Below are positions 1 to 32,000 of a stretch of 32,000 nt of DNA, one piece after another. How positions within the stretch are numbered: the stretch's first letter is position 1; each line of letters starts with the position of its first letter. Location of the stretch: contig CAYZPH010000002.1 of the NCBI GenBank assembly GCA_964480495.1, positions 59,357 through 91,356 of the forward strand, read 5' to 3'. The notes below the pieces were generated by a model. The model was not told the DNA's origin. It ran no database searches and saw only the letters and a program-made list of their open reading frames with translations. The stretch comes from an uncultured Sangeribacter sp. (lineage in GTDB: Bacteria > Bacteroidota > Bacteroidia > Bacteroidales > Muribaculaceae). Position numbers and translations under genes: made by a program.

Positions 1-125
1 ATTTTCTGCATTAGATTCGAGATAAACTTATCCATCTCGCTTTCTTTGGGCGCAGCAAAAGCAGTGCCGCATACAGAAACGGCTGCACAAATCGTCAAAA
101 ACGTATTTTTATCAAAAATTTTCAT
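1..125 (-). CDS. 5' end of a secreted protein, possibly a second GH3 beta-glucosidase (partial, continues past window start)
   Basis: The reverse complement of 1-125 reads MKIFDKNTFLTICAAVSVCGTAFAAPKESEMDKFISNLMQK with no stop. The N-terminus is signal-peptide-like. Its ATG (125-123) overlaps the TGA (124-122) of the upstream GH3 gene. 'FISNLMQK' resembles the '..LSxMTLxEK' start of mature GH3 enzymes (the neighbour has VEDALSRMTLQEK). The family call is weak because only 41 codons are visible. Confidence 0.6.
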   Translation of the reverse strand, partial: MKIFDKNTFLTICAAVSVCGTAFAAPKESEMDKFISNLMQK

Positions 126-2362
126 TTCAGCTTAAATTTCAAGGTTGATTGAATATTGTCGGAAGCATTCCCCACAGCAGCCACAAAAGTGCCAGGTTCT
201 GCCACCCATTCATGCCTATCGGCATCAAAATAAGACAACTCATCCTTAGTAATTGACAAGCTGACCTTTCGGGTCTCGCCGGGCTGCAGATAGACTTTCG
301 AGAAAGCCTTGAGTTCCTTAGCCGGACGAAGCACGGAGCATTCCGGATCAGAGATGTAAAGTTGAACAACCTCAGCACCCGCACGGTCGCCTGTATTGGT
401 CACCTCTACACTAAAAGTAACGACATCGTTGGCAGAAATATTGTTACGGTCAGCCTTAAGCTTACCGAATCTAAAAGTAGTATAACTGAGTCCGTGACCG
501 AAAGCAAAGAGAGGCTTCACTTTCTTGGTATCGTGCCAACGGTAGCCTACAAGTATTCCTTCCTTATATTCAAGGTCAATAATGGGGGAGTCAGCACGTT
601 TCACTCCCGGATATGCACCAAGAGCATGCACAGAATTGTCACCGAGAGAGACGGGGAATGTGAACGGAAGTTTTCCTGACGGATTCACTTTTCCAAAGAG
701 TATATCGGCAATAGAATTGCCTGCTTCGGAACCAAGGAACCAAGCCTGAAGAATTCCTTTAACGGAATTAACCCAAGGCATTGCCACGGCATTTCCACTG
801 ATATTCACAACTACAGTGTTAGGATTGACCTTTGCGAGAGCCTTGATGACCTCGTCTTGACCGTATGGAAGACCGAGTGCGACACGATCAGCATCCTCAC
901 AATCCTGTCCGGCACTTTTATTAAGTCCGCCTACAAATATCACATAGTCAGCACCACGAGCCTTCTCGCAAGCCTCTGCAATAAGTTCTGCGGGCGTACG
1001 CGAATCAGAGAGATCCTGACCGGTCACCACACCATTGTATTCTCCTGTGATGTCGCCCACATATCCGCGAGCGAAATCCACTGTACAACCAGCTTCTGCT
1101 GCAGCCACAGAAATACCCTGAAGAGGAGAGACTTCATACTGCACCTTAAGGGAACTGCTACCACCACCGACCGTCATCATCTTGATGGCATTCTCGCCCA
1201 CCACGAGAATTTTCTTTCCTTCGCCGGCAACTATCGGAAGGACATTATCTTGATTTCGGAGCAAGACGACACCTTCGGAGCCGATGGTACGCGCAGCTGC
1301 ATAGTGCTCATCGCTACAAAGGGCACCGTATCCCTTTCCTTCCTTCATTGACGTACGCATAATGAGCCTAAGCACACGGCGCACCTTGTCATCAAGTTCT
1401 GTGGTACCTACCTCACCTTTCTTGATAAGTTCAATATACGGGTCAGCAAGATAATAGTTGTCGTATGCATTGCTTTTGCCACCTGAAAGACCGTCGGTCC
1501 AGCTTCCGAACTCGAGGTCAAGACCATTGGCAATCGCTTGGCGAGTGTCGTGAGTACCGCCCCAGTCGCTGACCACTGCACCGTCAAACCCCCATTCCTT
1601 TTTAAGGATCTCGTTAAGCATACGATTGTTATGACAAAGATGTTCATCGCCATAAAGATTATAAGCTGCCATAAGAGACCATGCTCCACCCTCCTGAACG
1701 GCAGCCTTGAAAGCCGGGAGATATATTTCGTAGAGTGTACGGTCGTCGACAATCACATTCGTAGAGTGGCGATTTACCTCATTGTTGTTGAGAGCATAGT
1801 GCTTCACGCATGCAGCCACACCATTACTCTGAAGTCCTTGGATATAGGGCACAACCATTTTCGAAGAGAGAAAAGGATCCTCACCCATATATTCGAAATT
1901 TCTGCCATTGAGGGGTGTGCGATAAATGTTAACACCCGGACCGAGCAGAATATCCTTACCTCTATAAAGAGCCTCCTCACCTATCGACACGCCGTATAAT
2001 CTCGACATATCCGGATTCCAAGATGCCGCGAGACAGGTGAGGGCGGGAAATGCTACACATGAATCATTGGTCCAGCCAGCCTGATTCCATTCATCCCATA
2101 ATACTTCCGGACGAATGCCGTGAGGGCCATCTGTTGTCCACAATTCCGGGATTCCGAGTCTTGGAACACCCTTTGAGCAAAATTTAGACTGAGCATGAAG
2201 AATCCCTACCTTTTCCTGCAATGTCATTCGTGAGAGAGCATCTTCCACACGCTGTTCAATGGGAAGAGCAGGGTTCTTATATGCTGGAACATCTGCATTC
2301 CGAGCCGATATGGCAGTAGAAAGAGCCAGTGCTGCGGAAGCAATAAATAAAAGATATTTCAT
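122..2362 (-). CDS. Glycoside hydrolase family 3 beta-glucosidase (BglX-like), secreted
   Basis: 746-aa ORF with an N-terminal signal peptide. GH3 hallmarks are present: RMTLQEKVG, KHYALNN, and GAVVSDWGG (nucleophile Asp in SDW). Length fits the C-terminal fibronectin-like region. The gene sits 9 bp downstream of the GH16 gene in a PUL. Confidence 0.93.
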   Translation of the reverse strand: MKYLLFIASAALALSTAISARNADVPAYKNPALPIEQRVEDALSRMTLQEKVGILHAQSKFCSKGVPRLGIPELWTTDGPHGIRPEVLWDEWNQAGWTNDSCVAFPALTCLAASWNPDMSRLYGVSIGEEALYRGKDILLGPGVNIYRTPLNGRNFEYMGEDPFLSSKMVVPYIQGLQSNGVAACVKHYALNNNEVNRHSTNVIVDDRTLYEIYLPAFKAAVQEGGAWSLMAAYNLYGDEHLCHNNRMLNEILKKEWGFDGAVVSDWGGTHDTRQAIANGLDLEFGSWTDGLSGGKSNAYDNYYLADPYIELIKKGEVGTTELDDKVRRVLRLIMRTSMKEGKGYGALCSDEHYAAARTIGSEGVVLLRNQDNVLPIVAGEGKKILVVGENAIKMMTVGGGSSSLKVQYEVSPLQGISVAAAEAGCTVDFARGYVGDITGEYNGVVTGQDLSDSRTPAELIAEACEKARGADYVIFVGGLNKSAGQDCEDADRVALGLPYGQDEVIKALAKVNPNTVVVNISGNAVAMPWVNSVKGILQAWFLGSEAGNSIADILFGKVNPSGKLPFTFPVSLGDNSVHALGAYPGVKRADSPIIDLEYKEGILVGYRWHDTKKVKPLFAFGHGLSYTTFRFGKLKADRNNISANDVVTFSVEVTNTGDRAGAEVVQLYISDPECSVLRPAKELKAFSKVYLQPGETRKVSLSITKDELSYFDADRHEWVAEPGTFVAAVGNASDNIQSTLKFKLK

Positions 2363-2371
2363 ATCGTATCA

Positions 2372-3490
2372 TTACTTTTTCTGGAATACTCGAACATAGT
2401 CAATCTCCATGGTGGTAGGCAGGCAGTTCTCATCAACACCCATGGCGCCACCCCAGTCTCCGCCCCATGCAAGATTCAGGATCGGATAAAAAGCACGATT
2501 GAACGGCCATGTGGATATATTACCCTTGCCATCGTTGGAGAAATTGAGAAGCATGCTTCCATCTACAAAAGTGCGGATGTAGTCTTCAGTCCACTCAAGG
2601 CGATAGATATGGAAATCATCTTGAGCACCTTTCGTGAGGCGTTCGGCAGTTTTCTGAGTACCCTTCACATGGTTGTAACTTTCACAGTGGATAGAAGAGG
2701 ACGTATATTCCGGATTATATCCGACTTCCTCCATTATATCAATTTCGCCACACATCGGCCAAGGTGTCTTGTTCCAGTCGTTGCCTACGGGCATCATCCA
2801 ATATGCAGGCCAAGTTCCTTTTCCTTTAGGGAGCTTAATCGACGCCTCGAAAATGCCATATTTCCATCCAGAATTGACATGGGCATATATCCTTGCAGAA
2901 CAAATTTTGCCATCCTTAGCCTTGAAGCAATTGATCTTAAGAGTACCATCGCTGACCTCAGTGACCAGATTGCCGCCATAGGCAGCGTTGACATAAGTCT
3001 GAAGTTCATTGTTGACCCATCCTGGTCCCTGCACTTCATAAGTCCAGTCAGCACGGTTAAGTTCCGAGCCATCAAATTCATCATTCCATACGAGAGTGTA
3101 TCCTTCCGGCTCGGTGATTGGACCTAATGGTATTTCCTTCCCTTCTTGCGATATTTTCACCTCTGCACGTTTCGTCTTACTCTGAACAAGAACTGATCCT
3201 GATCGCGAGAATCGTGAAGAATTGCTTTCAACTTCCACCCGGATTTCGCCTTTCGAAGATAGAGTACCAGACTTCGATACCTTAATCCAAGAATCGGAAG
3301 GAGTCGCATCCCATTCACTCGGAGCAGTAATACCTATAATTGCCTCACCACCGGAAGCTGAGACCTCCATAGTTTCTACGGACAATGAAATATCGGGAAT
3401 GTTATCTACTGTCGGCGTGTCTTCGGAGTTTCCACACGCAGTAATCGAGAGCAGTAATTGTGACAGTAGTAGTAAAAACTTAATATTCAT
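2372..3490 (-). CDS. Lipoprotein GH16 endo-beta-glucanase (laminarinase/licheninase type) with N-terminal BACON-like domain
   Basis: 372-aa ORF with lipobox LSITAC. The N-terminal ~90 aa are BACON-like (SASGGEA...SRSGSVLVQ...VKISQ). The GH16 catalytic motif ExDxxE is present as GEIDIMEE, followed by the typical YRLEWTEDYI and DYVRVF strands. Confidence 0.92.
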   Translation of the reverse strand: MNIKFLLLLSQLLLSITACGNSEDTPTVDNIPDISLSVETMEVSASGGEAIIGITAPSEWDATPSDSWIKVSKSGTLSSKGEIRVEVESNSSRFSRSGSVLVQSKTKRAEVKISQEGKEIPLGPITEPEGYTLVWNDEFDGSELNRADWTYEVQGPGWVNNELQTYVNAAYGGNLVTEVSDGTLKINCFKAKDGKICSARIYAHVNSGWKYGIFEASIKLPKGKGTWPAYWMMPVGNDWNKTPWPMCGEIDIMEEVGYNPEYTSSSIHCESYNHVKGTQKTAERLTKGAQDDFHIYRLEWTEDYIRTFVDGSMLLNFSNDGKGNISTWPFNRAFYPILNLAWGGDWGGAMGVDENCLPTTMEIDYVRVFQKK

Positions 3491-3491
3491 A

Positions 3492-3544
3492 AGAAAAAAA
3501 TACTAAGGAGCCGGGATTGCGCCAAGAGGCGTAATCTCGGCTCC
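3492..3544 (-). terminator. Intra-operon GC-rich hairpin plus U-run (attenuator/partial terminator) between the SGBP and GH16 genes
   Basis: The minus-strand RNA reads ggagccgagattacgcc-tctt-ggcgcaatcccggctcc, a 17-nt stem with 2 A.C mismatches. It is followed by ttagtatttttttctt, which runs straight into the GH16 ATG at 3490. Confidence 0.4.
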
Positions 3545-3559
3545 GAACCTACCTGAAAA

Positions 3560-4960
3560 TTAATCGTGATGTACCTGAAGTATTATGTTGCTTACTTTTA
3601 TTTCAGTATTGTCGGGGCAAGTGCCGAAGTCAAAGACCAAAGACACTGCCTGCATTGCTTGACCCTCGCTTGGAGTGAGTTTGGCACGCCAGAACTTGTT
3701 AGGGCCTGCAAGGAGAGGAGTTTCATCAGCACAGAAATAATTGTTGTCATGCTTGTTGTCTTCCCCTTCATCGGTCTGAACGAGCTTAACCATAACAGCC
3801 GGGACATCTACGTTCGACTCAATAGTGCAAGTGAAGTCATACTGCACTGTTGGGTCATCGATACGTATGTCTGTATTGAGTGCGCACTGAGCCTGCCAGC
3901 GCTCCGGAGCAGCTACTGGAAGAGTGAAAGTATATGTGCCTGCACCATCGTCAGAGAATGCTGGATCAGCAATCTGATTCCATCCTGGAGCATACCAGAA
4001 CGACGGAGTATAGGTCATGCCATAGAAAAGGTTGTCAGCACTGTCATAAGCCACCCAGTTTGGTTCCGGATCTGTTGGAATTTCCGGGAGCACTGTACCA
4101 TCATCATCTTTGTGGTTTTTAAGCACAATATTCTCGATTGTTATAGTCACTCCTGCCGGATTACCACCGAAGTCGAAAGTATAAACGAGATTGTTCATGT
4201 CTACTACTGCTTCAAGATCGGAGAAGAAGAAGGCAGCAGGTTCGTCGGCAGTAAGGTTAATTTTCTGATTGCAGAAGAATGAGTGAGAATCATCATCGTC
4301 ACCATCAGGGTGAATCTTCATCGTAATATTTTTCATATCTTTATTTGCGGTGAAGATCACGGATCCATCGTAGTGCTCACCTGCGGGGAGCGAGATATCT
4401 GTGCCTACATGCATCTGCGCCTGCCACTGATCAGTAGTCGCCTCCGAGAGGGTGACTGAGATCACGTCGGTAGAGAAGTTGTGTGTAGGATCAGCAATCT
4501 GATTCCATCCTGGAGCATACCAGAAGCTATTGATCTGATGATTAGACTTTGGCCAGAGATTATATTCGCTCTCGTAGACATAACCGGCGAAGCCATTCAT
4601 TCTGGTTTTATCTATTGTAAAGGTCTTGGTAATAGTGCCATTTGAAACGCCATTGCCGTTGCCAACCTTAACTTCGACGGTATATTCTCCAGCCTTACGA
4701 TAATAGCGAGAGAATGCCATGTTGGTAGAATACGGCTTACCATCGATGTACCATACCGGATAAGTTCCCTTGCCGTTGAATTCGAAGTAAGCGGTGTTTG
4801 TTTCTTGATCAACATTGATGCTGACCGCATCCACATACGCAGAAGCCTCAGGGACATCGTTGATATTAACCTCGTAGTAATCCTTTTCTGAGCAGGAAGA
4901 AATCAGCAAAGGCGAAACCGCCAAAACTGCTGCGAGGAATGAAGATATACTGGTTTTCAT
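3560..4960 (-). CDS. SusE/F-positioned surface glycan-binding lipoprotein (SGBP) with Ig/PKD-like N-domain and two tandem repeated beta-sandwich domains
   Basis: 466-aa ORF with lipobox LISSC, located immediately downstream of susD. It contains two internal repeats, each carrying SFWYAPGWNQIADP...(E/D)(R/Q)WQAQ...GTDI/NTDI. I recognise no catalytic motif. Confidence 0.8.
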   Translation of the reverse strand: MKTSISSFLAAVLAVSPLLISSCSEKDYYEVNINDVPEASAYVDAVSINVDQETNTAYFEFNGKGTYPVWYIDGKPYSTNMAFSRYYRKAGEYTVEVKVGNGNGVSNGTITKTFTIDKTRMNGFAGYVYESEYNLWPKSNHQINSFWYAPGWNQIADPTHNFSTDVISVTLSEATTDQWQAQMHVGTDISLPAGEHYDGSVIFTANKDMKNITMKIHPDGDDDDSHSFFCNQKINLTADEPAAFFFSDLEAVVDMNNLVYTFDFGGNPAGVTITIENIVLKNHKDDDGTVLPEIPTDPEPNWVAYDSADNLFYGMTYTPSFWYAPGWNQIADPAFSDDGAGTYTFTLPVAAPERWQAQCALNTDIRIDDPTVQYDFTCTIESNVDVPAVMVKLVQTDEGEDNKHDNNYFCADETPLLAGPNKFWRAKLTPSEGQAMQAVSLVFDFGTCPDNTEIKVSNIILQVHHD

Positions 4961-4972
4961 GATTCTAAGATA

Positions 4973-6490
4973 TTAATACGGATTTTGATTAAGTGTTTTT
5001 CCTGCGCGATCGATTTCGCTCTGAGGAATCGGGAGATATTTCTTGTTTGGAGTCCACGAGTTAGTGCGATAGCCGTATTCGTCAGGAGTTAGAACAGAAG
5101 CAGCCTTGCCAGTACGGATAAGGTCCCAGTAGCGTTTTCCTTCGCCAACGAACTCGAGATGACGCTCTTCGATGATATTGTCGATGGTCGGTTCGAGTTC
5201 TGTTTCAAGTCCTGCACGACGACGCACCTGATTGAGATAGTTGCGAGCGTCGGCAGTATTACCACCAGTCAGCACGATAAGTTCGGCAGCATTGAGAAGA
5301 GCCTCCGAATAGCGATAAACACGCCAGTTGTTATTGTAGTTAAGTTCTCCTGAAGCCACTTGTCCGGCATTTCCATCTGCACGTGCAGAGTATTTTTGAA
5401 GGAAGAAACCGAAATCCTGATAGCGCTTGTTGTAAGTGCCGTCAAACGAGCGAACATCCCAGCAAGTTGCATCACGTCGCACATCATTTGCAGAATAACG
5501 GTTATAGGTTTCGAGTCGCAGCGGACAGAATCCCCAACCAGTATTGTGTCCGTCTTGCCCGGCAGGCCAGTTATTAGGGCTAATGAGTGTTGGAAGCACA
5601 GAGCCACCAGCTAAGAGTGGGGCACCCCAATCTCTTGCAGCATTTTCCGAAATATAGTTGATCTCATAGATTGACTCTTGGCTCCATTCGCCAGATTCCT
5701 CAAAGATAGATGCGTAGTCTCTAACAAGATCATAGTCGGGAGAAGCGATAATCTCTCTCATGTATTCGAGAGCCTTTGCATATCTATCCTTATCGTTCTG
5801 ATACATCACAACCTCTGCATAGAGCATATAAGCCATGGCTTGAGTGATTCGTCCATATGTGGCAGCGTTGCCTTTCCAGGGAAGCACATCAAGAGCAATA
5901 GCTTCCTCAAGATCGCTGACTATATGTGAATACACTTGGTCAGCAGTCATCTGATCAGTGATGTATGGGTCGGTGAGATTTTCGGTAAAGTAAGGCACAT
6001 TACCATAGAATTTCCAGAGCCAGTTTGCATAGTATGCACGTAGCACGTATGTCTGAGCCTTCCAAGACTTGATATCACTTTCAGATGCTCCGATTATATC
6101 CTTGGAAAGATAGCTGAATACGTCGTTGCATCTTTTCACACCGCTGAAGCCGTCGATCCAAATGCTTGTAAGCACCTTCATTGGGGTAGCCTCATAGTTA
6201 GCTATAAGATGCCAAACCTGGTTATCGTTTTTGTCGGCACCACCAACCCAAAAATCGTCTGCCATAATGTCAGCCATAAGGGTGTATGGCTCATAGTTTC
6301 CCATGCTCCAATCTGTCCAGTGCATAGGGTCGTAAGCAGCCACAACCGCTTCTTCTACGTGGTCTTTTGTAGAGAAATATTCCGACGCGTCTTCCTGAGT
6401 CGGGGAAGTCACCGTAAGGAAATCGTCACCGCATGATGTAAGCGCAACAGCAAATGCGGCAATTCCCAACGCTTTATATATAGTTTTCAT
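4973..6490 (-). CDS. susD: SusD/RagB-family outer-membrane glycan-binding lipoprotein
   Basis: 505-aa ORF with lipobox LTSCGDDFL, located directly downstream of the SusC-like gene. Size and helical TPR-like composition fit the family, and the C-terminus is family-like (KYLPIPQSEIDR...NPY). Confidence 0.93.
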   Translation of the reverse strand: MKTIYKALGIAAFAVALTSCGDDFLTVTSPTQEDASEYFSTKDHVEEAVVAAYDPMHWTDWSMGNYEPYTLMADIMADDFWVGGADKNDNQVWHLIANYEATPMKVLTSIWIDGFSGVKRCNDVFSYLSKDIIGASESDIKSWKAQTYVLRAYYANWLWKFYGNVPYFTENLTDPYITDQMTADQVYSHIVSDLEEAIALDVLPWKGNAATYGRITQAMAYMLYAEVVMYQNDKDRYAKALEYMREIIASPDYDLVRDYASIFEESGEWSQESIYEINYISENAARDWGAPLLAGGSVLPTLISPNNWPAGQDGHNTGWGFCPLRLETYNRYSANDVRRDATCWDVRSFDGTYNKRYQDFGFFLQKYSARADGNAGQVASGELNYNNNWRVYRYSEALLNAAELIVLTGGNTADARNYLNQVRRRAGLETELEPTIDNIIEERHLEFVGEGKRYWDLIRTGKAASVLTPDEYGYRTNSWTPNKKYLPIPQSEIDRAGKTLNQNPY

Positions 6491-6523
6491 ATCAGTCGAG
6501 ATATAATGTTAGATTAGTATTAT

Positions 6524-9500
6524 TTAAAACTCGATATTGAATCCCACAGTCCAAGTACGAGCCTGAGGATAAACTCCGAAGTCAACACCATTAGAGCTAT
6601 TTGAACCTGAGGAGATTTCAGGATCATAGCCATGATACTTAGTCCAAGTGGCGAGATTCTCAACAGCCACATAAGCGCGGAACTTCTGCACACCGATTTT
6701 CTTAGTGATATCGGAGGGGATAGTATAGCCGAGCTGCATATTCTTCAGTCTGCAATAGCTACCGTCATACACATAGAGGTCGGAGCTCTGCCAGTTGTAA
6801 CCATCGCCAATCACGAAACGCGGCACACGGTTGGAAGTGCCTTCGCCAGTCCAACGATCAAGCATCCATGAAGGAAGGTTTACCGAACGAGCATCGACAC
6901 GTCTGGTAGCATCGAAGATGTCGTTGCCGGCTACGCCTTGGAAGAATATATTGAAGTCAAAACCTTTCCATGCGAGATTAAGGGTTGCTCCATATGTCCA
7001 GTCTGGAGTACCGTTACCGATGTTGGTACGGTCGTCTTCAGTGATTGCTCCATTGCCATCGGTATCGACAAAGCGAACATCGCCCGGCACGAGAGAAGTA
7101 CCATATTTGGAATTGTATTCATTGGCCTCTGCCATGTTCTGAATAATGCCATTAGTCTTATAGCCATAGAAGTATGGGAACGGCTGGCCGTTTTCTGCTC
7201 TCAGGATAGTGCCTACACCCTGGAAGCTATCGAGGTTAGCCCAGCCCTCTTCGTTTCCGTATTTCACAAGTTTATTCTTGAGATACGAAAGGTTTGCGCT
7301 GATACCTACAGTGAGTTGATTGAAGAATTCATGACGGTAGCCGAGATCGAACTCAAGACCCCAGTTCTGCATATTGCCTACGTTGCCAACGGGGATTGCC
7401 TCACCAACATATTGCGGGAGAGACATTGTCATAAGCATGCCATTAGTTTTCTTGAAGAAGTAGTCTGCAGAGAAAGTCAGGCTATTGCTGAGGAAACCAA
7501 AGTCAAGACCGACGTCGTAAGATTCCGATTCCTCCCATTTGAGGTCAGGATTTGCGAGCTGCGATGGTTTTGTACCGATAGCAATTGAACCCGGGTTGCC
7601 AAAGATAGCATTGTTGTTGGAACTTGTGAGCGCCACATACTGGAAATTACCGATGTTCTCATTACCATTTTTACCCCACGAAGCACGCAGTTTCATGTTG
7701 TTTAGCCAGTTGCTCGAAGACTCCATGAATTGCTCGTTCATGATATTCCAGCCGGCAGATACAGAGGGGAATGTAGCCCAGTGGTTGTTTGCACCGAATC
7801 TGCTTGAACCATCACGACGTATAGTAGCTTGAATCATGTAGCGAGAATCGAAGTCGTAGCTTACACGTGCGAAATAAGATGCGAGTTTTGATTTCACCTG
7901 AGGTGCGCCCCATACGGTCATATCACCGTCTGCGGCAAGACCTGTACTTGCGTCAATATATGGACGGTCGTAGTTTGTGATATTATTGCGAGTTCCACCA
8001 AGGTACTGACCACCGCTCTCTTTAGCAGACTGACCGAGGAGGACGCTGAAAGTATGGAGATCAATAGTCTTGTCGTAAGAGAGGATATTCTCAATCTGCC
8101 ATACAAGACCACGCTCGCTTGTGGAGATGGCTGTAGAATGGTCTGTTGAAGCACCATCGCGCAGATAGTAGATAGGAGTATAGCCGTCGTATCCCCAGAA
8201 AGAAAGGTCTGCGCCATAGCTAATGCGATAGTGAAGATTATCCCAAATCTGAAGATCGCCGGTAAAGTTTCCTACAAACTTGTGACTCCAATTATTATTG
8301 CCAGGAAGCATAAGATTTGCAATCGGGTTACTCATCTCCTGGAAGTTACCAAATGCTGTCGGCACCATTACGAGTCGACCGTCGTTGCCATACATAGGCA
8401 CGTAGTCTGACTGGTTTGCAAGATAAGCCAACTGGGAAGCTTCCTCAGCGCTACCCTTTTCGAGATAAGGAGTGAGAATAGGCGACATTGCAAGAGCAGA
8501 GCCAAGAGGAGAGCCCCATGTAGAGTTAGTCTCAATGCCATGGCTTTTGATGCGAGTATATGCGAGATTTGTCTGCACTGTAGCTTTATTGAGCCAAGAG
8601 CGTTTTTTCGACTCATCGAAAAGCGTGATACCAAGATTTGAACGTAGAGTTAGACGATTGTAGTCTGAACGGTTGAAATTGCCACCTACAATACCATCTT
8701 GGTCATAATATCCAAGCGACAGCATGTATTTCACTGCCTCAGAACCACCGCTAACAGAAACTTGATGGTTCATCACTGGAGCGTTATTGTTGAAGACCTC
8801 TTCTTGCCAGTCTGTGCCTTCACCGTAAGAAGCAGGGTCAGCGTAAAGAGGAGCGACACCCGAATTGAGCGATCCCTCATTCATCATCATAGCATACTCA
8901 GTAGCGTTCAACACGTTGCGCTTCTTAGCAACACTCTGCCATCCGTAGCTGAATCCGTAAGTCACTTTTGCGCGACCGAGTTGTCCCTGCTTAGTTGTGA
9001 CAAGCACAACGCCATTGGCAGCACGAGCACCATAGACAGCGCCGGAAGCAGCGTCTTTAAGCACCTCAATAGATGCGATGTCGGCAGGATTAAGATAGTC
9101 GAGTCCACCTTCAATCGGCATGCCGTCTACGATATAGAGAGGATCCGAATTATTGATGGTTCCGACACCACGTATGCGCACCCTAGCGGCAGCACCGGGC
9201 TGACCGGAAGAAGAAGTAACGGTGACACCCGAAGCGAGACCCTTGAGAGCATTGTCGACTCTGACGGGAGCAGTCATCTCGAGGTCATCAGAATTAATGC
9301 TTGAAATAGCTGCAGTAACGACGCTTTTCTTCTGCGTGCCATATCCGATTACTACGAGGTCTTCAAGCATATCGGAGCTTTCAGTAAGCACAATCCGCAT
9401 AACCGGTTCGGCCTTTGCTTCCTTATCGCCGTAGCCCACCGCGCTGAAACGCAGGGTAGCGTTGTCAGGAACAGTAATCTTGAAATTACCATCGATATCG

Positions 9501-9667
9501 GTGGCAGTTCCTTTAAGAGTTGTTTTTTCGAGTACAGAGGCACCGATTATAGGCTCTCCAGCCGAGTCGGTGACAGTGCCTTTGACATCGATGTCTGCAT
9601 AGGCGACTCCCATGCCTGCAATCGCTGCCATAAAAGCAGACAGATACCTTGCTTTAAACTTTTTCAT
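6524..9667 (-). CDS. susC: SusC-like TonB-dependent outer-membrane transporter
   Basis: The tracked ORF begins at a TTG (9691). I place the start at the ATG at 9667 (MKKFKARYLSAF..., signal peptide). The protein has a carboxypeptidase-regulatory-like N-domain (DIDVKGTVTDSAGEPIIGASV), plug motifs (DLVVIGYGTQKK, DPLYIVDGMP) and a C-terminal beta-strand ending in an aromatic residue (TVGFNIEF). There is no STN signalling domain. Confidence 0.93.
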   Translation of the reverse strand: MKKFKARYLSAFMAAIAGMGVAYADIDVKGTVTDSAGEPIIGASVLEKTTLKGTATDIDGNFKITVPDNATLRFSAVGYGDKEAKAEPVMRIVLTESSDMLEDLVVIGYGTQKKSVVTAAISSINSDDLEMTAPVRVDNALKGLASGVTVTSSSGQPGAAARVRIRGVGTINNSDPLYIVDGMPIEGGLDYLNPADIASIEVLKDAASGAVYGARAANGVVLVTTKQGQLGRAKVTYGFSYGWQSVAKKRNVLNATEYAMMMNEGSLNSGVAPLYADPASYGEGTDWQEEVFNNNAPVMNHQVSVSGGSEAVKYMLSLGYYDQDGIVGGNFNRSDYNRLTLRSNLGITLFDESKKRSWLNKATVQTNLAYTRIKSHGIETNSTWGSPLGSALAMSPILTPYLEKGSAEEASQLAYLANQSDYVPMYGNDGRLVMVPTAFGNFQEMSNPIANLMLPGNNNWSHKFVGNFTGDLQIWDNLHYRISYGADLSFWGYDGYTPIYYLRDGASTDHSTAISTSERGLVWQIENILSYDKTIDLHTFSVLLGQSAKESGGQYLGGTRNNITNYDRPYIDASTGLAADGDMTVWGAPQVKSKLASYFARVSYDFDSRYMIQATIRRDGSSRFGANNHWATFPSVSAGWNIMNEQFMESSSNWLNNMKLRASWGKNGNENIGNFQYVALTSSNNNAIFGNPGSIAIGTKPSQLANPDLKWEESESYDVGLDFGFLSNSLTFSADYFFKKTNGMLMTMSLPQYVGEAIPVGNVGNMQNWGLEFDLGYRHEFFNQLTVGISANLSYLKNKLVKYGNEEGWANLDSFQGVGTILRAENGQPFPYFYGYKTNGIIQNMAEANEYNSKYGTSLVPGDVRFVDTDGNGAITEDDRTNIGNGTPDWTYGATLNLAWKGFDFNIFFQGVAGNDIFDATRRVDARSVNLPSWMLDRWTGEGTSNRVPRFVIGDGYNWQSSDLYVYDGSYCRLKNMQLGYTIPSDITKKIGVQKFRAYVAVENLATWTKYHGYDPEISSGSNSSNGVDFGVYPQARTWTVGFNIEF

Positions 9668-9718
9668 GAGATATAATTTTAGGTTTAGCAAATGTTAAAT
9701 ATTCTCAGATTTTTTTTG

Positions 9719-9726
9719 CAAAGATA
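9719..9726 (-). promoter_or_regulatory. Candidate Bacteroidetes -7 promoter box upstream of susC
   Basis: Plus-strand caaagata equals minus-strand TAtcTTTG, which matches the TAnnTTTG consensus. It lies 52 nt upstream of the susC ATG. No convincing -33 TTTG is seen at the expected spacing. Confidence 0.3.
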
Positions 9727-9774
9727 GTGTTTCTTTTCACTTTTTATGAATTATGTAAGTTCATTGGTAAGTAT

Positions 9775-9810
9775 ATATAAAAATTATTGCCCTGACAATC
9801 AGGGCAATAA
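9775..9810 (-). terminator. Rho-independent terminator after the regulator gene
   Basis: Perfect 12-bp stem ttattgccctga / tcagggcaataa (9784-9795 and 9799-9810) with a 3-nt loop. On the minus strand it is followed by tttttatatat. It lies 52 bp downstream of the regulator stop codon. Confidence 0.7.
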
Positions 9811-9861
9811 AGAAAAGTTTCTTTAATTTTCGGTAAATCTCGAAACTTGACTTCCGAGCGT

Positions 9862-11655
9862 TTAGTTCTCTATTCTTCCGAGTTTTCTAACGGTTTCGGC
9901 AAACTGTTCACGGCTCACGGCAGCCTTGTTTCGTGTTCGTTGGCGAGTATTGTATACAGTCTGCACTGAGCAGTGGAGAAACTTCGCAATCTTTACGCTA
10001 TCGTTGAGACCAAGTCTCACGAGAGCATAGATACGCAGTTCGGTGTTAAGAGTTTTAGGATTTCGCAACTTTATTCGCTCCTCGGGGCGCAACAAGGTGT
10101 TGAAATCCTCCACAAAACCGGGATAAATATTTAGGAAAATCTCATCAAAAGTCTCGTATAACTCCTTAATTTCGTCGTATGAAAGTTCCGGAGACTTCAC
10201 TATATCTAGCACCTTGTCAAATTTTTTGTCGACGAGCAATCTGTGGATATTGCTACGGAAATCATCCATCTTGTTGATGTAGTTGCTACAGATAGCAAAC
10301 ATGTCGGCTATATGTCTTTCCTTTTCTTCGTTGACATCTGCAAGTTCCTTTGCATTGCATTTCGCAGTCTGATACATTTCCTGAAGCTTTTCATTTGTTT
10401 CATTGAGCTGAGCTCTGATTGCAGAAAGCGCCTTCACCTTGTCGTTGAGTTCGGCATTTGCTTCGTTGAGAGTGGCTCTGGACTGCTTTAAAAGCTTGTT
10501 CTGTCGCATAATGTAGAATATCGATGCATTGATCACCGCGATAATTACGATCAAAAGCACCATATAGATATGATTTATGCGAATCTGCCTCTCACTTCTC
10601 TCCTGAATACTCTGAAGTATATCCTTCTGCAAGCGTGCCAGATTGCCAGTTCTTACCCTGCTTTTGTAGTCGTTAGCGCATGCTATGCAATAGTTTACAT
10701 ATTGATTCGCATGATCCAAATCACCGATATCGTAGAGAATTTTGGAGGCTTCTTCAAGCGATGCGATTTCTTTGTTACAAGCACGAATATCTGCCATGGC
10801 CGAGGAAAGGAGATATTTCAGATAGTTTTGCTTGTCGCCAATCTGCTCGTATAGCTTTGCGAGCACCCATGCCATCATGGCAAAATCACGAGTAGCATTG
10901 TCGGAAGAATCAACAGTTTTCCTAAGAATAGGAATTGCAGAAGCCGCCTTCTTCTTGTCATTCAAGCTGCTCCAGCCCGTAAGCCAGTAATAATTTGAGT
11001 CTCCCTCTCTGAGGTCTTTTGTCATCTCATGTAGAATACTGTCTGCCATCTGAGAATACATTCCCATTTCGTATTCCACTCCTATATAAAGGTCCGTGTG
11101 TGTTGACAGAAACAGCATTCGATCGCAATATTTAAGAGCGAGCTCAGGGGAAAGCTGTGCTGAGTCGATTGAACCAAGCACCTCCGCAGCCTTTTCGAGG
11201 AAACCAGTAGCAGAAAGCAGGTAGACACGGTTGAGATTCATTTCATCCTCTAAATCCGTCCGACCTAGTTGCTTTGCAGTGGCAAGAGCCTCATCAGCAT
11301 ATTTCATCGCAAAATCAGAGTCGTATGCACTATACTCTTCGTAGAGCGATGACTGCAGCCAGTAACGCTGTTCAAGATTTCCTGTAGCGTCCAGTTTGCG
11401 ATGAAAACTCTCAATGCGGCTTTCCTTTTCTTTTATGAACTCAGAAGATTTCAGCAGCAATGAGTCTAAATCGGTAAGTATCGTCTTTATTTCAGGCGTC
11501 AGGCGCGCCGGAATATCCTCATTCTGAGCCGTAGCAGTAGTAACCACAGCTACAACAGCACAGAACACACAACAGGCCCTAATAGCCGCACACTGCGCAA
11601 TAAACGACAAACGCACCGCCACACCACATATTTTGTCTGAAATCGTTGAATTCAT
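9862..11655 (-). CDS. Membrane-spanning one-component regulator: periplasmic TPR-like sensor, one internal TM helix, coiled coil, C-terminal HTH (DUF6377-like architecture)
   Basis: 597-aa ORF. A hydrophobic N-terminus (aa ~17-42) is followed by ~320 aa of helical TPR-like repeats. A TM helix spans aa ~361-383 (NHIYMVLLIVIIAVINASIFYIM), followed by a heptad-rich segment. The C-terminal HTH reads ELRIYALVRLGLNDSVKIAKFLHCSVQTVYNTRQRTRNK. The gene lies directly upstream of susC. Confidence 0.7.
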   Translation of the reverse strand: MNSTISDKICGVAVRLSFIAQCAAIRACCVFCAVVAVVTTATAQNEDIPARLTPEIKTILTDLDSLLLKSSEFIKEKESRIESFHRKLDATGNLEQRYWLQSSLYEEYSAYDSDFAMKYADEALATAKQLGRTDLEDEMNLNRVYLLSATGFLEKAAEVLGSIDSAQLSPELALKYCDRMLFLSTHTDLYIGVEYEMGMYSQMADSILHEMTKDLREGDSNYYWLTGWSSLNDKKKAASAIPILRKTVDSSDNATRDFAMMAWVLAKLYEQIGDKQNYLKYLLSSAMADIRACNKEIASLEEASKILYDIGDLDHANQYVNYCIACANDYKSRVRTGNLARLQKDILQSIQERSERQIRINHIYMVLLIVIIAVINASIFYIMRQNKLLKQSRATLNEANAELNDKVKALSAIRAQLNETNEKLQEMYQTAKCNAKELADVNEEKERHIADMFAICSNYINKMDDFRSNIHRLLVDKKFDKVLDIVKSPELSYDEIKELYETFDEIFLNIYPGFVEDFNTLLRPEERIKLRNPKTLNTELRIYALVRLGLNDSVKIAKFLHCSVQTVYNTRQRTRNKAAVSREQFAETVRKLGRIEN

Positions 11656-11678
11656 CTAACAGAAAAATCTATATCAAA

Positions 11679-14810
<3,132 letters not shown>

Positions 14811-14818
14811 TTATGATC

Positions 14819-15376
14819 TTACACAGTGAGAATTTCCTTTTCTTTGATAGCAAAGATCTCGTCGATTCTCTTAAGGTATTTATCGTGAAGTTTCTGTACG
14901 TTAGCCTCTGCATCTTTCTCTGCATCTTCGCTGAGGCCCTGCTTAATTTCCTTTTTAAGTCCGTCGATAGCCTCACGACGAGCATTGCGAACGGAAACCT
15001 TGGCGTTTTCAGCTTCAGATTTACATTGTTTCACGAGCTGCTTTCTACGATCTTCGGTGAGAGGAGGGATGCATAGACGGATAACCTCGCCATTGTTTTC
15101 AGGAGTTACACCCAATTCAGAGTCTAAAATTGCCTTTTCGATAACACGGAACATTGATTTCTCCCATGGAGTGATTGCGATGGTACGAGCATCAGGGACT
15201 GATACGTTTGCCACATTCGAGATAGGAGCCAAGCTGCCATAATAATCTACGCGTATGCCGTCGAGCAGTTTAGCAGAAGCCTTTCCTGCGCGAATACGTG
15301 CGAGAGTCTCTTCCAGATAATCGGCAGCGAGTTCCATCGACTCCTGCGCATTGTCAAGATATTCTTTTACTTCCAT
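14819..15376 (-). CDS. frr: Ribosome recycling factor
   Basis: Full-length Frr-like sequence ([22 protein letters not shown]...[14 protein letters not shown]...). The tracked ORF starts at a TTG (15388). The ATG at 15376 ([11 protein letters not shown]) gives the usual ~185-aa length. Confidence 0.95.
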
Positions 15377-15445
15377 AATTTTATTCAATAGATAATAACT
15401 GTTTACAGTGTAATAATTATCTCAAAATCAGTGACTACTCATTGA

Positions 15446-16150
15446 TTAATAAACGAGGGTGCCGACATTATCGCCGGAAATCATTTTCTTGAGATTGCCT
15501 TCTTTGTCCATATTGAACACATAGATAGGCATACCATTTTCCTTACAGAGTGCGGTTGCAGTAAGATCCATCACCTTGAGACCTGCAGATATAACAGCAT
15601 CATAGGTAATTTTATCAAACTTTGTGGCTTTCGAATCTTTCTCCGGGTCTGCAGTATAAACGCCATCGACGCGTGTACCCTTCAGCATCACATCAGCCTC
15701 AATCTCTATAGCTCGGAGCGCGGAGCCTGTGTCGGTTGTAAAGAAGGGCTGACCGGTGCCACAACTCATGATAGCAACTTTTCCATCCTTCATGGCATCT
15801 ATTGCCTCCCACTTGCTGTATGGTTTCCCGATAGGGAACATTGGAATTGCAGTGAATACTTGAGCCGGCTGGCCAACTGATTCGAGAGCAGAAGAGAGAG
15901 CCAGGGAATTGATTACCGTAGCAAGCATACCCATCTGGTCACCTTTCACTCGGTCGAAACCTTTAGATGCACCCTGCAGTCCGCGGAATATGTTGCCACC
16001 GCCAATTACTATTCCTATCTCCACTCCAGTTCCGGCAATCTCTTTTATCTGTCGGGCGTAAGATTCAAGGCGATCACGATCAATACCGTAACCTTGAGCC
16101 CCCATCAGCGATTCTCCGGAGAGTTTAAGTAGAATTCTTTTGTATTCCAT
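15446..16150 (-). CDS. pyrH: UMP kinase
   Basis: Typical PyrH sequence starting at MEYKRILLKLSGESLMG (ATG at 16150), with GGGNIFRG. The 39 extra N-terminal codons in the tracked ORF have no PyrH counterpart and cover the promoter region. Confidence 0.95.
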   Translation of the reverse strand: MEYKRILLKLSGESLMGAQGYGIDRDRLESYARQIKEIAGTGVEIGIVIGGGNIFRGLQGASKGFDRVKGDQMGMLATVINSLALSSALESVGQPAQVFTAIPMFPIGKPYSKWEAIDAMKDGKVAIMSCGTGQPFFTTDTGSALRAIEIEADVMLKGTRVDGVYTADPEKDSKATKFDKITYDAVISAGLKVMDLTATALCKENGMPIYVFNMDKEGNLKKMISGDNVGTLVY

Positions 16151-16173
16151 GAAACGATTCGATTTGGTTTTCA

Positions 16174-16205
16174 CAAAATTATTAAAAAAATCCCATCCTC
16201 CCAAA
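16174..16205 (-). promoter_or_regulatory. Candidate pyrH promoter (-33 TTTG / -7 TAnnTTTG)
   Basis: The minus strand has TAatTTTG (plus caaaatta, 16174-16181) and TTTG (plus caaa, 16202-16205) separated by 20 nt. The -7 box lies 24 nt upstream of the pyrH ATG. Confidence 0.45.
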
Positions 16206-16230
16206 TTTGCAGTATGATAAATCTGAAAAA

Positions 16231-16262
16231 TTTGTGTATCCCATAAAAAATACCTATTTTTG
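16231..16262 (+). promoter_or_regulatory. Candidate GH97 promoter (-33 TTTG / -7 TAnnTTTG)
   Basis: tttg at 16231-16234 and tatttttg at 16255-16262 with a 20-nt spacer. The -7 box lies 28 nt upstream of the GH97 ATG. Confidence 0.5.
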
Positions 16263-16289
16263 CGCAATTAACTTATAAAAACTTGACAT

Positions 16290-18224
16290 ATGAAAACTCA
16301 TATAACACTTTTAGGACTTATCGCAATAACTTTTTGCGGAAATGCCGCAACAATAAGCAGTCCTGATGGTCGTCTGGCATTGACAACCTCTATAAAAGAT
16401 GGGAAACCTGTCTATTCCGTAAGCTATGATGGCAAAGCAATACTATTAGACTCTCCACTTGGATTCGAGTCGAATATTGGAGATTTTACGCAAAATCTCA
16501 CACAAACCTACGACAAAACCGGAGCAGTAAGTCGCAGCTTTGACCAAGATCGAATAAAAAAGAGCCATATCGACTGGAAAGCCAACACACTGTTGGAAGA
16601 ATATTCCAACGCAAAAGGACAGAAGTTTTCCGTTGAATGGGAAGTAGGCGACAATGACATAGCATTCCGCTATGTCATACCGGAACAAGGGGAGGCACGC
16701 AGCATGATTGTAAATAAAGAAGCAACGGGGTTCCGTTTTCCAGACTTCACCACAACTTTTCTTACCCCTCAAAGCGATGCGATGATTGGATGGAAACGCA
16801 CCAAGCCATCATATGAGGAAGGCTATACCCCTGATGCACCACTCAACGCACCATCGCACTACGGCCACGGCTTTACTTTCCCTGCACTATTCCATGTAGG
16901 AGACAACGGCTGGGCACTTCTGACAGAGACCGGTGTAGACGGCAGCTACTGCGGCAGTCGTCTCAGCGATTACAAGGGAGGCGTTTTCACTATCGAATAT
17001 CCTATGCCGGAGGAAAACAACGGCAACGGCTCCTCATCGCCTGGCATACCCCTACCGGGGAAAACACCTTGGCGCACTATCACCGTAGGGAGCAATCTGA
17101 AACCGATAGTAGAGACCACAATACCTTGGAATGTTGTAGAGCCACTTTATCAAGCAGAAAGCGAAGTGCGCCCCGGTAGAGGCACCTGGAGCTGGATTAT
17201 TTGGCAAGACAACTCCATCAACTATGACGACCAGATCTCTTATATCGACTTTGCCGCTGACATGGGCTACGAGAATGTGCTCGTAGACTGTGCATGGGAC
17301 ATAAATATCGGACGAGAGCGCATGGAGCAACTCGCAAAATACGCGCAAAGCAAAAGCGTGAACTTGATTATCTGGTATTCATCGTCGGGCTGGTGGAACG
17401 ATATTGTGCAAAGCCCCGTCAACATCATGTCGCGTCCGATACCCCGCAAGCAAGAGATGAAATGGCTCAAATCAATCGGGGTAAAAGGGATTAAGGTTGA
17501 TTTCTTTGGAGGAGACAAGCAAGAGACAATGCGTCTCTACGAAGATATCCTCAGCGACGCTAACGACTACGGCATCAGTGTGATTTTTCACGGATGCACA
17601 ATGCCAAGAGGATGGGAAAGAATGTATCCCAACTACGTGGGCAGTGAGGCGGTATTGGCTTCCGAGAACCTTGTGTTTAGTCAGGATTTCTGCGACAAGG
17701 CGCCTTTCCATGCAGCACTCCATCCTTTCGTCCGCAACTCAGCCGGAGTCATGGAATATGGCGGAACAGTGCTCAATAAGCGGCTGCACCGCAGCAACGA
17801 AAAGGGCAATATACGCCGCACCTCCGATGCCTTTGAGATTGCCACGGCAATTCTCTTCCAGAACCCAGTACAGAATTTCGCCTTGGCACCTAACAACCTG
17901 ACAGATGCGCCGGCAGATGCCATACAGTTTATGAAAGATGTTCCCACCACTTGGGACGAAACCCTCTACATCGACGGATACCCCGGTAAGTATGTGGTAC
18001 TTGCGCGCCGACACGCTGACAAATGGTATATAGCAGGAGTTAACGCCCTTGACAAGCCGCTCAAACTGACACTCGACCTTCCAATGCTTCAAGTCGGCGA
18101 TGAAGCGATCATCTATTCCGAGCAAAAGGGGAAGACTCTCAGTGCCAACATACTCAAAATAAAGAAACCGACAAAGGTGCAAGTAACTATCGATCCGGCA
18201 GACGGATTCGTCATTGTCAAATAA
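16290..18224 (+). CDS. Glycoside hydrolase family 97 (alpha-glucosidase/alpha-galactosidase type), secreted
   Basis: 644-aa ORF with a signal peptide. It has a GH97-type N-domain start (ISSPDGRLALT...DGKPVYSVSYDGKAILLDSPLG), a central TIM-barrel region with GVKGIKVDFFGGD, and a C-terminal DKWYIAGVN beta-sandwich. Confidence 0.85.
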   Translation: MKTHITLLGLIAITFCGNAATISSPDGRLALTTSIKDGKPVYSVSYDGKAILLDSPLGFESNIGDFTQNLTQTYDKTGAVSRSFDQDRIKKSHIDWKANTLLEEYSNAKGQKFSVEWEVGDNDIAFRYVIPEQGEARSMIVNKEATGFRFPDFTTTFLTPQSDAMIGWKRTKPSYEEGYTPDAPLNAPSHYGHGFTFPALFHVGDNGWALLTETGVDGSYCGSRLSDYKGGVFTIEYPMPEENNGNGSSSPGIPLPGKTPWRTITVGSNLKPIVETTIPWNVVEPLYQAESEVRPGRGTWSWIIWQDNSINYDDQISYIDFAADMGYENVLVDCAWDINIGRERMEQLAKYAQSKSVNLIIWYSSSGWWNDIVQSPVNIMSRPIPRKQEMKWLKSIGVKGIKVDFFGGDKQETMRLYEDILSDANDYGISVIFHGCTMPRGWERMYPNYVGSEAVLASENLVFSQDFCDKAPFHAALHPFVRNSAGVMEYGGTVLNKRLHRSNEKGNIRRTSDAFEIATAILFQNPVQNFALAPNNLTDAPADAIQFMKDVPTTWDETLYIDGYPGKYVVLARRHADKWYIAGVNALDKPLKLTLDLPMLQVGDEAIIYSEQKGKTLSANILKIKKPTKVQVTIDPADGFVIVK

Positions 18225-18286
18225 CGAGTTTGCTGTTGTTGCGCTCCGCCATATCATAAGTGGCGGTTATATGACTGAAGAGATCC

Positions 18287-18336
18287 GCCCTCTAAAAGTT
18301 TTTTATCTAACTTTTAGAGGGCTCTTTATTTTAATA
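18287..18336 (+). repeat. Left copy of a perfect 50-bp direct repeat; doubles as a terminator hairpin after GH97
   Basis: The sequence gccctctaaaagttttttatctaacttttagagggctctttattttaata is identical to 23573-23622. It holds a perfect 14-bp stem (18287-18300 / 18309-18322), an 8-nt loop and a T-rich tail. It lies 62 bp after the GH97 stop. Confidence 0.9.
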
Positions 18337-18666
18337 CACCCTCACCCGGAGCCAATTCTCAGTAAGTACTATTGCGACAAGCAATAGATTATTCCCTACA
18401 GAAGGAGAATTCAAACGAAAAGCTTAGGGTCTATTACTATCATGGGCATCTTATCAGAACATGGGAGATGTTGACAAATCATTCGTGAGAGGGATTGATC
18501 TTTGTGATGACAAACAACATTCCGACTATTTTTACACATTACGCAAGAAATAATATTCTGAAGGGGAATTTAGAATTTTCAGATTTCTTGCCTTTGCAGC
18601 TTTTATGAAAAGATATTTGTTACTTTTTCGAAGGAAGTCATGCAGTAAAACGAGAAAACGTGTATC

Positions 18667-20256
18667 ATGATTCTTGTGAAAGAAACACTGAATATAGATG
18701 ATTCCACTATAGTGAAGGAATGCAAGCATGGCAATCGGGAGGCAATGAGTCTTCTGTACACTCGTTATGCCCCAAGAATGTTGCGACTTATTTCCTTCTA
18801 CGTAAAGAATTCAGATGATGCGAAAGACATTCTCCACGATGGATTCATTGCGGCATTCACACGTATCGACACACTTCAAGACCCGGCAAAGGTCGATCAT
18901 TGGCTTGCAACTATCATAAAAAACCTCTCGCTAAAATTTCTTCAAGAACAAAGTGTGGTTTCATTACTCAATGAAATTCCTGAAGAGCCAAGCGATGACT
19001 GCGAAATAGACAATATAATTGATTTCGAAACCCTTGAGACTCTTATATGCCGTCTTCCTGATGGTTACCAGAAAGTATTCCGGTTGGCAGTTTTAGAAAA
19101 CAAGACGCACAAGGAGATTGCACAAATTCTTGGAATTGCGCCCAACTCCTCATCCTCACAGCTGTTTCATGCAAAAGTGCATTTGCGTAGGCTAATAATG
19201 GAATATAAGAAAACGGCAGGCACTCTCATATTACTTCTCATAGCAGTTGCAACAGAAACATATATTTCTTTTAACAACTCTGATTATGATGGCACAATGT
19301 CATCTAAGCCTAAATCTTTAGGAACTGCTGCATATCCGGTGGCACAACATACCAAAACATCTAGAATCGTAAGACATTCTCCCAACTGTCCAGCAACTAC
19401 TATTTCTGTTAACACATTCAAAAAGCAAGAATCGCTCATATCTATGTCTAGAAGTGAGCGTATAACTGCGGACACCATACCATCCTTGCCAGCAAAAACA
19501 GCAAAATACGATATAGATTCATCTTCAACCTATAATAACGACACGACATCTGAAGCCGAGTCTTCTCCAAAAGAGATTTTTGAATATCACTACAAAAAGC
19601 TGGATTATGAAAATGATATATCTGCAGACAATTCCTGTAAAAAAAATAAAGAAAAGGGATGGAGTGCCGGAGTGTCTTTTGACCCCGGAATAATAAATTT
19701 TGATAAATCTCTAAACGACGGAGAGTTAGCTGACAACGAACACATACACGATTACCTTAAATTTCAGAATCATAAAAATATGCTACCAATAACGGTAGGT
19801 ATTAAGATTGAGAAACGTATTACTTCTTGGCTTGGCATAGAGTCTGGACTTACTTATACATACCTTCAGTCTGATTTCGAATATCGCAAAAACCAAGCCC
19901 GATGTCAATGGCACTATATTGGGATTCCTCTGAAAGCGAATCTCTATGCATATTTATCATCAAAAATACATCTATACGTCTCTATGGGAGGCGATTTTGA
20001 AATTCCAGCATATTCAATCACAAAACCTATTAAGACAGAAAACGTTTTAGGTTATTCTTACGGAAAATTTAAATCTCCGGTTGTTTGGTCGCTTAGTGGA
20101 AGCGTTGGTATTTCCGTGCCCCTTTCACAGAAGATAGATATATATATTGAGCCTACTCTCAAGTATAATTTCCCTCACGACTATAGAGTGCCAAATGCTT
20201 GGAGCGAACACCCTTTGAATATTTCAATTCCTATAGGAGTACGTTTCAAATGGTAA
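18667..20256 (+). CDS. ECF-type sigma-70 factor fused to a TM helix, Ser/Thr-rich linker and C-terminal outer-membrane-type beta-barrel domain
   Basis: 529-aa ORF with four parts:
- aa 1-180 form an ECF sigma factor, with region 2 (DAKDILHDGFIAAF...VDHWLATIIKN) and region 4 (LPDGYQKVFRLAVLENKTHKEIAQILGIAPNSSSSQLFHAKVHLRRL).
- aa ~183-201 are a hydrophobic helix (TAGTLILLLIAVATETYIS).
- aa ~202-330 are a low-complexity S/T/K/D-rich stretch.
- aa ~331-529 show the alternating amphipathic strands of the OMP_b-brl_2/porin-like family (WSAGVSF, LGIESGLTYTYL, WHYIGIPLKANLYAY, LYVSMGGDFEIP, IYIEPTLKYNF) and end in an aromatic residue (RFKW). Confidence 0.8.
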   Translation: MILVKETLNIDDSTIVKECKHGNREAMSLLYTRYAPRMLRLISFYVKNSDDAKDILHDGFIAAFTRIDTLQDPAKVDHWLATIIKNLSLKFLQEQSVVSLLNEIPEEPSDDCEIDNIIDFETLETLICRLPDGYQKVFRLAVLENKTHKEIAQILGIAPNSSSSQLFHAKVHLRRLIMEYKKTAGTLILLLIAVATETYISFNNSDYDGTMSSKPKSLGTAAYPVAQHTKTSRIVRHSPNCPATTISVNTFKKQESLISMSRSERITADTIPSLPAKTAKYDIDSSSTYNNDTTSEAESSPKEIFEYHYKKLDYENDISADNSCKKNKEKGWSAGVSFDPGIINFDKSLNDGELADNEHIHDYLKFQNHKNMLPITVGIKIEKRITSWLGIESGLTYTYLQSDFEYRKNQARCQWHYIGIPLKANLYAYLSSKIHLYVSMGGDFEIPAYSITKPIKTENVLGYSYGKFKSPVVWSLSGSVGISVPLSQKIDIYIEPTLKYNFPHDYRVPNAWSEHPLNISIPIGVRFKW

Positions 20257-20341
20257 AGAGCCTTGAACATTGCCGGACTTAAGAGGGCTACAAAAAATAC
20301 AAAAGACATATTTACATTATATAAACTCAAAACACTAACAA

Positions 20342-21469
20342 ATGAAAATTACAAAACTATGGATTTTAGCTTCATTAACGTTGTTGTGTCTTACAACGGC
20401 ATGCAATGAAGAACTTTCGGTTTACACCGACAGAAATCCGTTTAATGATCGCATCACAGAACTTATATTCGGAATGCACAGCAAGTTGCACGAGTGTAGC
20501 CGAGGTTCGCTAATTAGAATAACACGTTTGACGACTAGCTCTTACAATGTATCAGACACACTAACGACAAGGACAGATAGTCCTAAAAGCAATGACACTT
20601 ATGAAATTCACACAGTGGAAATAGACTTCGGAAATACATCAGGCTACGCAATACTTTCTGATACGCCAGGTATAGATCAAATATTCTACTATACAGAGGA
20701 TGGATGCATCGAGGATACTACATTAATACCCCCCTTGCGAGATTTGGTCAAAGCCATACCCGAAATGGCAAACGAAATATTAACAAATACAACAGAAATT
20801 AATACTAGATCTAGCGATAATGATATAAATATCATGCCACTTGTAAAGTATGAATGGGGACAAGGAGAACCTTTTAATAACTATGCCACTTATTGCACTT
20901 GTGAAGAGTGTAGGAAAATCGGGAATCACATGCCTATCGGGTGCGTAACAGTAGCTCTTGGTCAATTTATAGCGACCATGAAAAAATTCAATGGTACATT
21001 CTATGGCAACCGTAACATCGATTTTGAATCATTGCCTACTTGCCAGCGGGATTTTTCAGCAGAACAATCACTGGCAGTCGCTCACTTTTTACAAGAAATA
21101 GCATTGAACTGCCAAACGAAGTTCCGATGCGGCGCAAGTTCCTCAACATCATATGCAGCCACAAACTATCTTCGGGATCTAGGATATTCTGTAGATCAAG
21201 TGGAAGGGAGTATTAATAAACAGCGGTTTATCAACAATCTAAAAGTGGGAAATCCTCATATAGCATACGGTGTAAGTTCTGAAAACAGAGGACATATGTG
21301 GATTGTTGATGGATTTACAGAACAGAACAATGTTTCCCAATACCATATAAATTGGGGATGGGGATCCAGCAATGGGTGGTCTTCCTGCTACAATTACATG
21401 ACTATCAAAGATCCAGAAAAGACTTATAATTATTATAAAAACCAAGGGCACCTTTATTTTGGTGGATAA
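20342..21469 (+). CDS. Lipoprotein cysteine protease, peptidase family C10 (streptopain/SpeB, Bacteroides Bfp-like) with propeptide
   Basis: 375-aa ORF with lipobox LTTAC. It carries a propeptide-like block (GYAILSDTPGIDQIFYYTEDG) and the catalytic Cys context YEWGQGEPFNNY...PIGCVTVALGQF (Cys201). The catalytic His context is RGHMWIVDGF...YHINWGWGSSNGW (His318), closely matching the SpeB GHAFVIDG...YHVNWGWGG. Confidence 0.87.
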   Translation: MKITKLWILASLTLLCLTTACNEELSVYTDRNPFNDRITELIFGMHSKLHECSRGSLIRITRLTTSSYNVSDTLTTRTDSPKSNDTYEIHTVEIDFGNTSGYAILSDTPGIDQIFYYTEDGCIEDTTLIPPLRDLVKAIPEMANEILTNTTEINTRSSDNDINIMPLVKYEWGQGEPFNNYATYCTCEECRKIGNHMPIGCVTVALGQFIATMKKFNGTFYGNRNIDFESLPTCQRDFSAEQSLAVAHFLQEIALNCQTKFRCGASSSTSYAATNYLRDLGYSVDQVEGSINKQRFINNLKVGNPHIAYGVSSENRGHMWIVDGFTEQNNVSQYHINWGWGSSNGWSSCYNYMTIKDPEKTYNYYKNQGHLYFGG

Positions 21470-21518
21470 ATAAATTACTAAATAAAAAATAACCGACAAC
21501 TTATAAAATAAGCGAAGT

Positions 21519-22751
21519 ATGAATAACAAAATAAGCAACACCTTGCATTTTATCTTACAGAGTGTAGTCATGTCAATAGCTCTGATAACAGTTGGATGTA
21601 GCGATATTGGAGATGCGAATGAATTTATATTGGAGACCAAAGCTCTGAGATTTACGGATGACCCAGATTTTGATGCAGAAGACCTCTACACTCCAGAATT
21701 CATATATGTAGATTCTTCAGAACAGATAATAACCTTACATTGCAAACCAGCATATAATGACATTCCGGCAATCCAGAAATTTTACTTTGCATTTCCAGAA
21801 CTTGATGAAAGTGAGGGGTTCTATCGCTGGATATACTATGGCATAGATGAATTCACTGACTCAAGCAATATGAAAAACGAATATTGTCACGTATGGAATG
21901 AAATTGAAGAAGGAGAACCTGTCATAAAAATAAAACTTAATGCAAACGATTCGGATACAGAAAGAAAAATGCATATTAATATTTCTGCCGGAATTATTTA
22001 TCAAACCGCACATGTTTTTGGACTTATTACCATCGTTCAATCACCAAGTAAAGACAAAACAAATAGTTTTGTTCTAAAAGCCAAATACAAAGGCCACATA
22101 TATACAACGGATACAGATATAGATACCAATGGATGTATCGTATACCATAATAATGAATATAGACAGATTATGGAGACAATAGACTTGAGTCCGTATATTC
22201 ATGAAGTAATAATGGACAATGACCTAATATATTATTATGACGATGAGGATATAGCGACCAATAAACCATTACAGGACTTGATGAACTCTGACGAATCTAG
22301 AAGTGAAACGAAAGAGGACAATACGAGATCCACTAGTTTCGAAGGAATCAGTTCTAATGACAAGGGATATGTGGCTCTTCACGACAATGACAATTTCGGA
22401 GGGAAATATATATCAAAAGGACTTACTAATTATCATTTCACGTGGAATCTACCAAATCTTAAAGATTATGGAATGAATGATAACGTCACTTCAATAGCAG
22501 TGGCATATAATGGAGAGGACCCTAATATATGCTCAGTATTGACCATCTGGGATGACTCTGACTACAATTTTGGAGACAACAGTAGAAAAAAGCACCGAAT
22601 AAGTATAATAGCATCAAAATACAATCAGTACACATCTGTAGCGGATTTAAAAAAAATCAAGAAAATAGGATCCTCTAAGTCATGGAATGACTGCATTTCA
22701 TCTATTTCGTTTCACTTTGGCTATACTGATAGATTATTACTTGATTATTAG
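21519..22751 (+). CDS. Lipoprotein of unknown function: BACON-like N-domain, middle region, beta/gamma-crystallin-like C-domain
   Basis: 410-aa ORF with lipobox ITVGCSD. aa ~36-175 are paralogous to the next gene and end in a BACON-type pattern (KIKLNANDSDTERKMHINISAG...GLITIVQS). aa ~283-402 contain two Greek-key-like motifs: VALHDNDNFGGKYIS...YGMNDNVTSIAV and LTIWDDSDYNFG...SWNDCISSISF. Confidence 0.65.
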   Translation: MNNKISNTLHFILQSVVMSIALITVGCSDIGDANEFILETKALRFTDDPDFDAEDLYTPEFIYVDSSEQIITLHCKPAYNDIPAIQKFYFAFPELDESEGFYRWIYYGIDEFTDSSNMKNEYCHVWNEIEEGEPVIKIKLNANDSDTERKMHINISAGIIYQTAHVFGLITIVQSPSKDKTNSFVLKAKYKGHIYTTDTDIDTNGCIVYHNNEYRQIMETIDLSPYIHEVIMDNDLIYYYDDEDIATNKPLQDLMNSDESRSETKEDNTRSTSFEGISSNDKGYVALHDNDNFGGKYISKGLTNYHFTWNLPNLKDYGMNDNVTSIAVAYNGEDPNICSVLTIWDDSDYNFGDNSRKKHRISIIASKYNQYTSVADLKKIKKIGSSKSWNDCISSISFHFGYTDRLLLDY

Positions 22752-22790
22752 AAACCTCAACAGATACAAACATATATTTATACAAGAAGT

Positions 22791-23297
22791 ATGAATCTGA
22801 CAAAAAATAAGTTATCTAACATTAGAGTAGCAATAGTTTGTGTCTTCATCCTTTCTTTCCTCGGAGGATGCTCTGATAACGATGATCTAATGATTGGATT
22901 TTTTCAAGACATCCGATTTTTAGATACCACACAGGAATGGTCTTCTTATACAGAGACAATTGAGATCGACTCAAAAGCTCAGACACTTGATTTTACTATT
23001 AAATTGATCGAACCAGATATATTTCGGCCTGAAGACATTACTTTTTACTACGCTACCCAATGGGATGAATTTTTTGAACGTTGGACAAACTTAACTGCCG
23101 TAATACAGACACCGACGACCAAAGATTTCTGTACGATCAGGAAATTCTGGCACAATGGGAACTTGACTATTCAAGTTTCGCTCCAAGCCAACAATACCGG
23201 AGAAAATAGAAAGATGCATATTCATGCTTATGGTGGTTTTTATTCAGGACACGAACGAATCGGCAATTTGGATATAACCCAAACCTTCAACGAATGA
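22791..23297 (+). CDS. Small lipoprotein with single BACON-like domain (paralog of the N-domain of the preceding gene)
   Basis: 168-aa ORF with lipobox FLGGCSD. QVSLQANNTGENRKMHIHAYGG...GNLDITQT aligns with KIKLNANDSDTERKMHINISAG...GLITIVQS of the upstream protein. Confidence 0.6.
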   Translation: MNLTKNKLSNIRVAIVCVFILSFLGGCSDNDDLMIGFFQDIRFLDTTQEWSSYTETIEIDSKAQTLDFTIKLIEPDIFRPEDITFYYATQWDEFFERWTNLTAVIQTPTTKDFCTIRKFWHNGNLTIQVSLQANNTGENRKMHIHAYGGFYSGHERIGNLDITQTFNE

Positions 23298-23334
23298 GAT
23301 CAACTATGTCTGCCTTTACGCCATTGGTCTGATT

Positions 23335-23560
23335 ACGTCGTAGCCTCTTAAACATACTTGTACTAAAACGTACGGTGGTCTTGTTGTGAAGAATTACTTA
23401 CACACCGAAGCACACTACCTGATACTGCTATGAATTTTAATTTCTAGCCCCTGTGACTTGTTTTTGCTTGACCGAAGGTAATTTCTCTCCAGTAGTGCTT
23501 CTGAAGGCACTCCTAAAGGATTCTTACTTTGTATGTTTTTTACTAGAAGAGGCTACGCGT
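23335..23560. repeat. ~226-bp non-coding segment bounded by imperfect terminal inverted repeats (MITE-like, tentative)
   Basis: acgtcgtagcctctt (23335-23349) pairs with aagaggctacgcgt (23547-23560). The 11-bp core cgtagcctctt / aagaggctacg is perfect. I found no ORF or recognisable protein fragment between the arms. Confidence 0.25.
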
Positions 23561-23572
23561 ATTTTGAAGTGT

Positions 23573-23622
23573 GCCCTCTAAAAGTTTTTTATCTAACTTT
23601 TAGAGGGCTCTTTATTTTAATA
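23573..23622 (+). repeat. Right copy of the perfect 50-bp direct repeat / hairpin
   Basis: Identical over 50 nt to 18287-18336. The flanking bases differ on both sides (c vs t upstream, c vs t downstream). Confidence 0.9.
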
Positions 23623-23677
23623 TCAATACCCACAAACAATCAATGCATTACAAAATCCGCACTTTTTCCGCACTTGA

Positions 23678-24262
23678 AAAATTGCCAAGAAAAAACATTT
23701 TGTATTAACTTTGCGAGAAAACAAAATTGCATTCGACATTAAGAATCTTCCAATCGTTTACTCAAGCAAGATAACTGTTCTTCTGTTTACAATGCCCGAA
23801 GAACTAAATGTTGGAAACAAGACAGAATCCTCGCTCGCGAGTATACTTGAAGGAACAACTATGCAGTAACAGGTTCTTGAACTATGTAACAAATGTGACA
23901 AATTAAAAGCGTCATCATATCGGGGAAAGTTCGGGAATAAGAAAAAAATAGCCTTGCAAACCATTGATAAATATCTCGTTAAAAAAACCGAACTATTTCC
24001 GAACTCTAAAAATCTCTTGACAAGGCAAATTTCGCACCCATGGGATTAGGGGAATCCCACACAATTGCTCCACAAAACATCGATAAGGATTGACTAGAAA
24101 GGGGCTGGACTCGCAGCTGTTACAGGAGGCATGGACATACAACAGCCTAACAAGTCAGATTATCCCAAAGTAAAAGTAGATTTCGACCGTCCATTTCTCT
24201 ATATCGTCGGAAACAACAAAACCGGAGCTATCCTGATGTCTTGCACAGTGATAGGATTCTGA
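23678..24262 (+). pseudogene. Serpin (protease inhibitor I4) C-terminal half, inactivated: 5'-truncated with three in-frame stops
   Basis: A single frame (codon starts at 23678 + 3n) reads ...FDIKNLPIVYSSKITVLLFTMPEE...MQ*(TAA 23867)...YRGKFGNKKKIALQTIDKYL...HPWD*(TAG 24047)GNPTQLLHKTSIRID*(TAG 24095)KGAGLAAVTGG...KVKVDFDRPFLYIVGNNKTGAILMSCTVIGF*(TGA 24260). The hinge/reactive-centre-loop pattern (HK..I.VdE.G.eAAAvTg) and the C-terminal serpin signature (DRPFLF.I.....ilF.G.v) are clear. No N-terminal half is present. Confidence 0.75.
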
Positions 24263-24290
24263 AAAATATTCAAAACAATAGCTTTTTAAT

Positions 24291-24330
24291 TGAACTGCGT
24301 CCCACAAGTTTGAACTGCACCCCAAAAGTT
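24291..24330 (+). repeat. Tandem imperfect 20-bp direct repeat
   Basis: tgaactgcgtcccacaagtt (24291-24310) and tgaactgcaccccaaaagtt (24311-24330) match at 17 of 20 positions. The second unit forms the left arm of the following hairpin. Confidence 0.8.
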
Positions 24331-24365
24331 AGACACAAAACTGTTGGGGTGCAGTTTTATTTATT
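24313..24365 (+). terminator. Rho-independent terminator downstream of the serpin remnant
   Basis: 18-nt arms aactgcaccccaaaagtt (24313-24330) and aactgttggggtgcagtt (24339-24356) pair with one mismatch. The loop is 8 nt (agacacaa) and the tail reads ttttatttatt. Confidence 0.75.
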
Positions 24366-24530
24366 CCCGACACTAATACTCGGTAAGTACTATAGCGCCT
24401 GGATAGACGAGCATGATCTGGTAGTCCATATCACAAGTGATTATGGTATAAACATTACCGATAAGCAAGGGGAACCGATTGTCTGCGGCACATGGCATCA
24501 ATCATGTGAAGGGAGTAGAATGATATAGTA

Positions 24531-24785
24531 ATGTCGTGTTCTTTCAATGAAAGAGATACTGAAATAGATACGTATTTAGACGAAGACCCTATGAATTCAG
24601 AGATGCACCCGTCTTTTAAGATTCATTCCATCGTCGGACTATCTGGCAATCTAGTGCCATTCGATGAGAAGTTGCAAAGCACACTGCAATACCAAGAACC
24701 GTATTTATACAATAAACTACTACCTTTTCAACCAAATCATCTGAACCCTCCTACGATATACACATTCAAAACTTCCGATAATTAA
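24531..24785 (+). CDS. Hypothetical 84-aa protein (doubtful)
   Basis: ATG-initiated ORF in otherwise non-coding DNA. It has no signal peptide, no recognisable motif and no evident promoter. It may be a gene remnant. Confidence 0.2.
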   Translation: MSCSFNERDTEIDTYLDEDPMNSEMHPSFKIHSIVGLSGNLVPFDEKLQSTLQYQEPYLYNKLLPFQPNHLNPPTIYTFKTSDN

Positions 24786-24863
24786 CATTCTTAGTTGACT
24801 TAACTATCAATAGTCGGGCTACTCTGTGGCTGATTTGATTTTTGGTTTTTTAAACATAAGAAT

Positions 24864-24894
24864 TTTGCAGTTTCGGCAAAATATGCTATTTTTG
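24864..24894 (+). promoter_or_regulatory. Candidate promoter of the TPR/beta-barrel operon (-33 TTTG / -7 TAnnTTTG)
   Basis: tttg at 24864-24867 and tatttttg at 24887-24894 with a 19-nt spacer. The -7 box ends 17 nt before the ATG at 24912. Confidence 0.5.
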
Positions 24895-24911
24895 TGGGAA
24901 ATTATAACGCA

Positions 24912-27900
24912 ATGAATTTAAACAGCATAACGACACGAAGATACAGGCTTTTGGGAATAGCATTGACCGCAGTTCTCACACCTGTGTCAACTCATGCGCA
25001 GGCATACGGAATAGGCGGAGACCTCAGTCCGCTATGTCCGGGATATATACAGCGAGCCTCGCGCATGCTGGAATCGGGCAACCCACTTGGCACCTTAGGA
25101 CAAAATGACATCTCCTGCATAGAATTTGATTTTCTCTCAGATGAAGAAAAAGCCGAATGGCTCGCAATGGAAGGAGTCGCTCAGTTTGACCGAGGGAATC
25201 CGGATTGTGTAAAAACTCTTTTGCGGATAGCATCCGAATATCCGGAATCGACGAAGGCAATACCGGCACTTCTTACAGCAGGCGACTGGCACTGGTTCCA
25301 TTCAGAATGGCATTCTGCCCTTGAACTATACTCAAGGGTTGACATACAAAGGCTCCCAGACTCTGAACGATGTCTCTACTCCTACCGTAAAGGACTCGCC
25401 TACCTAAAATGCGGAATGCCGGAAAATGCCACACCGCTTCTCACACCCCTCATTGGAGAGAACGGCTATGACATTGCAGCACGCTATTATCTCGCTTATG
25501 CCAGATATCTTAACAAAGATTATGATACTGCCTACGATGAAATGAAGCGAATAGCAGAAGAGATTTCTGGCAACAACGGTTCGGGTAGGGACAGCGGCAG
25601 AGGCCAGAGACAGGTTCGTGCCGAACGTGCTTATGTGAGCGATGGCATAGAGCCCCATTACTATATGGCACAAATAGAATATCTAAGAGGGGAGTACTCC
25701 GAAGTAATCGACCATTCCAAGACACTCATGGCAAAGCGTCCGGTAGCGGAACTGCTGCCGGAACTTCACCGCATATCAGGTCTTAGCTATTTCAAAACCG
25801 GAGACATTGACAACTCTCGTGCCCATCTCGAAGAATATTTCCGCACCACTGACTCACCCACCGACGATGCAGTATATGCTTTGGGAGCTATACAGTATGC
25901 CAACAACGATCTTGAAGAGGCAGAGAAAAAGATGCAGACCCTCACAGACCGCAATAATATGTTTGCCCAAGGGGCATACCTATATTTGGGGCAAATAGCG
26001 GAACGAGATGGCAACATGAACGCAGCGGCCATAGCATTTGGAAAAGCTGCAGACATGGCATATGACCGGAAAGTAGCCGAGACGGCATTCTACAATAGGA
26101 TAGTGGCAATAGCCAAAGGGGGCAACACTCCTTTTGCCAGCAGCATATCGCTACTTGAGGACTTCATTAAAAAGTATCCAAACTCGCCTTATACTTCTGA
26201 TGTAGAAGAAAGCCTCGCCACTGCATACTTCCATGAAAATGACTACCGGCAAGCTCTCGCTGCCATCAACAGAGTTAAGAACCCATCTACAAGCACACTC
26301 GCCACGAAGCAGAAGATACTGTATCGTTATGGTGTGAGCGACATAACCGCCGGGAGACCAGACAACGCAATAAAGCACCTTCAGGAAGCTGCCAACATGA
26401 GTCATGTAGACTCAAAGCTCTCAAGTGAGTCAAGACTTTGGCTTGGAGAAGCATTATATCGCACCGGAGACTACAAAGGAGCGACCTCCGCCTACGAATC
26501 GGCACTTAGAGGCAAGCTCTCTACAGACAACATGCTCCTCGCCCGTTATGGGCTTGCCTACAGCAACTTCCAACGAGAAGAATGGAAGAAAGCACGACAG
26601 AACTTCTCAATAATTGCTAACGACAAGTCATCGCCAGAATCGATGCGAATCAACGCATTGGTGCGTGAAGCAGACTGTCTCCACTATCTCGGCAACCACA
26701 AAGAGGCAGCCGACAAATACTCTTCTGCATCACAATCAGGAGGCACCGATGCCGACTATGCCGCATTCCGCCATGCAGTTGTGATTGGACTCACAGAAGG
26801 GACCGACGCCAAGATGCGTGAGCTTGACACCTTTCTCAGCAAACGTAAAGATTCCCCTTGGACACCGCAAGTGCTGCTCGAAGCAGGAAGAACTTTGTCA
26901 TCTCTTGAGCGCCCGGACAAAGCAGCACCCTATCTTGAACGCCTTAGGAACGAATATCCACGCGACTCCAAGAGCCGTGAGGGAGCTATGTCGCTTGCCC
27001 TTGCCTATATGAAACAAGGGAAGACCCAAGAAGCACAAAAGGCATATCGCGACATTATCCGCACATGGCCCACGAGCGAGGAAGCATCGCTCGCCAATGA
27101 CGACATGAGACGTCTGACAGCAGCAGACGGCACACTTCAAGAGTATGCCGACTTTCTCTCTACTATAGATGGAGCCCCACAGATCAACCCCGACGAGATG
27201 GACACCTACACCTTCGAGGCTGCAGAGACCGCTTATGCCGAAAATCCGGGAAACACTTCCCTACTTGAAAAATACATAGATAACTACCCCAACGGACGCT
27301 GGCTCTCCAACGCACTTATGGACTTGGCAGAAGCAGCAGACCGTTGCGACGACACTCACAAAGCACTCTCCTATCTCGACCATCTGCTTTCAGCAAGAGG
27401 AGACTCTCAACATGTGCCGGCAGCACTTTTCCTCCAGGCAGAACTTCTTGAAGCCTCAGGAGAAAAAGAGAAAGCACTCGCCTCCTTCAAGGCTCTCGAG
27501 ACAAGAGGAAGCACTGACTTTGCACCCGAAGCGACAGCCGGGATCATGCGTTGCACCTCCGACGCAAAAGAACGTACAGAATATGCCCGTCGTCTTTTGG
27601 CAACCGGGGGCGTGACAGATGCCGACGCAGAAGAAGCACGCTTTTACGAAGCATCTGGACTGCTCCACTCCGGAGAAACAGAAGCAGGAGAAGCATCACT
27701 GAAAGTTCTTGCAAAGAATCCCGACACCCTTTCCGGTGCGAAAGCTGCAGTAGAATTAGGGGAGTGGCAACTCGCCTCCGGAAACACTAAGGATGCACTC
27801 GAAACACTTGAACAATTCACAGATGCCGGTTCTGTTCATGCCTATTGGCTCGCTCGCGGCTTCATAGCTCTCGCAAAGGCTTATCATGCCGAGGGCAACG

Positions 27901-28013
27901 ACTATCTGGCCACAGAGTATCTCAAAAGCCTTCGCGAGAACTACCCCGGCGATGAGCCGGACATAAGAGAAGCAATAGAATCCGGAATCTCTGAATATAA
28001 AACGCAACACTGA
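24912..28013 (+). CDS. Large secreted tetratricopeptide-repeat protein
   Basis: The tracked ORF starts at a GTG (24894). The ATG at 24912 gives MNLNSITTRRYRLLGIALTAVLTPVSTHAQA, a signal peptide with no lipobox Cys. About 1000 aa follow with recurring TPR-like A/Y/L patterns (e.g. YYLAYARYLNKDYDTAYDEM, LWLGEALYRTGDYKGATSAYE, ALAYMKQGKTQEAQKAYRDI). Confidence 0.8.
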   Translation: MNLNSITTRRYRLLGIALTAVLTPVSTHAQAYGIGGDLSPLCPGYIQRASRMLESGNPLGTLGQNDISCIEFDFLSDEEKAEWLAMEGVAQFDRGNPDCVKTLLRIASEYPESTKAIPALLTAGDWHWFHSEWHSALELYSRVDIQRLPDSERCLYSYRKGLAYLKCGMPENATPLLTPLIGENGYDIAARYYLAYARYLNKDYDTAYDEMKRIAEEISGNNGSGRDSGRGQRQVRAERAYVSDGIEPHYYMAQIEYLRGEYSEVIDHSKTLMAKRPVAELLPELHRISGLSYFKTGDIDNSRAHLEEYFRTTDSPTDDAVYALGAIQYANNDLEEAEKKMQTLTDRNNMFAQGAYLYLGQIAERDGNMNAAAIAFGKAADMAYDRKVAETAFYNRIVAIAKGGNTPFASSISLLEDFIKKYPNSPYTSDVEESLATAYFHENDYRQALAAINRVKNPSTSTLATKQKILYRYGVSDITAGRPDNAIKHLQEAANMSHVDSKLSSESRLWLGEALYRTGDYKGATSAYESALRGKLSTDNMLLARYGLAYSNFQREEWKKARQNFSIIANDKSSPESMRINALVREADCLHYLGNHKEAADKYSSASQSGGTDADYAAFRHAVVIGLTEGTDAKMRELDTFLSKRKDSPWTPQVLLEAGRTLSSLERPDKAAPYLERLRNEYPRDSKSREGAMSLALAYMKQGKTQEAQKAYRDIIRTWPTSEEASLANDDMRRLTAADGTLQEYADFLSTIDGAPQINPDEMDTYTFEAAETAYAENPGNTSLLEKYIDNYPNGRWLSNALMDLAEAADRCDDTHKALSYLDHLLSARGDSQHVPAALFLQAELLEASGEKEKALASFKALETRGSTDFAPEATAGIMRCTSDAKERTEYARRLLATGGVTDADAEEARFYEASGLLHSGETEAGEASLKVLAKNPDTLSGAKAAVELGEWQLASGNTKDALETLEQFTDAGSVHAYWLARGFIALAKAYHAEGNDYLATEYLKSLRENYPGDEPDIREAIESGISEYKTQH

Positions 28014-29695
28014 TGAAAACCCGAATATACAGCATTATCTCTGCTATTGCCACCTCAGTCGCACTTCCTACGACTGCGGCTGCACAAAGCCTTGACGAGT
28101 CGGTGACCGTGGAAGGCAAATACTCACCGGAGATAATCAATGCAGACAGGCTGCCACTACTCCCCTCCCTTACCACGCTAACTCCACCGGAGAGCAGACT
28201 TGAATATGACCAAAAAGGAGTCTACGCTAATTTCTTGCCAGATGCACTACCAATGGTCTCTACTGGCTGGCGCACAACAAAAAAATATGACAACAGTAAG
28301 GGATACATTGACCTAAGGCTCGGCAGCTGGCTCAACTCGTCGCTGACAGCCGGAGTAGCGGCAGTAGACTCTCCCGACACTAAACTCGGAATCACTCTGC
28401 AACACAACTCCACGTCGCTATGGCAGGCATGGAGCAACAGACAAGGATTGCCAGACGCAGACAAGAGATTCCGGTATGACGAACGACTTAACGCAGCACT
28501 TGCCCACCGATTTGGCAACACCGGCACCTTAAAGGCTGATGTGCAGTATCATCTCGGATATTTTAACTATTACGGCACCACCATAGCCAGCGACGAGCAA
28601 GGACATTTAAAGGCACCCACCCAGACCATCAACGACGCCTATGCCGGAGTTATATGGACTGGAAACGCCTCGAAGGCTCTAACCTATGGAGTGAAAGCCA
28701 ATGCTCGGCATTTTGCCTACAGAGCATTTTACTCACCATCGGCAAATCACCCAGGAACATTAGAATACGGAAAAGGGGAGCGGGAAACGGAAGTCAACGT
28801 AGGTGGCATGATAGACTATTCACTGGCCAAGACATCCGGACTTGAGGCAGAAGTGCTCTACACCGGAGTTATAAACACGATAGCGGACAACGTAAACCGA
28901 TTGAGAATAAAACCGGCCTACACACTGCAAAAGAACAACCTTAACCTGCGGTTAGGCATGGAACTGGCAGTGGTTGGAGCAGACAGGACAAGATTGCGAA
29001 TAGCCCCCGACGTAAAGATGACCGCGAACACAGGAATCGTAGCCATCACAGCAGCCATCACAGGAGGAACGAACCTGCGCACACTCGCGTGGATGCACAA
29101 CATGGACTACTATTCCAATCCGCTTGCCGGGTGCACAGGAACAGCCTACTCCCCCATCGATGCATGCGTAGGAGTGCAACTGAATCCTGCCGGCAAATGG
29201 ACTTTCGGACTTGAGGGATCCTGGCAGACAACTCTCGATGAAAGTCTCGGAGGTTTCTATCAGGAATCCCTTAACAGCAGTACCCGCTTAAAAAAATCAG
29301 TTCCCAACAGACTGCACGGAATAAGCGTAGCCATCAATGCAGGATATGATTTATGCAAAGAATTCAAGATTCACGGCAAAGCGTCATGGCAACCACAACA
29401 TGGCACAACCGGTGTGCTCAATGGTTTTGACAGACCACGATACACAGCAGACATCACAGCCGGATCTCAGCCTATAGAGCAACTGAGATTGGAGCTCAAC
29501 TACCATCTTCGAGCATGCCGCGAACTTGTGAAAGGCAACATCAGTCGCCTAAACCTTACCACCGACTACAAGGTGACCGACCGCATCTCGGTTGGAGCCG
29601 AACTCAATAATCTTTTAAACCGCCACGAAAACATCTTACCCGGACTTGCACTTGAAGGATTCAACGCAGCCGGAGGTGTGCAGATATTATTTTAA
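28013..29695 (+). CDS. Outer-membrane beta-barrel protein of unknown function
   Basis: 560-aa ORF with signal peptide (ALPTTAAAQS). The sequence alternates amphipathic strands throughout and ends in an aromatic residue (GGVQILF). Its ATG overlaps the TGA of the TPR gene (tgATGa at 28011-28015). I recognise no TonB plug motifs. Confidence 0.7.
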   Translation: MKTRIYSIISAIATSVALPTTAAAQSLDESVTVEGKYSPEIINADRLPLLPSLTTLTPPESRLEYDQKGVYANFLPDALPMVSTGWRTTKKYDNSKGYIDLRLGSWLNSSLTAGVAAVDSPDTKLGITLQHNSTSLWQAWSNRQGLPDADKRFRYDERLNAALAHRFGNTGTLKADVQYHLGYFNYYGTTIASDEQGHLKAPTQTINDAYAGVIWTGNASKALTYGVKANARHFAYRAFYSPSANHPGTLEYGKGERETEVNVGGMIDYSLAKTSGLEAEVLYTGVINTIADNVNRLRIKPAYTLQKNNLNLRLGMELAVVGADRTRLRIAPDVKMTANTGIVAITAAITGGTNLRTLAWMHNMDYYSNPLAGCTGTAYSPIDACVGVQLNPAGKWTFGLEGSWQTTLDESLGGFYQESLNSSTRLKKSVPNRLHGISVAINAGYDLCKEFKIHGKASWQPQHGTTGVLNGFDRPRYTADITAGSQPIEQLRLELNYHLRACRELVKGNISRLNLTTDYKVTDRISVGAELNNLLNRHENILPGLALEGFNAAGGVQILF

Positions 29696-29733
29696 GGCGT
29701 TGAAATGCTATATGAAATACGCGTAAAAATAAA

Positions 29734-30279
29734 ATGAAAACAAAAAACAAAGAAAATACACTTACTCTCAAATATTCCGACGAAAAAGACCGCGCATATG
29801 GTCTCGCCGGCATGACAATCTCACTCGCAGCACTTGACGCATTCGACCGGATAGCAAGAGTAAACCTCGATGGAGAGCCATGGATGGTAGAATTTTCCAA
29901 TGAATATTACTTTTCCGGCAGTCCGTCGATTTCTCCGAAGACAACATGGGACAACATGGTGCAGAATTTCCACATCACCGCCTCGATGGTAATCGGCAAT
30001 GTTATGTCGAGAGCCATGGTGAAAATGCACCGCGAGATTCCTACAGACGTGTTAGGCGCAGTTCACACCGCAATACAAGACGAAGGTCGCGACAGCTGTG
30101 GTCTCGAAGATGATGAGATCGATGCACTCTTCAACCGAGCACTCACATATTCGCGCCGGATTTTCTCAGATTCTCGTCTTCATCCTGCCATTGAGGAGTT
30201 CGCGCATGTGCTGACTAAAAAACGCATCCTTTCTGGTAATGAGATCCACGAAGAACTGCGCAATCTACAGCTCATATGA
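29734..30279 (+). CDS. Hypothetical cytoplasmic protein (181 aa)
   Basis: Uninterrupted ORF with normal composition and no signal peptide. Its stop overlaps the start of the following MazG-like gene (ATGA at 30276-30279). I recognise no family motif. Confidence 0.6.
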   Translation: MKTKNKENTLTLKYSDEKDRAYGLAGMTISLAALDAFDRIARVNLDGEPWMVEFSNEYYFSGSPSISPKTTWDNMVQNFHITASMVIGNVMSRAMVKMHREIPTDVLGAVHTAIQDEGRDSCGLEDDEIDALFNRALTYSRRIFSDSRLHPAIEEFAHVLTKKRILSGNEIHEELRNLQLI

Positions 30280-30626
30280 AACAAGAAACGCAAAAGGATA
30301 AACTGACATTAGAGGAGCTACAGCATCAAGTAGACGACTGGATTCAAGAGATAGGTAAAGGGTACTTTCCCCCGCTCGCCAACATGGCAATATTGACAGA
30401 GGAGACCGGAGAACTTGCACGTGTGATTGTACGCAAGTACGGACCGCAAGTGCCTAAGGCAGGAGACCTCGACAGAAGCATAGAAGAAGAACTCGCCGAT
30501 GTATTGTGGGTGGTGGCTTGCCTTGCCAACCAGACAGGAGTTGACCTCTCAGAAGCATTCCGCAAGACCTTAAAGAAAAAAACAGACCGAGATCGAGAAC
30601 GATTTCAAAACATTATAACCTCATGA
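30276..30626 (+). CDS. MazG-like nucleoside triphosphate pyrophosphohydrolase (small single-domain type)
   Basis: 116-aa ORF with the MazG EEXX(E/D) metal-binding helices: LTEETGELARVI and SIEEELADVLWVVACLANQTGVDL. Confidence 0.8.
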   Translation: MKQETQKDKLTLEELQHQVDDWIQEIGKGYFPPLANMAILTEETGELARVIVRKYGPQVPKAGDLDRSIEEELADVLWVVACLANQTGVDLSEAFRKTLKKKTDRDRERFQNIITS

Positions 30627-32000
30627 AGAAAGCAATAATAGAGTGCGTACCCAATTTCAGCGAAGGGCGCGATAAGGCTAAAATCAAAGAAATCACCGAT
30701 GCGATAGAATCTACCGAAGGGATAAGCCTACTTGATGTGGATCCGGGAGAAGCCACCAACCGCACGGTGGTGACATTCGTTGGAAGTCCAGAAGCCGTAG
30801 TGGAAGCAGCATTTCGTGGCATCCGCAAGGCAGCGGAAGTGATCGACATGCGTCAGCACCATGGAGCTCATCCACGCATGGGAGCCACCGATGTTTGTCC
30901 GTTGATTCCGGTTTCAGGAATAACTCTTGAGGAATGTGCAGAACTCGCTCGCAAGCTTGCCGAAAGAGTATCTACCGAGTTGGGAATTCCCACATACTGC
31001 TACGAATCGGCAGCATTCCGCCCAGAGCGCAAGAATCTTGCGGTATGTCGCGAAGGGGAATACGAGGCCCTTGCCGTGAAAATGGACACCGAAGACAAAG
31101 GACCAGACTTCGGACGCCGCCCCTACGATGAAGCGGTAGCCAAGACCGGAGCCACCACAATTGGCGCACGCGACTTTCTCATTGCAGTAAACTTCAACCT
31201 CAACACGACATCTACTCGTCGCGCCAACGCCATCGCATTTGATGTGAGAGAAAAGGGGCGTCCGATGCGCGAAGGAGGCAAGGTGACCGGCAAACCAATA
31301 AAGGATGAGAATGGCAAACCGGTAATGATACCGGGAACGCTGAAAGGCACAAAGGCGATAGGCTGGTATATCGATGAATATGGAATCGCCCAGGTGTCAA
31401 TGAACATTACCGACATCTCAAAAGTTCCCCTACACGTAGCTTTTGACGAAGTATGTCGCAAAGCAGACGAGAGGGGAGTACGAGTGACCGGCACAGAAAT
31501 TGTTGGTCTTGTGCCGAAACGCACGCTTATAGATGCCGGAAAATATTTTCTGAGGAAACAACACCGCAGTGTCGGCATTCCAGACCGCGAGATAATCAGG
31601 ATTGCGATAAAATCAATGGGGCTGGATCAATTGTCGGAATTTAATCCGGAACAGAAGGTTATTGAATATCTGATAGAAAACAAGAGCGGGAAGAAACTGA
31701 CCGACCTCACAGCTCGAGGACTTGCAGAAGAGACAGCTTCCGAATCTCCGGCACCCGGAGGGGGCAGCATATCGGCATACATGGGAGCCTTGGGAGCCGC
31801 CCTCGGCACAATGGTGGCAAATCTTTCGGCTCACAAAGCAACCTACGATGACAGATGGGATGAGTTTTCGGATGTAGCAGAGAAAGGGCAGGAGCTTATG
31901 GAAGAACTCCTTCATCTTGTAGACGAGGATACAGAAGCATTCAACCGCATAATGGCTGTGTTCGGAATGCCCAAAAAGACCGATGAGGAAAAGAAGGCAA
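30623..32000 (+). CDS. ftcD: Bifunctional glutamate formimidoyltransferase / formiminotetrahydrofolate cyclodeaminase (partial, continues past window end)
   Basis: The frame is open from the ATG at 30623 to the window end. The N-terminus MKKAIIECVPNFSEGRD...HPRMGATDVCPLIP is typical of the formimidoyltransferase domain. From ~31.7 kb, ESPAPGGGSISAYMGALGAALGTMVANLS...DTEAFNRIMAVFGMPKKTDEEKKA is typical of the cyclodeaminase domain. The ATG overlaps the mazG-like stop. Confidence 0.9.
   Translation, partial: MKKAIIECVPNFSEGRDKAKIKEITDAIESTEGISLLDVDPGEATNRTVVTFVGSPEAVVEAAFRGIRKAAEVIDMRQHHGAHPRMGATDVCPLIPVSGITLEECAELARKLAERVSTELGIPTYCYESAAFRPERKNLAVCREGEYEALAVKMDTEDKGPDFGRRPYDEAVAKTGATTIGARDFLIAVNFNLNTTSTRRANAIAFDVREKGRPMREGGKVTGKPIKDENGKPVMIPGTLKGTKAIGWYIDEYGIAQVSMNITDISKVPLHVAFDEVCRKADERGVRVTGTEIVGLVPKRTLIDAGKYFLRKQHRSVGIPDREIIRIAIKSMGLDQLSEFNPEQKVIEYLIENKSGKKLTDLTARGLAEETASESPAPGGGSISAYMGALGAALGTMVANLSAHKATYDDRWDEFSDVAEKGQELMEELLHLVDEDTEAFNRIMAVFGMPKKTDEEKKA

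Follow-up and report, generated by a model that had tools for sequence, protein, structure and literature searches.

The two identical 50-nt sequences at 18287-18336 and 23573-23622 of the window (the whole 32-kb stretch of DNA analyzed here) are probably two copies of a terminator hairpin located 3' of neighboring operons, rather than scars left by a mobile cassette. The hairpins would in turn, with good probability, descend from the palindromic left end (inverted repeat, IR, plus its complement) of an insertion sequence (IS) of the IS3 family, and the right copy was most likely made by gene conversion between related hairpins. The window holds just three copies, here called A (left), A' (right) and C, all within a low-GC accessory island of about 6.5 kb (18337-24860, 37% G+C) between the genes for a GH97 glycoside hydrolase and a TPR protein:

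16290-18224, + strand: GH97 glycoside hydrolase, last core gene left of the island (Pfam GH97_N, Glyco_hydro_97, GH97_C)
18287-18336, + strand: left 50-mer, hairpin A and its U-rich tail, predicted GH97 terminator (fold; orthology in loci L104 and L105)
18369-18610, + strand: N-terminal remnant (residues ~134-280) of a SusR-like TPR-TM-HTH regulator pseudogene (tblastn)
18667-20256, + strand: Dma3-like protein with ECF sigma factor, TM helix, disordered linker of ~120 residues and C-terminal 8-stranded outer-membrane (OM) beta-barrel (Pfam, NCBIfam, AF2)
20342-21469, + strand: C10 (SpeB-like) cysteine protease lipoprotein (PF01640 Peptidase_C10, 74.7 bits)
21519-22751, + strand: P410 lipoprotein, conserved C10 partner (gene pairing, AF2, weak family matches)
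22791-23297, + strand: P168 lipoprotein, paralogue of the P410 N-terminal domain (BLASTP, 29% identity, E=3e-7)
23287-23331, + strand: C-terminal remnant of the same SusR-like regulator (residues 573-587, HTH region; tblastn E=1.5e-4)
23333-23873, no strand assigned: segment specific to the window lineage, with no counterpart in L104, containing the right repeat (blastn and MAFFT against L104)
23547-23572, + strand: 5' flank of the right copy, with its own outer hairpin arm and IS-end remnant (..TGAAGTGT; homology to locus L019)
23573-23622, + strand: right 50-mer, A', predicted terminator after P168 and apparent recent copy of A (repeat search, fold)
23874-24013, + strand: serpin upstream region, 74% homologous to L104 9964-10103
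24010-24262, + strand: serpin pseudogene remnant, residues 334-415 of a 415-residue orthologue (Pfam, L104 comparison)
24290-24309, + strand: partial tandem duplicate of the left arm of hairpin C (repeat D10)
24312-24366, + strand: hairpin C and its U-tail, predicted serpin terminator, a solo palindrome (fold, IR match)
24366-24397, + strand: diverged duplicate (78%) of the sequence 3' of hairpin A at 18345-18376 (repeat D3)
24912-28013, + strand: TPR protein, first core gene right of the island, with the ATG at 24912 called as start on locus L006

The ORF list extends the start of the TPR gene to a GTG at 24894.

The first-pass annotation had described the DNA between the repeats as an AT-rich accessory cassette with no recombinase. 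Whole-region computation agrees with the dip in G+C on which this was based, the four genes having a GC of 0.34-0.39 and a GC3 of 0.32-0.37 against 0.44-0.50 and 0.42-0.52 in the flanking genes, but low G+C continues past the right repeat to about 24.86 kb. The four-gene block is compositionally distinct, accessory and AT-rich: it is absent from L010, which among GTDB relatives sharing these flanks is the closest, and where the TPR gene lies about 1.5 kb after GH97. This site may result from secondary loss rather than represent an ancestral empty site, and it contains an AAA-ATPase-like fragment with 46% identity to the gene adjoining a C10 module in locus L116. GH97 is syntenic with frr-pyrH in L010, L104 and L122. 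The island also holds the serpin remnant and, on either side of the four genes, the regulator fragments; the N-terminal fragment, with frameshifts and a stop, matched the 632-residue regulator of L116 (tblastn, E=1e-8 and 3e-5), while L104 has deleted 159 nt of it (18395-18553) and retains regulator residues 573-598 (E=4e-7). No tRNA, integrase or transposase gene was found within the 32-kb window.

The four co-oriented ORFs, separated by gaps of 85, 49 and 39 nt as first described, read as one sigma-headed operon of putative surface lipoproteins around a C10 protease, in keeping with the self-contained surface-protease module proposed earlier. The fused sigma factor would control the operon, and the lipoproteins would be exposed at the cell surface. 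The proposed sigma/beta-barrel fusion was borne out by Pfam matches to Sigma70_r2/r4 and OMP_b-brl, with Foldseek matches to sigmaE/SigW and OmpA/OmpW, and its architecture is of the Dma3 type (PMC10927553); the family has at least 695 homologues and, the closest relatives aside, identity among the listed full-length members is 36-48%. The C10 assignment was likewise upheld by Pfam, and the protease looks active, its translation containing the GCV, GHxxxxDG and NWGWG motifs and the lipobox LTTAC. P410 is paired with a C10 gene at other loci as well (L116, L118) and has 242 representative clusters; its AF2 model (pLDDT 82) has an Ig-like, weakly BACON-like N-domain and a C-domain weakly resembling beta/gamma-crystallins and I36 inhibitors. 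The label "BACON-like" given earlier to both lipoproteins was imprecise: P410 residues 134-174 match PF13004 below threshold (E=0.08), and P168 has no Pfam match but is a paralogue of the P410 N-domain.

The 50-mers form a perfect direct repeat, as a whole-window repeat search confirmed, and are identical at 50/50 positions with unrelated sequence on both sides of the tract. Hairpin A has a 14-bp stem (18287-18322) and an 8-nt loop, with a predicted RNA fold of -22.9 kcal/mol (z=-6.1); hairpin C is a third, diverged copy (24312-24357; -27.7 kcal/mol). Fold energies of the hairpins range from -21 to -28 kcal/mol (z about -6), U-rich tails follow on their 3' side, and each lies 60-275 nt from the preceding stop codon. 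Orthologous copies of A differ by two compensatory pair changes, and A differs from C by three; such substitutions would maintain degenerated IS-derived palindromes as hairpins. Taken from sequence features, the hairpins would be Rho-independent terminators of one family, ending the GH97, operon and serpin units. The 36-nt core pattern of the repeat turned up in none of 100 shuffled windows and in no GTDB species-representative genome, and a single matching locus, with unrelated flanks, was found in metagenome contigs.

The most informative comparison is with a sister species of Muribaculaceae sharing about 90% DNA identity (loci L104, L105, L122 and L123). The order in L104 is frr, pyrH, GH97, the orthologue of hairpin A, sigma, C10, P410, P168, hairpin B, a 415-residue serpin and hairpin B', and the other three loci follow it throughout their extent. 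The points at which contigs break agree with this order, those of the sister species continuing through A and breaking at B, those of the window species breaking at A and A'. The four genes therein lie directly 3' of GH97 with the orthologous left hairpin, and the serpin is intact; A' is absent from L104, L122 and L123, in which the same site was compared and hairpin B occurs instead. The four genes share 89-95% nucleotide identity with L104, similar to the 89-92% of the flanking core genes, and the cassette is therefore older than the split of the two species, which does not support a recent acquisition. The serpin, previously placed about 55 bp after the right repeat and thought to have been destroyed by insertion there, survives as a remnant that starts 388 nt 3' of the repeat and carries both a frameshift and a stop. 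The stretch missing from the window corresponds to L104 10104-11181, an internal serpin deletion of about 1.08 kb well away from the repeat, and the alignment indicates that serpin loss is an event separate from repeat formation.

Hairpin A differs from its L104/L105 orthologue at 5/50 positions, equal to the local background of about 11%, whereas A and A' are identical, and A' is therefore a recent intragenomic copy. The left copy would be the ancestral GH97 terminator, and a related hairpin already 3' of P168 would have been overwritten by A across a 50-nt tract, recently and in the window lineage, by gene conversion, or by template switching during replication, between paralogous hairpins close to each other. 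A single observation points to this direction of conversion, namely that A is no further diverged from its orthologue than the local background. Beyond the A/A' identity, the sequence 5' of A' shows homology to a composite hairpin in Duncaniella L019, matching the outer arm and IR end on its left side with a score reached by 1/2000 shuffles; the A' site therefore already held its own family hairpin. The sister species has independently homogenized another pair, B = B', around its own serpin. A wider replacement of the lineage-specific segment of about 540 nt around A', by recombination with an unsampled allele, is also possible.

The first-pass annotation left the mobilization mechanism unexplained; the absence of any link to a mobile element is not supported, as the hairpin itself probably descends from an inverted repeat of the IS3 family. 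In hairpin C, the left arm (24311-24335) matches at 24/25 positions the IRL of a genuine IS of this family in Priestia (L126), which encodes OrfA (HTH_Tnp_1) and OrfB (HTH_21 plus rve), and whose left end forms the same IR-plus-complement hairpin directly 5' of the orfA start codon. The 25/25 score of the C arm against the IR consensus reflects the use of that arm itself, also the right arm of L019, as the consensus. Hairpins 92-97% identical to C were found in L019 and in L107-L110; in L108 and L109 the hairpin precedes an ORF whose 22 readable residues resemble the start of an IS3-type OrfA, and both loci end there. Since the arms of A match the IR at just 13-18/25 positions, the IS descent of A rests on its family resemblance to C, L019 and L092. 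The window hairpin, though probably IS3-derived, has degenerated too far to serve as the end of a transposon.

Entry of the four genes as a mobile cassette or islet by recombination at the 50-mer, leaving attL/attR-like scars and a serpin broken by the insertion, is very unlikely. A perfect direct repeat encloses exactly these genes, their G+C is low, L010 lacks them and the topology of the de Bruijn contigs would allow a 5.3-kb circle beside an empty site. In all four sister-species loci, however, the cassette occupies this junction together with the orthologous left hairpin and an intact serpin while the right copy is missing, which does not support the repeats as insertion boundaries. Divergence equal to that of the flanks, an internal serpin deletion 388 nt off the repeat, a low-GC island exceeding the right repeat and a window free of recombinases argue in the same direction. 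This reading is largely refuted by the L104 arrangement. Every short-read contig of the window species breaks at the repeats, ending at A and at A', which would also fit a metagenome-assembled genome wrongly joined across a 50-nt repeat; such an artefact is extremely improbable given that sister-species contigs pass through A unbroken from GH97 through P168 and end at B, that the left junction of the window is orthologous to theirs, that L003 runs from P168 into the right copy and L006 from there into the serpin remnant and TPR gene, and that a single linear path fits all four junctions.

Two further explanations invoke the IS ancestry itself. MITE-flanked composite elements are known in other bacteria and provide a general precedent for reading the hairpins as MITE-like IS3-family ends of a composite transposon, with the 5.3-kb block mobilized in trans by a transposase encoded elsewhere; the hairpins of the family go back to terminal IRs of the IS3 type, and every palindrome carries the IR in both orientations. 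This is nevertheless highly improbable: the outer ends of A and A' (AGATCC left, TCTTTA right) lack the TGAA..TTCA termini, the tract 18287-18336 does not match the IR-defined ends, the block has no flanking target-site duplication, the sister species lacks the right copy and no transposase remnant was found in the window. Copy-and-paste transposition of a miniature element of about 50 nt, a solo IS-end palindrome, into the P168 terminator would fit the occurrence of 92-97% identical palindromes in unrelated contexts (Duncaniella L019, four IMG/VR contigs, Ralstonia megaplasmids), the look of L019, where the palindrome seems to have inserted in the loop of a pre-existing hairpin and is bordered by ATTT on each side, and the targeting of REP hairpins by IS1397 and ISKpn1, both of the IS3 family (PMC1525189). 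It is unlikely all the same, because the shared tract takes in 14 nt of the private 3' tail of A and leaves out the outer 6 nt of the IR, and because the 5' flank of A' is a different IR-end subtype (TGAAGTGT), implying that a family member was there beforehand. The hairpin family is moreover rare, with one extra copy in about 1.3 Mb of unselected Bacteroidales loci. Conversion of one terminator hairpin by another remains our preferred reading.

The hairpins resemble IS3-family ISs and their solo or miniature end derivatives in the 25-nt arm matching an IRL at 24/25, in the IR-plus-complement hairpin that precedes orfA in the full IS, and in the nesting of the L019 palindrome within a larger hairpin, reminiscent of the REP-targeting IS1397 and ISKpn1 (PMC1525189). 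Unlike such ISs, the window copies have no transposase, A and A' lack the outer TG..CA ends, and the copies sit as predicted gene-end terminators with compensatory evolution. With REP/BIME palindromes undergoing concerted evolution by gene conversion they share short palindromes at gene ends, reuse as terminators, homogenization within a genome with divergence between species, and an association with rearrangement breakpoints; REP/BIME elements number hundreds per genome, however, whereas the window hairpins have a very low copy number, no RAYT and an origin in a DDE-type IS end. Accessory genes of low GC, set amid core genes and edged by a direct repeat, recall att-flanked islets and integrative elements, but the window block has neither integrase nor tRNA target, and its repeat does not coincide with the boundary of presence and absence.

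The sigma/beta-barrel protein shares its layout with the Dma3 system (PMC10927553): a cytoplasmic module at the N terminus is connected by a single TM helix and a long, disordered linker in the periplasm to a C-terminal 8-stranded OM barrel, and the sigma factor is itself fused at the N terminus, as also predicted for Dma3. Unlike Dma3/BT_2778, it belongs to a Muribaculaceae paralogue family and is likened by architecture; its gene heads a C10 protease operon, while other paralogues stand at the head of unrelated sets of genes. Muribaculaceae/S24-7 commonly encode SpeB homologues (PMC4936053), and in Bacteroides fragilis the Bfp C10 proteases adjoin staphostatin-like inhibitors, two of which are located on mobile elements (Thornton et al. 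2010, PMC2873492). The window module is similar to Bfp in its SpeB-like C10 lipoprotein, predicted here to be co-transcribed with a few partner lipoproteins, and in its location in accessory, compositionally odd DNA. It differs in having no conjugative transposon or prophage and in P410, which is not staphostatin-like but Ig-like and weakly beta/gamma-crystallin/I36-like, and, unlike Bfp, the module is adjoined by a serpin in the sister species.

The 50-mers at 18287-18336 and 23573-23622 are identical at all 50 positions, as claimed in the first-pass annotation, and the pattern of their 36-nt core had no third occurrence in the window and no match in 100 shuffles. Each is composed of a 14-bp stem and an 8-nt loop followed by TCTTTATTTT; both were scored as terminator-like in a simple scan, and the left copy, as RNA, folded with -22.9 kcal/mol (z = -6.1). 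A diverged third hairpin lies to their right, and the features around the repeat are as follows.

Hairpin A: 18287-18336, left 50-mer, 62 nt past the GH97 gene
Sigma/barrel fusion gene: 18667-20256
C10 protease gene: 20342-21469
P410 gene: 21519-22751
P168 gene: 22791-23297
Hairpin A': 23573-23622, right 50-mer, 275 nt past P168
Hairpin C: 24312-24357, 3' of the serpin remnant (49 nt past its stop), fold -27.7 kcal/mol

Hairpin C is 60% identical to A, and the roughly 30 nt that follow each of them are 78% alike. Pairing was kept by compensatory change in the small sample available, with three such stem changes between A and C and two double changes between A and its orthologue in the sister-species contig L104. 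By sequence and fold, these are stable, G+C-containing stem-loops with a U tract 3' of a co-oriented gene, as in Rho-independent terminators. Hairpins stand after GH97, after the four-gene block and after the serpin, and each of these three successive transcription units is thus closed by one hairpin family. Rfam gave no match at E ≤ 1 over 18000-25000, and an exact scan for the 36-nt core in GTDB species-representative genomes, among which the source species is apparently not included, gave 0 matches. The same scan of metagenome contigs recovered 14 contigs, all from one human-gut Bacteroidales locus with an identical stem and a different loop and flanks, a count that is uninformative on copy number in the source genome.

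The repeats enclose four co-oriented open reading frames with gaps of 85, 49 and 39 nt, as first described, and the proposed AT-richness held when computed over the whole region: GC is 0.34-0.39 and GC3 0.32-0.37 within the four genes, against 0.44-0.50 and 0.42-0.52 in the flanking genes. The low-GC tract continues past the right repeat, the interval 18337-24860 having GC of 0.372 versus 0.46 to its left and 0.50 to its right. The gene identities stood only in part; Pfam recognized the Sigma70_r2/r4-OMP beta-barrel fusion and a Peptidase_C10 protein, whereas the two proteins presented as BACON-like lipoproteins had no accepted hit (P410 scored 13.3 bits with PF13004, E = 0.082, where 25 bits are required; nothing matched P168). 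Farther upstream, 122-14783 is a polysaccharide-utilisation locus with GH3, GH16 with a true BACON domain, SusD, SusC, a SusR-like regulator (DUF6377/SusR_C) and GH2, followed by frr and pyrH.

By its GH97 relatives, the window belongs to Muribaculaceae. Exact-protein look-ups recovered contigs of the window species and of a sister species (L104, L105 and L122-L124), the latter with about 90% DNA identity to the window and 98-99% among themselves. The order in L104 is frr, pyrH, GH97, hairpin A, sigma fusion, C10, P410, P168, hairpin B, an intact 415-aa serpin, hairpin B' and an opposite-strand hybrid two-component gene, and it is retained in L105, L122 and L123 as far as these contigs reach. 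The four genes are 89-95% identical in nucleotides between the window and L104, and frr, pyrH and GH97 are 89-92% identical; as the block is as diverged as these core genes, it already occupied this site in the common ancestor of the two species. The cassette is an accessory yet vertically inherited block in this sub-lineage.

Hairpin A is orthologous in L104, differing at 5 of 50 positions, which is like the local background. The right copy is absent from the sister species: window 23333-23873, a lineage-specific segment of 540 nt that includes this copy, has no counterpart in L104, where 320 nt with hairpin B are found. L104 has a perfect repeat of its own, in that B (after P168, 9731-9766) equals B' (after the serpin, 11474-11509) over 36 nt, a different terminator hairpin that brackets the serpin gene. 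A further occurrence of the right arm of B lies 3' of hairpin A, at L104 4825-4838.

Assemblies are interrupted at these hairpins; window-species short-read contigs break precisely at both repeats, and sister-species assemblies read through A and break at B. The contig L003 (SRR22923233) has the 8-nt loop of the right repeat (window 23587-23594) inverted, reading AGATAAAA and not TTTTATCT, attached to the unique left flank ..GAAGTGT; its left repeat has the normal loop and the rest of the 5.3 kb is 100% identical, which marks a real loop-flip polymorphism. Short-read contigs from three other samples begin precisely at the left arm of C, with starts given as window 24313 (L008 and L009) and 24415 (L007). 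These starts suggest either that those metagenomes contain a further copy of the palindrome or that strains differ in structure, with a break at the hairpin.

The closest species representative, L010 (MAG RGIG8502; GH97 84% identical to that of the window in amino acids), has the order GH2, frr, pyrH, GH97, a gap of about 1.5 kb, TPR, P560, P181 and MazG. Its gap contains part of an AAA-ATPase-like gene together with a different hairpin; the four genes, the serpin and both repeats are missing, and the absent segment is the larger 18337-24860. The AAA-ATPase_like/PDDEXK_9 fragment (L010 12064-12825) shares 46% identity with an intact gene located after a C10+P410 module in another Muribaculaceae locus, L116, and on this resemblance L010 may have lost a related module rather than always having been without one.

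In distant relatives (GH97 74-76% identical in amino acids), a tRNA-Glu(ttc) lies on the other strand after GH97 (L011 3026-3098 and 3413-3485; L014 12089-12161), and the 5' stretch found there recurs in L012, L013 and L015, whose contigs end within it or soon after. A tmRNA end had been considered downstream of GH97 in L011-L015 and was rejected, as ARAGORN gives tRNA-Glu. Arrays of GTCTTAA/GTCTTGA-type heptamers, another intergenic repeat family at gene ends, follow successive genes in other Muribaculaceae MAGs (L012 569-638, 1868-1907, 2742-2775 and 4276-4311; after GH97 in L011 and L013).

The DNA flanking the four genes, apparently non-coding, has a history of its own. The stretch 18369-18610 can be aligned, across frameshifts and a stop, to residues 134-184 and 241-280 of a 632-aa TPR-TM-HTH (SusR-like) protein encoded directly upstream of the C10+P410 pair in L116, and 23287-23331 aligns to residues 573-587 of the same protein, of which L104 (9598-9675) keeps 573-598. 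With regulator fragments on both sides, the flanks are a wrecked regulator gene, and the four genes sit between its N- and C-terminal parts. A seeming window insertion of 159 nt (18395-18553) is part of this remnant, deleted in L104, and the sequence 3' of hairpin C repeats the start of the remnant. A candidate conserved promoter motif, TGTGATGACAAACAACATTCCG, found 5' of both the sigma gene and the serpin, was rejected as coding debris of the regulator pseudogene.

The serpin was first placed about 55 bp after the right repeat and thought to have been destroyed by insertion or recombination there. Its remnant begins 388 nt downstream, and the gene was lost in an event of its own: L104 10104-11181 has no equivalent in the window, where the region upstream of the serpin (23874-24013) now runs directly into the final 82 codons (24010-24262). 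The island has been built and eroded by several rearrangements. In the sister-species strain L124 (SRR36265379), 1,033 bp of the C10 gene are gone at 1796-1797 (L104 6715-7747; window ~20394-21426), with sigma, P410 and P168 kept. This strain is a naturally occurring protease knock-out and parallels the loss of ~1.08 kb from the window serpin, and both the serpin (window) and the protease (L124) appear to be dispensable in nature.

A degenerate pattern built on the hairpin family recovered four IMG/VR contigs, and a 48-nt palindrome query gave matches on plasmids of very distant bacteria. In Priestia koreensis (L126), TGAACTGCACCCTAAAAGTTAGACA is the left terminal inverted repeat (IR) of a 1.43-kb element with a matching IR at its right end; as it encodes an HTH_Tnp_1 OrfA and an HTH_21/rve OrfB, this element is, by gene content, assigned to the IS3 family. 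At its left end the IR is followed by its own complement, giving the same hairpin just 5' of the orfA start codon. The left arm of C matches this IR at 24 of 25 positions, and the arms of A and A' at only 13-18 of 25. A tandem 20-mer at window 24290-24329, 85% identical, duplicates part of the left arm of C (an IS3-type IR).

Members of the family occur in unrelated contexts (L019, L107-L110, L090-L103 and L125). In the Duncaniella locus L019, a 48-nt version with perfect TGAACT..AGTTCA ends is nested in a larger hairpin (-55 kcal/mol) with ATTT on both sides, and a Ralstonia solanacearum megaplasmid (CP022756; L125 2501-2552) has a 52-nt solo palindrome of the same IS3-type IR (TGAACTGCACCCCAAAAGTTGGACA..) between convergent genes, one of about 49 Ralstonia records of this palindrome on GC-rich megaplasmids. 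Such IS-end palindromes occur across phyla. The contigs L108 and L109 end at the hairpin, before a putative IS orfA, and a blastn search of phage and plasmid sequences yielded a single weak match. Within Bacteroidales the family is rare, with one further copy in ~1.3 Mb of unselected loci. Insertion into extragenic palindromes is known for the IS3-family elements IS1397 and ISKpn1 (PMC1525189). On these comparisons, the 50-mer is most readily seen as a worn member of an IS3-end hairpin family.

A perfect direct repeat around AT-rich accessory genes mimics a mobile cassette, and the odd composition of the block (GC and GC3 differing from the flanks) and its patchy distribution (absence from L010) would be consistent with an integrative island. 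As reported at first, no integrase, transposase or tRNA was found in the window by ARAGORN, Pfam on all large open reading frames of the 32 kb and tblastn with an IS3 transposase; this leaves no recombinase in or next to the block by the two protein searches, and ARAGORN predicted 0 genes in the window, L104 and L010 alike, giving no tRNA or tmRNA as an integration site. The first-pass view of the repeats as insertion boundaries also fails against the relatives, since L104, L105, L122 and L123 have the cassette with the left hairpin only and L010 lacks the larger segment 18337-24860 as well as both repeats. An IS3-type origin of the arms would suit a MITE-flanked composite transposon, a reading that we reject on its defining features: the arms are worn, the outer TG..CA is gone (AGATCC stands in place of TGAACT at the left outer end, and TCTTTA in place of AGTTCA at the right), tblastn found no IS3 transposase remnant in the island and the family is rare. 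Nor do the flanks 18281-18286 and 23609-23628 share a target-site duplication of 3-5 nt.

The limits of the repeat favour conversion over insertion or transposition. Identity between A and A' begins at the first stem base and stops 14 nt past the stem, including the private U-rich tail of A. The sequence just 5' of A', AAGAGGCTACGCGTATTTTGAAGTGT, is unlike that 5' of A and is homologous to the left side of the composite hairpin of L019 (1 of 2000 shuffles reached the score), which argues that the site after P168 already carried a family member, whose core and 3' tail would then have been overwritten by A sequence. A remnant of L104 hairpin B was also considered for this flank and rejected, as 1044 of 2000 shuffles scored as well. 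As A has not diverged unusually far from its orthologue in L104, it is the likelier donor. The identity of A with A' in the window and of B with B' in L104, a different neighbouring pair made identical in each sister lineage, points to concerted evolution of terminator hairpins rather than insertion scars. Ordinary processes thus account for the perfect repeat: relics of IS ends were reused as terminators and homogenised locally.

A bolder reading, which we consider improbable, is that the IS3-end palindromes form a family of miniature elements that is still active, at low copy number, in Muribaculaceae and their phages, landing in terminator loops, becoming terminators and homogenising, after which perfect repeats could delete or re-insert whole surface-protease operons; the 50-mer pair would then be a population-level on/off switch for the C10 protease, its partner lipoproteins and the trans-envelope sigma factor. 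If so, the loop flip of L003, the strain-level loss of C10 in L124 and the loss of the serpin in the window would be symptoms of instability. Recombination between the 50-mers would read ..GAGATCC-[50-mer]-TCAATACCCAC at a deletion junction and ..TTTGAAGTGT-[50-mer]-CACCCTCACC at a circle junction. Under the preferred reading, local homogenisation, ends of IS3-family elements can be retained in gut Bacteroidales as terminator hairpins behind genes, with neighbouring copies homogenising differently in sister species; for genome scanning, one sister genome sufficed to show that the apparent cassette boundary was a product of such concerted evolution.

The C10 protease scored 74.7 bits against its family profile (cut-off 26) and retains the catalytic Cys and His motifs, with GCV at 200, GHxxxxDG at 317 and NWGWG at 337. 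P410 adjoins C10 genes at other loci and belongs to a small family (242 representative clusters); its N-domain is modelled as an Ig-like sandwich, its C-domain gives weak beta/gamma-crystallin or Inhibitor_I36 signals, and P168 is a copy of that N-domain. As a small lipoprotein family conserved beside C10 proteases, P410 is a candidate for an inhibitor or an anchor. A lipobox followed by acidic residues is present in each of the three non-sigma proteins. By analogy with published lipoprotein export signals of Bacteroides, this suggests that C10, P410 and P168 are surface-exposed.

The sigma fusion has ECF sigma regions 2 and 4 at its N terminus (PF04542 and PF08281 above cut-offs, and TIGR02937), with Foldseek matches to sigmaE and SigW. 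Its AF2 model has a helix at 159-206, a linker of about 120 disordered residues (pLDDT <50 over most of 207-326, at 207-238 and 240-326) and a barrel at 330-529, mostly with pLDDT >90, that superposes on OmpA, OmpW and Ail (Foldseek TM 0.6-0.7 for OmpA and OmpW). The modelled protein would thus combine the putative transmembrane segment, linker and eight-stranded outer-membrane barrel of the Dma3-like family. Homologues are numerous in Muribaculaceae, where other paralogues head different gene sets. Those in L111, L113 and L114 vary, for example with a small CarboxypepD_reg protein, a radical-SAM/SPASM enzyme and RND efflux genes, and several of these contigs end right after the gene.

We propose that the barrel lets the membrane-spanning sigma factor detect a signal in the envelope or outside the cell, and that the factor is freed by proteolysis, as proposed for Dma proteins, and drives the downstream protease operon, which A' would terminate; the neighbouring serpin may once have balanced the proteolysis. 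A trans-envelope sigma factor of this type heading a C10 protease operon offers a concrete candidate regulon for this class of regulators. Its architecture is that reported for the Dma family, in which fractionation or tagging was carried out on Dma1, and is closest to Dma3 (BT_2778), a predicted sigma fusion (PMC10927553). The Dma3-like regulator, the C10-P410 pairing and the IS3-derived terminators are each an instance of kinds already known.

Follow-up and report, generated by a model that had tools for sequence, protein, structure and literature searches.

A Dma3-type ECF sigma factor fused to a predicted outer-membrane beta-barrel in an uncultured Muribaculaceae bacterium

Several described systems connect the cell envelope with an ECF sigma factor, and they differ in how many polypeptides do so. 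In the FecA-FecR-FecI system an outer-membrane barrel is linked via the periplasm to the control of an ECF sigma factor, the same logic as that considered below, but with three proteins and TonB energy transduction in place of the one chain predicted here to run across all compartments. IutY of Pseudomonas putida (ECF243) carries an N-terminal ECF sigma factor, a transmembrane (TM) segment and an extracytoplasmic part on one polypeptide, as does the protein described here; it retains FecR-like anti-sigma and periplasmic domains, however, is signalled to by a TonB-dependent receptor on another polypeptide and itself lacks an outer-membrane barrel (PMC8999054). Its activation by regulated proteolysis, with release via Prc and RseP, has been shown, whereas for the present protein proteolytic release is a proposal, for which IutY, a sigma factor fused to a membrane segment, is the precedent of regulated intramembrane proteolysis (PMC8999054). 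The ECF sigma factors of the actinobacterial groups ECF48, ECF52 and ECF53 (e.g. SCO4117) are likewise prolonged by TM helices and then by a long extracytoplasmic part, but a zinc-finger anti-sigma domain precedes the TM region, the envelopes are Gram-positive and there is no beta-barrel (PMC8999054).

Closest of all is the Dma family of dual membrane-spanning proteins described by Pardue et al. (PNAS 2024), of which Dma3 (BT_2778) has an N-terminal sigma fusion (PMC10927553). Dual-membrane localisation has been established by experiment (fractionation and mass spectrometry) for the founder Dma1 only, a protein whose residues 1-40 are a cytoplasmic sigma-sequestering segment and whose barrel leaves C-terminal fragments in outer-membrane vesicles; deletion of dma3 in Bacteroides thetaiotaomicron gave no detectable phenotype (PMC10927553). 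Unleashing of Das1 or Das2 induces both BT_2778 and its neighbour BT_2779, which is annotated as a SAM methyltransferase in the supplements of a J Bacteriol 2026 paper (PMC13088901). A single chain leading from the cell exterior to RNA polymerase is among the most direct signalling designs in double-membraned bacteria, and the Dma design raises the question of how one protein inserts into both membranes.

Here we describe a fused gene of this kind from a 32-kb stretch of Muribaculaceae DNA (hereafter the window). The original prediction for this gene had implied that the fused form was new, but it had already been published as Dma3/BT_2778 (PMC10927553), and because of this the window reveals no new principle. 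Its value is comparative, lying in the diversity of the Muribaculaceae members and in four additions to the published picture: the absence of an anti-sigma segment, the single clade formed by the fused sigma domains, a family promoter that marks the sigma factor's own gene and cargo genes, and a cargo that is swapped between lineages.

Domain architecture of the fused protein

The fused gene occupies positions 18667..20256 of the window (all features given here are on the forward strand) as an intact open reading frame of 529 codons, annotated as a protein of 529 aa. The true start is probably the GTG at 18676 (526 aa) rather than the ATG at 18667; sister loci have a conserved GTG-AAx start, 7-9 nt past the -10 element of the promoter discussed below. 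The reading frame, the Pfam domains and the AlphaFold2 model agree on one unbroken polypeptide from sigma factor to barrel, as originally proposed, and the boundaries proposed at that time for the TM helix (19213-19269), linker (19270-19656) and barrel (19657-20253) fall within a few codons of ours.

Both Pfam models expected of the N-terminal part matched above threshold: region 2 (aa 30-95, 18754..18951; PF04542 Sigma70_r2, 42.8 bits), modelled by AlphaFold2 with a pLDDT of about 97, and region 4 (aa 122-173, 19030..19185; PF08281 Sigma70_r4_2, 45.9 bits), whose family-invariant core (I157, P159, S162-Q165, F167 and A169) lies inside GIAPNSSSSQLFHAK. The NCBIfam model TIGR02937 scored 66.8 bits (cut-off 42.9), and SigW, sigmaE and AlgU were the sigma matches in Foldseek and in the PDB sequence search (profile matches down to E 1e-13). 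With regions 2 and 4 only, and with conserved core-binding and DNA-binding residues, the domain is that of an ECF (group 4) sigma factor, and it is well conserved in the family alignment (column identity 0.7-0.9). The main text of Casas-Pastor et al. 2021 makes no mention of an ECF group with a fused barrel, and none of the NCBIfam models is specific to the fused protein, to the split sigma factors discussed below or to their Dma-like partners.

The sigma domain is followed by one predicted inner-membrane TM helix (aa ~184-204, 19216..19278), apparently an N-in/C-out signal anchor. The best 19-aa hydrophobic window begins at aa 184, and in the AlphaFold2 model one unbroken helix (aa 159-206) runs on from the last helix of region 4. 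The positive-inside rule applies across the fused family, the mean net charge being +2.5 over the 12 aa ahead of the helix and +0.6 over the 12 aa behind it, and the distance from the SSSQLF motif to the start of the TM window is 9-19 aa in all 296 fused members. Beyond the helix lies a predicted periplasmic linker rich in S, P, K, E and T (aa ~205-331, 19279..19659), which is intrinsically disordered by AlphaFold2 (pLDDT below 50 at aa 208-327) and is the least conserved region of the family alignment (column identity 0.16-0.27). One TM helix and a disordered linker, put at about 130 aa against about 125 aa here, had thus been rightly anticipated. The linker is never short, its length varying from 86 to 215 aa (median 108), and the family alignment contains no conserved cleavage motif in it.

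The C-terminal domain (aa 332-529, 19660..20253), which ends in ...GVRFKW, is an eight-stranded barrel of the outer-membrane type according to AlphaFold2, Foldseek and hhalign. Its pLDDT exceeds 90 in the full-length model, and when modelled alone it has eight strands, a mean pLDDT of 88 and a pTM of 0.83, barrel closure and the lipid-facing belt being judged by pTM and TM-scores. Foldseek returned 43 matches at E <= 0.001, and the matches listed to that value are all outer-membrane or designed transmembrane beta-barrels, headed by the TM domain of OmpA (9fzc, E 3e-8, TM-score 0.67 normalised to the target) and including OmpA, OmpW, OprG, OmpX, Ail and NspA as structural neighbours. The barrel suspected from the sequence of aa ~331-529 is in this way modelled with confidence. 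The Pfam scores of the window protein lie below the gathering threshold, narrowly for OMP_b-brl (PF13505, aa 328-498; 26.1 bits, E 1e-5, gathering score 28.7) and also for OMP_b-brl_2 (PF13568; 16.5 against 27 bits); precomputed matches to PF13505 or PF13568 exist for many homologues. The C-terminal residue, noted at the outset to be aromatic, is W here, and 276 of 296 members (93%) end in an aromatic residue. A PDB sequence search with the window protein found sigma factors only and no solved Dma-type barrel.

Relationship to Dma3 and to split sigma/anti-sigma pairs

Two homologue searches returned 695 and 1626 matches, the majority of them full length (more than 100 full-length matches in the first set), and the survey for recurrence of the fused form suggested with the original prediction thus finds it in hundreds of full-length proteins across the Bacteroidales. 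Among the best 80 loci of a genome scan, full-length relatives came from Muribaculaceae, Prevotella, Alloprevotella, Segatella and Bacteroides; all full-length matches in this set were Bacteroidales except those in two bins titled 'bacterium' and in one contig labelled Roseburia (L047), which is taken to be mis-binned, and other Bacteroidota matched in the sigma part only. Parabacteroides and Phocaeicola fusions were found by protein search. Within Muribaculaceae, a family prominent among the gut bacteria of mice and humans, the fused form is common and has diversified, and at least one metagenome-assembled genome has two copies.

From aa 10 to 529 the window protein aligns with residues 1-549 of a B. 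thetaiotaomicron fusion (P0278; 30% identity, E 8e-76) that has a SAM methyltransferase directly downstream and which, arguing from species, annotation and neighbouring gene, would be BT_2778/WP_011108473.1. As is the case for Dma3, the window protein consists of an N-terminal ECF sigma factor that joins the TM helix directly after region 4, a single TM helix, a long disordered region and a homologous C-terminal barrel with a terminal ...RF-x-W, in an architecture that is not new; judged by homology, it is a Muribaculaceae-type member of the Dma3 kind. The two differ in that the sigma domain of the window protein belongs to a distinct Muribaculaceae subclade of the one clade formed by all fused sigma domains. 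The nearest non-fused relatives of this clade are sigma genes adjoining Dma-like genes, from which the fused domains branch separately. Bacteroidota sigma factors that are paired with Dma proteins make up the group ECF21, to which the fused domains may also belong.

Such split pairs are, like the fused form, confined to Bacteroidota. They share with it the TM helix, the disordered linker, related sigma domains (35-41% identity) and the barrel, that of the window protein being aligned with 16 split Dma-like anti-sigma proteins by hhalign at 99.9% probability (E 2.8e-37), with which blastp agrees. In the split pairs, however, a separate sigma factor is held by an N-terminal anti-sigma segment of about 40-50 aa in the partner, whereas in the fused form the sigma factor is itself the tethered cytoplasmic domain. 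The segment is recognisable in the split partners as a conserved N-terminal motif of about 45 aa, DKW...EPxPEGLW, ahead of the TM helix, and this motif occurs in none of the 296 fused proteins. No Pfam or NCBIfam match to a FecR-like or zinc-binding anti-sigma domain was found between region 4 and the TM helix either, and there is no room for any anti-sigma domain, since only 9-19 aa separate SSSQLF from the TM window. The fused family therefore lacks an anti-sigma segment, and the anti-sigma role implied by the Dma name would not apply to it.

These comparisons also bear on whether the long reading frame could be an artefact of assembly or a frameshift joining separate sigma and anti-sigma genes, a concern raised with the original prediction. 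Separate sigma and Dma-like pairs are indeed known in Bacteroides, Phocaeicola and Mediterranea. An identical 529-aa protein is nevertheless present in three independent SRA assemblies, full-length homologues number in the hundreds, the fused proteins lack the ~45-aa segment of the split partners and their sigma domains form a clade apart, so that the chance of an artefact is practically nil. Stop-codon read-through of a sigma/anti-sigma pair was likewise ruled out; the fused form cannot be a simple read-through product because the anti-sigma motif is missing from it.

Promoter and cargo genes

A predicted ECF-type promoter, TGCAGT-N15-GTATCA (18641..18667; -35-like ATGCAGT and -10-like GTATC), abuts the annotated ATG and is the sole exact match to this motif in the window. 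The corresponding family-specific motif, TGCAGT-N15-17-[CT]ATC[TA], was found within 200 nt upstream of the fused gene at 32 of 54 non-redundant loci, where about 0.2 would be expected from the background rate, and directly past its stop codon at 30 of the 54; elsewhere it had 25 matches in 969 kb on both strands. The motif is thus predicted to be the autoregulatory cognate promoter of the fused sigma factor. Split sigma genes have the same -35 element upstream (TGCAGTATTTTTG, with TGCAGTATTT in common) but differ at -10, with CATTTA against [CT]ATC[TA] in the fused family.

The window resembles the B. thetaiotaomicron locus in having the motif ahead of the fused gene, but the latter has a second copy after the stop codon whereas the window has none between the sigma gene and the next gene, the spacer being free of TGCAGT. 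The three genes that follow encode a probable lipoprotein of the peptidase C10 (streptopain) family (20342..21469; Pfam PF01640, 74.7 bits) and two further probable lipoproteins, of 410 aa (21519..22751) and 168 aa (22791..23297), the N-terminal domain of the former being paralogous to the latter (29% identity over ~170 aa, E 3e-7). The four genes have the same orientation, the spacers between them measure 85, 49 and 39 nt and contain no predicted terminator, and it is plausible that, as originally thought, the fused gene heads an operon. For want of a second promoter copy, control of the C10 cassette by the fused sigma factor rests on this spacing and on the absence of a predicted terminator.

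The cargo is lineage-specific. The C10 gene adjoins the fused gene only in the window and at the locus of an 83%-identical orthologue, and in place of it Dma3 has its SAM methyltransferase (BT_2779). In the set of 54 non-redundant fused loci, the products encoded repeatedly downstream are radical-SAM/SPASM proteins (17), SAM methyltransferases (15) and CotH (6), and in two representatives checked singly the downstream gene is a serpin. The promoter and the swapped cargo together offer handles on Dma3-type function, namely a promoter reporter and a predicted regulon, where the published deletions gave none.

Tethering and possible release of the sigma factor

We consider the window protein to be, more likely than not, a dual membrane-spanning, self-tethered ECF sigma factor of the Dma3 type that is freed by proteolysis and drives its own promoter and cassette. 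Sigma regions 2 and 4 would be cytoplasmic, the chain would pass into the inner membrane in one N-in helix beginning some 10 residues past region 4, the disordered linker of about 125 residues would traverse the periplasm and the eight-stranded barrel would insert into the outer membrane, as suggested by homology to Dma1, by the charge distribution about the helix (positive-inside rule) and by the aromatic C-terminal residue. While tethered, the sigma factor would be kept inactive simply by the pinning of region 4 to the membrane. A signal received at the linker or barrel, for example cleavage or damage to the outer membrane, could set off site-1 and then site-2 (RseP-type) proteolysis and so free the sigma domain, which would transcribe from its own promoter (18641-18667), giving positive autoregulation, and by read-through transcribe the cassette, made up of the genes for the C10 protease and the two lipoproteins and, in the ancestor, a serpin gene as well.

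Two readings had originally been offered: an inner-membrane-tethered sigma factor released by proteolysis, with a barrel-like periplasmic sensor, and, as the more speculative of the two, an outer-membrane barrel with a linker spanning the periplasm. It is the latter that turns out to be better supported (hhalign 99.9%; dual-membrane Dma1, PMC10927553), and release by proteolysis, itself plausible, is compatible with it rather than an alternative to it. A periplasmic beta sensor that is not inserted into the outer membrane would fit with the OMP_b-brl score of the window protein (26.1 bits), which is just under the gathering threshold, and with localisation experiments confined within the family to Dma1; it appears distinctly improbable, however, in view of the homology of the domain to Dma-type barrels, of listed Foldseek matches that are all outer-membrane or designed transmembrane barrels to E <= 0.001, of the Dma1 barrel fragments in outer-membrane vesicles (PMC10927553), and of a conserved terminal aromatic residue and a linker that never falls below 86 aa. 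The adjacent C10 protease had also been put forward as the releasing activity. Its gene is on the same strand 85 nt downstream, but at other fused loci its place is taken by genes for radical-SAM/SPASM proteins, methyltransferases, CotH or serpins, and being lineage-specific the enzyme cannot serve family-wide release; this variable neighbourhood rules C10 out as a conserved partner or releasing protease, and cleavage by it in the window is highly improbable.

Whether release is needed at all is a further matter, since a sigma factor tethered without an anti-sigma domain might act at the membrane, as a holoenzyme modulated by a barrel and linker that serve as anchor or sense envelope geometry mechanically. 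ToxR, CadC and similar membrane-bound transcription factors bind DNA while tethered, and the linker has no conserved cleavage motif. The recognition helix of region 4 is nonetheless continuous with the TM helix, 9-19 residues from the bilayer, and because region 4 runs into this helix it would be sterically hard for it to reach the beta-flap and the -35 DNA at the same time; the characterised fused sigma factor IutY, moreover, requires regulated proteolysis (PMC8999054). Activity in the tethered state accordingly strikes us as rather unlikely.

A bolder version of the self-tethered, proteolytically released sigma factor, which we regard as quite unlikely, is that the fused family are one-protein trans-envelope transducers in which the tether is the only off switch, and that the Muribaculaceae subclade senses foreign proteolysis at the surface. 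Were this so, anything severing the chain or destroying the barrel would fire the sigma factor, and cleavage of the linker or of an exposed loop, by proteases of the host or of competitors, would switch on protease and protease-inhibitor defences. The lineage of the window appears ancestrally to have carried both a secreted C10 protease and a serpin as cargo. Two close relatives (L009 and L018) have a lipoprotein serpin as cargo, and in the window the 3' remnant of a serpin gene (24010..24253) matches aa 334-415 of the intact 416-residue serpin of the orthologous locus L006 (83% identity over 66 aa, E 5e-31, tblastn).

The cassette is framed by two copies of a perfect 50-nt direct repeat with a terminator-like hairpin and T tract, the left one (18287..18336) after a GH97 gene and the right one (23573..23622) closing the four-gene cassette, with no similarity between the copies beyond the 50 nt. 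The repeat was found only in contigs of this strain, which rules it out as a signature of the family or of an island, and L006 has a related hairpin at the position equivalent to the left copy.

A sigma factor continuous with an outer-membrane-type barrel

The open reading frame at 18667-20256 (plus strand) had been read as a single polypeptide joining an ECF sigma factor to a transmembrane helix, a linker and a C-terminal beta-barrel, and this reading is correct: its 529 codons are open without interruption, and the proposed segment boundaries are right to within a few codons when compared with Pfam, the family alignment and AlphaFold2. Sigma70_r2 (aa 30-95) and Sigma70_r4_2 (aa 122-173) both exceed their gathering scores, OMP_b-brl matches aa 328-498 with an E-value of 1e-5 (26.1 bits against a gathering cut-off of 28.7), and the NCBIfam matches are to generic ECF sigma models only. 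In an alignment of 120 family members, which was also the AlphaFold2 input, column identity is 0.7-0.9 over the sigma domain, a hydrophobic segment begins at about residue 181-184, the following stretch of about 125 residues is barely conserved, and the C-terminal domain is conserved. In the full-length model, pLDDT reaches about 97 in region 2 and about 85 in region 4, stays below 50 in the linker (aa 208-327) and exceeds 90 in aa 332-529, with aa 159-206 forming a single unbroken helix in which the last helix of region 4 continues as the membrane helix.

Modelled by itself, the C-terminal domain forms eight strands (pLDDT 88, pTM 0.83), joined by 4-residue turns on one side and by longer loops on the opposite side. 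Its top Foldseek match in the PDB is the OmpA transmembrane domain (E 3e-8, TM-score 0.67-0.69 normalised to the target), followed by OmpW, OprG, OprF-N, OmpX, Ail and NspA; 43 matches have E-values of 0.001 or less, and all of those listed are outer-membrane or designed transmembrane barrels, which bears out the barrel proposed in the original prediction. Across the fused family the mean net charge is +2.5 in the 12 residues before the helix versus +0.6 in the 12 after it, an asymmetry that fits an N-in topology. Linkers are at least 86 residues long in all members (median 108, maximum 215), and in 276/296 proteins the chain ends with an aromatic side chain (W, F or Y) and has a hydrophobic residue at -3, resembling outer-membrane beta-signals. 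Charge bias, linker length and terminal residues together fit a chain that would exit the cytoplasm once, traverse the periplasm and terminate in the outer membrane.

Dma3-type proteins and their split relatives

An assembly artefact can be rejected, since the identical 529-aa protein is found on independently assembled contigs from three sequencing runs and has many full-length relatives. A database search returned 695 relatives; of the best 120, whose named members are Muribaculaceae, over 100 align across 95-100% of the query (36-84% identity), so that the fused form is recurrent. A scan of one genome per species gave full-length matches within the Muribaculaceae (Sangeribacter, Lepagella, Muribaculum) and also in Prevotella, Segatella, Alloprevotella, the Bacteroides sp. 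GD17 isolate and Cryptobacteroides; a second protein search added fusions from Bacteroides, Parabacteroides and Phocaeicola. One MAG carries two fused copies (loci L011 and L012). In two Parabacteroides contigs (L091, L092; gene at 3001-3723) only the last 240 aa, the barrel, are called, annotated as 'outer membrane beta-barrel protein'; this barrel-only call occurs in many Parabacteroides contigs directly 3' of a PDDEXK_2 transposase-like gene, and the fused gene there appears to have been cut down by insertion. The fused gene of one Prevotella MAG (L042, 5992-7683) is split into ORFs of 260 and 298 aa; a frameshift, pseudogene or sequencing error could account for this. A contig binned to a Roseburia sp. 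MAG, a Firmicute, carries the fused gene at full length together with both copies of the promoter (L047) and is most likely a mis-binned Bacteroidales contig.

The novelty implied for this architecture does not stand, as it was published in 2024 as Dma3 (BT_2778 of Bacteroides thetaiotaomicron), the sigma-fused form of the dual membrane-spanning (Dma) family. Window aa 10-529 align with a B. thetaiotaomicron fusion across sigma, helix and barrel (30% identity, E 8e-76); in that genome a SAM methyltransferase gene directly follows the fused gene, and BT_2778 and BT_2779 are annotated in supplementary tables as the same sigma-fusion/SAM methyltransferase pair (PMC13088901). Given the full-length alignment and the matching neighbour, this fusion is very likely Dma3, and the window protein is a divergent new member of the Dma3 type. 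The Bacteroides sp. GD17 homologue, used as a seed, gave a 90%-identity cluster of 2029 sequences. Dma3 occurs mainly in Bacteroides and Prevotella, and deletion of dma3 gives no phenotype (PMC10927553); a 2026 follow-up still lists its role as unknown (PMC13088901). The remaining interest is in what Dma3-type proteins do; their promoter and regulon logic and the absence of an anti-sigma segment provide handles on this.

In Bacteroides, Phocaeicola, Mediterranea and some Prevotella genomes, the genome scan found a split arrangement, in which a sigma factor of about 180 aa (35-41% identical to query aa 1-183) is immediately followed by a separate gene of 415-464 aa whose C terminus aligns with the query barrel. 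The barrels are homologous (comparing the profile of the fused family with that of 16 split partners: 99.9% probability, E 2.8e-37 over the barrel), but the split partners alone carry a common N-terminal motif of about 45 residues (DKW..L+..M.DY.EP.PEGLW) before a helix at residue ~50, in the same position as the Dma1 segment that pulls down its sigma partner Das1 (PMC10927553). This anti-sigma motif is found in 0/296 fused proteins, and in 296/296 the hydrophobic window starts 9-19 residues past the near-invariant SSSQLF of region 4. In a neighbour-joining tree of sigma domains, built without bootstrap, all fused proteins fall in one clade; its Muribaculaceae branch, to which the window protein belongs, and a Bacteroides/Parabacteroides/Prevotella branch with the B. 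thetaiotaomicron protein are sister groups. A recent read-through of a sigma/anti-sigma pair is rejected on account of the missing motif and the single clade; with the short spacing between region 4 and the helix, these same sequence features make the fused form look like a single old fusion that lost its anti-sigma segment. Within strand 4 of the barrel (aa 409-430), right after the short beta3-beta4 connection, lies a C-x-W-H-Y motif (aa 413-417, nt ~19903-19917) whose C413, W415, H416 and Y417 are invariant or near-invariant across the fused family; split Dma-like barrels retain just the H-Y-x-G-I-P-L-K part of this region.

Predicted promoter and proposed release

Enumeration of 4-mer pairs in the upstream regions of fused genes recovered a bipartite motif well in excess of the level in shuffled controls (19 versus at most 7); it was refined to [CG][AG]TGCAGT[AC]TTT...[CT]ATC[TA], with 15-17 nt from TGCAGT to the second block. 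Among 54 non-redundant fused loci (969 kb, both strands), the motif lies within 200 nt upstream of the gene in 32 and 7-130 nt (mostly 13-28 nt) past the stop codon, before the next gene, in 30, the B. thetaiotaomicron locus having both copies; only 25 other matches occur, several adjoining truncated gene copies. The window motif (18641-18667) is the only exact match in the 32 kb, and the same scan found no second promoter copy ahead of the downstream peptidase C10 gene. The annotated ATG (18667) overlaps the -10 element of this predicted promoter. As sister loci conserve a GTG-AAx 7-9 nt after the -10 block, the true start is probably GTG 18676, giving a nearly leaderless mRNA, and the ATG overlap is probably coincidental.

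The -35 block of the fused family, TGCAGTATTTTTG, recurs at the split sigma genes and is paired there with a different -10 (CATTTA); in the split loci L059-L086, TGCAGTATTTTTG-N-CATTTA stands about 60-100 nt ahead of the sigma genes. Both dma1 and dma2 mutants show induction of the dma3 locus (bt_2778-2779; PMC13088901). The common -35 block would explain this rise when Das1 or Das2, the sigma partners of Dma proteins, is freed, and it is a hint that the promoters of Das1, Das2 and Dma3-type sigmas may cross-talk.

Beyond the architecture, homology, absent anti-sigma segment and conserved promoter, which are demonstrated, we infer the following scheme. The sigma would be inert while tethered, since the recognition helix of region 4 and the membrane helix form one continuous helix and little room would be left for the beta-flap and -35 DNA; the main rival is a sigma active at the membrane without release. 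Under the release scheme, sequential cleavage would be set off when the barrel or linker senses a disturbance, the final cut being made by an RseP-type protease. Sequential cleavage has likewise been proposed for Dma1, whose full-length form is found in total membranes and of which vesicles hold only C-terminal fragments (Pardue et al., PMC10927553). For the fused sigma IutY, release by such proteolysis has been demonstrated (PMC8999054).

Exchangeable cargo downstream of the fused gene

The fused gene is preceded by GH97, pyrH and frr, with a polysaccharide utilisation locus nearby (122-14783, minus strand: GH3, GH16 with a BACON domain, SusD-like, SusC-like TonB-dependent receptor, DUF6377 regulator-like protein, GH2 beta-galactosidase) that is typical and has no relation to the fused-sigma finding. 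Three plus-strand genes follow it with gaps of 85, 49 and 39 nt, namely the C10 peptidase gene (20342-21469) and genes for probable lipoproteins of 410 aa (21519-22751) and 168 aa (22791-23297). No terminators are predicted between the fused gene and these three, and co-transcription of the cassette appears plausible from its layout. The two lipoproteins have a related N-terminal domain of about 170 aa (29% identity, E 3e-7), with a weak BACON-like Pfam match. Acidic residues directly follow the lipobox cysteine in all three cassette proteins, as is typical of Bacteroides lipoproteins exported to the surface or to vesicles.

In the orthologous locus L006 (83% identical protein), the same genes are accompanied by a serpin. 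Only a 3' remnant of the serpin, its last ~80 codons, is present in the window (24010-24253, corresponding to aa 334-415 of the L006 serpin at 83% identity), and the absence of a long ORF from the rest of 23300-24890 points to a deletion or rearrangement in the window strain. A perfect 50-nt direct repeat (18287-18336 and 23573-23622), terminator-like with a GC-rich hairpin and T tract, flanks the four-gene cassette, its copies being 5286 bp apart and their similarity ending at 50 nt. The left copy matches the terminator of GH97, also present in diverged form in L006, and the right copy is specific to the window strain; a third, weak one (60%) is at 24317-24366.

Among more distant fused loci, the genes directly downstream are a radical-SAM/SPASM enzyme and a GFO/IDH/MocA oxidoreductase in 17, a SAM methyltransferase in 15 (including B. 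thetaiotaomicron) and CotH in 6; individual inspection of two Muribaculaceae loci (L009, L018) showed lipoprotein serpins downstream. With cargo this exchangeable, C10 is rejected as a family-wide releasing enzyme; the suggestion in the original prediction that the adjacent protease could be the releasing activity is not supported, as C10 follows the fused gene only in the window and its 83%-identical orthologue. The commonest cargo is the radical-SAM/SPASM enzyme (L004, L011, L015-L017, L030, L034, L047, L050, L053-L056, L058), often after a CarboxypepD_reg-like lipoprotein of about 148 aa or before a GFO/IDH/MocA oxidoreductase. This may be a module, controlled by the fused sigma, that modifies peptides or sugars.

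What the first reader, a model, noticed from the sequence alone, without database searches (positions are those of the whole stretch)
21519..23297. Two paralogous BACON-like lipoproteins downstream of the protease, one with a beta/gamma-crystallin-like domain: candidate novel inhibitor or partner
From memory, in B. fragilis the C10 proteases (Bfp) are co-transcribed with small staphostatin-like inhibitors (Bfi). No such gene is present here.

Instead, the two downstream genes share a divergent BACON-like domain (…L.AN…RKMHI…G.L.I.Q). The longer one ends in a ~120-aa region (nt ~22365-22724) with two Greek-key signatures: NFGG…NDNVTSIAV and YNFG…WNDCISSISF. The beta/gamma-crystallin fold is used by a known bacterial protease-inhibitor family (I36, SMPI).

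This protein is therefore a plausible unrelated replacement inhibitor, chaperone or surface anchor for the adjacent protease. Gene duplication within the cassette also hints at diversification.
Basis: inference. Interest (0 to 1): 0.65.

Follow-up and report, generated by a model that had tools for sequence, protein, structure and literature searches.

The report
Crystallin-domain lipoprotein partner of C10 protease
A gut Muribaculaceae bacterium carries an imported gene cassette in which a streptopain-like protease is almost always paired with an unannotated surface lipoprotein ending in a calcium-binding crystallin-type domain, so this lipoprotein is probably the protease's dedicated guard or dock, though that has not been tested.

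Summary
ORFs 21519-22751 (410 aa) and 22791-23297 (168 aa) are lipoproteins just downstream of a C10 protease lipoprotein (20342-21469).

**Domains**
- The two proteins share a fast-evolving Ig-like N-terminal domain. Calling it BACON is weakly supported.
- The 410-aa protein also has a small alpha/beta middle domain.
- Its C-terminal domain (aa 280-402) is a true beta/gamma-crystallin with two canonical Ca2+-binding motifs. Motifs, profile searches and fold prediction all agree.

**Linkage**
- The three-domain protein lies beside a C10 gene of one divergent subfamily in 20 of 21 testable species genomes.
- Starting instead from the protease, 10 of 11 metagenome loci carry the partner.

**Distribution**
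- The family is small, with about 60 clusters at 50% identity, no Pfam model and no source annotation beyond "hypothetical protein".
- It is sporadic: 8 of 301 family genomes and 0 of 16 in the genus.
- It sits in a low-GC four-gene unit between two identical terminators, headed by a Dma3-like sigma fusion.

**Function**
Inhibition is unproven. The link to SMPI/I36 is only at superfamily level, and the partner stays intact at loci where the protease is broken, absent or catalytically dead. My best reading is a potempin-like surface guard or dock.

This scan has noted similar C10-lipoprotein cassettes on other DNA before. I could not test whether they are the same family.

The parts
18287..18336 (+). 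Left copy of a perfect 50-bp direct repeat. It holds a 14-bp-stem terminator-like hairpin (18287-18322) followed by a T run, and marks the upstream edge of the cassette.
   Evidence: the repeat finder; terminator scan; only these two copies exist in the whole genome.
18667..20256 (+). Dma3-like protein (529 aa): an ECF sigma factor fused to a transmembrane helix, a linker and an outer-membrane beta-barrel. It is the first gene of the unit and a possible regulator of the downstream genes.
   Evidence: Pfam Sigma70_r2, Sigma70_r4_2 and OMP_b-brl. Dma3 is described in PMC10927553. A 57%-identical homologue heads the related cassette in L013.
20342..21469 (+). C10 (streptopain-like) cysteine protease lipoprotein zymogen, 375 aa. 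Lipid anchor at C21, a divergent I69-like pro-region (about aa 22-165), and catalytic C201 and H318.
   Evidence: PF01640 E=1.5e-20. In alignment A3, C21 is invariant and C201 and H318 are nearly invariant. 3 of 22 subfamily members weakly hit Inhibitor_I69. It is the only C10 gene in this genome.
21519..22751 (+). Three-domain lipoprotein (410 aa), the protease's conserved partner. The signal peptide ends at C27, followed by the acidic stretch SDIGD.
   Evidence: 34 homologues. About 60 cluster representatives at E<1e-30, nearly all 390-420 aa long. No Pfam or NCBIfam family above cut-off. AlphaFold model pLDDT 82.
21624..22046 (+). N-terminal Ig-like beta-sandwich domain (aa 36-176). It evolves fast and is the part shared with the 168-aa paralogue.
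   Evidence: Foldseek matches are Ig-type folds only. Mean pairwise identity is 23%. Pfam BACON E=0.08, partial.
22062..22292 (+). Middle alpha/beta domain (aa 182-258) of unknown fold family, followed by a low-confidence linker (aa 259-279) that holds an invariant R270.
   Evidence: Secondary structure and pLDDT; conservation; no homology to the C10 pro-region by hhalign.
22356..22748 (+). C-terminal beta/gamma-crystallin domain (aa 280-402) plus a conserved, low-confidence tail TDRLLLDY (aa 403-410). This is the most conserved part of the whole cassette.
   Evidence: Mean pairwise identity is 54%, against 48% for the protease catalytic domain. dN is 0.033, against 0.353 for the N domain, in the closest pair.
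22476..22493 (+). First canonical Ca2+-binding motif, NDNVTS (aa 320-325).
   Evidence: motif definition N/D-N/D-X-X-S/T-S from PMC3551895.
22686..22703 (+). Second canonical Ca2+-binding motif, NDCISS (aa 390-395).
22791..23297 (+). Short lipoprotein (168 aa) made only of the Ig-like N-domain type (lipobox ...GGC|SDNDD). It is an optional third member of the cassette.
   Evidence: N-domain HMM E=6e-21. Equivalent short genes occur at L007, L013, L015-L019 and L022. An 89%-identical relative is the only close hit.
23573..23622 (+). Right copy of the 50-bp repeat and terminator hairpin, the downstream edge of the transcription unit.

Best explanation
The 410-aa protein is a dedicated, surface-exposed lipoprotein partner of one divergent subfamily of C10 lipoprotein proteases. 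The pair travels as a horizontally moving cassette.

Proposed mechanism (inferred, not shown):
1. The protease is made as a zymogen, lipid-anchored through the N-terminus of its pro-region.
2. Removing the pro-region frees the mature enzyme.
3. The partner's conserved, Ca2+-stabilised beta/gamma-crystallin domain captures the mature enzyme. This domain is held away from the membrane on a variable Ig-like stalk and a middle domain.
4. Capture at the cell or vesicle surface most likely blocks the active site, protecting the producer's own surface. This is how the potempins of Tannerella forsythia work.

The 168-aa paralogue is a stalk-only copy that arises repeatedly by local duplication.

Shown here: domain identities, gene linkage, conservation pattern and operon-like layout. 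Inferred: surface exposure, physical binding and inhibition.
For: Linkage
- The partner is next to a same-strand C10 gene in 20 of 21 testable species-representative loci, across differing flanking genes and gene orders.
- 10 of 11 metagenome loci found from the protease carry the partner.
- In 301 genomes of the family, C10 genes in general are in 279 but the partner in only 8.
- In that 301-genome search, the three genomes with a C10 at least 39% identical to the window's (G000 itself, G108, G270) all have a strong partner match. It is adjacent to the C10 in G000 and G108. In G270 the two lie on different contigs of a fragmented assembly.

Operon-like layout
- Gaps between genes are 85, 49 and 39 bp, with no terminator-like hairpin in those gaps. 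The scan's two other weak sites lie inside the Dma3-like gene.
- Identical strong terminators bracket the four genes.

Conservation
- The crystallin domain is more conserved than the protease's own catalytic domain: 54% against 48% mean identity. In the closest pair, dN is 0.033 against 0.114 and the domain's dN/dS is 0.02. This fits a conserved binding job.

Likely surface exposure
- Acidic residues follow the lipidated Cys in nearly all partners (SDIGD, SNNDD, SDESE, DKDD and others).
- This matches the lipoprotein export sequence (S-D/E3) that marks surface and vesicle lipoproteins in Bacteroides (PMC10927553).

Precedents
- Potempins are surface lipoproteins co-transcribed with, and inhibiting, their neighbouring proteases (PMC9890683).
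- Bfp/Bfi in Bacteroides fragilis (PMC2873492).
- The crystallin clan includes a protease-inhibitor family (Pfam I36).
Against: - No binding or inhibition was tested or modelled.
- Known linked inhibitors are small single domains of 98-132 aa. This partner has three domains and weighs about 44 kDa.
- SMPI itself was never matched.
- The partner stays intact where the protease is frameshifted (L005/L006, seen in two independent assemblies), absent (L017) or lacks catalytic residues (L028: Cys and His both replaced; L033: His replaced). This suggests a role that does not need protease activity.
- Weakly related Mid-plus-crystallin-like proteins of 267-299 aa sit next to TonB-dependent receptor and DUF4249 genes, not proteases.
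- There is no charge complementarity between the domains.
- The protease has its own I69-like pro-region, so latency is already provided in cis.
Confidence: 0.4

Rival explanations
1. Non-inhibitory dock or adaptor. The partner binds the released mature protease, or its substrates, and keeps an active enzyme on the cell or vesicle surface, in the way surface glycan-binding lipoproteins serve polysaccharide utilisation systems.
For: - The architecture (lipid anchor, variable Ig-like stalk, conserved distal domain) resembles Bacteroidota surface binding proteins.
- The mature C10 should lose its lipid anchor on activation, a point made for the Bfp proteases in PMC2873492.
- Linkage is as strong as for the main reading.
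- The partner is retained with catalytically dead C10 copies.
Against: - I know of no precedent for a protease-docking lipoprotein of this kind.
- In every experimentally characterised tightly linked protease-partner pair named here (Spi, staphostatins, potempins) the partner is an inhibitor. Bfi is only a predicted one.
Confidence: 0.25
2. Independent surface protein. The partner is a Ca2+-dependent adhesin or structural surface lipoprotein whose function does not involve the protease. The two genes merely travel together on the same mobile cassette.
For: - Microbial beta/gamma-crystallin domains are mostly Ca2+-binding stability modules in varied secreted proteins (PMC3551895).
- 3hzb, a crystallin-fold protein deposited as a 'carbohydrate binding protein', is a weak sequence hit (E=0.077).
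- The partner survives without a working protease at 4 distinct loci: L005/L006 (one locus seen in two assemblies), L017, L028 and L033.
- Distant relatives occur in non-protease contexts.
Against: - Linkage persists through changes of gene order (C10 before or after the partner), tandem arrays and many different flanking genes. Hitch-hiking alone does not explain this well.
- The association is specific to one C10 subfamily, although C10 genes are in 279 of 301 genomes.
Confidence: 0.15
3. Substrate or processing target. The C10 cleaves the partner at the conserved linker (invariant R270 in a disordered stretch) and so releases a soluble Ca2+-binding crystallin domain.
For: - An invariant Arg and a nearly invariant Thr (T269-R270) lie inside an otherwise variable, low-pLDDT linker.
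- The genes are co-located.
Against: - This is purely inferential.
- From my own knowledge, streptopain prefers a hydrophobic P2 residue, which Thr is not.
- It gives no explanation for retention with dead proteases.
Confidence: 0.1

Closest known systems
Potempins of Tannerella forsythia (PotA-E) with the KLIKK peptidases (PMC9890683)
   Same: Bacteroidota; a lipoprotein gene immediately adjacent to, and apparently co-transcribed with, a secreted protease gene; predicted surface location; one partner per protease gene. This is the best functional analogy.
   Different: Potempins are 98-132-residue single beta-barrels (OB-fold or eight-stranded) that lie upstream of metallo- and serine peptidases. 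Here the partner has three domains, 410 aa and a crystallin fold, its target is a cysteine protease, and inhibition is not shown.
Bfp/Bfi (Bacteroides fragilis) and Btp/Bti (B. thetaiotaomicron) C10 protease and staphostatin-like pairs (PMC2873492, PMC3462683); Spi-SpeB; staphostatin-staphopain
   Same: A C10 (or C47) protease gene juxtaposed and co-transcribed with a partner gene. Some Bfi proteins are predicted lipoproteins. Some of these loci sit on mobile elements.
   Different: Those partners are small lipocalin-like barrels or pro-peptide mimics. No staphostatin family was detected here, and the middle domain is not homologous to the C10 pro-region.
Microbial beta/gamma-crystallins (Spherulin 3a, Protein S, M-crystallin, flavollin, vibrillin)
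   Same: The double Greek-key fold, the Y/FxxxxFxG signature in the first motif and two N/D-N/D-x-x-S/T-S Ca2+-binding motifs. There are direct profile and fold matches.
   Different: The domain is about 123 aa against about 85-90 aa. It has family-specific conserved insertions (WDDSDYNxGDxxRxKHR; DLKKxKKIGSSKSWND) and a conserved C-terminal tail. It sits at the end of a lipoprotein and is genetically tied to a protease.
SMPI, Streptomyces metalloproteinase inhibitor (MEROPS/Pfam I36)
   Same: Same structural superfamily. It shows that the fold can carry an inhibitory loop.
   Different: SMPI was not matched by sequence or among the top 50 fold matches. SMPI targets thermolysin-type metalloproteases through a specific reactive bond, which has no counterpart identified here.
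BACON domain / SusE-F-type surface lipoproteins of Bacteroidota
   Same: An N-terminal Ig-like sandwich directly after the lipidated Cys, and a C-terminal-half motif N...R..I...G.V.I.Q.
   Different: The Pfam BACON match is below threshold (13 bits against a 25-bit cut-off) and is seen in 1 of 29 members. There is no polysaccharide utilisation locus context.

Membership tests
beta/gamma-crystallin superfamily (Pfam clan with Crystall, Crystall_3, Inhibitor_I36) | Two Greek-key motifs forming one domain (fold) | tested here: met
   AlphaFold model of aa 275-410 has pLDDT 87 and pTM 0.83. The top 12 Foldseek PDB hits are all crystallins (probability 0.99-1.00, E 7e-3 to 8e-2), and M-crystallin 3hz2 gives TM 0.71 on the target length.
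beta/gamma-crystallin superfamily (Pfam clan with Crystall, Crystall_3, Inhibitor_I36) | Signature Y/F/WxxxxY/FxG in the Greek keys | tested here: met
   The first motif is HDNDNFGG, and most homologues have YDNDHFKG. The second motif is divergent (WDDSDYNFG, one residue longer, Gly not conserved), so the signature is fully met only in motif 1.
beta/gamma-crystallin superfamily (Pfam clan with Crystall, Crystall_3, Inhibitor_I36) | Detectable sequence homology to known members | tested here: met
   The A2 profile hits Spherulin 3a at E=4e-4. The whole-library profile search reaches proteins with strong Pfam Crystall or Crystall_3 hits at E 1e-11 to 1e-6. The window protein alone has no Pfam Crystall hit.
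Ca2+-binding microbial beta/gamma-crystallins | Two N/D-N/D-X-X-S/T-S motifs | tested here: met
   NDNVTS (aa 320-325) and NDCISS (aa 390-395). Both are present in 23 of 24 domains. Motif definition from PMC3551895. Actual Ca2+ binding was not tested.
Peptidase inhibitor family I36 (SMPI) | Sequence membership (Pfam PF03995 above cut-off, or a match to SMPI) | tested here: not met
   The window protein has no hit at E<=1. 4 of 29 relatives hit weakly (best E=3.6e-4). SMPI is absent from the PDB sequence hits at E<=10 and from the top 50 fold hits.
Peptidase inhibitor family I36 (SMPI) | Inhibitory activity through a reactive-site loop | not testable with these tools
   Needs recombinant proteins or a complex prediction. 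Neither was available.
BACON domain (PF13004) | Pfam match above the gathering score | tested here: not met
   13.3 bits against a cut-off of 25, E=0.08, covering profile positions 22-60 only. Only 1 of 29 family members matches. The fold is Ig-like, which is compatible with BACON but not specific to it.
Staphostatin / Bfi-type C10-C47 inhibitors | A small lipocalin-like eight-stranded barrel encoded next to the protease | tested here: not met
   No Staphostatin_A or Staphostatin_B Pfam hit in any of the neighbouring proteins scanned. The predicted folds are an Ig-like sandwich, a small alpha/beta domain and a crystallin domain. Bfi sequences themselves were not compared.
Spi-type (pro-peptide mimic) inhibitors, I69 | Homology to the cognate protease's pro-region | tested here: not met
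   hhalign of the partner family against the C10 family aligns only the signal peptides.
Protease-linked lipoprotein guard (potempin-like system; a functional class, not a sequence family) | A lipoprotein gene adjacent to the protease gene, with conserved linkage | tested here: met
   20 of 21 loci and 10 of 11 loci, short intergenic gaps and no internal terminator.
Protease-linked lipoprotein guard (potempin-like system; a functional class, not a sequence family) | Specific, stable inhibitory complex with the linked protease | not testable with these tools
   No multimer prediction or assay was available.

The most novel reading that the evidence does not exclude
The C-terminal domain founds a new family of cysteine-protease (C10) inhibitors built on a Ca2+-binding beta/gamma-crystallin fold. 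It is displayed on a hypervariable stalk at the surface and on the vesicles of gut Bacteroidales. It would be a potempin-like self-protection system for streptopain-like enzymes, possibly switched by calcium and transcriptionally wired to a Dma3-type dual-membrane sigma fusion.
Probability: 0.3. Interest if true: 0.72.

Novelty: new variant of a known kind. Interest (0 to 1): 0.55.

Why it matters
C10 proteases are present in 279 of 301 Muribaculaceae genomes searched and are virulence or host-interaction factors in other bacteria (from my own knowledge). How gut commensals control them at their own surface is largely unknown.

This work defines an unannotated protein family, about 60 clusters with no Pfam model, that is genetically locked to one C10 subfamily. 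It also gives a concrete, testable candidate for the control element: a Ca2+-binding crystallin domain that is more conserved than the enzyme it accompanies.

If the domain inhibits, it would be a new inhibitor family for cysteine peptidases. As far as I know, it would be only the second use of the crystallin fold for protease inhibition. If it docks instead, it would show how a protease that sheds its lipid anchor stays on vesicles.

The cassette also places a Dma3-type sigma fusion, whose regulon is unknown, directly upstream of candidate target genes.

Tried and rejected
1. **Middle domain as a Spi-like mimic of the C10 pro-peptide.** By eye, LIYYYDDEDI...PLQDL resembles IFYYTEDGCI...PLRDL. 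The profile-profile comparison aligned only the signal peptides. Rejected.
2. **P0025 locus (L007/L008) as a counter-example without a protease.** The same arrangement in the longer locus L016 shows the C10 downstream, beyond the L007 contig end. Only L017 truly lacks it.
3. **Charge complementarity between the partner domains and the protease.** None found.
4. **Empty-site check in genomes of the same genus.** Relatives share only the GH97 gene, at about 73-75% nucleotide identity, and no synteny beyond it in the 1.5-kb flanks fetched. Inconclusive.
5. **Full-length fold search.** Swamped by Ig-like hits, including a TM 0.19 match to Treponema denticola C0362, which I regard as meaningless. 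The C-terminal domain had to be modelled on its own.
6. **Positive selection on the N domain.** In the closest pair dN/dS is 0.18, so this is relaxed or fast evolution but not demonstrable positive selection. dS is near saturation.
8. **Literature.** No paper in the searchable library links a crystallin-domain protein to Bacteroidales C10 proteases.
Full report
**What is there**

Between 18.6 and 24.8 kb the window drops to 34-38% G+C, against 46-50% on both sides. On the + strand this stretch holds four closely spaced genes:
- 18667-20256: an ECF sigma factor fused to a transmembrane segment and an outer-membrane beta-barrel (Pfam)
- 20342-21469: a C10 peptidase with a lipoprotein signal (PF01640, E=1.5e-20)
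- 21519-22751: a 410-aa lipoprotein
- 22791-23297: a 168-aa lipoprotein

The gaps between genes are 85, 49 and 39 bp, with no terminator-like hairpin in them. The scan's only other hairpin sites are two weak ones inside the first gene. One identical 50-bp element, a 14-bp-stem hairpin plus a T run, lies just before the first gene (18287-18336) and again after the last (23573-23622). These are the only two copies in the 2.37-Mb genome. The layout fits one transcription unit on an imported cassette.

**The observation**

Both target ORFs are real. Their N-terminal regions are paralogous: BLASTP gives 29% identity over 175 residues with E=3e-7, and an HMM of the domain built from homologues hits the 168-aa protein at E=6e-21.

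The AlphaFold model of the 410-aa protein (29-sequence alignment, mean pLDDT 82) shows these parts:
- a signal helix
- a beta-sandwich (aa 36-176)
- a small alpha/beta domain (aa 182-258)
- a low-confidence linker (aa 259-279)
- an all-beta C-terminal domain (aa 280-402)
- a floppy but conserved tail (TDRLLLDY)

The fold search with the whole model returned only Ig-type folds. The Pfam BACON match is sub-threshold (13 bits, E=0.08, half the model) and occurs in just 1 of 29 family members. The N domain is therefore best called Ig-like, with BACON-like as an open possibility.

**The crystallin domain**

Three independent lines agree.
- **Motifs.** The domain has HDNDNFGG (YDNDHFKG in most homologues) and two copies of the canonical microbial Ca2+-binding motif N/D-N/D-X-X-S/T-S. 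These are NDNVTS at aa 320-325 and NDCISS at aa 390-395 (definition in PMC3551895). Both motifs are present in 23 of 24 aligned domains.
- **Sequence.** A profile of the domain (A2) hits Spherulin 3a at E=4e-4 and flavollin (3hzb) at E=0.077 among all PDB sequences. Against 1.8 billion representatives it reaches, at E 1e-11 to 1e-6, multi-repeat proteins that Pfam scores strongly as Crystall, Crystall_3 or Inhibitor_I36.
- **Fold.** A separate AlphaFold model of aa 275-410 (pLDDT 87, pTM 0.83) has crystallins as its 12 best PDB matches (gamma-S, gamma-D, gamma-E, beta-A4 and archaeal M-crystallin). Probabilities are 0.99-1.00 although the E-values are modest (7e-3 to 8e-2), and TM is 0.71 on the length of M-crystallin.

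The domain is about 35 residues longer than classical ones because of family-specific, strongly conserved insertions (WDDSDYNxGDxxRxKHR; DLKKxKKIGSSKSWND).

The specific link to SMPI/I36 is not supported. SMPI never appeared by sequence or among the top 50 fold matches. The window protein has no I36 hit. The Pfam I36 model also fires on ordinary crystallin repeats.

**Is it tied to the protease?**

Yes, tightly.
- From the partner: homologues fetched by exact protein and 23 species-representative genome loci were mapped with HMMs for the protease and the three partner domains. A same-strand C10 gene lies within about 1.5 kb in 20 of 21 testable loci. Two loci sit at contig ends.
- The linkage holds despite unrelated flanking genes and changing order. 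I saw C10 then partner (then short paralogue), partner then short paralogue(s) then C10, and tandem arrays of C10, partner, C10.
- The one real exception, L017, has lost the C10 present in its near-twin L016.
- From the protease: starting from the C10 subfamily alignment (A3), 10 of 11 metagenome loci carry the full partner next door.
- The link is subfamily-specific. In 301 genomes of the family, C10 genes of any kind occur in 279, mostly in open frames of 550-1,300 aa (typically about 800 aa). The partner occurs in 8 (about 4 strong matches) and in 0 of 16 genomes of the same genus.
- In that search, the three genomes with a C10 at least 39% identical to the window's (G000 itself, G108, G270) all have a strong partner match. 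It is adjacent to the C10 in G000 and G108, and on a different contig in the fragmented G270 assembly.
- The window genome has this single C10 only.

**Evolutionary pattern**

Mean identities over 105 locus pairs:

| Region | Mean identity |
|---|---|
| Crystallin domain | 54% |
| C10 catalytic domain | 48% |
| Middle domain | 37% |
| C10 pro-region | 31% |
| Ig-like N domain | 23% |

In the closest pair (L016/L018), dN is 0.033 for the crystallin domain, 0.114 for the protease and 0.353 for the N domain. dS is near saturation, so the ratios are rough.

A tree of N domains shows that the short paralogues of L013 and L015 group with the N domain of their own locus (support 99/99). The stalk-only gene therefore arises, or is homogenised, repeatedly in place. 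The window's copy is very divergent.

**Likely location**

Nearly all partners have acidic residues right after the lipidated Cys, as do the window's short paralogue (SDNDD) and C10 (NEEL). In Bacteroides this is the lipoprotein export sequence that marks surface-exposed, vesicle-enriched lipoproteins (PMC10927553). Surface exposure is thus inferred, not shown.

**Mechanism**

The data establish a dedicated partner (I put this at about 0.85) but not what it does.

I favour a potempin-like guard (0.4). In this reading the conserved, Ca2+-stabilised crystallin domain captures the mature protease and probably blocks it. The protease should lose its lipid anchor when its N-terminal I69-like pro-region is removed (3 of 22 subfamily members weakly hit Inhibitor_I69; the anchor argument comes from PMC2873492). 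Potempins are surface lipoproteins of another Bacteroidota species that are co-transcribed with proteases and protect the producer's surface (PMC9890683). Bfi, Spi and staphostatins give further precedent.

Several points count against a pure inhibitor:
- The partner is large and has three domains.
- It remains intact where the C10 is frameshifted (L005/L006, two independent assemblies), deleted (L017), or has lost its catalytic Cys and/or His (L028, L033).
- Weakly related proteins (middle domain plus half a crystallin domain) lie beside TonB-dependent receptor and DUF4249 genes rather than proteases.

A non-inhibitory dock or adaptor (0.25), an independent adhesin that merely travels with the protease (0.15) and a processing substrate (0.1) therefore remain open. 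The substrate idea rests on the invariant R270 in the disordered linker. The idea that the middle domain mimics the C10 pro-peptide was tested and rejected.

**Context worth noting**

The 2024 paper confirms that Dma3 is a sigma factor fused to a dual-membrane-spanning anti-sigma architecture, with no known regulon or phenotype.
- A 57%-identical copy heads the related cassette in L013. The pairing therefore recurs, but in only 2 of the 33 distinct cassette loci I compared with the window's Dma3-like protein.
- Just beyond the right repeat lies a serpin remnant with three stop codons. Its last piece hits Pfam Serpin at E=4.6e-5.

**Novelty and verdict**

Protease-plus-linked-lipoprotein operons are a known kind. 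This one uses an unrelated, undescribed partner family with a Ca2+-binding crystallin domain. I found no paper on it in the searchable library, and the sources name its members only as hypothetical proteins.

Earlier notes of this scan describe similar C10-lipoprotein cassettes on other DNA (e1-3046335, e1-1975363, e1-1977115). I could not test whether they are the same family. None shared enough sequence words with this protein.

I rate it a new variant of a known kind with interest 0.55. The strongest open reading, a new crystallin-fold inhibitor family for cysteine proteases, has a probability of about 0.3.

Noticed in passing
window 18667-20256; L013 725-2302: A Dma3-like protein (ECF sigma fused to a transmembrane helix, a linker and an outer-membrane barrel) sits directly upstream of the C10 gene. 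A 57%-identical copy heads the related cassette in another Muribaculaceae genome, where the gene order differs (Dma3-like, partner, C10, short paralogue). The C10 cassette may be a target of this orphan regulator.
   Followed up: partly
window 18287-18336 and 23573-23622: Perfect 50-bp direct repeats, each a strong terminator-like hairpin, bracket the four-gene low-GC unit. They are the only two copies in the genome. A 60%-similar third copy lies at 24317-24366.
   Followed up: partly
window 23678-24262: Serpin remnant in one frame with three stop codons. The last 54 residues match the C-terminal end of Pfam Serpin (E=4.6e-5). It is a decayed protease-inhibitor gene right next to a protease cassette.
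   Followed up: partly
L028 2993-4147; L033 3433-4575: Full-length C10 genes of the same subfamily have lost catalytic residues. L028 has Cys replaced by His and His replaced by Tyr. L033 has His replaced by Tyr. Each still has an intact partner gene next door, so these may be pseudo-proteases kept as binding proteins.
   Followed up: no
window 22323-22328 (aa 269-270 of the 410-aa protein): An invariant Arg and a nearly invariant Thr lie in an otherwise variable, low-confidence linker between the middle and crystallin domains (consensus TRAxGFE). This is a candidate processing or recognition site.
   Followed up: no
window 22725-22748: The last eight residues (TDRLLLDY; family consensus xDRLLLDY, the aligned C-terminal tyrosine kept in at least 90% of sequences) are strongly conserved but predicted to be unstructured. 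This is a candidate docking peptide.
   Followed up: no
L013 2538-2963 vs 5403-5831; L015 1871-2287 vs 3319-3732: The short Ig-only lipoprotein groups with the N domain of the long gene of its own locus (support 99/99). The duplication is therefore recurrent, or the copies are homogenised by gene conversion. L007, L016 and L017 carry two short copies in tandem.
   Followed up: yes
L041 4740-5540; L042 4750-5550; L043 4662-5558: Proteins of 267-299 aa weakly related to the middle domain plus the first Greek key lie next to a TonB-dependent receptor (Plug domain) and a DUF4249 gene in other genomes of the family, with no protease nearby.
   Followed up: partly
window 20891-20911 (C10 aa 184-190): The cysteine cluster YCTCEEC just before the catalytic Cys is conserved across the C10 subfamily (C185 invariant, C187 and C190 nearly invariant). 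It may be a disulfide or metal knuckle specific to this subfamily.
   Followed up: partly
L005 3551-4764 (and L006): The C10 gene is split into two frames in two independent metagenome assemblies, while the partner gene that starts at its end is intact. Gene callers had truncated the partner to 327 aa, but the open frame gives 407 aa with a lipobox.
   Followed up: partly
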